Notes: generated from the sequence alone by a model not told the origin. Positions 1 through 64,000 are shown, numbered from the stretch's first letter. The stretch: 64,000 bases of DNA from Pseudogymnoascus verrucosus (GCA_001662655.1 KV460216.1), one strand, 5' to 3'. Translations and numbers: made by a program.

Positions 1-1052
1 ATGCAGGGCCAGCATCAACATAGATGGCTTGCAGGTGTATTCGTGAGCCAACCTCATCGCCCCAAGACCAAAATACGGCGAATAAATATTGGGTGTCTCG
101 AAAGTAATGATAGTGTGGCTGAGGGTGTGCGAGTCTTCGAAATGGTGTCCTAGGCAACATTTGCAGTTGTTGTTCTGCGCGTATTCGATTTGAGAAGGCA
201 GGGGAATAACCAACTCCATTTTAGCCCAGAGAGCCATTATAGCCAAGAGAGAGCAGAGAGACCAAGATAGATTCTTGAGAGAACAGGGTTGTTCAGAAAC
301 GAAGACAATCTACCCGCCGAAAACAGGTAAACTCAAAGATGATTTTCGATAGAGACATCCACAATCTCCATTTCCCAGAGTTCGTTTTCGAAATGGCAGA
401 CCAAAATGATATCCAATAAGGATAGAAAGGCAAACAGAAAAATTGTAGTGATGTTGAAGAAGTCTGTGATGGTGGGGAGGCGGGAGGGGACGGGTTTAAT
501 GGAAAGAGGAAAGAATAAACATTGTGTGCTGACGAGCGGAAAAGAAGGAAGGTGCGTTGTAAAAGTGCGAAAGAAGAAGTTGCGTGTAGAAATTGTTTGA
601 AATGAAGATCAGAAGAGATGGAAGATATCCAAGTTCGAAGGTGAATTTGAAATTGAAAATTATCCTCGGAAATCTAGCTATGAACAACACTTGGTGTTGG
701 TCCTCAAATTCGGCAGTCAAGATGAATTCAAAAACATTTTCATTTTCCAATCGAACCTTTGGGCCCGCCTGCACTCGACTCCCAAGATCAAAATTTAGGC
801 AGGAACCACCAACGTGAAGGAAGCAAACCGACAATTATATTTCCTTTTATTAAAACCAATCTATTTCCCTTCCCAGGAACCTATAAAAACCCAATAATTT
901 TTCCCGGAGCAGGTATCTCCCTGCAAACATCTAATCCCATTTACCTTCCAAAAGCGTGAGTAGATAACCCCAACCGCGATGCAACAAAATAAAACACCGC
1001 TGAAATCCCACGCCGTAGGAGAGACCAAAGTTCTACAGAAAACTCGAAATCT

Positions 1053-2735
1053 TTACAACTCCACCTTGTACTTGATCCGCAGCTTCTCACCCCACACCGA
1101 AATCCACCACGGCACCCATATAAACGCCAGCGCCACGAACGCGAGCAAGCTATTTCCCCATCCGAGTCCAAGGGCCTTATACATATCCTGGCCCGCGAGC
1201 GGCAGGACCGCACCGAGGATACACCTAATAACCGTGTTCGCCGCCAATGCACTGGCTGCATAGACGGTGAATGCGTCGACCATGTACATCTGGATGGACA
1301 TGAAAACGCCCAGGTTGCCGATGCCGATGAGCAACGTGCCCAAGATGGGTACGATGTAGTGGACCTTGTACTGCGCGGTCCAGCCATAGATGAACAAGCC
1401 GGCTGGGATGAGTACGGAGGCAGGGAACAAAAGTGGGAGGCGGTACTCGGGTTTGTAGACCAAATCCTTGTCCTCAGTGCCAGGAGGGCAGTCCTTGCGC
1501 GCGTTGGATTTGAGGATGCGGTCGGACGTGGTGCCGGTGATGACCAGGCCCAGTAGAGAGCCTAGTCCAATGCCGAGGAAGGAAAGTCCGACGGAGCCAG
1601 AGGAAAAGTGGTATTGGTCCGCGAAGACGACGGAGAAGGTCGTGAAGAGGAGGTAGAGGTAGCCGTATACCACGCCCATGTATACCGACAGAGTGAGCAC
1701 GATGGGACTTAGGACAAGGAGTTTCATGGGGCGCACGATGGCGCGGGCGAACACTTCGCGCGGCGTGAGGCCGGTGTCGAGTTTTGACCTCAAGTCGGTG
1801 TTGCCGGTTTCCTTGATCAGGCGGGCAGTCTTGCGCGCGAGGAGCACTGGCGCATAACTTTCTTGGAGGAGGGCGAGGCACATGAGCGAGAATACTCCTG
1901 TGGTGATGGCGAGGATGTAGAAGATCCAGCGCCACCCGATGGACTCGGCGGCGAATCCTCCAGCCACGGGCCCAATAACTGGTCCGAGGAGGGGTCCGAG
2001 AACAAACCCGGACATAGCTATCCCGCGGCGCTGCTGTGCGATGAGATCGGCAATGGTGCCTCCACCGATGGTGAGACACGCAGAGCCTGCCACGCCAGCT
2101 AGAAAGCGGAAACCGATGAGCATGTTCAGGTCTGTGGCCAAGGCGCAGGCGACGTTGAAGATGACGAAGAGCGCGTTCGTTACGTGGTACACGGGCACGC
2201 GACCGTAGATCTCGGAGAGTGGTGCGAGGAATAGGGGCCCGACGCCGAACCCTAGAATATACACTGAGACGACAAATGAGGCTAGTGTTTTGGAAGTTGA
2301 GTCGAATTCCTTCATGAGAGATGGCACGCCAGGGGCAAACATGGCTGAGGGATGGATTAGTGTCTAGTCGATCAACACGGGATGAGATCAATACGTACAG
2401 GATGCGAGCGGCGCGACAAAGGTCAGCATACTGACGAGAGTGACGTTTCCTGCCCTCTTCCACCTTGGCCAGTTCATCGGGTTCTGTGGATCATCGGGTC
2501 CATCCCACCAAACGATGTTCGGGTCCGTGATCTCCTCCTCCGCTGGCTTCTCGCCGCCCTCGACGTCTTTCTCTGCGTCTACCTTTGGGGCAGCGACACC
2601 CGCCTCCTCCAGCTTCTCATTCTGGACCGATCCATGGACAGAGTCGACGTCGGTCTTAGATCCAGGTGTTGCCAGACCCTCTGCAACGAGCTTATGCTCG
2701 TTCTCCAACGAATGGGTTGATACGGAGCTCGACAT
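1053..2735 (-). CDS. MFS drug:H+ antiporter (DHA1 family, Tpo1/Flu1-like), 2 coding exons
   Basis: WDGPDDPQNPMNWP motif before TM1, APLSEIYGR motif, GPLLGPVIGPVAGGF, PEYRL and many hydrophobic segments. Intron 2346-2398 (GTACGT...CTAAT...CAG) joins the two ORFs in frame; probable 5'-UTR intron at about 2750-2970. Confidence 0.93.
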
Positions 2736-3730
2736 GGCTTTGTGCCAACTGCAAGACACCCATTGTCAGTTTGATAATCCAGTTATACATCACGGGCCAT
2801 TGGCATCGTCGTCGACTTTGAGTTCAAGGCCGAGGCTGGTTGAAGTTGTCTCGCCCGCCATGCCAATACCATGCCGCGCGAGCCGGGGTGGGGTAAAAGT
2901 TGGGGTCGTGGAGAGAAATTCCCGCTGCGGGAGGCGGAGAGTGCGGAGTCGTTCTCCATTAATCACGTACCTGGAAGCCAAAGCAATTATCACAACTTCT
3001 GCGCCAACTGCTGTGCTTGTTCAACACTACTGTTCTTTGGTTTGGAGGTATCAGCACAAGGCATAGTATATATTTGATCAGAAAAAGCCTAGATGACTAC
3101 TATTATTGTGAAATCCGTAGGAGTCAGAGACCCCACAGTGTGCTGATCCTATCCCTCCATGGCGTGGAATCGGGGTCGGAAAGTGTTGAATCGGTTTCCA
3201 GCTTAAGGCCGCACAAAGCAGCCGCTCTAGCTGGATCCCTACCTCCTTTTTTGACCATCGAAGCTGTCATTGGATGGGTATATCGGCACGCTTGACATAA
3301 TTGCGAAATGCACGCCGATGCACACGTGAAGCATACCAACAAGCGTGTTAGCTCGATGTTAGCTCGATGCTAGGCTGACGCCCCGATAAGTCCTATTTCC
3401 GAAGGCGGAGCATCCATGGAGTGTCCGTGGAAAGTCCATGGAGAGTCCATCGAATAAACTTTCTTGTTGCTAATAGGGTGCATAACGAGTATCAGGGTTG
3501 GATAATGGGTGCATAACGGAGGGATAAGTGACAATAAGCTGGCGTCCTTTCCGACTCGCCGAGAGACATGCCCATTTTATCCGCCGACGGTCGCACTCAA
3601 TCCACGAGGCGCAACTTACGAAACATGGCACCCAGGAATGAAATCTCCGGATCGGCGGTCGATTTCAGAAGGCTGAGATCCTATCATTGTCGCGTTGATG
3701 GAGGTGTCGCACCGTCTCCTTTCTTTTCTC

Positions 3731-3820
3731 GAGGCCGAGTCCAGTTTCTTCTTGTGGGGCCGAGCCCGCTGTCATATCTCGAGGCCAAGTCCGCTGTCAT
3801 CTCTTGAGGCCGAGCCCGCT
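3731..3820. repeat. Tandem repeat, 25-bp period, about 3.6 copies (GAGGCCGAGYCCGCTGTCAT...)
   Basis: Units start at 3731, 3756, 3781 and 3806, about 1 kb upstream of the MFS gene. Confidence 0.8.
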
Positions 3821-4824
3821 TTTTTCTAGTGAAGTCAAAGCCTGGCGATATTTCCGCGTTGACGGTCAGCCATGCGCAGCCATGACAGGGCAGCTGCGTG
3901 AAGGTTCATGCCGTGGCTGTAAGACCCCGTGCCTCCCTCGTGCAACTTGACTTGGATGTGGCTTCCTGCAATGTTTCCCCAGAATGAGGGTCTGGAACGC
4001 AGCCTGCCAGTGAGGCAAGCGAAGCTGACCTACATGGTGGCTCGACATGAAGCCAAAAAGTCGTGCCTATGGCGACTGGGTAATCAAATCGATGCGCTCG
4101 TATCTGCATCCCCCCCTCGCCAATATTTTGTAGGTGGCATAAGCCCTCTATTTGTACAGCCATCCCCGGTAACCTTCGGTAGGTCGTCGGTAGCTGTTAG
4201 GCTATGCGACATTATCATATGAATAGTATCTAGGGTATGATCTGATAATGCAGCTAAAGAAATATCCCGCTTGGGAGGGATTTGACAGCTTATGTTATTA
4301 TAGCTTCTTATAGGTAAGTAACTGAATGTGGTTTAACGTGGGGTGCTACTATGTGTGGGTTTGACTCAGTTGTAAGCAAGGGAATGGTATGATAATGAAC
4401 ACTTGAAGCAATACAAGTGCGATCAGTACAAGAACTGCGACCATGAACCCGTTAAAGTTTATATGTATATATGTATTCCCTTTATAAACAACTATTTTAA
4501 TTGTTTACCTCGTTCACAAACTTTCATATGTTCCAGTGCCTAGAAGACCCGTGATTCATGACTATCAGGTCAGAGCACTTGGCACACGTGGAATCCATCA
4601 AGGTGACCAAAATTTAAGTTTAGCGGCAGCTGCCGCACAACCTCAGCTGTCAACCCTCACCACCGCAGGCAGCCATCCAAGTTCAACACTGCCTTTCGTC
4701 CAGCTGCAGGTCTCGTAATTCTCCTGCGTCAATAAATGGGATGGTTTGAAACACTGCTATACCTCCGATATAAACAGCGACAGTTTAAAGAGCTTGCGGG
4801 CTATATACCCTCTAACACGAGACC

Positions 4825-6873
4825 ATGGACAAGTACCTCCCCCCCCAACCTCCAAACCGCCAGCTGCAACACATCTAACTCCACTCCAGATCCTTCTTCC
4901 GCCGCCAGTCCGACGCCTCTCGAGGCAGCTCATCCAACGCCCTCTCCTCCCCCTCCTCCCACGAGCTAAACGACCTCCTCCCACGCCCCTACTCTGACCA
5001 CCCCTCCTCACGCGACCGCTCCCTTTCCTCCACTGGGGAATCGCGCTTCCCCGCCTACTCCTCAGCCCCTCGATCCGACCGCTCCCGCTCACAGAACAAA
5101 CACGTCCAGCTCTCCATACCCCCGCCGATAACAGCGAGCGTCCTGCTACCAGCTATAAACTTGACGTCCTCTGTATCCTCGACACAGACGCTCACACCAC
5201 GACTTAGCGGGAGGAATATCGCGCCTTTGATACGGAGGGAACGGGCGCTACAGGCGGAGATACAGGAACTTCTCGATGCTCAGTCCGCCGCTCTATTACG
5301 TGTGCGCGCATCACCGAAATCGCAAAATGGCAACACCGGCGGCGGCGGGAGGACCTCTAAATCCCCGTCCAAGCAAGCAGCCACCCCGCGGACCCTGCAT
5401 ACAGCACGTCTCGGCATCTTACGCGCTCTACACAGCCTTCTCGAGCTCTCACAAACGAAACACTCCATCCTCCTCAGCACACACACGACCCTCCAAGCGA
5501 CCCTCACGCAACTCACGCACTGGCAGCGTAAACTCGCGGACCTAGACTCAAAGATCCACGCCCTCTCCCCTCCCCCCTCCATCTCCGCCCCCTCCGCAAC
5601 TTCTCCGCACCGCAACCACTCCCTCCCCCCTTCCAACGACCGCTCCCTGCTGCCTAATGACATACCCGCCCTCGACCGCGAGATTAACAATCTCGAAGCG
5701 AGGTTACACACCCTCCGCACCCACCGCCGGCTCCTCTCGCGCGCGCTGCTCGAGCAGAGAAGTAGGCACGAGGCGCAGGCTAGTAGCTGGGTTGGCGCGA
5801 AGCGCGAAGTTGAAAGTGAAATCTCTGCGTGGCTGAGGAGGCCGACAGAGGCGCTGGGACTGGATGGCGAAGTGGCGGGGGAGGGGGGGGAGATGGATGC
5901 TTTTCTCTCCTTACCCCCTGGACGAAGGACGTTGGGGGGGGCGATCGATGCTATCCGCGCTGTTATGGCGGAAGTCAGAGCGCAGATGGAATCCGTAGAG
6001 CGAGAAGGCGACGCCGTAGAGAAAGGCGCGGGGGTTTGGGAGAGTGTGTTAGAGCGGGTATTGATGTTTGAAAAAGAGCTGAGGGTGTGGATGAAAGGAG
6101 GTGCTGGGGGAGCGGAGGAGGTGCTGGAAAAAATGGGGAGGGTGGGGGGAGAGATTGAGGGGTTCGCGGGGGTGGTGGAGAGGGAAGGGTGGACGTTGTT
6201 GGTTTGTGCTGTTGGGGCGGAGTTGGAGGCTTGGAGGGAGGGAGAGGGGGTTTTGAGGGGGGTTGTTGGGGGGGGTGTGGTTGCTGGGGTGGAGAGGGGG
6301 ATGAGTACTTCACCTCACCAAGGTCCGGGGAGGGGGGATGAGGATGTGAAGGGGAAGGGGAAGAGAGTCGAGAATTTCAACTCCAGCATGGGCAGCGAAG
6401 GCACGGATATCTGGGGAAGCGCCCTTGACACTCCCAACCCCTTACCGGACGACGATCTCAACAACGCATCTCACCCCGCCACCTACTCCCCCGACGACTT
6501 AACCACATCTCAGCACCCTCCCCGATCTCTCAGCCCAACACCAAGTCCGAGCCCCACTTACCCCCGTCCCCGCAGCACGAGCCCGGAGGCAGATGGAGAC
6601 CCAGATTTCAATATCGAGCTTGAGGGGTTGAAGTTGTCGGGCGGGACACCGACGATCAGGAGTCCTGCGTTTGGTGGTGGTGGGGGTGGGAGTGAAATTG
6701 TGACGAAGCCTGGGAAGGAGAGATATAGGGATAATGATGAGGAGGAGGATGACGAAGGGCCGGGAGAGGATTTATTGACTGAGCTGCCAACGGAGGGGTA
6801 TAGAGATGCGGAGGACGAGGATGATGATGAGGGACCGGGAGATGATTTATTGGTTTCTCCTGAGGAGAAGTAG
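4825..6873 (+). CDS. ATG28: Atg28-like coiled-coil autophagy protein
   Basis: ATG at 4825 and intron 4833-4889 (GTACCT...CTAAC...CAG) lead in frame into ORF 5161-6873. Motifs LQAEIQELLDAQSAALL, FLSLPPGRRTL and WTLLVCAVGAELEAWREG resemble filamentous-fungal Atg28 annotations. Confidence 0.7.
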
Positions 6874-8138
6874 GGGGGTTTGAGGCATGGTGTTGGGGGG
6901 TTGGAGGGTTGGGGGTGTATTCTATGGTATTAGTTTGGGGGATGGTATTTTGGGGAAAGGAAGGAAGGCGGGGAGGGAGGGGGGGACAGAGGCGTTGCTT
7001 GATGCTTGCTTGCTTATACCCATGACGTACGGAGCGTGCGTTTGAAATTGTATGAGGTTATTTGGTGTTGTAGCTATAGATTAAGTCCGTGGGAGGGAGG
7101 AAGCAAGGGGTTATAATATTCATTCTCACATCGCTCATCTACACCGAGACCCCTCATCAACTCCCACCCTGCTCCTATCAAACACCACACTTCAGCATTC
7201 ACCGTATCCAACTAAAACATTCCTATAACAGTTCTCCATCCCATAGTCATCACATAATCACCTCCCAAATCCCACTCATCCTCCTCCTTGTCCCAGGCAG
7301 TATAACTATACATCACGTGACACACCCTCACCCCCCAACTCCCCACTAACACCAAAAAGGCAACCCCCACAGCCACAACAAAAAAGTATCGGGTATCCTC
7401 GGGCGAAAAGCACCCGTCGATTCCCCACACAACGGGCTTTCCTTATGAAAGTCACGGGCCTCGGTTCCTGGATTCTCGGGGGAAAGTGTAAGTGTGTGTG
7501 CTTCTACATGCACGAAGATGGGTGGTGTTTTTCGTGTGCATTTTTTTTGCTGTGCATATGCTGAGCTTGACTACTGGGCTATTTTGTCTTGGTATTGGTA
7601 TTGCATATTGCATATTGTCTCGACGATGGGGTTTGTGTGCTTTGGAGCGGTGGGGGATGGGATGTGATAAGTCGCACGCACGGATGGATGGATAGGTAGG
7701 TGAACAGGCGGGACTGAATCTTCACACGAACGGACACACGCAATGCCACAAGAAAAGACGTGGGTTGTGCAGACAGACGCATGCTTGCATGCTTGCTTGC
7801 TTTGCATTTGGAAATCCCCAGAACGCCGCCAGTTGTCCAGTTGTTCCCCTGCGCAAAAAGACGGAGTGAAGTTCCTCTCTCCCTCTCCTCTCGATCGATC
7901 GATATGGTATGGTATGTACAATTCCCCCAACAACTACCAAGTCGGTGGTAGGTCATCCTCTTTCTTTCCTTCCCCGAGGGTTAATCCAACATCACTTCAG
8001 TCTTTCAATCATTCTCCTCTCCCTTCCCTCCCTCTCCTCTTTCTTTCATGCATTTGGTATACCCTCCCATCACCTCCTCCTCCACCATCCCTCCCCCCCC
8101 CAATCCATCATCTCCTCAAAATCAACCCCCCAAACCAC

Positions 8139-8727
8139 CTATCTCACATGCTTAAACCACCCGCTCGCCGCGGCGATGGTGACGGACTTATCCATGACCC
8201 ATTCCCCGACGTCGAGGTAGGTGTCGATCCATTTCTTGACGTCTTTGTTGTCGGTTATCTTATCGGTGTTGAAACTGGGGCTGGGGCCCAGATGGGCGTT
8301 GTTAGTCCTGTGGTCTTGTTGGGAGTTGTGTCGAGAGAGAGAAGAGGGGAGGGGGGGAGGAAGTTGTGTGGTGTGTGGAAGGTGGCAGGGAGGGGGTATG
8401 GAAAGACTCACGTCAAACCCGTCGACCTCTTCATTCCCGCGAGGATAGTTGAGACTGTGACGACAAGGTTAGTATCCGCGCCAGGTACATCTGAGGCACC
8501 GGGAAATAACTTACTGAGCACAGCATCAAAAGCATAGTGAGTTAACCTCCCAAACTTCCCCCACAGACCAAAAGTTAGCAGGTTGAGGAACTGAAAGCGT
8601 TGATTAGGACAGCAGCAACAGCAGCAGCAACAGACAGTGCAGGTCTCGTGCGTGGTGGACAAACGACACCACAGCTGGCGGGTGTGACCGGGGTGGATGG
8701 GAGAGAGAGGATGGGACTCACGACCAT
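8139..8727 (-). CDS. DUF1748 family small protein (YPR010C-A-like), 4 exons
   Basis: Three canonical introns give MV-FGRLTHYAFDAVL-ISTILAGMKRSTGLT-PSFNTDKITDNKDVKKWIDTYLDVGEWVMDKSVTIAAASGWFKHVR. Confidence 0.85.
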
Positions 8728-9080
8728 GATTGCGCTGGGTTTTGTTTAGCGATATAAAAGAGAAAAGGTATGTGAATCTCGAATACCCGGTGAGGATATA
8801 TATGAGGCTGATCGGTGTGCGTGGGGTGGTGTAGATGAGGCTTGTTTAGGTGGTGGGTGTTGATCGGCTCGGTGCGTTGTTGCTATGGGCGGGCAAATGT
8901 GTCAAGTGGGTGACGACGGACGGGGAATGTGACGAAGCGATGGATGGATGGGTGACGACGGACTAGCACATGAGGGTGTTGTGGGATGCCGGAGTTGAGC
9001 TTGTGGTTGTTGTGGGCGACCGGAGAAGGCACGTGCGAGAAATGGGGATATCACGTGGGGATGGAACTGACAACTCGGGC

Positions 9081-9170
9081 AAACACGACAAACTCGAAAA
9101 ATGAACAAAACACGACAAACACGACAAACACGACAAACACGACAAACGGGGCAAACACGACAAACACAAA
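9081..9170. repeat. 9-bp minisatellite (AAACACGAC)n, imperfect
   Basis: Four consecutive perfect units plus scattered copies in the DUF1748/pyruvate kinase intergenic region. Confidence 0.85.
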
Positions 9171-10113
9171 ACAGCACTCCTAGCAACACTCACCCACCGT
9201 ACACCAACACTGTGCGATTACGGAAGACCTCAATGGTTAAAACGGCCGCACGGCCCGATTGAACATCCGATTTCGCGGCCAATCAGCTTGACACGTTCCG
9301 GTGTTTGTGGTGATTTTAGTGTTGGATTTTGGGTGGTTTTGAGTGGTTTTTTGGGGTGGTTTTAGGTGGTTTTGGCTGGGGTTGGGAGAGAGCTATGCTG
9401 TGCTGTGCTGTCAGAGATTTGGAGATTCTGACTGAAAGTTGCGCCGTCAAATTTTTGTTACGTTAGAGCGAATTGCCCACCTACGAATTAATTGCCTACC
9501 AGGAATTGCCCACCGCCTTCTGGGAGACAACTTCCATCGTCAACGTCAGCGTCAACTTTCTTCGCCCCTCTCTTTCTCTATCTTCTCTCTCTATACAACA
9601 ACTACAACTATCGCACCAGAACACCACAAAAAAAGGTCTATCGTCATATCTTCCCTTGTGAGTATTTGCTTCTTTTCCACTTCTTTATTTCCTATATTCC
9701 TATATCTATCTACCCCTCAAAACAACCTCCAACCCCCCCTCAATGCGCATCATATTCGGCGCCTTGGCTTGATACATGACAGCATGCAATTGGGGGTTGG
9801 GGGGGTCGGGGCGGGCAGCCTAGCTTATCGGCGAATCTCAACGCTTCACCCACTGCCCCACCAACAAACGAGCAGAATCGGAGAATACTACGAACCAACC
9901 ACCTAAAGCACATTTATCCCATTTAACTTCTTTGATCAAGGCTGATATAATCTTCTTTTTTTCTCTCTACAGCTGTCAATCAAAGGTCAAATACATCTCC
10001 AACCGCTCCGACCTTCGTCTTCTCTCCTCTCCTCTCCAAACCAAAAACCCTCATCCAAACTCGAATAAACTTCTCCCCCCCACTTACCTACCCCTCCCCT
10101 CAAATCCTTCACA

Positions 10114-12256
10114 ATGGCCACGGCTTTGGAGCACCTCTCCAACCACACCAAGATCGCCTGGCTGAGCGGCCTCGACACCGAGTTCAAGCCCACCAAGAAC
10201 TACCGCCGCACCTCCATCATCTGCACCATCGGTCCCAAGACCAACTCCGTCGATGCCATCAACAAGCTCCGCAAGGCCGGCCTCAATGTCGTCCGCATGA
10301 ACTTCTCCCACGGCTCATACGAGTACCACCAGTCCGTCATCGACAACGCCCGCGAGGCTGAGAAGGTCCAACCCGGTCGTCCCATTGCCATTGCTCTCGA
10401 TACCAAGGGACCGGAGATCCGCACAGGAAACACAATCGGTGATGCGGATCTGCCCATCTCCGCGGGTGATGAGATCAACATCACCACCGACGACAAATAT
10501 GCCGCCGCCTCTGATACCACGAACATGTAAGCTGGCCTTATATTTTTTTATCTTCTTTCTCCAACCACTCCCAGTTCCACCAACTAACACCCACACCCAG
10601 GTACGTCGACTACAAGAACATCACCAAGGTGATCGCGCCCGGCCGCATCATCTACGTCGATGACGGCGTGCTCGCCTTCGACGTCCTCGAGATCATCGAT
10701 GACAAGACCATCCGCGCGCGCGCCCGCAACAACGGCAAGATCTCCTCCAAGAAGGGCGTCAACCTGCCCAACACCGACGTCGACCTCCCCGCCCTCTCCG
10801 ACAAGGACAAGGCCGACCTCCGCTTCGGCGTCAAGAACAACGTCGACATGGTCTTCGCCTCCTTCATCCGCCGCGGCGAGGACATCACCGCCATCCGCGA
10901 GGTCCTCGGCGAGGACGGAAAGCACATCCAGATCATCGCCAAGATCGAGAACCGCCAGGGCCTCAACAACTTCGCCGAGATCCTCAAGGAGACCGACGGC
11001 GTCATGGTCGCCCGCGGTGACCTGGGTATCGAGATCCCCGCCGCCGAGGTCTTCGCCGCCCAGAAGAAGATGATCGCAATGTGCAACATGGCCGGTAAGC
11101 CCGTCATCTGCGCAACCCAGATGCTCGAGTCCATGATCTACAACCCGCGCCCCACGCGCGCCGAGATCTCCGACGTCGGCAACGCCGTCACCGACGGCGC
11201 AGACTGCGTCATGCTCTCCGGCGAGACGGCCAAGGGCTCCTACCCCGTCGCCGCCGTCACCGAGATGCACGAGACCTGCCTCAAGGCCGAGAACACAATC
11301 GCATACATCGCCCACTTCGAGGAGATGTGCAACCTCGCCGTGCGCCCTACCGCCGTCGTCGAGTCCGTCGCCATGGCCGCTGTCCGCACCTCCCTCGACA
11401 TCAACGCCGGCGCCATCCTCGTCCTCTCCACCTCCGGTGACTCCGCGAGGTACCTCTCCAAGTACCGCCCCGTCTGCCCCATCTTCATGGTCACCCGCAA
11501 CGCGTCGGCCAGCCGCTTCGGTCATCTGTACCGTGGTGTCTACCCCTTCCTTTTCAACGAGGAGAAGCCCGATTTCTCAAAGGTCAACTGGCAAGAGGAC
11601 GTCGATCGCCGCATCAAGTGGGGTATCGCCGAGGCTTTCAAGCTGGGCGTTCTCACCGAGGGCGAGAGCGTCGTCGTCGTTCAGGGATGGAAGGGTGGTA
11701 TGGGTCACACTAACACGTAAGCCTCTTTCATTTCCTATTTCTCCCAAAATCACCTCCTCCCCTCTTCTTCACCACTGCCCCCCCTCCCTGCAATTAACCC
11801 CCCGCCAAAAAACTCGGATCTATGTCTCTAAAACTGCGTCCCATCACAATAGCATCAGAGCTCTCACCGTCGACGATGAAGTCGTCAAGCTTGCTAAGCT
11901 CCCCAAGCGCTCGCGCGGGGTGTCGGAGGCGCAGCTGGGGGGTCCGCCCGCTAGCGGTGCCAGGGTGTCCGTTGCTTCTTCGCCGAAGCAGAGGAGGAAG
12001 TAGATCGTTTGTTCGGTCTATAGTCCATCTACAGATCTATCGGTGGACCGATTGGATACGACTTGAGCACGAGACACCGGCCGGAGAACACAATTTCTTT
12101 TCTTTTCGATCACCAAGAGGCAGAGATCGATAAAAGCACACACACATTTTTTAGATTTTGAATTTTTTTTCTTGGAAACAGTCACTAATTACCTTTTCGC
12201 AATACAGCCTCCGCGTCATCCAGGCAAGCGAGAGCCTCGGTCTTGCACAGAACTAG
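10114..12256 (+). CDS. pkiA: Pyruvate kinase; exons 10114-10526, 10601-11716, and terminal exon 12208-12256 or alternative 11853-12003
   Basis: [73 protein letters not shown]. Strong C-ending codon bias; probable 5'-UTR intron 9658-9972. Confidence 0.98.
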
Positions 12257-13113
12257 ATTTACGCCGCCGCGCGCGCTTTTTAAGAAAAATGAGAAAATGA
12301 TATGGGATGGGATGGGATGGGATGGGGATATAAAATGAATAAGAAAGACCAAGCCGTGGGTACGCCGCGGGTGGGGGGACCTGATAGGTCGGGTCGCGCG
12401 AGGGGATTATGGGATGGATATGGATAGATGATGAATGTAGGGTGGATTAGAGTGAGCGCGGTGCATAGGATAGCGTGGGGGATAATAGACTTCTTCTTTA
12501 CTTTCAACTTCACCCTCTTTATCCCTACAATGCGTTTGTCTATTTACCTATAAGCCACCAGCTACGAACGAGAGAGAGTCGGGGAAATAAATCAACGGCC
12601 TCGATGCGCTGCGGCGACACGCGGCGACGATTATCACCGGCGCCTCCGAACCGGATCTACCTCACCCCCTCCCCTCCCCTCACCTCTCCCACAAACTCAC
12701 CTCCGCCTCCCCCTCCCGCGAAAAATGCGTGGCGGCGGACAGGCAACTCTTCGAAAAGCTTGTACTTCCCTAGCGTGGAATCGCGGTACCATCGGAGTCG
12801 TCGGGGTCGTCGGAGTCGTAACGAGGTATGATATGCAGAATGGCCGGGGCTTGGCAGGGGTGACGCCCAACGGTCCGAATGCTTAACACTAAGAATCCTT
12901 GACAATACAGTAGGAGCAGCTAGCTTCTGAATAGCGCCATTAACGAGAGACGACGTGGGAGGTTGTGTGTGGGGTAAGCTGGGGGTATAAATATATGGCT
13001 GGATATCCCGATGGCGGGGGAGGTGGAGGGGGGGTATTGTGTCGCGAGCTCGATTCTGAAATTCGGGGTTGTTGTTATATATAATTCTCAAAATCCGACG
13101 GTGGACATTCACG

Positions 13114-14894
13114 ATGAAGACAACAACCACCACCCTTCTCCTCGCCGCGCTGGGAGCAGTAACACCCACCTCCAGCACCACCACCACAACCAACTGCGTA
13201 AAGCCCCCCTTCCCTCCCCCCCCAAGTCCAAACCAACAGCTCCAAGACTAACAACCCCCCCGTGCCAACTCCTCCACTCCTCCCTCCCCACCCTCCTCTC
13301 CTTCCCCCCCTCCGCCCCCTACAACCACACAACCTCCACCTACTGGTCCCTCACCTCCTCCCTCCTCACACCCTCCTGCATCCTCCTCCCCACCACCGCC
13401 GATGATATCTCAACCGCTCTCTCCTTCCTCTCTCTCCACCCCTCATGTCGTTTCGCTATCAAGGGGGGAGGTCACAACCCCGCCGCGGGATTCTCGTCCA
13501 TCGGTGAGGGGGGGGTGACGATCGATATGTCCGGCTTGTCAAGTATTGAAGTCAATGAGGAGCGATCGGTTGTGAAGGTGGGAGCAGGAGCGAAGTGGTT
13601 AAGCGTGTATCAATTCCTCGACCCCCTGGGTGTTGCCGTAGCAGGTGGACGGAACGGCGACGTCGGCGTAGGCGGTCTTCTTCTCGGTGGTGGGATCGCG
13701 CATTTCTCCCCTAGAGTGGGGTGGGCGTGTGATAACGTCGTGAATTTCGAGGTCAGTTCGTCCATCTTCCCCTCCCCCCCAACCCCCCTTTCCTTCCAAA
13801 GGCCACGAAATATCCTAATGCGAGAAACCCCTAGATCGTCCTAGGAAACGGCACCCTCACAAACGCAAACCTCACCTCCCACCCCTCCCTCTTCCGTGCT
13901 CTTAAGGGGGGCGCTAACAACTTCGGCATCGTAACGCGGGTTGATCTCTCCACCTTTCCCCAGGGTGACATCGCTTCATCGCTGGTGTTCAATGATATCG
14001 CGCAGCGCGGGGCGGTGTTAAAAGCATTCACTGATATCGCCGACGCCGCTGAATTCGATGTCTATGCTTCTCTCGTGACGAGTTTGGTGTATACCTCCAG
14101 CACGAAGGGGTGGGAGATAATCAACATAGTAGCCTACACCGCGCCCATCGCCCAACCAGCCGTGTTCAAGGACCTCCTCTCCATCCCCAGCACCACGAAC
14201 AAAACATCCCTATCCATAACCACCCTAGCAGCTCTAGCAGATGAATCCCAAACCGCACCCTCGTGAGCCACCATACCACCCACCCACCAGATCCAAATAT
14301 CCAACTATCCAACATGAGATGAGAACCCCAGACTAACAAGTGCACAGAAACCAAATCATGGCCACCGCGACATTCAAGCCCTCCCTAACACTCATGCTCG
14401 AGTTCTATCATATAGCGAATGAGTTCTTCACCTCCTTTGACGCTAATGGGGGGATAACATGGCTGTTGACTTTCGAACCCCTCGTCGCTGCCATGGTTCC
14501 CTTATCTCGGAGCAGTAGCAGCCAAGGAAACGTCCTCGGTCTCGGGCCAGAGGATAAGGGGTTCAGTAAGTTTATCGACCACATCCAATAACTCCAAAGA
14601 TCCATGCTAAATCTCACATTCACAGTCCTCCTCCTCTCAGCCAGCTGGGCAGATACCGCGTCAACAAAGGCAGTGCAAGACGCTACACGCCATGTAATGT
14701 CCTTACTAGAGTCATCTGCAGAGGAAAAGGGGTTGTTATTGAAGTTCCAGTATCTCAATTACGCAGCAGCGAATCAGACTCCACTAGAGTCATATGGGGA
14801 GGAGAATCTGAAGTTTTTGAGGGGGGTGAGTAGGGAGTATGATCCAAAGGGGGTTTTCCAGAAACAAGTCCCAGGAGGGTTTAAGTTGTGGTAG
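13114..14894 (+). CDS. Secreted FAD-linked oxidoreductase (VAO/BBE-like), 5 exons; intron 1 lacks a canonical AG
   Basis: Signal-like start [25 protein letters not shown] (covalent-FAD His position), [33 protein letters not shown]...[17 protein letters not shown]. Confidence 0.88.
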
Positions 14895-15112
14895 CGTAGG
14901 GGTTACATACCTGATAGATTAAAGGGGTTGAATATCAACAAGGCAAAGCAGCTTGGTTAGAGTCTTGTGTGTTCCCATAAAACATCAGTATTAGGCGTAT
15001 CAATAAACTGCGAGTACTAAACACCAAAACTCCAATACAACAGCTAACCTACCGAAACCCAAAAGACAAGCAAACAACCTACGCCAGGCCATAGGCGACA
15101 CGGCCAAGCCAA

Positions 15113-16647
15113 CTACTTCTCCAAAGGCCTCAAAGGACAATCCCCATACGGCCCACCATACACAATATAATTCGCCTCCATGCCCTTACTCAGATGCGTC
15201 GTGAAATGGCAGATAAGCTGCCACCACCCCGGATTCAACGCCGTCATCAGCACAGACGTCATCTGGCCCGGGTTGAGCACGACTGTGGCGGACGTGGCGC
15301 CGGTCACGGCGTCGACCGTGTTCTCCCCGTGCATGTGGAAGACGTGCGTGTCGAAGCCCATGTCGTAGAGGTACCAGATGATGGGGTCGTTGACGCACAT
15401 GGAGAAGGCGGGGTTGTTGGCGTAAATGTAGCCGTTGATCTGTGGATGTGTTAGTTGGCTTGTTCGAGTGGTTGGAGGTGTGATGCAAAAAGGGAAAGGG
15501 GGCTGTTACCGGGAAGAAATTCGGTGCCATGGTGGTAGTAACATTAGTCTTGGGCGTGTTGATGAACTGCGGGTACCAAATACTATAATTCCCAACACCT
15601 TGGGTCACCGTTGGATACTGAAATGACAAGTTGGCGACCTGGGATGCCATGCCAGGGAGGTACTTCTGGACATTGTGCAGAGCGAGGAAGGAATTCGACT
15701 CCTGGTTGTCCGAGTAGACGAGCACGAATTCGCGGTTACCCTTCATCACGACCTCCATTCGCCCTGGGTTGTAGATGATCACCGGACCGTATGAGCCAGC
15801 GTCTGTGTCTTGGTACATACTGACGTAGGGGTGATAGGAGAATATACGGCTGTCGTGGCCAGGGTTGGGAGCTGAGCCTGACGGGACGAGCCTGGTGGGT
15901 GTTAGTACATCATCATCTGAAGTCAGGAGTTGTTGGAAATAGGGGTAGAGCCACCATTTGTAGACGAAGCATTCTCCAGGGGGGACAGCATTCCCGATGG
16001 TGACAGCTTCGGTCCCATTATAATAAACACTTCCCTCCGACTCCTTGGTGTAGTACAACCCCATCGAATGCATGCTGGAGAAGAAATGATCCACCTTATT
16101 CACAAACATGATCTTCAGCGTGTCAGCACATTTCCGCATCAACCGAAGCAACACAACACTCCCAACGTCAGAGAACTTACCTCGATCATATCACCAACCT
16201 CAGCACGGATGATAGGTCCCTGAAGACCAAGCCATTCGGGCTGCTTGGAACGTTCCCTGAACGAGGCATCCGTGTATCCCTTATATTGCGCCTTGTCGAA
16301 CTTGGTCCCGATGCTCGTGTCCGAGGCGATGTATCCGTATGTCTGGGCACGGAAGGACTCATTCATTGGTACACCAAGCCAGTTGTCCCAGCCTACGGAG
16401 CAGAGAGTTAGAATTTGGGTTGCATATGGAAACTCATCCAGGGTGCCATACCTGTCGGAGCGTAATCCCATGGCTCAACTTCAGCGGCAACATAGTATCG
16501 ACGGACTCTACCAGAGAATGTAAAGGTCGGAGGGGTATAGTATGGCAAGTGGCCGTCCATACGGGCTTTGCAGTCCTCCCATTGTCGGCATGTGGCAACA
16601 GCAGCTGCTGCGAGGAGAAGATAAACAGAGGGTAGTAATGAATGCAT
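15113..16647 (-). CDS. Secreted two-cupredoxin-domain protein resembling one ceruloplasmin/hephaestin A unit, 5 exons
   Basis: Signal peptide; RRYYVAAEVEPWDYAP, YTDASF, WLGLQGPIIRAEVGD, SMHSMG, VPPGECFVYKW, INGY, HVFHMHG, GWWQLICHFTTHLSKGM (type-1 Cu ligands). Confidence 0.88.
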
Positions 16648-16836
16648 TGTAATGAATATCAAAAGAATGAGAACCAGGACTCGATAACAGGAATAGCAGA
16701 AACGACTGAATAAAGAGCGACAGCTAAGTTATAATGATGGGGGGAATGTTTTTTGTTTATTGTGAAGAGTTGTTTTTCTCAAAAGGTCGGGGGGAAGAAG
16801 AGATATAAGTAGGATAAGAGCAAGCCAGCAACCTTC

Positions 16837-17011
16837 TATAAAAGAAGGAACGATAGACTGTTGATATATAAGGAAAGAACGATAGACTGTTGATGTATGA
16901 GGAAGGCTCGATGGATTGTTGGTATACGAGGAAGGCACGGGGGACTGTCAGTATATGAGAAGAAGGAACGATGGACTATTGATATATGAGGAAGGCACGA
17001 CCGACTGTTAA
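16837..17011. repeat. Degenerate 29-bp minisatellite, 6 copies (consensus about TATATGAGGAAGGMACGATGGACTGTTGA)
   Basis: GAAGG/GAAAG cores at 16844, 16873, 16902, 16931, 16962 and 16991. Confidence 0.9.
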
Positions 17012-17426
17012 AACCGCGGGAAAAGGATTTTTTCTTCTGGATTTCTGTTGTTCTGTCCTACCAACTTTGTGTTCTCTGGCATTCTATAATGCCGTTCTGG
17101 GACTTGTAACCAGGCGTAACCAAGTAACCCCAGCGACGTGGACATTCATTGTCTGGTCGCGGGAACATAGACGATTGCCCCGGTTAGTGTTCTGTACTCA
17201 TATTTCCGTAATGGAGAAGAAGAGCGTTGATGGCCGGATATGTGTTCTCGGTGATAGGTCTTCTGTTCGGTGAACATTTGACATTCTGTATGACTAGCTG
17301 CACACACGACTGCTCAGTTAACAGCTGGTCACCACATAGAAACCCAAAGCATCCGCGGAGCCCTCGGAATCTTGGGAAAATGTTCAAAACGTCTTTATCT
17401 ACAAAATCTATATATCATCTAAACCC

Positions 17427-19232
17427 TCACGTAACACTAGTACACGTTCTATCCACCACCGGCCTCCCTCCTTTCCTCCCCCCATACCCATGCCCATGCG
17501 CTCCCCCCTCCCCCTCCACCCTCCCAAACACCGCCCTAGCCCTCAACTCCGCCACCGCCCGATCCAGCTCCAACTCCACACTACAATGATTCCTCACCCT
17601 CCCCAGCAGCGGCCACGTGGCCCTCTCCCCCGCCTCACACGCCCTAACCATAAACCCCGGCGTGGGATTTTTCAATATCGCCACGAAATCACGATACTCC
17701 ACCCTCGGCAGGATGGTGATATCGCCAGAGTACTTCTGAGACAGCATGTTGCGCGCCTTATTGCAGATATTCGGCAGCACGCCCAGCTGCGCCAGGACGT
17801 GGAGACGGTGCAGGGCTTCTGACTTGGCGAGGCGGGTGAGAGGAGCGAGGAGGGGCGCGAGGTGGGAGTTAAGCTTGAATGCGGAGGGTTGCGAGAGGCT
17901 GGGGGCGGAGGAGGAGAGGAAGGGCACGATGTGCGGGTTGACCTGCGAGACGATGAAGTGGTTTACATTAAACATCTCCGCGAGGCTAGTCATTGGGAGG
18001 TCATTATCGACGCTTCCATCGATCCAGCGCAGCGGTGTAGGGTTCCAGGGTGAGTGCTCGCCGGTGGCGGGATTCTTGGCGAGGATGTGCGCGGAGGAGA
18101 AGACGAAGGGGACGGAGCAGGAGGCGGCGACGGCGGACCAGATGAGCACGTTAGGGCTGGTGATGTAGTTTAGGAGGCGGGGGAGCTCGTAGATCGAGGA
18201 GGGCGAGACGCAGATGTTGAGGATGCGGCGCGTGCGATTGTAGGCTTCCTGGAAGGTCATGTCGCCGAGGAGCTCTTGCATCACTTTGGTGAGGTGCTTG
18301 ATGTCTATCCAGGCTCCGTCGGTGAGGAGGCGCGCGATATGTTCCAAGGCGCCTTCTTCGCGGTCATGCTCTTCGAAGACGGCAAGGTTCCCGTGAGGAA
18401 ATCCGCGCAGCACGTCGGGAATCTCTTCGTCAGTACGTGTGCACAGGACCGAGCAGACTATGGAGCCCGCCGATGCCCCAGAGATGATACGCGGGAGCAG
18501 CTTCTCCTCAAACAACGCCTTGAGAACGCCAATATGGTACATCCCGAGCGTCGCCCCGCCACTGAGCAGCAACGCACTCCTGCCAAACGCCTGCCGCGCA
18601 AGCACAACTTGCTCCATTAGATCTTTAGTATCCAGCCCCGGTGGCAGCGCCTTGTCTTCCGTCCTAGCCAGCCTCTGTATCGTCTCGATCGTCGCATCAA
18701 TATAGCTCTCGATCAGATCCTTTGTTCCCACATGCGAATGCTGGTATAACTCCACATTCCCCATCCCCCCCAACCCGCGCGACAGCGACGTCCGCACAAG
18801 GTACAACATTCGCCTCACATCCCCACTCGCCCGCGCCTCATTCAAGAGATCCAACCGCGCCTGAATCAGCGGGGCGTCAAACTCCGAAGTCTCATTATCC
18901 GTCTTCCACGCCTCGTTGCCTTCCAGTATATCCAGCTCCAGCGCCGCAGCCCTCCATTCTTCGACCCTTGTGGCGTCGCGCAACCGCTGGGTTACGAGGT
19001 GGATGTTTTCGGCTCTGTGCTGGGCTGCCAGCCGCTGGTTGGAGGTGAGGCCATCCCGCAGGTGGAGGACGGTCGAGGTGAGGTATGTGTTGGAGGTTTT
19101 GGCGAGCTGGGCGAGCTGGGGGAGGCTGCGTCGGGAGCGGGAGGTGTTGGCGGTCTGGGGTGTGGCGGCGATGGAGTCAACCCATGTTGCTGCGGAAGCG
19201 TGGGGTGTAGGAGTGTCGACGAGAGATAACAT
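17427..19232 (-). CDS. Patatin-domain triacylglycerol lipase (Tgl4/Tgl5/SDP1 family)
   Basis: LSGGATLG oxyanion loop, GASAGS nucleophile, WIDGSVDNDLP, FNVNHFIVSQVNPH, and a DUF3336-like N-terminal part (EEWRAAALELDILEGNEAWK). Confidence 0.93.
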   Translation of the reverse strand: MLSLVDTPTPHASAATWVDSIAATPQTANTSRSRRSLPQLAQLAKTSNTYLTSTVLHLRDGLTSNQRLAAQHRAENIHLVTQRLRDATRVEEWRAAALELDILEGNEAWKTDNETSEFDAPLIQARLDLLNEARASGDVRRMLYLVRTSLSRGLGGMGNVELYQHSHVGTKDLIESYIDATIETIQRLARTEDKALPPGLDTKDLMEQVVLARQAFGRSALLLSGGATLGMYHIGVLKALFEEKLLPRIISGASAGSIVCSVLCTRTDEEIPDVLRGFPHGNLAVFEEHDREEGALEHIARLLTDGAWIDIKHLTKVMQELLGDMTFQEAYNRTRRILNICVSPSSIYELPRLLNYITSPNVLIWSAVAASCSVPFVFSSAHILAKNPATGEHSPWNPTPLRWIDGSVDNDLPMTSLAEMFNVNHFIVSQVNPHIVPFLSSSAPSLSQPSAFKLNSHLAPLLAPLTRLAKSEALHRLHVLAQLGVLPNICNKARNMLSQKYSGDITILPRVEYRDFVAILKNPTPGFMVRACEAGERATWPLLGRVRNHCSVELELDRAVAELRARAVFGRVEGEGGAHGHGYGGRKGGRPVVDRTCTSVT

Positions 19233-20474
19233 AATGCCCCATGGGCGGGCGAGCGTTCAGTCGTGGTCGTGGCTATATCTGCAAGTGCGTCGGTATATTC
19301 GTCGTCGGGCTATAAATTCATCTTCGTGGCTTGTGCCTTGCGTTTCCTGTCTTGCCTTCGGACGAGAGTTGCCAACATAAGATGAGAACTAGCACTCTAG
19401 ATGAAATGGGGAGGATATAGTGGTAAATATACGACGATGTATGTAGTTACCATGACCTACTGAGAGAGTAGAGGCATCCTCGGGGCGCTGCCATCATCTT
19501 ACAGTCATCATTGTTGGCGTTGGCGTTCCCGTTCGTGCCTTTCACATGTCTCGTGATCATAGTAGGGTGTCCCGCGGTGTTCCAACCACTAAGTCCCAGC
19601 AAGTCGCAGCGCTGATCACTCTTAACGGGGACCCGCCAGTACCGCCGTAGCCACTTCGGTCCCACACTATCAAGATCTTGGATGCGATTCCAGATCTAAC
19701 AACCGGATTTCACGGAACCCCACAGTCTCATACACCGGAATTGGCTTAATTCCCATGTTTGAGGATTAGAATAGTCGTTGTTCCCGCTCTTTCAACGAGT
19801 TGAGAGTCTGTTGACTGGATCAGGAGAAAGGATGAGGGAAAGAGAGACGATACTCAACTTAGACAATCGTCACGTTATTCGACGGCTCTGGAGTGCTCTC
19901 TCTTGCTGTGTATAGCATGGTAAAAGTTAAAGTTGAGCTGCTAGAAGACGATTGAATTAATGCTTATATACTTCCAATCTATAGCAAATCTATAGCATAT
20001 ATTAGTATTGGAGAAGAGAAGAGTATGTTGTCTTGTCTTGTTGTGATTCAGAAGGGACAACTTGTTAGAGTATGAGTGAGTTTCTTGGGTTTCGTTTATT
20101 CCTCAGGCACCAACATCCTACACCACCAACTATGCAATCAATCACCGGGGACACACCTGGAGGAACAAGGAGTGAGTTTAAATATATGCGTATAAGCCAC
20201 TCAGCATGGGCATGTTGGTGTCATACCGTACAAATCCCGATTTCAATTTCACAAATCCTAAATCCCAAATCCCAGATCCCCATGCTAATTTCGGGCAACG
20301 GTAACCTGGAGAAAGCGCCCTAATCTTAAGCTCCATCGCAAATCCACATCGCCGAACACTACGACCGCCCTGTTATAGCCGCTGCCGCTCTACGGTCGTC
20401 CATTCACCCTCCCCTCCACGGTCCCCTCCTCCCCCTCCCCGACCTGTGCTCTCTCTCCCCGATCCTTCTCGAGA

Positions 20475-22783
20475 ATGCCCTTGTTCGGTGGACATCATAG
20501 GTCCAGCTCTTCAACTGCTTCTTCTTCAGCCCAACACAATGCTCCAGGCGGCATAACAGCAAATCTACTCCAAGCTGCGCAAGTTCTAGGCTCCGTGGGA
20601 ACGCCATCTGCTGCTGCCAGTACTCGGACCACTGCGGCGGCTACAGCCACAGCTCCTGCAGCTCCACCACCAGCCAGTCCCTATCGCTCCTCCCCCACAG
20701 CCTCCTCCCACACCTTCAATGCGGCACCAGCCCAACCCGCCGCCCAACCTCCCAATCACAGTCCCCCGAACCCCATGATGTCGAACCCTGCCGCTCCCAA
20801 CAACGCGCAGCAACACTTCGAGACGCCGCGCCGACAGCAGGCCTACGCGCGACACCCCGACGAGCTGCACATGGGCGACGCCGACTCCGCCGCTGCTGCT
20901 GCCCAGAAGGGTCCCCTCTCACCACGCGACTACGGTCCCGGAGGCGCACCGCGTATAAACCTCGAGCAGGCCACCCCCGAGACCTCACACTACCAGAGCA
21001 ACCTCCCCGGTCCTCTCCAGAGCGGAGGAGGAGCCAGCAGGCCCCCGACCCTCTCCTCGAACAGCACCCCCGCCGTGCCAGCGTTGCAGACCACGATGCC
21101 AGCCGATCCGTTCGCGACGCCGCTGCGCTCGAACCAGAACCTCTCGCACAACTACTCGCGATCCAGTCCGTCGACAAATTACGATGGACAGGCGTACCAG
21201 CCGTACACGACTACGCCTGGCGGTGGGTCGGAGCTCTCGCAGTTCTCGACGCCCAGCTCGCTGAAGTACGCGCCGGGACAACAGAGGAACGTCTCGAATA
21301 CGCCGCTGGGGCTGGCAGATATCAGACCCCGCGCGGACTCGACGCTGTCAGATGCGGTGCTGCCGGGCGCCAATCCGTATTCTTATGACGGCGCGAATGC
21401 GGTGCCCACGAATAGCAATTACCTGGCGCCGTGGGCGATTTACGCGTTCGATTGGTGTAAATGGCCGTCGCACAATAATGATGCTGGAAAGGTTGCTGTA
21501 GGAAGCTACCTTGAGGATGGACATAACTTTGTAAGTTACTGTATTTGAGTCTACTTCTGCTTCTTGTGCTGACGTTCCTTTGTAGATACAAATCCTCGAA
21601 ACGTCGATCAAGCCTTCGTCACCGGAGCCATACTCACAATCCGCTCCCAAATACGGCCTCGAATTCTCTAAAATCGCAGAGGCTACCCATTCATACCCCG
21701 TCACACGCCTGCTATGGGAGCCGCCATCTTCCCAGAAGCAGTCGACGGATCTCCTCGCGACATCGGGCGACCACCTCCGACTATGGTCTCTCCCAGCAGA
21801 CATCTCCATGTCCAGCCACTCCAACTCCATAACCCGTTCTTCGAACCACGGACAGTCCCAGCCACCCAGCAAGCTCACCCCGCTAGCTCTGCTGTCCAAC
21901 TCCAAGACGCCAGAGCATACAGCTCCCCTCACATCCCTGGATTGGAACACCGTCTCTCCATCCCTCATAATCACCTCGAGCATCGACACCACCTGCACCA
22001 TCTGGGACATCCCCACCCTGACCGCCAAGACGCAGCTAATCGCCCACGACAAAGAAGTCTTCGATGTCCGCTTCTGCGCCAACAGCGTTGACGTGTTCGT
22101 AAGCTGTGGCGCCGACGGTAGTGTCCGCATGTTCGATTTACGTAGTCTGGAACACAGTACTATTATCTACGAGCCAACCGCCAAGGACGATAAAGGTATT
22201 ACCTCCTCCGCCCTTCCCCCCTTTCTCCCCTAACTCGAATAAACAATAAACCCCCAACTAACACCCACCAGACCACAACACCCCATCCGGCCGAATCTCC
22301 CCCACCCTCGCCCAACAAACCATGGCCTACGCCCCCCCCCTCCTCCGCCTCGCCGCCTCCCCACACGACACCCACCTCCTCGCCACCTTCTCCCAAGACT
22401 CAAAACTAATCCGCATCCTCGACGTCCGACAGCCCGGCCAAGCCCTCCTCGAGCTCCACGGCCACTCGGCGGCCATAAACTGCATCGAGTGGAGTCCCTC
22501 GCGCCGCGGCACGCTGGCCAGTGGCGCGGATGATAGTCTGGTCTTGGTGTGGGATTTGCTTAATGCGAATCCGACCCAACAGCAGCAGCAGGGGGGGGTT
22601 AATGGCGTTGCGCCTGGTGCGGGAGCCGGCGGAGGAGAGAATATCAGAAGTCCGACGGCGAGCTGGAGGTGTGATTATGAGGTTGGGAATTTGAGTTGGG
22701 CCCCCAACAGCGCGTTGGGGAAGGATGGGAGTGAGACGCTTGGGGTTAGTGGGGGGAGGGGGATTTGGGGGGTTAGGTTTTGA
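20475..22783 (+). CDS. WD40 protein of the DCAF7/WDR68/AN11 family (YPL247C-like), 3 exons
   Basis: DLLATSGDHLRLW, APLTSLDWN, SSIDTTCTIWD, KTQLIAHDKEVFDV, CGADGSVRMFDLRSLEHSTIIYE. Introns 21531-21585 and 22196-22271. Confidence 0.93.
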
Positions 22784-23020
22784 TTTTTAGGTGCTGGTGC
22801 TGGTGGAAGGGAAAAGGGGGGAGGGGGGTGCTGGGGGGGTAGATAGAATGGAGGAGCATAGCTAGCATGGCGTTTATTTTTGGGATTGAAATGTGTGGCG
22901 TACGTACGTACGGATATATTGTGGGTGAGGATGCACGAAACCAAAATTCTGTTCCCCCACACCACAATTCCTCCCAGTGACCCATGCTACCCCCATACCC
23001 GTCACAGTGACCCACCCCCC

Positions 23021-24280
23021 TCACAAAGAAGCCTTCCCGCTCTCCTCAGCCCTCCTCCTCCTAATCGCCGTACTACTTATCTTCGCCGCAAACCCCTCCG
23101 TCTTACTCCCCCCACCATTCCCCCCCTCATCCTCCTCCCCCGCATCCAAAACATCAATCTCAAACACCTCCAGCGCCGCCCACCCCTTCTCCTCCCTCTT
23201 ATCATTCACCGCCTTCCCGCCATCGCGTGTTTCCCCTGACACGACGAGTGCTGAGACCACGGCATCGGTGATGGTTGGACCGAAGGGGTCTTGGATCTCT
23301 ACACATTCTATTGTGAGATTCGCAGATTTGAGATGGGTTGAGACGCCGCGGCCGTTGACGACGGGGGTGTCAAAGTGGGTGCGTGTTATATCTTCGGGGG
23401 TGGGGAGGGTGGTGAAGGAGAGGATGGGGAGGAGGAAGTTAATCACACCCTCCTCGCGCCGTTTCCAGCTCTCGAGCTGCTCGGCGTATTTCTTGTTTTT
23501 GAGGAGCTCGTCGCCTGTTACACCGATTATTAGACGGCGGTGGGGTGGTTGAGAGGTGCTGATGGCGGGGGGTTGGAGCATCAACGCCGTAGCGGTGAGG
23601 AGGAGTTTGTGCCCCGCGTGGAGGTGGTCGAATGTCCCCCCTACCGCGACGACGGAGTGGGTTTTTGACGACGGGTAGGGAGGAGGTGATGAGCTGGCGG
23701 TTTTGGCGACAACGGTGGTTTCGCCGGGGACGGTGCGGATGTGCCCGCGGAGAGGGGGGGAGTGGGTGTTTGCTAGTGTGGAGTAGCGTTGGAAGACTTG
23801 TTGGCCTTGTTCGCCGTCGACGCTGAAGATGAGATTCCAGCTCCGACGGGTCAGAGCGAGGGTTTGGAGGTCTATTATCGGACCTCCCGCGGCGGCGGCG
23901 GGGGAGTTGCTGCTTCCCTGGTAGCTGGGGGGTGGTTGAGAGGGGTCATATTCCACCAGCAACACCCGCGGATCAATCCCCCCCGGTCCATCGAGCTCGA
24001 TCCCCTTCTGCGCGCAGACGAGGGAAATGAGACTATACAGCTCCGCCAGTAAATGCTGACTTTCTCTGAATAAATGAGACCGCGGCTTCTCAGCTTGTCC
24101 GCGCAGTGCAGGCCATGGGACGGCGATGTCTAGCACGGCGATTGGGCTCACGCGGGCGGATGCTAGGTCGGCTAGGGCGGCTGTGAAGGCGGGGAGGTAG
24201 GCGGCTTTTAAGGAGGCGCGGTCTAGTGATTGTGGCGGGGGAGGGAGGAGGAGAAGGGAGGGGGTGGAGGAGGTGGACAT
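23021..24280 (-). CDS. CAB4: Phosphopantetheine adenylyltransferase (cytidylyltransferase fold)
   Basis: VAVGGTFDHLHAGHKLLL (HxGH), IQDPFGPTIT, LVVSGET, KISSTAIR. Confidence 0.92.
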   Translation of the reverse strand: MSTSSTPSLLLLPPPPQSLDRASLKAAYLPAFTAALADLASARVSPIAVLDIAVPWPALRGQAEKPRSHLFRESQHLLAELYSLISLVCAQKGIELDGPGGIDPRVLLVEYDPSQPPPSYQGSSNSPAAAAGGPIIDLQTLALTRRSWNLIFSVDGEQGQQVFQRYSTLANTHSPPLRGHIRTVPGETTVVAKTASSSPPPYPSSKTHSVVAVGGTFDHLHAGHKLLLTATALMLQPPAISTSQPPHRRLIIGVTGDELLKNKKYAEQLESWKRREEGVINFLLPILSFTTLPTPEDITRTHFDTPVVNGRGVSTHLKSANLTIECVEIQDPFGPTITDAVVSALVVSGETRDGGKAVNDKREEKGWAALEVFEIDVLDAGEEDEGGNGGGSKTEGFAAKISSTAIRRRRAEESGKASL

Positions 24281-25090
24281 GGTGTTCTTGGGGGGTGTTT
24301 GGTGGGGAGGTTGTATGCCGCTGGGTTGGTCTTAAAAAGTGATAAAAGGAAGGCAAGATATGTTTAGGATATGGTAATCCAGCCAGGCGGGGCCGAATGG
24401 TAATGCTCCGAGGCTGTTCGGTAGCTTGGTTTAGCTTCTGATTGGTTGGAAATGGAGGGGCAGATGTTGATTAGTAAGCGATGACGGAGTGCGGGGAAAA
24501 GTGGTTCCGTCGCAAAATCGATTTAGACGATATATACCACTCCGCCAGTGGTCGTTTTGGCCTAAAGGTCTAGAGGAACACCCTATGGTTAGGCTAGGGA
24601 TTAATACTAGCAATTGAAGTTAATAGAATTCCTCGCTTTGGCTCTATTCTAAATAACTCAATATACAAACCCTATTAGCTTAAATTGGTCGTATCAACCC
24701 TAACGTATTCACAGTCCTCCTTGAGACTCTCGAGCGGCACGAGTACTAACCAGCCCTACTCCTTCGTATAGTAGTGATAAGAAAGTCATTGGCCTACATA
24801 ATACGACGGTTTCGTAAACGACATTCTAATGCATATCAGCTGCGACGTCGGCCACATGTCAGCCGCATGTGTGTTTCCTTTTTCGCCCAAAACCCCCATG
24901 TCTTGTGAGTATCGTAAGCACCGGCCATCTGTGCGACATGTGGGGTCCATTTCAGCACGACAGGGCTGCGAGATGTCCCTTTTCCTGATCGCCGGCTGGT
25001 TGGTGGGGTGGGTGGTGCACAGGATCACTGGCGCACAGTGTCTTTCCTAAGATTCTGCAGTGGACAGACGATAAGGATGCATAACATACC

Positions 25091-25136
25091 TACAGTACCA
25101 TAGTAGAGTACCATAGTACAGTACCATAGTACAGTA
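25091..25136. repeat. 13-bp tandem repeat (TACAGTACCATAG), about 3.5 copies
   Basis: Directly visible in the long intergenic region. Confidence 0.75.
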
Positions 25137-27494
25137 ATGTGGGAATGAATTGGCTGGATACGAGGCACTGGCCGCCGATTGCGTCCCGAACCGCGCGCGG
25201 CGCGAGCCGGGGACATGGAGTCGGCCCTCTACGGTGACAGTGTATGGTCAGTGTATGGTCGAATTCTATGGTGGGAGCTTGGGGATGGAGTTGGATTGGG
25301 ACCTGGGACCTGGTCGGGGGAGATGGAGATGAGCTGGACACAGAACGTGGCTTGCCCCTATGCCTGGCGCGGTAAGGTTATATTGCTGGAATGCATTTTG
25401 AAGCATGAGATTTGGATGCAGGTGGTTGAAAGCGACGAAGCGACGACTTTACTTGCTGGTGGTGTGCATATAATCCAGTACCTAGTATCCCCTTAGTAGA
25501 GTAATCATTACTGCCTTGGTAGAAGTATGTAGAGTACTTGATCATGTAACCTAGCTCACACACAAAAGTCCTTACTGGGATATCCCGACCATCTGCTGCA
25601 GCCGAGCGGTGTGATCAATTCGCTGAAGTGTGTGTTCTACAGGGCAAGTGCTACTGCATCTCCTTCTTCAAACACAACCTCTGTTGAAGATTTACGCCCA
25701 AGTTCACGCCTACGCGCTGCTTCACGAGCGCTTCATGCGCCAAAGGAGAGGCCGGCCGGGTTTCCAGTATTTAGAATGCAAATCCTTCTCGCGCTCCAGA
25801 ATTAGACAGCAGAAGAAGACATGAGATTCGCCAACCATGCAAGCCACTGGGCGTTGGTCTAGAAGGATAGGCAGGATCTTTCTCCCTAGCTTCGCTCCTG
25901 GCGCTTGCGTTGGGCGTTGGCGGGCGCTTGGAGCTGTCGGTTAGTGGCTGGTTGGTGCCACAACGTGCGTTCGACACCACCACCACCATCCTGATTTTCT
26001 TCCACTGCTGAAGATCTACGGTACTATAACTGGATTGCACTGTATTGCAGTGTATCGCACTGTACTATTGCTGTAGAGTATAGATAGTATAGTATATAGT
26101 ATAGTACATGCATCATTTGTTAGACACGGCATCGGCATCGTGTCGATTTCAACTCGGTTTTAATATTGCGTGCTTTAAACAGAATCTACTCTATAGCCCC
26201 TGCGCCTGCCCTGCCTCTTGCTTGCCATGTTCCATGTTTCTACGCAACCATTCTTTTTCCCTTTCCATCTTGTTGATCCCCTTGGGTCCCCTTGGATCCC
26301 CTAGAACCCTAGGATGCAACTCATCACTCTAGACTAGACCAGGCCGGCCATCCTTCGGCATGCGCCTGCTTATGAATAGTGCAATAATAATCCGTACATG
26401 AGCATGAGAGTGCATATATAGTACATACAGACCACATACAGACCACACACAGTATCCCATTAGTATCCCTCAGTATAGTACACACACTACAACACCCTCG
26501 GAAGACTTTCCGCTTGAGCGACGCCTCATTACTACTTTGGGGGACACTCTTCGGCATGCGCTTCAACGTGGCCCAACCCCAGCGAATCCTCATCTCTTAA
26601 CATCTTCCCCTCGCAATAACAGGCCAATACACGCTTTGAAAGACAACAAATCCCACCCACAGTCCGACACAGCTCTCCCCTCTCAATTTACTAAATTGGG
26701 CATCATTTATCACCTGACTTACCCGGACCCGAGAATGTGGTTGAGACTAAGATAGAAACGCTGTTCAGCGGCTGGAGGTTTCTGCAAGACGTCGCATGTC
26801 TCGTCCATTCAGCGCTCTTTACTCGCCAGAATCGCCATCTACACCACTTACACCAAGACCAATACACGTATGCTTCATGCACAGTATACCAGCTTAGCCT
26901 ATGACGAGATAGTATCTGCACTCTGCGCTCTGCATACTTTCGCACTTTCGAAGAAAAATTACTTTTGGGTGGTTCTCCTGGTGTCGGCCGTACTACTACT
27001 GTGCATCAGAAATTCAAACGACCCCTCTTCGCCCCTTCGCAACAACCACGACCACCACCCCCCTTCCGCCTTCCCCCCTCCCCCCTCCACCCTCTACCCC
27101 CCCCTTCTCCACACGATCTGCTGCGAAACGGACGAACGGTAAACACCAGACACACACGCCTTACACGCCTTCAAGTTCCTTCTGCCGTCTCATGCACTCG
27201 TTCTATCCTCTGTGCCCTGTGCTGCCACACTCACGAGGGTGAGGGTTGCCACTAGAGTTAGATTGGCAAAGTTAGCAGCTCGGCAAGTATGACCTTCGAG
27301 GGTCCTGTCGCTCAATTCTTGGTTACCAGTTACCAGGATATCGCATACTCATACTCCCCCCCCCTTCGGTCTTCGTGTGCGGCGTGAGATATAAGTGGCC
27401 GCTTCCAAGCCTCTCCGTCTGAGATGACCTGGTCTCCTGGTATTGAAATTGAATTTTCCCCAGCTTTGGCAAAATCCATAATTTATTCCACGTT

Positions 27495-29336
27495 ATGGCT
27501 CCTCGGAGGCAGATTGGCATTCTAGACCTTCCTGACGAGGTTCTCCTAGTAATCCTTCGTGCCGTCGACACCGATCCCGGGCCCATCAATATTGACCATC
27601 GCGCGTGGATGAGTGTCGTGAGCTTTAAATTCGAGAGTCAGCTGCCGCGCGAGCCTGAGGTGGTTGGCAATTTCCGCTTCACCTGCAGACGCTTCTCCGA
27701 GGTTGGATTGCAGCATCAGTTTAAGACCCTGGCCACGCGCTTCAACGAGGCGGGCCTCAATAGACTGAGAAATATAGCCCGCTACCCGCATCTCGCCACG
27801 GCGGTCAAGAAATTCACGTATCTGGTGCCCAGGCTGTTCTTCAACGGTATAGCGTAGCGCACCATTCGTCTCCTGCTGTGCGTTGCCGGCTAACCGTGGC
27901 CTACAGATCAGGCGCACATTGAGCGCATCAGCGATGCGATCATCGCGAATGGCAAGAGAGTCCCCGACCAGCTCATCGCGCAGGCGAAGGAGCAGGTCAG
28001 CATCGTCGAGTCCCAGATCGACCGGGAGACCCTGAACGGCGCCTTCGCCGCTTTCACTTCCCTGCAGCATGTGTCGCTGCTGAGCCTGCAGAGCCAAATC
28101 GACACCCGCTTCATCGCTTTTATGCAGCATAATGTATTCGAAGCGGAGCTGCAACCCAGTCGCACTGCAGCCTACCTCCATGGCGTGAAAACGCTGGGCA
28201 GCGCCCTGCTCTCCTCCCAATCACCTGCTAGTCGGCTCTCGTTTCCGATGATAGACGCCCAGACCGCTATCTCGCTCCAGAGCGTCCCCAGCGCACGGGT
28301 GCAGAGCATATCGTCTCGCCTCGAGTGCATATTGGCGCGATTCGTCGATCCGGATGAGTTCCAGGCCAGCTTTGGTCAGCTATCGGGTGTTATTGAATCG
28401 ATTCTTACTTGTGCTACGAACCTCGTGACTCTGCACATAGGATTTCCTAGGGGAAGACCAGCGTCGATTCCACTTGCAGAGGTTTTTCAAAATGAAAATC
28501 TCACGAGACTGCGTGTCATCTCGCTCGAGTCATGGAGACTCGATGCGGTCGAGATTATCGGCCTTGTCCGACGACACCGGAACATGCTAGGCGGATTGCG
28601 ACTTCGGGGCGTACTTTTGAAGCCCGGGAGCCGCTGGCGCGATGTCCTCATATTCCTAAGACAGGAAGCAAAACTCACGTGGTTGAGTCTCTCGGACGCA
28701 GATTACGCAGCCAACTTTGACCTAAGAGCACCGACTGGATTCGACGTTACAGATAGAGACTCGACTTACAGCAATGTCGAAGACGATTTCGACGAAGCGG
28801 ATATGGACTACGACCAAACCTCCGGCTCGGACGCCTCCGCCGAAGCCAGCGAGCAGGAAGACAACAACGAGGTCACAACAGACGTCGACAGCACCCTAGA
28901 CGCCCCATACATAGAATACATAGAACCCACCGACATCGAGCCCGAATACGACCTAGAAAACGGCGTCCACGACTCCTCCGAGCTCCCCAGCACAGACGAT
29001 ACCCACGATATGTGGGATAGCATAAGCCAGCGCAGCGAGCACGTCGCCCCTCCCTCCATCGACAACGAGGAGGCCGACACAAACGGTCACGTCAGCGGCG
29101 ACGAGAACGACTTCCCGGAGCCGCCGCCCCACGTCGCGACGCCAATCCCGTTATCCCTGTGTACGTGCCCCACGCTGAAGGAGCTTGATGAGGAGGAGGG
29201 CATCGATGGGCCGACAACCCGTGTGACGGCGAAGCAGAGGGCGGTGTGGGAGGAGTGGGTGCTGAGGAGGTGTTTGAAGCATGGGACGTCGGGGATAGTG
29301 GTGGAGAGTGAGAGGGTTAGGGAGTCGAGCGCTTGA
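27495..29336 (+). CDS. Hypothetical protein with an N-terminal F-box-like motif, an LRR-like middle and an acidic tail
   Basis: ILDLPDEVLLVILRAV...NFRFTCRRF. Intron 27847-27906 joins the ORFs in frame; repeated LxxLxL segments. Confidence 0.75.
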
Positions 29337-30457
29337 GTTGCTGTGTAGTAGTGCCGTGGGCGGCTCTGAGGTTATTATACGTTTAAGCTTTGGGTCGGCA
29401 TATAGATGTGGCTGAGGCGGGTTGGTGGTAGGAGGTGTGTGGGGAGAATATTTCTGGCGAAGGGCAATTTGATCTCATATAGGAGGTCGGTTTGGCGCTT
29501 TTGCTGCGAGATGGCGGATAGGGAGGTTATTGGGGAATGATTCAACATGGGGATTTAGGGGGGAGATGTCTGGATCTAGACAGGCAGGTGGTGGCGCTGG
29601 CGGCTTATGTCTTATTTATATTGCTCCGTGTAATTAAGGAGAAAAAGTTATTGGTGTCTTTGACGTCTTGTTTGATCGGTTCGGTGGCTAGCCAGCCGGC
29701 TTGAATAGGTCTTCGAGTAATCCGGCATATATTCTGTATAGGACTAGTCATTCATGGCGTCTCGATGCAAGTTACATATACCCTATCACATTACGTAGAA
29801 GTTTCGGACCAAACACGGACAGCCATCTACGGCCCTCAACTTCCAAAACCGTATTGCTGTTATTTATATGTTTGAATAATACCTTACTAGTGCACTAAAT
29901 AAATTTATTAGCCTATTCAATATCTGTATGAATTTTACTACAATTGTGTGAATTTGTTTGTCACTTATTTTTTAAATGCATTTTTATCACTGTTGTTTTT
30001 TTGTAATGCGAACCTAAATATTATAGTATCCCCAACCCTTCAAATGGAATTGACCCACTATTTAAACCCTTAAACCTCTAAAATAAAATAACCTTTAAAT
30101 TGACAGATAAAACCAACATATCTTTAATATTTTATTGTAGGTGTATCTAAGGATTGCGGATTGTTGTTGGCTGGGATTTCGTGGCTTATCTCGGGCCTCG
30201 ATTCCCAGCCGTGCGATTCGCGGGCTGGCCATGGTGGTTACGTAGGCGCCGCCCGCAACTGAGACATCCACCACAACCCCTCCTCATCGAGACAACAAAA
30301 CAAGAGTACCTTTTCTATGGGCTCCTGAACATGCGCGCCGCTGATGGGCGATCGATTCTACAACATCTACACGTCAATGCCTCCTCGCGGGTGATCTGAG
30401 CGCAGTGCCCACCAAGGTGACTCGACCGCCCGCGGAGCGGACCGGGCGAGCGACAAG

Positions 30458-32079
30458 ATGGTTCTCAAGCCCACGCTGAGCCTGACACTTCCCTCGCTGA
30501 AGGATGAGACGGTGCTCGATTGCCGAGTCTACTTTCCAACGACCTTATACGACCCCGCCGCGTCCACGGACTCGTCTTCAGGGAGCTGGAGCGGCGATGA
30601 CGAAAAACAACGCGAGAGAGAAAGGACGAGAAGCCAGCTGAACGGGGAGGCTCGCGCCTCGGACAGTCACAGGTGGACTGGGAAAAGGAAGAAGGCGGCG
30701 ATAATAGCACATCCATATGCACCGCTAGGTGGGAGCTGCGACGATTATATTGTGCAGCAGACCGCGGGAATACTGCTGAAGCAAGGTTTCGTGGTGGGGT
30801 TGTTCAATTTCCGGTATTGTAAAGCATTGGATCATACTATAGGAGAGATGCTGACTTAAACAGTGGTGCGGCTACCTCTAAAGGCAAGACGTCGTGGAAT
30901 GGGAAGCCGGAAGTATGCGATTACCACTCTATGGTCGGGTTCATGGCGGCTTTCATGCACCACCTCGACTTGGAACCCGTGTCTCCCACCTCATCTCTCA
31001 CTGATGCAGGCACCTACGAACTAAGCACAATACCCTCACAACTCCCCGCGAACCCCGTATCCGCGCGTCCCACAACTTCCTCCAGCGCGTCAACAAACCG
31101 CGACTCCGCAGCAGTGGACAATACACCTCTCCTTCTCCTAGCGGGATACTCCTACGGCTCCCTCATAACGACCATGCTCCCACCCCTCCCCGCCCTTCTC
31201 ACGCCCTTCCAATCCCCCCTCCCTGGCACCCCAGCCTCCGAAATAAGACTCCGCGCCCAACACCTGGCAGAAGAACAGAATACCCTGCACACCGAGCGAC
31301 TCAAGCGCGCCTCAGAAGCGGCTACACGGCGCCAACACGCAAGGAACGTGTCAGGAGGTCTACGAGTCGGCGGCGACGAAACATCAGATGTACATCACCG
31401 GACGAGTCTGGACTCGCACCATGCCCGGAGGAGCTTGCGACTCGATAGGCTAGAACACAGCGACTGGGGCAGGAGGAGCGTGGAGCGAGTTCGGAGCTTG
31501 CGGAAGAGTCTTGACGGACACCGCTTCTCGCCTCCTCCGTCTCCCTCGCGCCACACGTCGCAGACCGAGAGACGCACGAATAGTTCGTCGGCTACTATTG
31601 ACACCCCCGGCGGCGCATCCGTGGTAGTGAGTCCGGAAGAGGCGTCTGAAGCTGTGGCTGCGACGGCAGCGGCGACTCCTATGCCACTTCTCCAGTTTGG
31701 CGAGATGGACGCGGTGTATCTCCTCATTTCACCCATACAGGGCGTGGTGGGCGGTTTGGCAACTATGTTCACTACCACGTCTGCGAAATCGCTCTTACCC
31801 TCCCTCTCGTTTCGGAAGAAGGATGCTCATGCTAGCACTGCGGCTCTTAACGGGGGGGACGGGAAGTTCGTAGAGAATAAGACGCTGGTGGTGTTTGGGA
31901 ATAAAGATTCCTTTTCGAATGCTGACAGGATGAGGAGGTGGACGCAGAAGTTGGAGGGTGCAAGGGGGAGCAGGTTTAGAGCTGTGGAGGTAAATAATGG
32001 GGGCCATTTTTGGCATGAGATGGAGGAGTTGGAGGTTTTGAAGAGGAGTGTTGAGAGATGGGCGAGGGAGTTGGGGTGA
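30458..32079 (+). CDS. Alpha/beta hydrolase, 2 exons
   Basis: AHPYAPLGGS, FNFRG, nucleophile GYSYGS, FGNKDSF, GGHFW. Intron at about 30814-30863. Confidence 0.88.
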
Positions 32080-32403
32080 TTTAATGGGAGGTATGACGAA
32101 GACACTGCCTGTGTAATAAAGAGATGGGCAGGCTATAGAGAGGGCCAGGCTGGCGTAGTATACAGCTCTTAATATATCACCGAAAGTTACGAGATTCTCA
32201 CGCAGGATGTGCTCTACTGATGTGGTTTGAAACGCCAGCAATGATGCCCGACTGCATTTTGTATAACTCCCGATCCCTATAATACATGTACAAACCAAGT
32301 CCCCATTCTCAAGATCCGCCCAGAACCTCTTTAGATTTAAATCCCCAACAGCCTAACAGCTCGGCCTCTTTCTTCAATATCATAGCACTGCACTGGACGC
32401 CCC

Positions 32404-35400
32404 TTACTCGTCAGTATACCTCGGGCCATCCTCATTACCACCATCTGCCCCCCATTCACCAGGAGTCGGCGCTCCCCATCCACCCGGCGTCGGCGCCGCT
32501 AATGCTCCAGGTGTAGGTGCATTCTCCGGCGCTCCGCCCCATCCACCACCTCCCCACCCAGCAGGTGTCGGCGCACTGGCAGCACCGCTCGCACCGGGAG
32601 TAGGCGCACTATACGCGCCCGGAGTCGGAGCATTCAAGCCACCAGGCGTAGGGGCAGTGACTTGAGCGCCCGGAGTCGGGGCATCATACGAGTTTGCGCC
32701 CCAAGAGCTCGTATTGCTGGGCTCGTTCGAGGAGTAGGCTGGCGTTTTGGAACCAGTGCCCCAGGCATCGCCGCCACCACTGCCATAGGCGGGCGTCTTT
32801 GAACCGGCTGCGAAACCGTCTGAGCCTGAGCCGAAACCTCCGTAGGCGGGTGTCTTCCCGCCAGCTTGCCATGCGGGAGTGCGGTTTCCGGCTCCATATG
32901 CGACGGTGCGCGAGCCGTCTTGCCATGCTGGGGTCCGTCCACCAGCGTCTGCAGCTGCCTTCCATGCTGGAGTTCGACCACCACCATTCGATGCTGCGGC
33001 TGTGAGATAAGTTAGTATGAGACTCGCAATGGGATTATACAAATGAACATACCTCGTCCCCATGCAGGGGTGCGGTCGCTGCCGCCCGCCCCACCGGGTG
33101 TACGACCACCATCCCAGGCTCCAGAAGGAGTCGCACCGCCGAAGCCTCCACGTCCTCCTCTTGATCCACCGCCGCCGCCGCGGTATCCACCACGTGCATT
33201 TGGATCGATCGTATTACCGGTCCTTGCATCTTTGAACGCAAGGGCATCCTTTGGCACATTGACTGTCTTGCTCTTGGTATGGAGTTCGACACGTGCAGTC
33301 GTGTCTGTGGTCTCCTTGACAATACCCAGAAGTCCCTTGTACGGTCCCTTCTTGATAGTGACAGTTTGGCCAATTGATCTGTCTCTGCCGGCAAATTTGG
33401 GCGGAGGCATGTCCATGTTTCCACCCTGCGGGTTCAGTTTCATAGCGGGGTTCATAGACGAAAGATCTGGACCAGCCGACGCAATAATTCGGCCACCAGT
33501 CGCAGAGATAGTTGCGATGTTGGTCGTGCGCACCACGAACACTCCGGCATTCTCGTTCTGCTCCGCGCTGTGGAGGAAGAGGAACGATCTGTGAATGTGC
33601 ATGATCTTTCCTTGCCTGCCACCATCGCCAATCTCCTTGACAACATCATCGGTGCGGACTTCAGACCCGTTGCGATCAGTGGCAACGGCAAATTTTCGCC
33701 GTTCCAGCTTGTTCGCAATCTGTGATGGCATAACTGTTCTGGTCTGCTCGTTTTGGTCAAGTACAGTCAGAGACTCCCTGTCAACCTTGATGATACAGGC
33801 AACGGTGGCTGGGTCGAGCTGAACAAGATCCCAAAGCTCAAATTGTCCCAAGGAGCCAGCACCGCCCGAATCGCTGGACTCGCGCAGGTCTTTGCTGAAT
33901 ACTGTAACTTCATTGTTGCCTTGGTCGGTCAAGAGCGTAACTCGGTCCTGAACGATCTTGACAACCATTCCGACCTCATCCCGGAAGCGACTTCCGCCAA
34001 TAACCTTGACGTGATCTCCCTGCCTAAACCTCTTCCTGAGGCCCTTGGTTGGTACCTCGATTGTTTGGCCCTTGAGTACTCCATCCGTTACAGCCATGGT
34101 AACGATATCAGCCTGAATTGCTATCGCCTTACCAAAAACGCCCTTCTGCTCGCCCTCGTAAACCTCGATGATATCGCCAGGGAGGTAGGATGCGTTCGCA
34201 GTACTCGCCTTCAAGCTTGCTGCCAGGGCGTTCAGGTCCAGATTCTCCGTGCCGTCATCTGCGCCAGATGCGAATCTTGTAACTTCTTCAAGCGTTGGGT
34301 TCACATCTTTAACCTGGATCTGCTGGATCTTAACATCCTTCTCACAGTATCCATTATTATATTCGTCGCCCATATAGTTCCAGATTTTCGTTTGTGGGTT
34401 GCCGGTGAGGTATCTGGCGTGTCGCTTCTTTGCCTCGACGTCGCTGAATAGCCTTGGTGGCGGCCTTGGACCAGCGTTGGCACGCTTACGTTTGCCTTGT
34501 GCATCGAGACCAGGAGCATTCATATCTTCGTGTAGACCGTAGTCAAGGCGAGGCACGAATCTGACCCTCACTTCCAAGCCGTTTTCTGTGACATCGACAA
34601 CCTGTGCAAGGTCTCCGGCGTACTTTGCTGGTCGCTTGAGGCGCACATATGCACCGGGCTCCAGCGGGGCGGTCTTTGATACCCTCAACAAATCCGGCAT
34701 CTCTTTGATCTCCACCAGTAGCATCTTCGTCCGGGGATAGACGTTCATGAGGCCATCGAGAGCAGATTCAATCTCTGCCTGGCGCTGAGCCTCGACGTAA
34801 ATGTATCCCTTGATGGGCGCCGTTGCGTTTGCGCGCTCGAAAGCGGATATGATAGAGAGCTCATCTTTCGTGCCGAATCGCTCCTCGAGGCGTTTGGTGA
34901 TCGAAAATACGACTTCGCGCTCCTTGCCTTCTTTACACTTCACAGCCCAGATGCTTGGATCGTCGACACTGGGAAGGAGCAATCGCTTTGGAACGACCGC
35001 TGAATCCCCACCGAGCTTCGCACTCCTGGTCTTGGCATAACGTTGTCGCAGAATCTCAGCTTGTTTCTCCGCGTCGAGACTGGATTCCATCTCTCGCCTC
35101 CTATCGAGCTCCCTGTGGCGCCTGTCGTCGGCATCGCCACCAGCGGGGAGGTCAAACGCATCGTCAGGGTGTGTATCAGCGATGAAGTTGTCTTTGAGTT
35201 CGTTCAGCTCGTCATCGTCGTCATCGTTTTCGTCTTCACTTTCGTCAACTTCGGCCTCTACATCGAGGAACTGATTGCGCCGTTCCCTTCTGCGTTTTCT
35301 TCGGTGACCCTTGGAGCAAATTAGTTCTGTAAGCAGAAAGGGCTTCAAGCCACAACGCGTTGCGACAGGCCCGCGCAATATCAGGCAGGGCTGTAACTTA

Positions 35401-35719
35401 CTGTGACCTCTTCCTCTTCTTCATCCTCGTCTTCTTCCTCATCTTCCTCGTCTTGTCCAGCGTCTTCATCGTTATTGTTATCACCGCGATCCCCCGGAGT
35501 TCGACTGCGCGATTTTGACTTTCGCACAGGCGATGTCTCTTCATCACTATCCTCTTGGTGCCTGTTGCTCACTGAGCTCCCTCGATTCTTGGGTGGCGCT
35601 GGCGAACTGTTGTCGTTGTCTGCGCCCTCCTCATCAGACAAATCAGCGGGCGCCGGGTTGAAATCACCCTCATCCTCTGAGTCGGAGAAGTGCTGATCGA
35701 GGAAATTCGCCGTAGACAT
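32404..35719 (-). CDS. SPT5: Transcription elongation factor Spt5, 3 exons
   Basis: Acidic N-terminus, [23 protein letters not shown] domain (KGYIYVEA), several KOW motifs, C-terminal GGRTPAW/APTP repeats. Confidence 0.97.
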
Positions 35720-36036
35720 GATGGTGACTACGCTCCGTGTATATGGACAGAGGTATAATGATCCTGTCTAGATCGATAGAAGTTGAGGTCAAAGGACCAA
35801 GAAAGTGAGGCCAAATGCTTGATCTACCCTTGTCTTGTTGCTTTGGTGTTGCCTCTGGCTCAATTCGCGCTAGCGACTCGCGGCATGTACCGGTGTCTTG
35901 GGAGCTAACCTAAAGGAGATAGGTTGATCGGGTCCGAATAACCAAGGTTCAGCCTCGGCTTCAGCCTTTCCCCTCAAGTCGAACTGAGAAAGGCGATGGC
36001 GAAAACAAAGTACAGAAGTGCTTGTTTTTGGCAAAA

Positions 36037-37303
36037 ATGAAGGCTCTCGTCGTGGATAAGTTTGTTAATGTATGTCTTCATTCAATTATATTCTGACATC
36101 GTAAGCTGACCTTTTGATCCAGAATTATGATGAGCTTAAAGTAACTGAGCTGGGGCATCATGATGTCCCATATGGCCATGCTCTGGTGCAAGTGAAAGCG
36201 GTCGGCCTCACCTTTGTCGACCTTTTATACGTATGTAAGCCTTTCAATTGCTACGCTGTGTTCAAAGACTTTACGTCTTTCATATGACAATCATTTCACC
36301 TTTATTTGGAGTTTACTACAGCCTCAAACCACCCTCTCCGCCCAGAGGCAACCATGCCATGAACTCCACCTCAGAAGTTCCAATTAACCTTTATTAGGCC
36401 CGCGGTAAACATCAGAACAACAGATCCCTCCACACGCCCCCATTCACCCTAGGCAGTGAATTCTCCGGCGTCATCCTCACCACCAACCCCCCCGCCTTGC
36501 CCCTCTCCTCCTTCTCACCCGGAGCCCGCGTCTACGGCTCATACCTCGGCGCCTTCGCAACCCACATCTACGTTCCCCTGTCTTCTTTCAGCAAAATTCC
36601 CTCCTCGTGGTCATTCCAAGAAGCAGCCGGCATCAGCTCGACCTTGCCGGTCTCATACGGTGCGCTGAAGAGGGCGGGCTTGGAAAGAGGGCAGTCTGTG
36701 CTCGTGCACGCTGCGGCGGGGGGCCTGGGGTTGATGGCTGTGCAGGTTGCCAAAGCACTTGGCTGTACTGTTGTTGCGACGGCGTCTACAGCATCTAAAC
36801 TTGCTGTGGCGAAGAATTTTGGCGCGGATTATTCGGTGAATTACTCGGATGAGGGGTGGGAGAAGCGGATACTGGAAGCCACAAATGGAGAGGGCGTGGA
36901 TGTTGTATACGACCCCGTTGGCCTCGTTGACCAAAGCCTCAGGTGCCTGAAGCATGGAGGACGCATCCTGCTTATTGGTTTCGCTGGAAGAGAGGGTAAC
37001 ATGGAGAAGATTGCGATGAATCGGGTGCTGTTGAAACAGGCAGTTATTATTGGGTATAGATATGGGGAGACTCACCGACGGAACCCCGAAGAAACAAGAG
37101 CTATTTGGGAAACTTTGGAGCCCATGATCGCAAACGGCGACGTTAAGCCAACGGTATACGATGGGGACTTCAAAGGCCTGGATAGCATCCCTCGCGCGAT
37201 GCAGGATATGGCCGACCGAAAGGTCTGGGGCAAAGCCGTGATCACCCTTGATGACCAAGTCGAAAATAGTCGAAAAAAGGTGGATATTCGGGCGAATATA
37301 TAA
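36037..37303 (+). CDS. NADPH:quinone oxidoreductase (zeta-crystallin/MDR family), 3 exons
   Basis: MKALVV start, DLLYARGKHQ, PPFTLGSEFSG, VLVHAAAGGLG, GVDVVYDPVG. Introns 36070-36122 and 36231-36397. Confidence 0.9.
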
Positions 37304-37424
37304 TTTTATATGTACATACTGTCTTTCTATGTTCTATTTCTGACTTTTAAATTTTGCCCACTGTGAACAAGCATAACATGAACAAGCATGTTGTGCTCTA
37401 AATTATTACGTCCCGTCCCGCGGT

Positions 37425-38696
37425 CTAATCCACATCGTCCGCATTAGTGTCGCCATACTGCTCTTTCTTATCGTCGGTCTTGACCCCGTTCTTGGCAGCA
37501 GGCTTTTCCTCCTCTTCTTCTTCCTCACTGCTACTCTCGCTTTCCTCTACGTCTTCCTCCTCGACGGTGACTTGCTTTCCCTGATTCAAGTTCACGCCCT
37601 CCTTAATCGTTCCATCTTCATTGACATCTTCCTTGAGATACAACGAAAACAGAACGACCAGATACACAACCCCAGTAACGCGATTCTTTAGCACATATCT
37701 GAGGCTATGTGAGCGTTTGATCGTCCTCTTCTCTCCTTTGCTGTAGCTTGGTTGGCCTTTCGTGATCGATACAATGCGGCGTAGATAATTTTGCCAACGA
37801 TTTTAACAGAACAAAGGGAATAAAACGGGGATTATGAAAAAGGGAACATACCGGAGTGGTTGCCCGTCCCAGTAAGACATGATGGGAAGGTGGAAACCAG
37901 GCAGCTTGAGCGCAAACTTGTTGAAATCCAGGTACGGGTTCCCGAAATCAACGAACACGGGCCGGCCAGCCTCAAACTCGAAGCCCTTACGATTGCCCTC
38001 TACGAGGAAATGCTTCTTCCGCGCCGCAGCGCCATCAGGTATGCCCTTCTCTTTCCGGTAAGCCAGTCCATCAGCTGCCCCGCCTTCCTCCACGAGAATC
38101 CCGATCTTTTCATCGAAGTTCTCCTTACACTTCTTGGATCCCAATGAGTTTGACGAATCGCCGTTCTTGCTGCCCAGCCATAGTCTGTCAATGCTGCTCA
38201 GGAATTTTCCAAACAACCATGGTTTGTCCGAGTAGACATCAGCCTCGAGGCCCGGATCAACAGCCCATTTGACGATTTTGAACGCGGATCCAAATGCAGG
38301 AGGTAGTCTGTCTCTTATGGGATGGTCGAAATCGTTTCCAAACACCAGGTCGTCGCCGGGGATTGCTTCGGTGGGAGTGAATGAGAATGAGATCGAGTAC
38401 TGGTGCTTGGTGTAATCGGGTAAAGAAAAGTACGGGCTGTTTTCCGGCGAGGAGTGGGGAAGTCCGTGATAATTCTGAGAAAGAGACTGGTTAGCTGAGG
38501 GCTTATGGCAAGTTGAGCGAGGGTATAGAGGGGAGGGAATGAGTGTGCGGACCTGGATGCGGATGTTGAGCGAAACGTCGGTGTGCTCCGACTTAATGGA
38601 GATGGGCTCCGCAGTGTTTACGGTGACAGTCTCGTGCGTGCTGGGATCGTAGGAAGTGCCCGCCGTGACACGGAGAGTATATTTGTTATGCGCCAT
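37425..38696 (-). CDS. DUF1769 family protein, 3 exons
   Basis: YTLRVTAG, GDDLVFGNDFDHPIRDRLPP, DPGLEADVYSDKPW, DFGNPYLDFN, YWDGQ, LRYVLKNR. Confidence 0.85.
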
Positions 38697-39264
38697 GGTG
38701 TGTATTACCAACGGTGAAAAATATCAAGAAACGGTGTTCTGCCCCGCCTTATGTATGGTCTCCCCGAATCGTGTAGTACAAACGGAGGCGGCAACACAGC
38801 AATTGTAGCACTACAATAGCCCAATTACTTCGAGTATGACCTGCAGGGCTGAGTTCACAACAGATAATAGCCCGCGGGTTGATGCGTGCGCAATGTGTTG
38901 CATTTTGCCACGTTTTGAGGCCGACCGGAATATGGACGGAATTTCTTGGGTTCGGTGCCCCACATCGGGAAACGGTAGCGATGACGATGTACATGTCAAT
39001 GCCGAGTCTAGCCCACTCTAGCATCGACAAGAATGCCATGAGATCGGGCTAGTAAAACCTTCTTTTTCTCCTGAATAATCTATAAAATTATGCTATATGT
39101 GGGGGATTTTATAAGTGAAATCCCGATTTATATTTATTCCTGATGCCGTGCCTCAGGTAACTGAACAGCTAAAGCCTGTTTGTTGGTCCCAAATGAAACG
39201 AGACCTTGAAGCATGCCGCATAGACTGAATATATTTAGTCTTTACCGCTAGAAATTACTTCCTG

Positions 39265-41039
39265 TCAATCCGCCATATATAGTTTGGGATTTGGGACAAT
39301 GAAATCATCGAGTTTGACTCTTTCATGGAAACAGATAATGCCCAGTGATTTCCAGTAATGAGCGATTTTATCGGGAGATATAAGGATGAGCTGGCTCTCG
39401 AAATACTCGGCTGCATTCGTCAGATATATTCTTGGAAACTTATAGGAAGGCTAATGAGATTATCAAATACGTACGGTTCATGAAATTTCTATTCGCAAGT
39501 TGTCCCTTGCTCTTGACGATTCTTGCGCCTTTGAATTGATCTTCCTTGGCAATACGAACCAGACCCTCGTCTCCAATGTCCTCGGCCATGAAGGTATACT
39601 CTCCACGTGGGATATTTGGATCTCCAGTTAGTTTTATTGCTTCCAAACGACCTCGATAAATCTGTGCATCTTTTTTCCGGGTCAGATACTGCTCGTCGCT
39701 TTCATCAGACCGTTTAACAACGGTGGACTCATCAAACGGCTCGTCGTCATCCGGCTGATGCAGAAGAATAAATTCGCAGCCATGAGCAGAACTAGAAATA
39801 TTAGCTAAGTGTATAAATAGAGGAAGTAAAACCTTACTAATCGCCGACCCAGATCCCTCGGAACGGTCGAGTGTCCGTGGGAGTATAGAGTGCCGGATCA
39901 AGAGTGGCATATGTACTTATTTGTAGAGGCTCTCCTCGGTGTCCAGCAACCGTGTGCATCCAGTGGCGTATTCTAAAAGCTTGTTCATTTATCTCATCGC
40001 GATTTCGTGGCTTCTGCGCGCCTGTGAAAGTTTGGTTGAACGTCATCATTTGCACCAGGGCACTGACATGGCGATGACCTGCCAAAATGTCGTCGCCGAG
40101 GCTTACCACTCGCTGGCTGGCTGGGATTGTAGCTGGTGGCCACATAGATGAATTTGGATGAGGTTCAGCTGGCCGGGCCAGCATGAATGTCGACTGAGCT
40201 ATGGTGTCTGTCAGGTTGCTGAGAGACATGGGGATTTCAAAGTCGTAGCGGTGAGAAGTGCTGCTATATATTGGGCTCGAATTGCCATTCTGGCTCAGTG
40301 CCTCCAGTCTCAGTAGTGGTATGTCCGTATGGAGCCTGACGTTGGGTTTAAACGAAATAATAACAACGTTTGGGTCGTGCTCCCAAGTGTATTCGATTGT
40401 CGGAGCCCGCTCTGCAACTAACCGGTACCCATCGATGGTTCCCAGATACGGGTTATAATAAGTGATCATCATCCGGCCAAAGAGATGCTGATCTCCGAAC
40501 CATATTTTCATTTTGGGGACAAACCAGTGCGGATCGTGGGCCCGATACAAACCGCGGTAGCTCGAACATGGCGAAGATGATTCCAAGATACAGCCTGGGA
40601 TGTTTTCTTGAACAAGTGGTTGCCAGAGGCGATCATTGGTTCCCCGTATATAGAGGTGACGGCACGAATAAACAACTGCATCCAGGTCCCTCGGAGAGAG
40701 GCACGATAGAACGAAATCGAGAAGCTCAGCTGGAAGATTTAATAACGGCGATCCACTTTGAGACAGAATGCTGCGTTCATCGTCGTCATGTTCTATAAGC
40801 ATGTTAGCAGCTAATCCGCATCTTCCGGACACAAGCTTCGTTTGTGGTCCAAATGATTATCCCTGTGGCCTCTCATGCCCAGAAATGTTATCCGTAAGGG
40901 GAAACACAGGGAAATTACGAAATGGAACTTGTACTGTACCTTGCGATATATACGACATCTGGTCGAAATGGATCTGGGCGCTTGATTCGTGTGGGTCAGC
41001 GACTCCACCCGATGAACTGCCCATACTGTCGACATCCAT
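39265..41039 (-). CDS. F-box protein with a C-terminal FBXO31-like domain, 4 exons
   Basis: LLNLPAELLDFVLSCL...VCRHL-like F-box; RPFRGIWVGDYSAHGCEFIL and LEAIKLTGDPNIPRGEYTF. Exon 1 (41039-40940) splices in frame. Confidence 0.85.
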
Positions 41040-41554
41040 CACGGCTGAATACGACGGCTAGCATTAATGGGATGGTCAATCTATGTCTTATAGAATCCGG
41101 TATATCCGCCTTGAGGCGGTATTAGTCAAAGTAAATCGTTTCGGTCGTCAATATAAAACAGTGGTGGTCTTGGTCAGTCCGTGTCACGGACACCGTTGTA
41201 ATATTCCCAATAAAAACAAAGGACCACGCATTTATCAAATTCGCTTATACCATCAAACAGCAGAAGAAAAGAACAAATATAATATTACTGCACATCAAAG
41301 TTGATGGCCGAGTCGCATTATTTATGATCAGAAGTGGCCTTCTTTGAGGTGTGTGGACGTTTGTAATTGCCGAAAACGATTTAGCGGGGCCCATCACCCG
41401 CTCCTCGCCTAGCAAGGATAAAGTGGACTGACAGAATTGTTTAACATTGTTTAACTGAACTTCATGAACAAAAAGGTAATACATATTATTTATCTGTGCC
41501 CCTATCTCTGTGTATATCCGAGATCATTACCCTAGAAATAGTAACTTTGTAACG

Positions 41555-41859
41555 TTATTTGCGTGTGATCGCTTTGGGTGGCAACTTCAAATCATCGAAA
41601 GGCGCTTCCTGCATCTCCAAGTCTTCGTCGTCTCTGTCGAACGCCCGCTCTCTCCTTGTAACCCGCTGCTCCAAACGAGTCTGCTTCCTCATCTTATTGA
41701 AAAAAGAACAGTATAGGCTAATCAGAAGGATGGTGACGAAGGCGACCGCTACGAAGATGATGCCCACGGTTGCGGGATGCTGAAACTGTTAGCTGCAAGT
41801 CATTTGTGCTGCATGGATTTACTTACAGGCCCCTTAATCGGCCGAGTTCTTTCTGGCAT
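41555..41859 (-). CDS. Small single-pass membrane protein, about 86 aa, 2 exons
   Basis: MPERTRPIKGP, then intron GTAAGT...GCTAAC...CAG, then HPATVGIIFVAVAFVTILLISLYCSFFNKMRKQ... (TM segment followed by a basic stretch). Confidence 0.65.
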
Positions 41860-42846
41860 GTTATGTTTCTTGTGATATAAATATCGTTTATTTGATGGTT
41901 ATTCCGAGTGGATTTTGAGTTGGCAAGGTTGACGTTGGTGTCTGATATCGCCGCGGAGGTTTTGATGAGTGCAGTTACTTTTTTTACTGACAAGGGAACA
42001 TAGTATTTAAATGCACAGAGAATTGGATCTAAGTTCGCTGGTGCCTGGAGCTATGGGTTAGTTCCATATCACGTAAATGAAGCTTTAGATGGGCCCATTC
42101 TCAGTTTACTAGCGCAGGGCAACTATCATCACTTCAGAGAATCGGTGCCGCTTTCCACTGCTTACAATATCCCAAACCCTAGGGAACTCCCTTTGCAAAT
42201 GAAAGAGGGCTTCCTATATTCTGTATATCGCTAGCGTCAAGCATTCTCTGACGATGCATTTTCCCTTGAATGCTGTGCGTAGAGTTTGGAACATCGTGTG
42301 TAACAATGTTGAACATCTTGACGTGGCTGGTATTTCCAAGTATACATTGACAGTCCCTGGGAATCTTGTATCTGTTGCAGCTGATGAATTCATGAATACT
42401 GATCAAGGTTTTTTGGTGACGTGGTTGAGGGATTGAAGGAAGAGTAGAATGTGGCCCGTAAATGTACTGTACGGAGTCCGAAGACATCGATCTGTTTTAA
42501 TCTGCGGCTGGAATTAGCAATGAGGATATGAAGGTATATGCTTTGAAAACTGTGATTTGCTAGGCCAATTATCACGATTATTATATCCAAAATACAGAAT
42601 AGGCATAATCATTCCCAGCATTACTGGTTGCATCTTGGCGATGTTGGATCATTCAAAAGAATTGCCTCGACAGAAAAACCCACGAGTTGCGTGCTCTCAT
42701 ATACTTCAGGCTGAATATAAACGAACCACACAGCAACCAGTCCAGAGGAAACCTCAAAAAAGTCTCCCGTGACCTGTATTTTTTTGTGGGAGCCACTAAG
42801 CATCCCCGATATACCAACATGCATGCCCAGAAAGCCTCATTTTGGC

Positions 42847-43246
42847 ATGTGCATATGCCCGCATAGTTACACACACGAGTGCAAAAAATGCACAACAATA
42901 GGCAACCGACATCGTGTTGGTTACATCGCCAAACGCAAGGGTACAGTATATAATTCGTGCTCCACACCTCAACGCTATCCCCAATACCTCACAAACCAAG
43001 CGTGCCGACTGAGACTTTCGACAAACCACCATGAACGGAACTTCGGGGGCTGAGGCGGGTCAACTTTCTGAGAACCAGTCAGGAGTAAATATGGATTGCG
43101 CAGAGTGTATGAAGCTGGCCGAAAAGCTGGAGAAATGCAAAGGTAGCGCCGGGAATAAGATGGGTGGGGAGGCTTCTAATAAATCACCGAAGGCGAGGAA
43201 AGAAGAATGCAAGCACCTGCGGATGAGAGTCAGAAAGAGCAGTTGA
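42847..43246 (+). pseudogene. Frameshifted Met-Cys Cys/His microprotein gene (copy A)
   Basis: MC-x9-C start (MCICPHSYTHEC) in one frame stopping at 43053; the terminal DCAEC and a helical tail lie in the +1 frame (open 43013-43246). Confidence 0.45.
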
Positions 43247-43991
43247 CGTCGGTTTTGCAAGGAGTTCTTATATTTAATTGATGAAAGCCCGTCTCAACAA
43301 TGAAAAGTCGACTGGTGGTGGGAGGATGGTGGTTGTGGTCTTTCATTCCGCAATCTATTTGGGAATGCTCAACAGCGGCGCAGCCCATTGCGCTTTTCGC
43401 TGCTATCGGAGGCAGCTACAGAATGAATCAGGCTCAAAATTACAAAAGTGGATGCCTCGGAGGGAAGAAGAATTCGAAGTTATTTGCTATGCCACTTAAA
43501 TCGGCAATGAACAACTTACTGTCACGGATGCTTGCCATTGACCTACTAGCTATCCGTCACTATAGCTACCATTCTTATCTGCGACTCAATAATGGCAGCG
43601 GTATTTTGGAAACCGTGAGAGATTATTGACGTCTCTGTTGAATAGGTTATTTATTGGAGGCAAATAGAGAAGATGGCGGAGATGGCGGCTGGCAAAAAGA
43701 TTGTGGTTAATGCTAGGTTTATCATTTGGTCTGTAGAATAGTCCAACTTTGCGATATGTAAAGAATAGCAAACCCGTCTTTCCAGTTCGAGAGCATGGTA
43801 TTTCCCCCATGATTATTTGGTATAGAACTAAAAGTCTCCATTTACACTTCGGCGAAGCTGTCTTTGTTGCCAAACAACCAACATAACCACCACAACAACC
43901 AGAACTTCACCCCATCCTTGCTTTACTAGCACTTCAATATCCACCCACAGAGCTATCATATCAATTGCTTTTAAGCTTCAAAAGCTTCAAA

Positions 43992-44593
43992 ATGTGTCTC
44001 GCACAAGAGATCTGCTACCAGCCATGCAATCACAGATACCGCCAACCACTTGAGAACTGCGGACCCATGACAGAGCATCTCCAAAGCACCACCAATGCCC
44101 TCGAACTAGAGTGTGCAAACCATTACACCATCATCTTGGAAGCCGTTGACTTCTGCAACAACTGCACCAAACAAATGAAGGTCACCGCAACCATGGCGCT
44201 CGTCGCACTTAGGGACATGAGTATTGCCGGAACGGATGAGACGGGAGGAAAGGCGATTGGAGAGAAGGGAAAGGCAATTAGTGAGAAGGCGAAGGAGAGA
44301 TTGAAGGAGAAGGTAAAAGTGAAGGAAGGTGGGTCACGCAAACATGCTGGCTATCTTGCTCTTCCTGTCTGGAACACAAAGAAAGTAGGTACAACCAACT
44401 TCTCAAGTGTGGACAGTGAAAAGGTAGCTAATCCTCACAGATCCAAAAGAATCGCGAGAGAGCCCGCTCAATGGGCCCAAATGATAAACACGGCCGCGCA
44501 AAGACCGCTCGGAGGAAACGCCGCAGGAATTCTCTTGCTATCATTGGTGGACAACCTGATGATATCAAGGCGGAGATATTAGTGCCATGGTAA
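43992..44593 (+). CDS. Met-Cys Cys/His (putative Zn-binding) protein, copy B, with a basic C-terminal extension
   Basis: CAAAATG context; MC-x9-CNHR-x7-C-x17-C-x13-CNNC. Predicted intron 44313-44440 (GTAAAA...GCTAAT...CAG); the unspliced ORF ends at 44582. Confidence 0.7.
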
Positions 44594-45413
44594 AGAAACA
44601 GGGTATGCGTTTGGAGTCAAGTACAGACAGCTCACAAGGTACACAGTTCTGATTGATTCAACTGCCACAAAGACAATATCCGCTGGCAGTCACGGGAGGA
44701 ACGTGGAGTCTTTGCACGGAAAGTGGCAGCCACGAGTATGCTCCGCTCCGATTCATCTCACACAATGTAGGTTAGCAAATCCCTTGGATTAGAACGCGAA
44801 ACGTGGCTGTTCATATAACCATGCTAACTTCTGAGTTTTCCAATAGACTTCCTCTCAGGCTACTTAAACGCCGAGTTGTGTGCTTCCTGCGCGGCGTAAT
44901 TATCCGATGGAGAGGCCGGATGCGGCCAGGGCAGGATATATTTGTCAGGTGGCTGGAAGTTGTACCTATAGATATCAATCGGTCGCCCACAAAGAATGTA
45001 AATAGCCGTTGACTGCCCTTTGCCAGTGGACACGGCATTCAAAGCTCTCTTTGTTTCAGGATGTTTCACAACAGCTAGAGTTTAGAGAATATAACTTGAC
45101 CTGTCCCTCCGGGATGACCATCCTTGTTTGCCGAGCGCCATCAATCGCAATTTTGGAATCAGAAGTGAAATACCCCTCATCTAATACCTCGAGCTAGGAT
45201 ATTAATCCTCTCCAAAATCCCCCCATGATATTCAACTTCTTTGATGAATTTAGCTTCGAACCTAGAGGCTGTGAGTAATACCCAATCAAAGCACCCCCAT
45301 CGCACCGTTCTACAATCCTTACCAATCGAGTTTAGCCCATTCCCCCTTCATAGCGCGACGCCACTACCATCGCCGGCCCGCCGCCCCATCCCGATCCCGA
45401 TCCCGACCTCGAT

Positions 45414-45665
45414 ATGTGTCTCAAGACCGAAGCTTATTACATGGAATGCAGCCACCGCTTCCCGCACTCCTTCAGCCACTGCACCAAGATCATCGAGGAG
45501 CGCACGACGAAGGGCTGGTGGCCATTCTCGTTGATGAACGCGGACCCGTACAAGGAGTGCGACGACCATCGGTTAGAGAAGAAAAACAGCGAGGGGTTGT
45601 GTCCGACTTGCGACTGGGAGATGAAAGAGAAGCTGAAGCAGGTCGAAGAGGGAAGGGGTGGTTGA
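45414..45665 (+). CDS. Met-Cys Cys/His microprotein, copy C (83 aa)
   Basis: MC-x9-CSHR-x7-C-x25-C-x13-CPTC. Confidence 0.75.
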   Translation: MCLKTEAYYMECSHRFPHSFSHCTKIIEERTTKGWWPFSLMNADPYKECDDHRLEKKNSEGLCPTCDWEMKEKLKQVEEGRGG

Positions 45666-46132
45666 GTAGTGGGAGTTGGTTGCTTGTGGCTCGGGCTGAG
45701 TTGTTCTCATTGAGGCCTTGGAGTTTCTTTTTGCGGCGGAGTTTAGATGGTTGAGACATCATATTGGTTTGATATTTGCACCAAATAGAATGACATACGC
45801 TGCGATTGAGTCGCTGAATAAGGAAGGATACCTAAAATAAAGCATTCACCACAAGCAATTAACGACATACGAAACTTGGAAATACTATCCCAGTCCTATT
45901 CAACGCCTGGGCTCGTATTGCATATTGACCTCCATGGTTATAAACCGAATACCAAGTTCACCCACAATATGAAGAAAAATCATATGCCTGCAGTAACTGA
46001 AAGGCCATTCTATGGCCGCAACAGCTGAGAAGTCATTGCATGACACGTGCAAGTAGTGCCTCTCAGATAGATATCCCGAGGACAAGACGGCACCGCGGTT
46101 TGGACCTGCCTCCGCAGAGCCTATTTCATCCA

Positions 46133-46474
46133 TTATATCCGAATCAGCGCCGGTTCGTGTCTCCACCCATCAGATCGTACTTCGTAATCGCCAGTCACAC
46201 TAAGCTTCACCTCGAGGTGCTTGAAGCCTATCAAAGGTCGCTTCACCGGAACCACCCTCCCATCATCCAGCGTAGTCTCTGTCAAATACGCTGTGTCAGG
46301 ATCAAATATCCTACCTAAGATAGCAATGATGAGAACGAGGCTCATAAAGGTTATAGTTGCAGGATGGCGACCACCCAATTTGACCAGCAGTACAACAAAG
46401 ACCACGAACACCACGGCGAGTAGTGCGAAATGAAGAGGCAGGGAAAATGGCCGCTTGTAGCGCGTCTGCACCAT
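46133..46474 (-). CDS. Small two-TM membrane protein (113 aa), unknown function
   Basis: Two hydrophobic helices and a soluble tail. A 5'-UTR intron is suggested by a GTAAGT donor near 46829 and a GCTAAC...CAG acceptor near 46484. Confidence 0.75.
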   Translation of the reverse strand: MVQTRYKRPFSLPLHFALLAVVFVVFVVLLVKLGGRHPATITFMSLVLIIAILGRIFDPDTAYLTETTLDDGRVVPVKRPLIGFKHLEVKLSVTGDYEVRSDGWRHEPALIRI

Positions 46475-47367
46475 CGCGCGAACTGGTCTCCAGTTAGCTA
46501 TTTCACCTCGAGGAAGAGCTGTAGGCTTGTACGAACGAATACGCGTTGGTAGGAAAAGTGAGAGTATGGCGCAGCCGCGTCAACCAGAAGTAAACACGGT
46601 ACAAAAGATATATTGATTACTGTCTACTCGTACAATGCATCTATATCGGACTATTCTTTCTCATTCTTGCGTTTCTCCCTCAAGCATTTGTTGCAATCCG
46701 TTGGTTTACGGACCCAATCCCAGTAGTACTCGGGGCAGCTCTCCTTGGACCCGCACCCACCATACTTGGGCGCCTTTATGAGTCTGCAATATCTCGTTTT
46801 TTTTTGCTGTGTCCACACTCCCACTTACCTTGGTTTGGTTTGGGGATTGGTGAGGCTTGTGGCTGATTGAGGATGGATAGGCTGTGCGAGTTTGTGAGTT
46901 TGGTTTTGAGTTTATGAGATGAAATCCTTCCATCTTATATATGGCAATCTGGGGCTCCTTGAAAGCCATTTAGTCGCAATGTCAATTAATAACACTAGTT
47001 ATTCATTCCTTGTAACTCTGAACATCAAAAACTCGGTTGTTGTCTGTTCTCAAACAACCCCCCAACGTATCATTATATTTCATTACCACTTCATCCAGCA
47101 ATAAAGGCTTTGTTAAAGTGAACGCGGACCCACCACAAGTCTCGTGGCCACCCGCACGCATCACCAAATACCATTGTCACACCTTGTTCCTTCTCTATTT
47201 GGATTCTCTCCTCTTAATCCTCCACGTGATAACCATATCCGTATTCGAAGTCAAGTGAAAAAAGCTCCGTCCCACAAAGAACCAAGCAGGCAGCCAGCCG
47301 TCCATCAAAGCCACAACAGTCTCTCTGCGCTACCTCCAACGCAACAGTCCGCCCTTCGCCACCTAAG

Positions 47368-47634
47368 ATGTGCACAAAGCTCAAAACCCACTTCTGGAAG
47401 TGCGGCCACCGAGTCCAAACAGGCATCGAGGTGTGCAGCCCCTGGGCCGAGCGCTCGCAGATCCTCGACGCCAACGGAAAATGCCCGAATGACTGCATCT
47501 CGGTGGAGAAGTGTGATGCGAAGTGTTGGGATTGCAGTATGGAGGTTGACAGGCCGACATTTGAAGAGGCTCTCGACAAGCTGCGTTCAGACCTCCGGGG
47601 CCGGGCGGCAGGCGTGGGGATGCAGGGAGTTTGA
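47368..47634 (+). CDS. Met-Cys Cys/His microprotein, copy D (88 aa)
   Basis: MC-x9-CGHR-x7-C-x15-C-x13-CWDC; 3'-UTR intron 47670-47732. Confidence 0.78.
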   Translation: MCTKLKTHFWKCGHRVQTGIEVCSPWAERSQILDANGKCPNDCISVEKCDAKCWDCSMEVDRPTFEEALDKLRSDLRGRAAGVGMQGV

Positions 47635-48183
47635 AACATGGCATTGAGCATAAGGATTCTGTGATGAAGGTGAGTTTTACTTCTCATTGTTATATGAACA
47701 AAGTGCTGTTGCTGACGGTGGTTATGACGTAGATTTGCATTGCGTATTGAAGTCAAAGAGATCGCTGCCCACCCCATTGGCTGAGAGCTTGGCCTGGGGG
47801 GAACAATGAAGACAAAGGTTGCAACAAAGGTTACTATTGCTACTAAAGGGTGGTTTGCCCATTTTTGTTTCGGCGCAGATGATCAACTGGCAATAATGTA
47901 TGTTGTTTCTATCCCTTTAGTGGCTGAAACCTTAAACAACGACAACATTATGGGAATTCATGTTCATATGCGAAACTGTTCTGCTCAAGCTATGAAAGAA
48001 GAAAAAGGTATAAATACGCCCGAAATTCCCATCAATCTGCCCCAAATCAAATTCACCACTTCACTTCCTCATCGAGATCCCTAACAGGATCATCAAAAGC
48101 ACCATAGCCATTAGAATCATCAAGACCAACAATTCCTAGCCAAACAGCTCCAATCCCACCACAACGCCATAACCACATCAACC

Positions 48184-48381
48184 ATGTGCTGGATAGTAAC
48201 CTTATATTTTGCCTGCGGGTGCATCAACAAGGAGGTGAGAGAGTGCCGCCAGGTCAAAAATGGCCAACGATGTAGCGGCCTATCTAGCCCCCGATCTAGC
48301 GACAACGAGGTGATCGCCGAGGACTGCGACAGATGCGTCCGCCGCTATACAGACCACAACTCGCAGGGCCATCAGAAATGA
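48184..48381 (+). CDS. Met-Cys Cys-rich microprotein, copy E (65 aa)
   Basis: CAACCATG context, TATAAAT near 48009; MC-x8-CGC-x7-C-x8-C-x17-CDRC; 3'-UTR intron starting at 48399. Confidence 0.72.
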   Translation: MCWIVTLYFACGCINKEVRECRQVKNGQRCSGLSSPRSSDNEVIAEDCDRCVRRYTDHNSQGHQK

Positions 48382-48672
48382 ATAGATGGAATGTAGAGGT
48401 AAGTTCTCTGCTTCGTTATTTGTTACTGACAGTAGACTAGATATGGAATAGACAATTGGTTTTTTACATTAATGTTCTCAAAGTGCTTGAATCGTGATTA
48501 TGGCTTAGTTTTCAAGTCAAGAACCGAATCCGGATACTTGTTATCCTCTGTAAAAAAAAGGGGGGGGCTGGGCCAAATAACGTGAGATATATCGCTCCGC
48601 TTATCGTATTGTGTTTTCCATTATTGCCGCCGGTTGCTTCAGTTTCAGGAGCAGTAATCGGAGTCTTGATTG

Positions 48673-51600
48673 TCAAACTACCGATACTGCTCTTCCCTTG
48701 AAAATTTCTTCTAGCTCAACAAGGTCCTTTGAATATTCAGCGCTATCCTTGAGAATATCTCGAATTACTTCCTTTGCAGTTAAAGGAGCAATGCCGTGCG
48801 CGTCATGGCATATCTCCTCTGGATTTGCACCATGCCTTAGCATAATCTTCATTACCTCAATCCAGCGCCTTTTATTTTGAGCAATTAAGCCTGCCCTGGA
48901 AATACCTCGCGCAAATAAAATTCTCTGACGAGTAAAGCATTTGTGGCCGGTTTCCACGGCTTCACTCCACACAGTTGTACCATCATATTGTTCGTTTGTG
49001 TCCGCTCCAAGTGATAACAGGAGTCTGACAACACTGATATCAGGTAAACTATATCCAATAGCAGCGTTATTATCGCTGCTATAATGTACCAGAGCTGGTA
49101 GTCCATGATCAAGAGAAACAGCATATGCTAGGAGCGGCGGTTTCCCTAATTTGGCTCCGACTGAGATATTGCCGCCAGAGAGTTTACTTTCAACATATGA
49201 GGTCAACCCTACCTGAATAGCAACAGGTAGAAAGCCGTCGTATTTGCTGACTTTTTTATCACAATCTATCATAGGCTCGAGTGTACTCCAGTGGCATTCT
49301 TCTATTGGACCAGTCTGGATTTGCTGACGAAGAAAGAATGCGCGGGCTAAATGTGTGCATGTTAAGTCAAGCTCATCGAGAAGGCTGAAGTATGCCTCCT
49401 TATTTGCGCCGTGGCCCTCAGATGATGCTGCGTAGTGCATCGAATCCGCGGTATATATATAATCAAGGCCGAAATAAAGCCGTCCGTAAGCCTCTCCGTA
49501 ACGCCCTTCATATGGCTTGGAAATGAGTTCTTCTAGGCACTTAAGCCTAAGGATGCATGCGCTTAGTAGTGCGAGGCTTGGATCAAAAGAGCTTTGAGGC
49601 TCTTGCGGAAGCAGATGTATCCATAATTCTTCCCTGAGAAAGAATTCTTTGACTGTTTGATGCATAAAACGCACGTGTTTCTTTGGCGCCTCGAGAAGGC
49701 CTCCACAGCGGCTCATCAACCTTAGTCTCATTTTCTTCCGCCGCGGCTCTAGTCGCTCATCTGGGATAAGATTGAAGGGGGCCTTAACAGCTATCAATGC
49801 ATCGGGAAGGCTCTCTAAGTTGGCATTGCTACTGCTTTTTCTCCCGAAGGGTCCTTCCGCAGCAAACTCAAGGTCCACAAGATCAAGATCATTCCAGGCA
49901 TGGAGTAAAAGCCTAATATATCTAGACGCTTGAAGTCTATACTCTGGATCAATGTTTTTTAGCATCTCAATGTAGAGGCCCCTTTTTCCTCCCAGACGTG
50001 GTGGAATTGATTCTAGCTTCGCCCGAAGCTCAGGGACAGTATCGCCATTGTTGAATCCAGCTATTAATATATCGACTACGAGGCGAACCCACAAAAAAAC
50101 TCCTTGTGCTTTGAGAACTATTTCTTCTGCCAGCCTGTCCATGCCATCTGTTTCGTCCACTGTCGGGATAGATTTGATACCACTATGAAAATTGGTTTTC
50201 GTAAATATAGTGATATCCGTTGCAGTAAGGTTGTGTAGTCGTAGGTGTGGAAAGGCCTCAAAGGCTCCTTGGAAGGGAGTCAACTCGCGGCTAGATAGAC
50301 AAATTTTAACATTCGTAGTGCTAGCTGCCACCTTAAATAGCTCTGCAATTTCCCTGTGTCCGTTGGCTATCCAGTGGCTGCGCCCCCATACCGATTCGTC
50401 ATCATTTTTGCCATCATAAAATAGCTCAAAGTCGTCATCAGTATAGTCTTCCATCCGATCCATGATTCTGTACTCGTCTAAACCATCGGCAAATATGCAA
50501 AGCTCAAATGAGTCGGATGTGTGAGTAAGTAGAATTTCGAATGCGTTTTTCAACTTTGGCCAGCTTAAAAATCGAGGGGGTTTTATCTCCTTAATCTCAA
50601 ACTCATCTTTAAAAACTATAGGGATAAGCTCTCGTTTCTGTGAGAGGATTTGGTGGAGTAGGCTTCGAATTAGTCCCTCGCGAGATTTCTGAAACGATCC
50701 CCCTCTTTCGTAAAAAAAGAATGATGCGAGAAGCAGAGGCTTGCCCCCGGCCCACGTCGACAAATGAGTTCTTGTTCGTTCATCTGTCCAGATGTACTTC
50801 ATCAGTGTCGACTTCCCCGATCCAGCCTTTCCGCTAACCCAACAGATGGGCTTTGTGTCCTTAGATAGCCAGGGAACAATGCTAGAGCTCCCCTTTACTT
50901 CAGTCGAACAGTGACTTTGATCGGATAGTATCCAATTAAACGTCTCCGCATGGGCCCTTTCAATTTTTTCTTCTCGGTCGTCTATTGTCTCAAAGTGTAA
51001 AGCTTCAAGTATGTCTATAGTAGAAGAATTAGATCTTTTTCTTAAAAAGGTGCTTGGGGTATAATACCGTCCATCCTCTTTTGAATTTCTAGCGCAAAGT
51101 TAGTAAAGCAACAATATAACGTGCGCATTGTCGGTATCAATATAATGATAAAGTACATTCATGTAGGTACTAAAGTTGCTTTATATACTAGTTCTCAAGC
51201 CAAGTGCATAGAGGTTTTGCGATGGTCGTTCTTTTTCGGCCTCATATCCAACAGGAAGGATGCTTTCCATGGATGCATAATAAATATGGGAAACATATTG
51301 TCTTGTCACAATGCAGAAGGACCCTAGCATTTTACGTATGAATATTCAGCAGCTCACCTTTATTCTCCTTGGTGGCTTGAACTTGAACTAGAGAGACAAT
51401 ATGGCCGGATACTCTTCGGTACCCAATGTCGTTTGCGCGTGAGAATTTTGTCATGTCCATGTGGTTAGCTGGTATCGAATCTTTTCGTACGTTGAAGCCA
51501 TCCATGGATGCTGAATACTCGGGAACAATCTACCTAAGCATTAGTGTTTGAAAATTAGATTGCTAGGAACTTTGCTGCTCATTACTTACCACGCCAATGG

Positions 51601-52493
51601 CAGTTGGGAGTTCCTCTCTAATGCAAACAATCGGTGTATTCTGAGTAATAGTCGTGAACTGTTCTCGCTGATTCTCAAGGACGTCTGAGTCAGGAGAAAG
51701 TATGCCAACGAGCTGTTTATTGGGTTGTCGAAAGGAAACCTTTGCAACGTTGGCTATGATGTTTGCAAAATCGGTCTTGTCACTCCCCCGATGAGGCGTC
51801 CCAAGAAAGATTACGCCCTTTGTGTTGTGGTATATCTCCCCTAGAGACGGGTGCCGGCCATGGCTCTGGTACGCTGCTGACTTTATGAGAGCCTTACCTA
51901 CCATTTAGCTTCTGTTAAATAGCAACTACACAGACCTGATGTAGAATGTAAAAAAGCAACTGACCTCTTTAATTACGAACCCACCAAGGCTATGGCCAAC
52001 AAATAGTATTGGACGGGTCGGTTTGTTTTATCAGCCTTGGTCCATTTATCGTTGTGTCATAGAAGCGCTCCTAGGACACATTTACTTACTTTATCACGGC
52101 GCAGCCTCTCCATATCACCAAGCAATGTTTCTGAGTGGCCGAAGATGCTCTCCTTACTTGCATATTTCAAGGCATTTGCAACACTAGAATCATATCCCCA
52201 GGTAATTATTCGCGCGTTTGGGATATCATTCTTGAGAAAATCTCGAGGCCAACAAACGAGACCCTTAGACCACGTATTGATGGCATGTCCTCGTAATCCA
52301 TGGACGAAAACGATGCTACTGATATTAGTTTATATCATAGATATATGAGGTAGAGAGCTTACTCTGCAACTATTTCGTCTACTCCTTCATGGAGAACGTA
52401 GGTTCCCAGCGGAGCCTTGTCAAATGACTCTGCTTTTGAGTCCTCAGTTGGATCAGATTTTGATTTCTTCGAAAATAGGTTTCGAAGTTTCAT
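48673..52493 (-). CDS. Fungal NLR-like protein: SesB-like alpha/beta hydrolase + NACHT NTPase + degenerate ankyrin-like C-terminus, about 7 exons
   Basis: DIVFVHGL, WPRDFL, ARIITWGYD, FVGHSLGG, VIFLGTPHRGS, ANHMDMTKF; Walker A WVSGKAGSGKST, Walker B CIFADGLDE, KICLSSR, AQGVFLWVRLV, FMHQTVKEF; LLLSLGADTN and MLRHGANP. Confidence 0.92.
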
Positions 52494-52822
52494 CTTTAGT
52501 AACAATAGTGGGCATGTGGACAGTATGTCCTGGTGTTAAAGATTTGGTTCAAGATTGAACAGATACCCCTCTCGGATGGTGATGTTTTTGTGGCCTTGGG
52601 TTATATGCACGTTAACTTTTACGTAATCACTAGGCGTTGCACCCATGCATAACGTTGCTTTTTTCGGCTCATTTGATGTTGTAATATTTCTAGTTAAGAG
52701 GGTTTGGGTTTGATTTTGATTTTTTAGTGCCCTGGGCCTATTAGTTGGCGGGTGCAACTGTTGTATGGATGGGACCGACTATCTGATAAGAATCTCATGT
52801 GGTTAGCCGGAACCACCTCAGT

Positions 52823-53248
52823 TTATGACATATGCGGCGATTTAGAGTTTCGGCGTGATAGTTTAACAGCATTTTGCGAAGCAGCGCGGTTTCTCCTAGA
52901 CTCTCTAAAATACAAGTAACCGAAGAGAAGAAGATATGAAGGGAGCAAATACTGTAAAATGCATCCCTCGAGGGCGACTTCCGGGGATATTACAGTCGCT
53001 GCCATCATCCAAGGAGCCAAATACAGCGCAGAGAAGGAGAGGGGCAATTAATACTGTGATAAGGGGGTTGAAAATGCATGGAGATTGAAGACCTGATACC
53101 GAGATCGTTCGTGTCTGGAGTTTTGAGTTAGTTCCCTAAACACCGGCGCTATTCGGTGAGCGATTATAATGATAATCTGCGGAGAGAAAATGAAAAGAAA
53201 ACCTCTTGCTGGCTCAATTTTCAGAAATACTACATGAAGCAATACCAT
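52823..53248 (-). pseudogene. Possible small membrane-protein gene interrupted by one in-frame TAA
   Basis: ORFs 53048-53248 and 52823-53047 are contiguous in the same frame and both are hydrophobic. Confidence 0.2.
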
Positions 53249-53734
53249 CTTTGCCTAAACACTAAAATAGCTTGAAATAATGGTTCTTGGATGAGTAGAT
53301 GTGCGATATTCGCTAGTAAAATACTAGCGAATATGAAATATAATAACAAACAACAAATTAAAGCGATAAAATAAGGAAACATTAATATTTAAGCATTATG
53401 CCAGAATTACAACTGCCTACAACGAAATAAATACTTCACTACCCGAGCAGACACAACGGCCTAGACTAGAACTAGAGATAGTGAGGCAGTCGTACAGATC
53501 ATGTTTGGTTCTCCCTAAAGATAGTTATGGAGCCAAAAAATAAAATAACATAAAACATACAACAGTAGGTATTCGCTGGTGGCCACTCACCCAACCACTA
53601 ATATACCGATCTCAAGTAATGCTCTCTAGATAATAGTTAAATTGATGCCATCTAGCCTAGTGAATGAGCCTCGCGGCCCGGACCTGTATCATGCTTCTAT
53701 GAAATTGAAATACCTGCAGGCATCTGTTCAAACT

Positions 53735-55349
53735 CTACACGCTACAGAGGCTAGGTATCTTCTTTGCTCCCTGACCTGCAAGCCCGTCAAAATACGCAAT
53801 AAGTATATCGGCCCGGACCATATCCAAGACCCCAAGCGTCGGGTTGCTACTTTTCAGCACCTGCCCACCCCACAACACTCTGACGTAGTATTGCTGGTCC
53901 TTCTTGCCCTTATAAAGCTCGAATACCACCTCACTGCCCATACCTGGCCACACCATCTTCTCGATCTGCAAGATGCTCAACAACCGACTAACGCTTCCGT
54001 CGTGAGCGACATTGTGTCGGTATTTCATGCCACTACTCTTCTTCTTGCTACCGTTACTCGCTGAGTCAGTTGCATGCATCGCATCTCGTAAATTCTGCGC
54101 CAGCTCCGCAATCCAGATACCGTAACTAGCAGCAGTATACTCCAGTGTGCGTGCCCCGGCGTCACGGTAGAGGTAACTGTACTCGTACTGCCCCAAACGA
54201 AAGACTTCCTCCGCCATCTTCTGCGTAACGCAGAGAGACGGGTTGCTGATACTGCAAGGCAGCGGCTTCGCGTGACAGAGTCTCGCAGACAGATTGTCGA
54301 AGTAATGGTCAAAGGACATGTGGAATCCTGAATCCGTAGGCGAGACACCAGAAATGGCATCCAGATTCGCGTATAGGTCAGAGGCGGCTTTCAGATGAGC
54401 AGTCCAGCCTGGATCGCTGCTCCCGGCGCCATACGATGAGAACTTGTTACTCGCTGATGAGCAGGAGTATGCGGGCTCGAGACTGTCGATGTTCGAGGGT
54501 TGGATTAGCAAGGGTACGTTCTCATGCTCTTCGCCGCGAAACATGCCTGATACAAGCATGCTGGCGACCTGGGAAGTGATGACATTGTTCGTGACGCGGA
54601 AACTGACGACTTTTGGATCGTATTTCTTGGGGAGGAACCCGAGTAGGTCGTGGTAGACGTCGTATAGATCTTTGCCATGCTGCCAGCTGTCGTCGAGCCC
54701 TTCGCGGGTGATCTGTGGGAATTGACATGTTCCGTTAAATCCCCGTGGTGCCAAAGGGTTAGATGTGGAGGTGTAGACGCTCCAGTAGGTGTTGGCAGCT
54801 TGATTGGCACCGTGAGTAGGTAAGGGGGCGCCGGCGTAGAAGAGGCCTTCGTCGTCGCAGTACCATGGATAGGACTCGACTGGGAAGGTGTTGGAGGCGT
54901 AAGGAGTGCGCTTGTGATGTCGGTGGATTACTTCGACGTATTCGAGAGCATACGAAGAATTCACCTTTGGATACTCGGTGCGCCTGACATGGGGCATGTT
55001 GCACCAATTGTACGTTCCTAAGTAAATGTGAGCAACCGAAATTTGAGAATAGGACGGGGATCACAGTACCATATGGTGTTCCCTGTGGTAGCGTAGAAGA
55101 ATTGAAAATGAAGCCATAGATTCCTGTCCCATTGATCGCTGAACTGAGGCTGTTGATATTGGAGGAAATTGGCGCATGCCAGCTTAGATCCACTGATATA
55201 GCCATATCTGCAGCCTGAGTACCAGATGGACTTGAGGTGATAGAGAAGCTGCCTGTTAATTCAAAGAATCGTGTTAATACATAGTAGCCTACCAGTATCA
55301 AGGCAATCAGCCAGATAAAGGTATTTCGTCGAGGGGTAATCCCATTCAT
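53735..55349 (-). CDS. Histidine acid phosphatase (branch 2) with an N-terminal membrane anchor, 2 exons
   Basis: RHHKRTP (RHGxRxP variant), AHDG proton-donor motif, YNWCNMPHVR; short intron near 55016-55066. Confidence 0.9.
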
Positions 55350-55586
55350 GAAGATGTTGAGATTGAATCCACGTGCCGCGAGGCTGTCGCTGAGTGGTTA
55401 AACCATTGTGATAACAAGTCCCGATAGATGTCAACTTAAAATGGCGGTGCACGGGCCGCAACCGGAACGCGACGCCAAGAAAAGCGATCATCGCTCCAAC
55501 TTCAAGCTTCCCGAAATCTCGAGATCCTCACAAAACCACCCAATCCCAATCCCCACCAGAACCCAACCCCTTCACAAACCGCAAAA

Positions 55587-56585
55587 ATGGGCTGGTTCTG
55601 GGGCGCCACCGCAGACGACAAGAAGTCCTCCACTGACCCCCTCCGCGACCTCGACCCCAGTCTGCAAGCCTTCCTCAAAAAAGAATCCCCCGTCCAATAC
55701 TCGCCCACCACACCCCCTCCAACACAACCCCAAGCGCAGCAACAACCCACCGAACCCACCTCAACCACCTCCTCCTCCGAACCCCCCGCCGACCCCGCCG
55801 CCCCCCCCACCCTCTTCAAAGACAACCGCTACGCCCACCTCTGGAAAACCTACACCCCCCAATCCGCCATCGAAGCAGCCACCAAATCCGACTCCGAGAA
55901 GATCGCCGACGTCCTCGAGGGCTACAAGTACCGCAAGGCCGAGATCGGGCGCGCGGCGCTCGAGAACTGCGCGCTGGAGCAGTGGGAGGTGAATGAGTGT
56001 TTCTCGAATGGCGGGGTGAAGGCGCGTCTCACGATGTGTAGGACGGAGAATAAGAGTCTGGAGCGGTGCGTGGAGATGCAGCAGAAGTTCTTGAAGGCGC
56101 TGGGGTACTTGAGTACGTTTGATAGGGGGAAGGATGTCGATGAGAGGATTCAGATGCATGCTGATACGCTGTATCATCGTATGTTGGCGCAGGAGAAGGC
56201 GGTGCAGGAGGCGGAGAAAGAGGGGAAGGAGATGCCGAAGTTCGAGCCGCTGCTGGGAAAGGGCGGGAGTTCGGTTACGGCGATTACTCCTGCGGAGGCG
56301 GCGGCGGCGAAGGAGCAGGTGCCGGAGATACCGAAGACGAGCCCGCTGTCGAAACTACCGCTGGATATCCAGGCGCAGATTAAGGAGAAGTTGGAGGGAT
56401 TGACGGGGATCGAGCGGGAGTTGCAGGAGAAGGCTTTGGCGGCGGAAGTGTCGGCTGGGCAGGAGGTGAAGGCGAATTTGAAGGATATTTATAAGGATTC
56501 GAATGCGGAGAGGCAGAAGAGGGTGGAGGAGGGGAATGAGACGATTGTGGACCGGGTTTCGTCGATTTTGGGGGGTTGGAAGTAA
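55587..56585 (+). CDS. Conserved fungal protein with a twin CX9C motif
   Basis: 332-aa ORF with C-ALEQWEVNE-C and C-RTENKSLER-C; N-terminus MGWFWG...DPLRDLDPSL. Confidence 0.8.
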   Translation: MGWFWGATADDKKSSTDPLRDLDPSLQAFLKKESPVQYSPTTPPPTQPQAQQQPTEPTSTTSSSEPPADPAAPPTLFKDNRYAHLWKTYTPQSAIEAATKSDSEKIADVLEGYKYRKAEIGRAALENCALEQWEVNECFSNGGVKARLTMCRTENKSLERCVEMQQKFLKALGYLSTFDRGKDVDERIQMHADTLYHRMLAQEKAVQEAEKEGKEMPKFEPLLGKGGSSVTAITPAEAAAAKEQVPEIPKTSPLSKLPLDIQAQIKEKLEGLTGIERELQEKALAAEVSAGQEVKANLKDIYKDSNAERQKRVEEGNETIVDRVSSILGGWK

Positions 56586-56978
56586 GGATGGGAAAGATGT
56601 ATGATAGAGTGGTGGATAGGAAGGCGCGATGCTCTGTATGATTGGGATGGGATGTAGTGTACGAAAGGGGGAGTTGGATCTGAGCGCTGCTATTTATGTG
56701 TACAAATAAGGAAAATATACCGGCCAAACATCCTCGTGCTCCAACCTCGATATGCCGTGTCTGAGCTCCGCGTATCATGCACCTCGCCATGTAGATTCAC
56801 TCATTCATTGCCAAACGTAGCCTCAACAGAAACACATATCTCGAATAAACAATGATACAGACAATGCTCTATTAAACAATAGCCTGCCACCTGCCACCAC
56901 AGACAACAATCACGCCTCCCCTCCCACCTACTCCCTCATTTTGCAATTCAATTCAATTCTAAACCCTTTAACCCCCAA

Positions 56979-58262
<1,284 letters not shown>

Positions 58263-59141
58263 CTATCTATCTACTACCACGCTGTAATGAAGTGTAAATA
58301 GTATCTCAAGCAAGAATCTCAATTCTAATCGTCGTCAAAGCAGAACCTCAAAGATGTTGTCAAAGTAGTAATTAGTTGTTGAGTGATGAACCCGTCGCGG
58401 TGTTGTTATAGCGGGGCAAGGCCGCCAACCCAACCAGCGATGATGACAGAGACGATTGAGGGGAGAGGGGGCAGAGCTGAGAGCTGACGCGAAACATGCG
58501 GGGTCCCTCTCTCGTTTTACCCACTACCGCACCGCCGCATCCACCATCCAACATCCACACCACAGCCGCGACTGACAGCCAACCATCCGTGCATACTCTG
58601 AAACGAGAAACATGGAATTGGCAATGGAAGGGCAGGGCGGGGTGTTTGATCTGCTGTGCGGTGTCGCAGTGATGGGAGGGGGGGGTTATGCCTTTGTAGT
58701 GGTGGAACTTGGGATTCATGAGTGGCAGGGCTGAGTTATATGACCAGGTATCCTTATCTATAGGACCCTTATATAGAGGTTTCACTATAAATATACAGTA
58801 ATAGAGTAATACAATAATAGTCATAATAGTCATGATTGTGTACAATTCAATTCGAGATAATCCACATCTCCAATTCCACAAAATCCCCTTTATGATACAA
58901 CAGCCGTACTCCATACAAAAAAAGACGCCAGTACAGTTATCCTACCCCCCCCCACCGAAAACAAACCCACCCCCCTTTCATCCGCGCTATGCTCGCTATG
59001 CTTTATGTACTATACGCATGGGTATGTCCTCTCCCCTCAGTCAAGACGCTCGACCCAACGACCGAGTTATTTTTATATCCTAATCCCTCCCAATCCCTTC
59101 GCTGAATGCATGAACCACCACCCCCATCCCCCATCCACAGC

Positions 59142-62100
59142 TTACGCAGCACTCCCCCTTCCCCTCCTCTCAGCCGCATAAAGCTCCGCCTTAAAATCCC
59201 ACACCATCTCCTCCATCTGCATCGCCTCCCCCCTCGACACCGTCCCCGTCCTCAACCCCTCCATCAGCTCCTTGAACATCGCCACCGCCGTCGCGCCCGT
59301 GAAGCCCTTCTTCGCCGCATCGTCATCGGCCTCATCCTCAGCGACTTCAGGCTCTATAATAACGACTTCAGGCTCCGCAGCAGCAACAGAAACAGACGAC
59401 TCGCGCACCTCTGCCATCCCATCCCAGATCTGCGCCTCGGCCTCGTCGTCGGACGCCACGCCCTCCCGTTGCGCCTCGGTCACGCCTCCCTCCCCAGCAC
59501 CGTGCATACTGACATCCTCCGCCTCTTCTCCCTTCACATCGGTGCCCACAAACGAGTCCTCCACCATCTCCCCAGACGCGGTGTCAAGATCCAAATTCAA
59601 ATTCAAGTCTAGATCCACCGACTTCCCCCTCATCACCTGACTATCCGTCTCTTCTTCATCCTCAACCACAGCGCGGCTCCTCCTCCTCCGCTGTCCAAGA
59701 TCGCTCTCCTCCCACTTCGCCGTGGATGTCCTCTCGCGACGAGAGCGGCGGCTGCGGGGCGTGGTATCAACAGTTATCAACTCAGCGTCATCTCTCTCAG
59801 GTTCAGCGGCAAGTTGACTATCCTCCACCTGCTCCCCTACTTCTTCAACGCGTTGCCTCTTCGCGCTCTGCGACCTCATCACCACATCCTCATCTTCTTC
59901 CTCACCATGCGGTGACTTCCTCCTCCTCGTCTCAGTAGCTTTCGTAGGCGTCTCAGGGATTGTACTCGAGATCTCGCGTTTCCTAACACGCGATCTCGTG
60001 CGCGCGGGTATACTCCCCTCCTCCTCCACTTCCTCCTCCTGCTGCTCCGGCACAGCTGGTTCCTCAGACACAGCAGCAGCGCGAGTCAGCTTATCAGAGC
60101 TACGCATCGATCGCATAGACCGCGGCGCCTGGACGACGGGGGTAGATTCCTTCTCCGCAGCCGCAGCAGCGCGGCGACGTTTTCGGGTTTTCCGAGTCTC
60201 GGGCTCGGGAGCGGGAGAGGGTTGGGGGGAGGCGGTGTAGGCGGTGTGATCAAAGCCGGTGGAGGGAGTGAGGCTGAATCGACTGCGTGTGGTTGGTGGT
60301 GCATCCGCCTCTGCGCGGGTCTCGTCCTGCTCGACAGCCGGTGCAACGCTCTCATCTGCGACAGAAACAGACGCACTCGTCCCACGGCTCACATCCCCGT
60401 TTGAGCCTGTCCGGTTACGACGGCGTCTCTTGCGTCGTCCACTTGACTGTGTGCTAGGTAGATCGGCTTGTGCCTCGAGTAGAGGTGAGGACTGCGCGTC
60501 AACAAAGACCTCGTCGGTCGTCAAATCGTCGCGCTCGCGGATGGCGTCAAGATTTGACAGCGCATCCGAGAATGTCGATTCATGCGTAATTTGCTCGCCT
60601 TGCTCCGCTGGCTCCACGTTATGGGGTAGAGGAAGCGCTTGCATCAAAACAGACTCGCTATCACTCCTCCCATCCTCCTCTCCACCCACCACCTCCGGCA
60701 GCCCAAGCGCATGCTGCTCAAGCAACAACGAATCAATCGATCCAAATGACGTAACATTCCAGAACTCATCACTCGCCGACGGCCCACCCTCTGCCTCCCC
60801 CTTCGGCGGCGAACTCGGCACATCCCCCTCCTCCTCCTTCCCTAGCAACCCCTCGGTGCTCGTCTCCCGTCTCGGCGTAGGGGATGAGGTAATGAAATCA
60901 TCCTCTCTCTCTCCTACACGACTAACACTCGGCGTCCCCCACGTCGTGCCCTCAGTCACTGGTAGATCAGAGCTAAGCGCCAATCTCTCCCCAGAGCGCC
61001 TCGTCTTCATCCTAGGGCTCTTTCGGAGGTCAGGGAACATAGCTGCGGCTTCATTCTGCTGTCTCTCCTTGACTTCGCGCTGGTGATCGGTTAAGAGCTG
61101 CGAGTCTTCAGCTGTAGGTGAAGATTCGATGGCTGCGAATTGGATCTGCGAATCGTCGTGTCGGAGTCGCGGGGTGGTATCTCTCTTCTTCTTCTCACCG
61201 AGTTTCGACGCGCGGGTGGAGAAGCGCTTCTTGGATGCAGATTTAGATAGTTCGATGCTGGGGTGAGGGGATTTCGCCTTTCGGTGTGAAGCAAGGGGCG
61301 AGGATTCAAGGTAGGGTGTTACACCGCGGCTGGCCGGGCGGCTGGAACAGCGGAATGAGAGAGCTTGGCTGTCTGAATCGGAGTCGATGAATTGGGGACC
61401 ACTGGGTGTGGCAGCCTCGTCGTATGCTGCTGGGAAGGTTGGGAGTTTGAGGTCAGCAACCGGGCGTAAACGGGCTAGTGCTTTCGCGACGTCGGGAGGG
61501 TAGGTGAGTGTAGATTGAGTGCCAAAGGTTGCATTCCAGAGGGTGATAGCGGAATTGGCGATGGGTTTGCGTTTGCTGTTCAGGCCTGCGGATAGGAGGG
61601 CTTCCAGCTTGGAGAGGGGAATAGTGCTGTCTACTCCTGAGTCCGCCCCTGAGATCGTAGTCGATGCCTGGGAGCGGATTGCTTCCCAGAGAGCTGTAAC
61701 AGCCTTCCCAGTCGAACTCCTCGATTTCACAGCCCCATTCACATCCTGTATCCAACACCCACCACCACTCCCGATCGCAGCGAACAAATCCAGTGAATTC
61801 GTCCCAGGACACCGTTCAATCAAAACAGTAACACTAGTTAGCAGCGCATCCGCACCAATCGCGTCTTTGCTACACTCCTCATAGCACTTCTCCAGATACA
61901 CATTAACAGTACCATAAAGATACTTATAAGGATCCGTAGTAGCAGGCTTAGGACTGTTCGTCGACGCGCCCCATAACCTCCTCCGCGCAGCCTCAAGCGA
62001 CTGCGCGTCAACGGGGTAACACGCATCGCCCACGAGCACCGCACACATGCCCGCAAGGGCGCGCACATCTGTGCGACCCAATTGATCGCCCAGACACCTC

Positions 62101-64000
62101 GCCAGCGGATCAACAAGACACAGCGCATGCCCGCCATCGCCGACTTCAGCCCTGATATAGCTCGAGGCAGCGCGGAATAGGGTTTCCAGGTGCGGAATCC
62201 CCTCTAACACGACAGTAGTAAGGCCGTACTCGAGGACCCGAACAATGCCGCGAAGGACATCGCCTTCTTGCGGTTTATTAGCGCTAGAGCTGGGTGTATG
62301 GCTGTGTCCATCATCGGCGCCCTCGGTGATGGCTCCAGCGAGCATATCAGCAAGAACGGACCATACCGTCTCAGAAGGAGAGACGTCAGACCCGCGCACT
62401 GCTTCGGGGAGGCACTGCACTAGATCCTGGCAGAACTCGAAGCGTGACGTGCGCGAAGTCCGGGCCTCGTAAAAAGGGTTGAGGATAGCGCGAACGGCGG
62501 CCTTGTAGGTAGTGCTGCACTGGAGGTCCGATGCTGCTTCGACAAGGAGGAGGATGAGGTATTGGAGTGGTGATTTAATTGTTTTCGGGAGGCGGTGAGA
62601 GGATGGCGTGGCGACGGCTAGGAAGGCGTTTTGTTCGGTAATGGAGAGCTTTTTCTCGGTGAAGGGTAGCATGCCGAGGATACTCACGCTCTCGGTTATG
62701 AGGTACACCATGCCGTCGAGGTAGGCTGCTGAATCCATAGTTTCGCGCTGCGTAGCTGGCTGAGGACCCTTCTGCCAGAATCTGCGTAGCATAGTGAAGA
62801 TCCGTGCTACGCATTCCATGGTTTCATTAGAGACTTTAATCTCCTTAGCCCCCGCAGCAGCAACAGTCATCAAGAAGCTCCTCCACAACTCCGTAGCAGG
62901 GCTCTGTGCCTTCCCGAGATCGGCGAATCGTTGCTCGAGAAGCTGCTCCATGACGTCTAGGACAGGCACGCAGTTCTTGCGCACCCACTTCGAGTCGAGG
63001 GATGGGAGCTCGCTGGGCTTGACTAGTTCAGCGGCCATGGCGCGGTCTTGTTTCCATGGCGTGGCAGATGATTGCGTTGAAGGCTCGAGTAGCGAGTGTA
63101 GGATCTCAATTGCCTGCTCCACGCCATCCAACCCTGGTGTTCCTTTATCCGCGCCTTGCTCTGTGGTGGTAGTTGCCAACTTCCCAACTAGCGGAACGAC
63201 GTAAGAATCCCAGTATAAACTCAGCTGCGCATGTGACGCAGCAGGATTCAGAGTATAATACAGCAGATTGCAAATACTGCTAATAGTAACCTGAAACATC
63301 TCCTTCCCCTGCTTACTACTATTCTTGCGGTTGAGCTGCCCAATAAACGGCTGATGCAGCATCTTGATGAAGCGGGGATTTGTCTTCTCGTCAGGTCGGA
63401 TGGCAAAGACGAGTCTGTTCCAGGCGAAGTTGGCTTCGCGCTTGACTTCAGGGTCGCCGCTGTTGAAGCACTTTTGGAGGGTTTGGAACCACGGGGTCAT
63501 GAATTCCCAGTGCTCTAGTTGTGATGGGCGTGAACGGAGGGATAGGGTGACCACGCTCCATATCTGCGGTACGGATGGCACATCTTGCTTGGTTTGGATG
63601 GCGGTATTAAGACGGCTGGCATAGTAGTTTCCGTACTTCCCCCCTTTCTCGTGAGGTGCTTGGAACAACTCCACCACAGCCCGGGATACCTTTAATTGCG
63701 TCCCAAACTGCAGCGCTGCTTCGAATCCGAATGCAATGACCGGGTTGCGAACTTCTTTGACGCTAACAAGCATATCCTCAAACATATCCTTAAGCCAGTC
63801 ATTATTCGCAACCAAAGCTGGCTTCGCCTGCTTCAAAAGCTTCCTGTATATCCCCAGCCGTCCAAGCACAATGCTCTTCCCCCTAACATGCTCGGCGATT
63901 TCGTGTGTAGCCTTGAGCACCCGCGCCGCTCGGTCGGGCGTCATGATCTTCGGCGGGAAATTCTGTTGTCCAACCACAAACATGAGGTGCTTCGCAACAT
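59142..64000 (-). CDS. RIF1: Rif1 telomere/replication-timing regulator, 5' end outside the window
   Basis: Helical-repeat Rif1_N-like region (LQKCFNSGD...ANFAWNRLVFAI, ISSICNLLYY), LWNATFG...LTYP, TPRLRHDDSQIQFAAIESSP, and a long disordered tail. Confidence 0.88.
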   Translation of the reverse strand, partial: VAKHLMFVVGQQNFPPKIMTPDRAARVLKATHEIAEHVRGKSIVLGRLGIYRKLLKQAKPALVANNDWLKDMFEDMLVSVKEVRNPVIAFGFEAALQFGTQLKVSRAVVELFQAPHEKGGKYGNYYASRLNTAIQTKQDVPSVPQIWSVVTLSLRSRPSQLEHWEFMTPWFQTLQKCFNSGDPEVKREANFAWNRLVFAIRPDEKTNPRFIKMLHQPFIGQLNRKNSSKQGKEMFQVTISSICNLLYYTLNPAASHAQLSLYWDSYVVPLVGKLATTTTEQGADKGTPGLDGVEQAIEILHSLLEPSTQSSATPWKQDRAMAAELVKPSELPSLDSKWVRKNCVPVLDVMEQLLEQRFADLGKAQSPATELWRSFLMTVAAAGAKEIKVSNETMECVARIFTMLRRFWQKGPQPATQRETMDSAAYLDGMVYLITESVSILGMLPFTEKKLSITEQNAFLAVATPSSHRLPKTIKSPLQYLILLLVEAASDLQCSTTYKAAVRAILNPFYEARTSRTSRFEFCQDLVQCLPEAVRGSDVSPSETVWSVLADMLAGAITEGADDGHSHTPSSSANKPQEGDVLRGIVRVLEYGLTTVVLEGIPHLETLFRAASSYIRAEVGDGGHALCLVDPLARCLGDQLGRTDVRALAGMCAVLVGDACYPVDAQSLEAARRRLWGASTNSPKPATTDPYKYLYGTVNVYLEKCYEECSKDAIGADALLTSVTVLIERCPGTNSLDLFAAIGSGGGCWIQDVNGAVKSRSSTGKAVTALWEAIRSQASTTISGADSGVDSTIPLSKLEALLSAGLNSKRKPIANSAITLWNATFGTQSTLTYPPDVAKALARLRPVADLKLPTFPAAYDEAATPSGPQFIDSDSDSQALSFRCSSRPASRGVTPYLESSPLASHRKAKSPHPSIELSKSASKKRFSTRASKLGEKKKRDTTPRLRHDDSQIQFAAIESSPTAEDSQLLTDHQREVKERQQNEAAAMFPDLRKSPRMKTRRSGERLALSSDLPVTEGTTWGTPSVSRVGEREDDFITSSPTPRRETSTEGLLGKEEEGDVPSSPPKGEAEGGPSASDEFWNVTSFGSIDSLLLEQHALGLPEVVGGEEDGRSDSESVLMQALPLPHNVEPAEQGEQITHESTFSDALSNLDAIRERDDLTTDEVFVDAQSSPLLEAQADLPSTQSSGRRKRRRRNRTGSNGDVSRGTSASVSVADESVAPAVEQDETRAEADAPPTTRSRFSLTPSTGFDHTAYTASPQPSPAPEPETRKTRKRRRAAAAAEKESTPVVQAPRSMRSMRSSDKLTRAAAVSEEPAVPEQQEEEVEEEGSIPARTRSRVRKREISSTIPETPTKATETRRRKSPHGEEEDEDVVMRSQSAKRQRVEEVGEQVEDSQLAAEPERDDAELITVDTTPRSRRSRRERTSTAKWEESDLGQRRRRSRAVVEDEEETDSQVMRGKSVDLDLNLNLDLDTASGEMVEDSFVGTDVKGEEAEDVSMHGAGEGGVTEAQREGVASDDEAEAQIWDGMAEVRESSVSVAAAEPEVVIIEPEVAEDEADDDAAKKGFTGATAVAMFKELMEGLRTGTVSRGEAMQMEEMVWDFKAELYAAERRGRGSAA

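What the first reader, a model, noticed from the sequence alone, without database searches (positions are those of the whole stretch)
42847..48381. Array of five co-oriented Met-Cys Cys/His microprotein genes with fixed ligand spacing
Seen: five + strand ORFs within 5.5 kb (42847, 43992, 45414, 47368, 48184) all begin Met-Cys. Copies B, C and D share exactly MC-x9-C-x-H-R-x7-C-x(17/25/15)-C-x13-C-x2-C, with almost no other identity. E is a variant (MC-x8-CGC-x7-C-x8-C-x17-CxxC) and A is frameshifted. None has a signal peptide, so they are not typical secreted Cys-rich effectors. Established: initiator Met is normally removed before Cys, exposing an N-terminal Cys. Inference: a compact cytosolic or nuclear metal-binding fold, in which seven Cys/His side chains plus possibly the Cys2 amine could bind two Zn, with a hypervariable loop between Cys3 and Cys4. 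Conserved scaffold, variable loop and tandem clustering suggest a diversified sensor, adaptor or redox/N-degron family. I recall similar MC...CGH...CxxC proteins as hypotheticals in ascomycetes but know of no assigned function. Gene finders often miss ORFs this short.
Basis: partly seen in the sequence, partly recalled or inferred. Interest (0 to 1): 0.82.

Follow-up and report, generated by a model that had tools for sequence, protein, structure and literature searches.

The report
Tandem fungal Met-Cys Cys6-His protein genes
Three, perhaps four, neighbouring short genes in a Pseudogymnoascus-type fungal genome encode an unnamed family of small proteins that always start Met-Cys and keep six cysteines and one histidine at fixed spacing, so they probably bind metal, but their job is unknown and untested.

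Summary
ORFs B (43992), C (45414), D (47368) and E (48184) start Met-Cys with exactly the spacings reported. The pattern occurs 4 times in the window and 0 times in 100 shuffles.

B, C and D are real, old paralogues:
- Leave-out profiles find each other.
- Each has orthologues of like length that begin MC.
- In 21 family sequences the six Cys and the His are invariant.
- B has a canonical 56-nt intron.
- C, D and E have the three highest GC3 values of 34 local ORFs.

E and A are not recovered by profiles. They are members by motif and position only.

The family has no Pfam or PDB sequence match. A middling AlphaFold model (pLDDT 70) shows no fold match. Relatives are annotated only as "hypothetical protein" in Pseudogymnoascus, and one gene model wrongly fuses C and D.

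The "hypervariable loop" is not supported: the loop differs between paralogues but is the best-conserved part among orthologues.

Zinc binding, expression and function are all untested, and no RNA run was listed. I read this as an undescribed small Cys/His domain family of moderate interest.

The parts
42847..43246 (+). A: possible degenerate relic. Frame 1 (42847-43053) reads MC-x1-C-x-H-x8-C. Another frame (43031-43246) holds CAEC followed by KLAEKLEK.
   Evidence: motif present, and 3 of 200 shuffled windows also hold it. Profiles do not support it: HMM E 1.7 and 2.6; hhalign probability 0.6%. GC3 is 0.51 and 0.56, which is no coding signal.
43992..44384 (+). B exon 1: the MC Cys6-His domain (residues 1-58) plus a Lys/Glu-rich linker.
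   Evidence: The D-type profile finds it at E 2.6e-4 among 1507 six-frame pieces. Orthologues are P0009 (VE02_04443) and P0016 (V501_09061).
44385..44440 (+). B intron, 56 nt: GTAGGT ... GCTAATC ... CAG.
   Evidence: Relatives carry a 21-nt insertion behind 44396, which is inside this intron (table 4).
44441..44593 (+). B exon 2: basic tail with RRKRRR, ending ...AEILVPW.
   Evidence: The spliced product is 181 aa with no internal stop. It aligns over 1-180 with P0009 (75.5% identity) and over 1-181 with P0016 (87%).
45414..45665 (+). C: 83-aa MC Cys6-His2 protein with a 25-residue loop.
   Evidence: It is 96% identical to VE02_04444 of Pseudogymnoascus sp. 03VT05. Distant C-type relatives are P0011 and P0015. 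GC3 is 0.80, the highest of 34 local ORFs. AlphaFold model pLDDT is 70.3.
47368..47634 (+). D: 88-aa MC Cys6-His-Asp protein with a 15-residue loop.
   Evidence: Six orthologue clusters at 63-86% identity, five of 88-90 aa and one of 74 aa whose called start lies downstream. Domain identity is 77-96% against 38-69% for the tail. GC3 is 0.73.
48184..48381 (+). E: 65-aa MC ORF with CGC in place of CxH. Probably coding; family membership not shown.
   Evidence: GC3 is 0.68, third of 34. The profile built without E does not list it in its top 10, where E-values reach 5.8. hhalign probability is 0.2%. The exact sequence is not in the protein collection.
46133..46474 (-). Context only: a conserved 113-aa hydrophobic ORF on the opposite strand between C and D.
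   Evidence: The exact sequence is in a 5-member cluster that includes VE00_06954 of Pseudogymnoascus sp. WSF 3629. It lies inside the 1648-nt 'intron' of the fused C+D model.

Best explanation
B, C and D, and probably E, are separate, real genes for an unnamed, fungus-restricted family of small intracellular proteins.

The domain:
- The first ~60 residues form one compact Cys/His domain that must start at the very N-terminus (Met1-Cys2).
- Its order of elements is: a beta-hairpin with Cys2 at its open end and Cys-x-His in its turn, a short helix, a paralogue-specific loop, a third strand preceded by Cys-x2-(His/Asp), and a CxxC that caps a long C-terminal helix.
- I infer that six invariant Cys, one invariant His and usually a His or Asp bind two Zn ions, one at each end of the small sheet. 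The metal, not a hydrophobic core, would hold the fold.

The rest of the protein:
- The loop and the C-terminal helix or tail differ between paralogues but are conserved within each. They would carry partner specificity for protein or nucleic acid.
- B adds a basic RRKRRR tail, which suggests a nuclear location.

The array is an old tandem duplication kept together in related species.

Shown: the genes, the family, the invariant scaffold, synteny, and the absence of any known domain. Inferred: metal binding, two sites, location, and role as an interaction module.
For: Paralogy:
- Against 1507 six-frame pieces of the window, the D-type profile finds B (E 2.6e-4) and C (1.3e-3) as its best non-self hits. 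The B-type profile finds C (7.5e-4).

Real genes:
- D has 6 orthologue clusters at 63-86% identity: five are 88-90 aa and begin MC, and the sixth (P0006, 74 aa) has its called start downstream. Domain identity is 77-96% against 38-69% for the tail.
- C and B match annotated neighbours VE02_04444 and VE02_04443 on one 137,537-nt contig.
- B has a canonical 56-nt intron. The spliced product aligns end to end with P0009 and P0016, and relatives have a 21-nt indel inside that intron.
- C, D and E hold the three highest GC3 values of 34 ORFs of 50 aa or more in 41000-48650.

Synteny:
- One 38,310-nt contig of run X7 spans all of 42700-48500. It has 225 other letters and 90 gaps.
- Contigs of X2 also cover the stretch.

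Scaffold, in 21 family sequences:
- C12, H14, C23, C49, C63 and C66 (C numbering) are present in 21 of 21.
- Met1-Cys2 is present in 20 of the 20 sequences that have the N-terminus.
- The Cys2-Cys12 spacing is 9 in all 20.

Stand-alone domain at the N-terminus:
- A profile search of 1.84 billion representatives gave 9 hits at E<=1e-3, 74-180 aa long.
- 8 of the 9 match from residue 1 and begin MC. The ninth, P0008, is a call that starts at Met10.

Shared fold:
- AlphaFold gives the same order of elements for C (pLDDT 70.3) and, at low confidence, for D (pLDDT 52.6).

No signal peptide by hydropathy for B-D. An invariant His among the Cys in a protein without an export signal favours metal binding over disulfides; that step rests on established knowledge.
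Against: - No expression evidence: no listed run is on record as RNA.
- No metal evidence of any kind.
- The models are only middling (pLDDT 70 and 53). I could not read their coordinates, so the two-site geometry rests on secondary-structure order alone.
- The eighth ligand is not conserved: D in 9, H in 7, K in 3, S in 2 of 21. Some members have only seven candidate ligands.
- E and A are not recovered by profiles.
- The C-type profile finds B and D only at E 0.15 and 0.2.
- A public gene model (VE01_03649, P0022) joins C and D into one protein.
- No dN/dS could be computed. Only 40 of 428 differences were shown, and no orthologous DNA was retrieved.
Confidence: 0.55

Rival explanations
1. 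C and D are two exons of one gene. It would encode a protein with two tandem MC-type domains, as in the public model VE01_03649, so D's Met-Cys would be internal rather than an N-terminus.
For: P0022 (190 aa, named for P. verrucosus) is C residues 1-76, a 26-aa linker and all of D. Both parts are identical to the window. The linker is encoded in D's frame directly upstream of its ATG, with an AG before 47290.
Against: - The intron would be 1648 nt (45642-47289). Its donor is GTCGAA. From memory, fungal introns are mostly 50-100 nt with GTRNGT; B's own intron is 56 nt.
- That intron would contain a conserved opposite-strand gene at 46133-46474.
- C's own C-terminus VEEGRGG is kept in P0007 and P0008. 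Distant C-type proteins end in a conserved GLQRTD with no D domain.
- 8 of the 9 profile hits match from residue 1 and begin MC, and none has two domains.
Confidence: 0.1
2. The six Cys form three disulfides, or a redox-active set, rather than metal sites. One example would be a substrate of the mitochondrial intermembrane-space Mia40 relay, which imports small presequence-less Cx9C proteins. Another would be a thiol redox sensor.
For: The proteins are small, lack a presequence or signal peptide by hydropathy, have an even number of invariant Cys, and keep an invariant Cys2-x9-Cys12 spacing.
Against: - There is only one Cx9C, not the twin pair. The Cx9C segment is predicted as a beta-hairpin, not a helix.
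- The invariant His in a C-x-H turn and the terminal CxxC at a helix start are typical of zinc knuckles (recalled knowledge).
- Pfam gave no CHCH-type hit at E<=1.
Confidence: 0.12
3. One site is an iron-sulfur cluster. C-x-H ... C-x2-H in the B and C types has the form of the Rieske [2Fe-2S] ligand motif (recalled). The other four Cys would bind Zn.
For: B-type and most C-type members carry C-x-H, then 24-34 residues, then C-x2-H: 7 of 21 sequences.
Against: - The second His is Asp, Lys or Ser in 14 of 21 sequences, including all D-type members.
- Pfam gave no Rieske hit and there was no fold match.
- A Cys2His2 set is equally a standard zinc site.
Confidence: 0.05
4. The ORFs, above all E and A, are not functional genes. 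They would be decaying duplicates or chance ORFs in a low-GC accessory region.
For: - No RNA holder was listed.
- E and A fail every profile test.
- E's exact sequence is absent from the protein collection.
- A has an 8-residue gap, a frame change and no GC3 signal.
Against: - For B, C and D: orthologues with kept length and invariant ligands, an intron in B, and high GC3.
- For E: GC3 0.68 in a stretch of about 46% GC, third of 34 ORFs, and a pattern not seen in 100 shuffles.
Confidence: 0.05

Closest known systems
Unnamed 'hypothetical protein' family in Pseudogymnoascus records: VE02_04443, VE02_04444 (sp. 03VT05), V501_09061 (sp. VKM F-4519), VE01_03649 (P. verrucosus)
   Same: These are direct orthologues of B, C and D at 75-100% identity, in the same neighbour order.
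   Different: Nothing, except that the public models differ in detail: VE01_03649 fuses C with D, VE02_04444 has a 28-residue upstream extension, and V501_09061 reads on past B's stop. None carries a name, a domain or a paper.
Two-zinc, eight-ligand Cys/His modules such as RING, PHD and treble-clef or zinc-ribbon knuckles (recalled knowledge)
   Same: Size of about 60 residues. A C-x-H pair in a hairpin turn, a CxxC at the start of a helix, and eight candidate ligands in most members. The fold is probably held by metal.
   Different: The ligand spacing C-x9-C-x-H-x8-C-x15-25-C-x2-[HD]-x10-C-x2-C fits none of them. Pfam hits to zf-ANAPC11 (E 0.9) and I-TevI_ZnF (E 0.061) are far below their cut-offs. 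No other such module that I know of has the initiator-adjacent Cys2 as a fixed position.
C-terminal dimerisation domain of Fur/PerR regulators with a structural Zn(Cys)4 site (PDB 2fe3, 2rgv)
   Same: It is the top, though weak, fold match: a small beta-sheet plus helix domain with two Cys pairs holding Zn.
   Different: Foldseek E 0.19, TM 0.30; VIA-align Z 2.8, rmsd 7.8 over 54 residues. That is noise level. No sequence match either.
Met-Cys N-degron substrates of plants and animals (ERF-VII factors, RGS4/5; recalled knowledge)
   Same: An obligatory Met-Cys start. The Met would be removed, exposing Cys.
   Different: In those proteins Cys2 sits in a flexible tail and is oxidised by PCO/ADO enzymes. 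Here Cys2 is the first residue of a predicted strand in a Cys/His domain and is more likely a ligand. No genome is held for this window, so I could not check whether this fungus has such an oxidase.
Arrays noted earlier in this scan in other fungal genomes (e1-7585801, e1-7502607)
   Same: Tandem co-oriented Met-Cys microprotein genes with six fixed Cys (one finding adds one His) and a terminal CxxC. They were reported as an unnamed ascomycete family with no solved fold.
   Different: These are unchecked notes. No sequences were shown, so kinship with B, C and D was not tested.

Membership tests
Unnamed MC Cys6-His family (B, C and D types) | Profile similarity beyond the Cys pattern | tested here: met
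   For B, C and D: cross-type leave-out profiles give E 2.6e-4, 1.3e-3 and 7.5e-4. Not met for E (absent from the top 10; hhalign 0.2%). Not met for A (E 1.7-3.8; hhalign 0.6%).
Unnamed MC Cys6-His family (B, C and D types) | Met1-Cys2 start and C-x9-C-x-H-x8-C ... C-x13/14-C-x2-C | tested here: met
   Ligand columns are present in 21 of 21 sequences and MC in 20 of 20. B, C and D fit exactly. E has x8 and C in place of H. A lacks 8 residues.
Any Pfam zinc-finger or other Pfam family | Score at or above the gathering cut-off | tested here: not met
   The best hits lie far below their cut-offs: Ferlin_C 15.7 against 29.4 bits, I-TevI_ZnF 13.7 against 27, zf-ANAPC11 10.1 against 25.
Solved structures (PDB) | Sequence or fold similarity to a solved chain | tested here: inconclusive
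   The profile gave 0 matches at E<=10 against 177,635 sequences. Foldseek best E 0.19; VIA-align best Z 2.8 of 48,161 chains. The model has pLDDT of only 70.
Secreted small cysteine-rich fungal proteins (effector-like) | N-terminal signal peptide | tested here: not met
   The highest 10-residue hydropathy is 0.17-0.52 for B-D, and Cys2 belongs to the conserved domain. E reaches 1.97. No SignalP-type tool was available, so this rests on hydropathy and inspection.
Twin Cx9C (CHCH) intermembrane-space proteins | Two Cx9C motifs on two antiparallel helices | tested here: not met
   There is one Cx9C only, and it is predicted as a beta-hairpin.
Rieske-type [2Fe-2S] site | C-x-H ... C-x2-H with both His conserved (motif recalled) | tested here: not met
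   The second His is present in 7 of 21 sequences. It is D in 9, K in 3 and S in 2.
Metallothionein | Very high Cys content with CxC/CC clusters (recalled) | tested here: not met
   Cys counts are 7 of 196 (B), 6 of 83 (C), 8 of 88 (D) and 7 of 65 (E).
Cys2 N-degron substrates | Met removal, Cys2 oxidation and arginylation leading to turnover | not testable with these tools
   No genome is held for this window and no proteomic data were available.

The most novel reading that the evidence does not exclude
The MC domain is an undescribed, ascomycete-wide two-metal fold in which the deformylation-free, Met-stripped N-terminal Cys is itself a ligand. Loss of zinc through zinc starvation, oxidants or electrophiles would free Cys2 and unfold the domain. 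Each paralogue would then act as a conditional switch: release of a partner, or an exposed Cys N-degron. Tandem arrays of diverged copies, which earlier notes of this scan report in two other fungal genomes, would give a panel of such switches with different partners.
Probability: 0.1. Interest if true: 0.7.

Novelty: new variant of a known kind. Interest (0 to 1): 0.4.

Why it matters
If metal binding is confirmed, this would be a new small Cys/His domain with three unusual features. It has a fixed N-terminal Cys. It has no Pfam model or solved relative. It tends to sit in tandem arrays in filamentous ascomycetes.

That would fill in a set of "hypothetical proteins" that current gene models fuse, extend or miss. 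The array lies beside an NLR-like gene in a low-GC stretch, but nothing here links the two functionally.

As it stands the finding is a well-supported family of unknown function, not a mechanism.

Tried and rejected
- **Whole genome.** None is held for this window. Copy number elsewhere in the genome, and any PCO/ADO-type oxidase, could not be looked for.
- **RNA evidence.** No RNA holder is listed among the 17 runs.
- **Contigs of X10 and X8.** These are short, low-depth pieces that do not follow the ORFs, so nothing can be read from them.
- **dN/dS.** One search showed only 40 of 428 substitutions and 12 of 52 indels, so no count was made.
- **Metagenome scans.** Two scans of metagenome contigs, with the D-type alignment A2 and the C-type alignment A5, matched 112 and 64 pattern stretches. 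None was confirmed by tblastn.
- **AlphaFold model of D.** With 17 sequences it reached pLDDT 52.6, too poor for fold searching. Only its order of secondary-structure elements was used.
- **Complex prediction.** The job (D domain x2 with Zn, to see whether an odd ligand count means a shared inter-chain site) met a full queue and then an unavailable tool. Nothing was folded.
- **ESM Atlas.** D and P0012 both gave scores of 0.90-0.92 to clusters of Ascomycota hypothetical proteins with no Pfam family. Recognition values were below the level where such scores are reliable, so this is a lead only.
- **DNA repeats.** No DNA-level repeats link the copies.
- **Upstream motifs.** Recalled zinc, copper, stress, AP-1 and heat-shock promoter motifs are not enriched in the 500 nt upstream of A-E. 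One 9-mer (CCACCACAA) is shared upstream of B, D and E, and I give it no weight.
- **Papers.** Four searches found nothing on this family: Pseudogymnoascus + cysteine-rich + small proteins gave 1 unrelated listing; VE01_03649 gave 0; six locus tags or accessions gave 0; fungal / zinc-binding / N-terminal cysteine terms gave 26 papers, of which the 10 listed are unrelated by title and abstract. No paper was read.
- **Scan index.** Look-ups by place and by sequence found nothing for this window.

Full report
**1. The observation**

With the standard code and ATG starts, the + strand between 42.8 and 48.4 kb holds four ORFs that begin Met-Cys:
- B: 43992..44582, 196 aa
- C: 45414..45665, 83 aa
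- D: 47368..47634, 88 aa
- E: 48184..48381, 65 aa

B, C and D read MC-x9-C-x-H-R-x7-C-x17/25/15-C-x13-C-x2-C. E reads MC-x8-CGC-x7-C-x8-C-x17-CxxC.

A regular expression covering all four finds only these four in six frames, and none in 100 block-wise shuffles. I wrote that pattern after seeing the ORFs. Of 224 ORFs of 50 aa or more in the window, 9 start MC. Pairwise identity among the copies is 12-29%.

Copy A is weaker:
- Its MC at 42847 is an internal Met of an ORF starting at 42823.
- It reads MC-x1-C-x-H-x8-C, which keeps the CxH-x8-C spacing but lacks 8 residues before it.
- The CxxC plus KLAEKLEK in another frame lies too far downstream.
- The relaxed N-terminal motif turns up in 3 of 200 shuffled windows.

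**2. Are they genes, and are they related?**

Profiles built from one subtype at a time were run against all 1507 six-frame pieces of the window:

| Profile | Best non-self hits |
|---|---|
| D-type | B (E 2.6e-4), C (1.3e-3) |
| B-type | C (7.5e-4), D (0.068) |
| C-type | B (0.15), D (0.2) |

B, C and D are therefore paralogues beyond the bare Cys pattern. A profile without E does not list E among its ten best, where E-values run up to 5.8. hhalign gives E a probability of 0.2% and A 0.6%. The "five-copy array" is safely three copies. E is a motif-level candidate and A a possible relic.

Evidence that B, C and D are real genes:
- D has six orthologue clusters at 63-86% identity. Five are 88-90 aa and begin MC; the sixth (P0006, 74 aa) has its called start downstream. 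Residues 1-56 are 77-96% identical against 38-69% for the tail.
- C is 96% identical to VE02_04444, and B matches VE02_04443, of Pseudogymnoascus sp. 03VT05. These are consecutive locus tags on one 137,537-nt contig. B also matches V501_09061.
- B has a 56-nt intron (44385-44440; GTAGGT, CTAAT branch site, CAG). Splicing gives 181 aa with no internal stop, aligned end to end with P0009 and P0016. Three related runs carry a 21-nt insertion that falls inside this intron.
- C, D and E have GC3 of 0.80, 0.73 and 0.68. These are the three highest of the 34 ORFs of 50 aa or more between 41000 and 48650, in DNA of about 44-49% GC. B has 0.56.
- One 38,310-nt contig of run X7 spans the whole stretch (225 other letters, 90 gaps). 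Contigs of X2 cover it too. The array is therefore syntenic in relatives.

There is no expression evidence, because no listed run is on record as RNA.

**3. Which organism, and how public annotation treats the genes**

P0022 (VE01_03649, named for P. verrucosus, 190 aa) is C residues 1-76, a 26-residue linker and all of D. Both parts are identical to the window. The window therefore comes from that species or something very close to it.

That model needs a 1648-nt intron with a GTCGAA donor, and the intron would contain a conserved opposite-strand gene at 46133-46474. Further points against the fusion:
- C's own C-terminus is kept in near relatives.
- Distant C-type proteins end in a conserved GLQRTD with no D domain.
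- Distant D-type proteins begin at MC.

I take the fusion to be a gene-prediction artefact, with about 0.1 for the alternative. The exact sequences of D and E as separate proteins are not in the 15-billion-protein collection.

**4. The family**

A profile of the family, run with HMMER over 1.84 billion representative proteins, gave only 9 hits at E<=1e-3. They are 74-180 aa long. Eight match from residue 1 and begin MC; the ninth, P0008, is a call that starts at Met10. No long or fused form appeared.

Three subtypes recur outside the window:
- D-type: P0010, P0012-P0014
- C-type: P0011, P0015
- B-type: P0009, P0016

In 21 family sequences, six Cys and one His are invariant. This set leaves out E, A, the fused P0022, and the truncated or extended P0006, P0007 and P0021. 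Met1-Cys2 is present in all 20 sequences that have an N-terminus, and the Cys2-Cys12 spacing is always 9. The loop is 15-18 residues in the D-type, 17 in the B-type and 25 in the C-type.

The residue three positions after the fourth Cys is Asp in 9, His in 7, Lys in 3 and Ser in 2. An eighth ligand is therefore usual but not universal.

The loop differs between subtypes but is the best-conserved part within the D orthologues: P25-L33 and N36-D42 are invariant in 7 of 7 sequences. It is not hypervariable.

**5. Comparison with what is known**

- Pfam gave nothing near a cut-off.
- The profile matched none of 177,635 PDB sequences at E<=10.
- AlphaFold with 21 sequences gave pLDDT 70.3 for C: strands 2-9 and 14-21, helix 24-32, a short helix at 39-42, strand 52-59, helix 64-81.
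- The poor D model (pLDDT 52.6) has the same order of elements.
- Foldseek's best PDB match is E 0.19, to the Zn(Cys)4 C-terminal domain of PerR/Fur, with TM 0.30. VIA-align over 48,161 chains peaks at Z 2.8. That is no match, though at this model quality it does not prove a new fold.
- Four paper searches found nothing on the family or its locus tags.
- The ESM Atlas points to clusters of Ascomycota hypothetical proteins without Pfam families. This is a lead only.
- Two earlier notes of this scan describe very similar tandem Met-Cys, six-Cys arrays in other fungal genomes (e1-7585801, e1-7502607). I could not test kinship with them.

**6. How it most likely works (inference)**

The proteins lack a signal peptide by hydropathy. 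They also carry an invariant His in a C-x-H hairpin turn and a CxxC at a helix start. These features point to structural zinc rather than disulfides.

In the predicted topology, Cys2 and Cys23 sit at the open end of the hairpin, and Cys12/His14 sit at its turn. Cys-x2-(His/Asp) precedes the third strand, and the CxxC follows it. Two four-ligand sites at opposite ends of a three-stranded sheet would fit. Which Cys pair joins which end cannot be told without coordinates.

Met1 should be removed before Cys (established knowledge). The mature chain would then start with a ligand Cys, which explains why the domain can never be preceded by other residues.

The paralogue-specific loop and the C-terminal helix or tail would give each copy its own partner. 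B's exon 2 carries RRKRRR, which suggests a nuclear location.

Rival readings are disulfide or redox chemistry (0.12), an Fe-S site of Rieske form (0.05) and non-functional ORFs (0.05, mainly E and A).

**7. Verdict**

The array is really three proven paralogues, plus one probable divergent gene and one doubtful relic. The family is real, conserved and undescribed, but already sits in databases as hypothetical proteins.

Metal binding is plausible and untested, and function is unknown. The diversifying-sensor and N-degron readings have no support yet.

Interest is moderate (0.4). I class this as a new variant of a known kind: small Cys/His metal modules.

Noticed in passing
window 48673-51099 (-): An NLR-like gene (NPHP3_N NTPase at E 3.9e-19, DUF7791 at 2.4e-15, weak ankyrin hits) lies convergent with E, with about 290 nt between the stops. 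Its N-terminal effector domain was not examined.
   Followed up: partly
window 46133-46474 (-): A conserved 113-aa hydrophobic ORF lies between C and D on the other strand. Its exact sequence is in a 5-member cluster that includes VE00_06954 of Pseudogymnoascus sp. WSF 3629. It has no assigned function.
   Followed up: partly
window 45414-47634 (+): The public gene model VE01_03649 joins C and D through a 1648-nt intron that contains the gene above. This is probably an annotation artefact.
   Followed up: yes
window about 38000-54000: This stretch has lower GC (0.43-0.49) between flanks of 0.50-0.60. The MC array and the NLR-like gene lie within it.
   Followed up: no
window 47357-47535, run X2: Run X2 holds a second, more diverged D-like contig (record 12, with 27 other letters in 179). 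Past the CxxC it runs on into sequence unlike the window. X2 record 9 likewise covers parts of the A and C regions at lower likeness. X2 therefore holds two versions of the array or two organisms.
   Followed up: no
window 39440-40856 (-): F-box-like and Cyclin_D1_bind domains sit in adjacent ORFs, probably one spliced FBXO31-like gene. It lies upstream of the array.
   Followed up: no
window 33012-35420 (-), 59142-63998 (-): Housekeeping genes Spt5 and Rif1 flank the region, so the array lies in a core chromosome arm rather than in a subtelomeric scrap.
   Followed up: no
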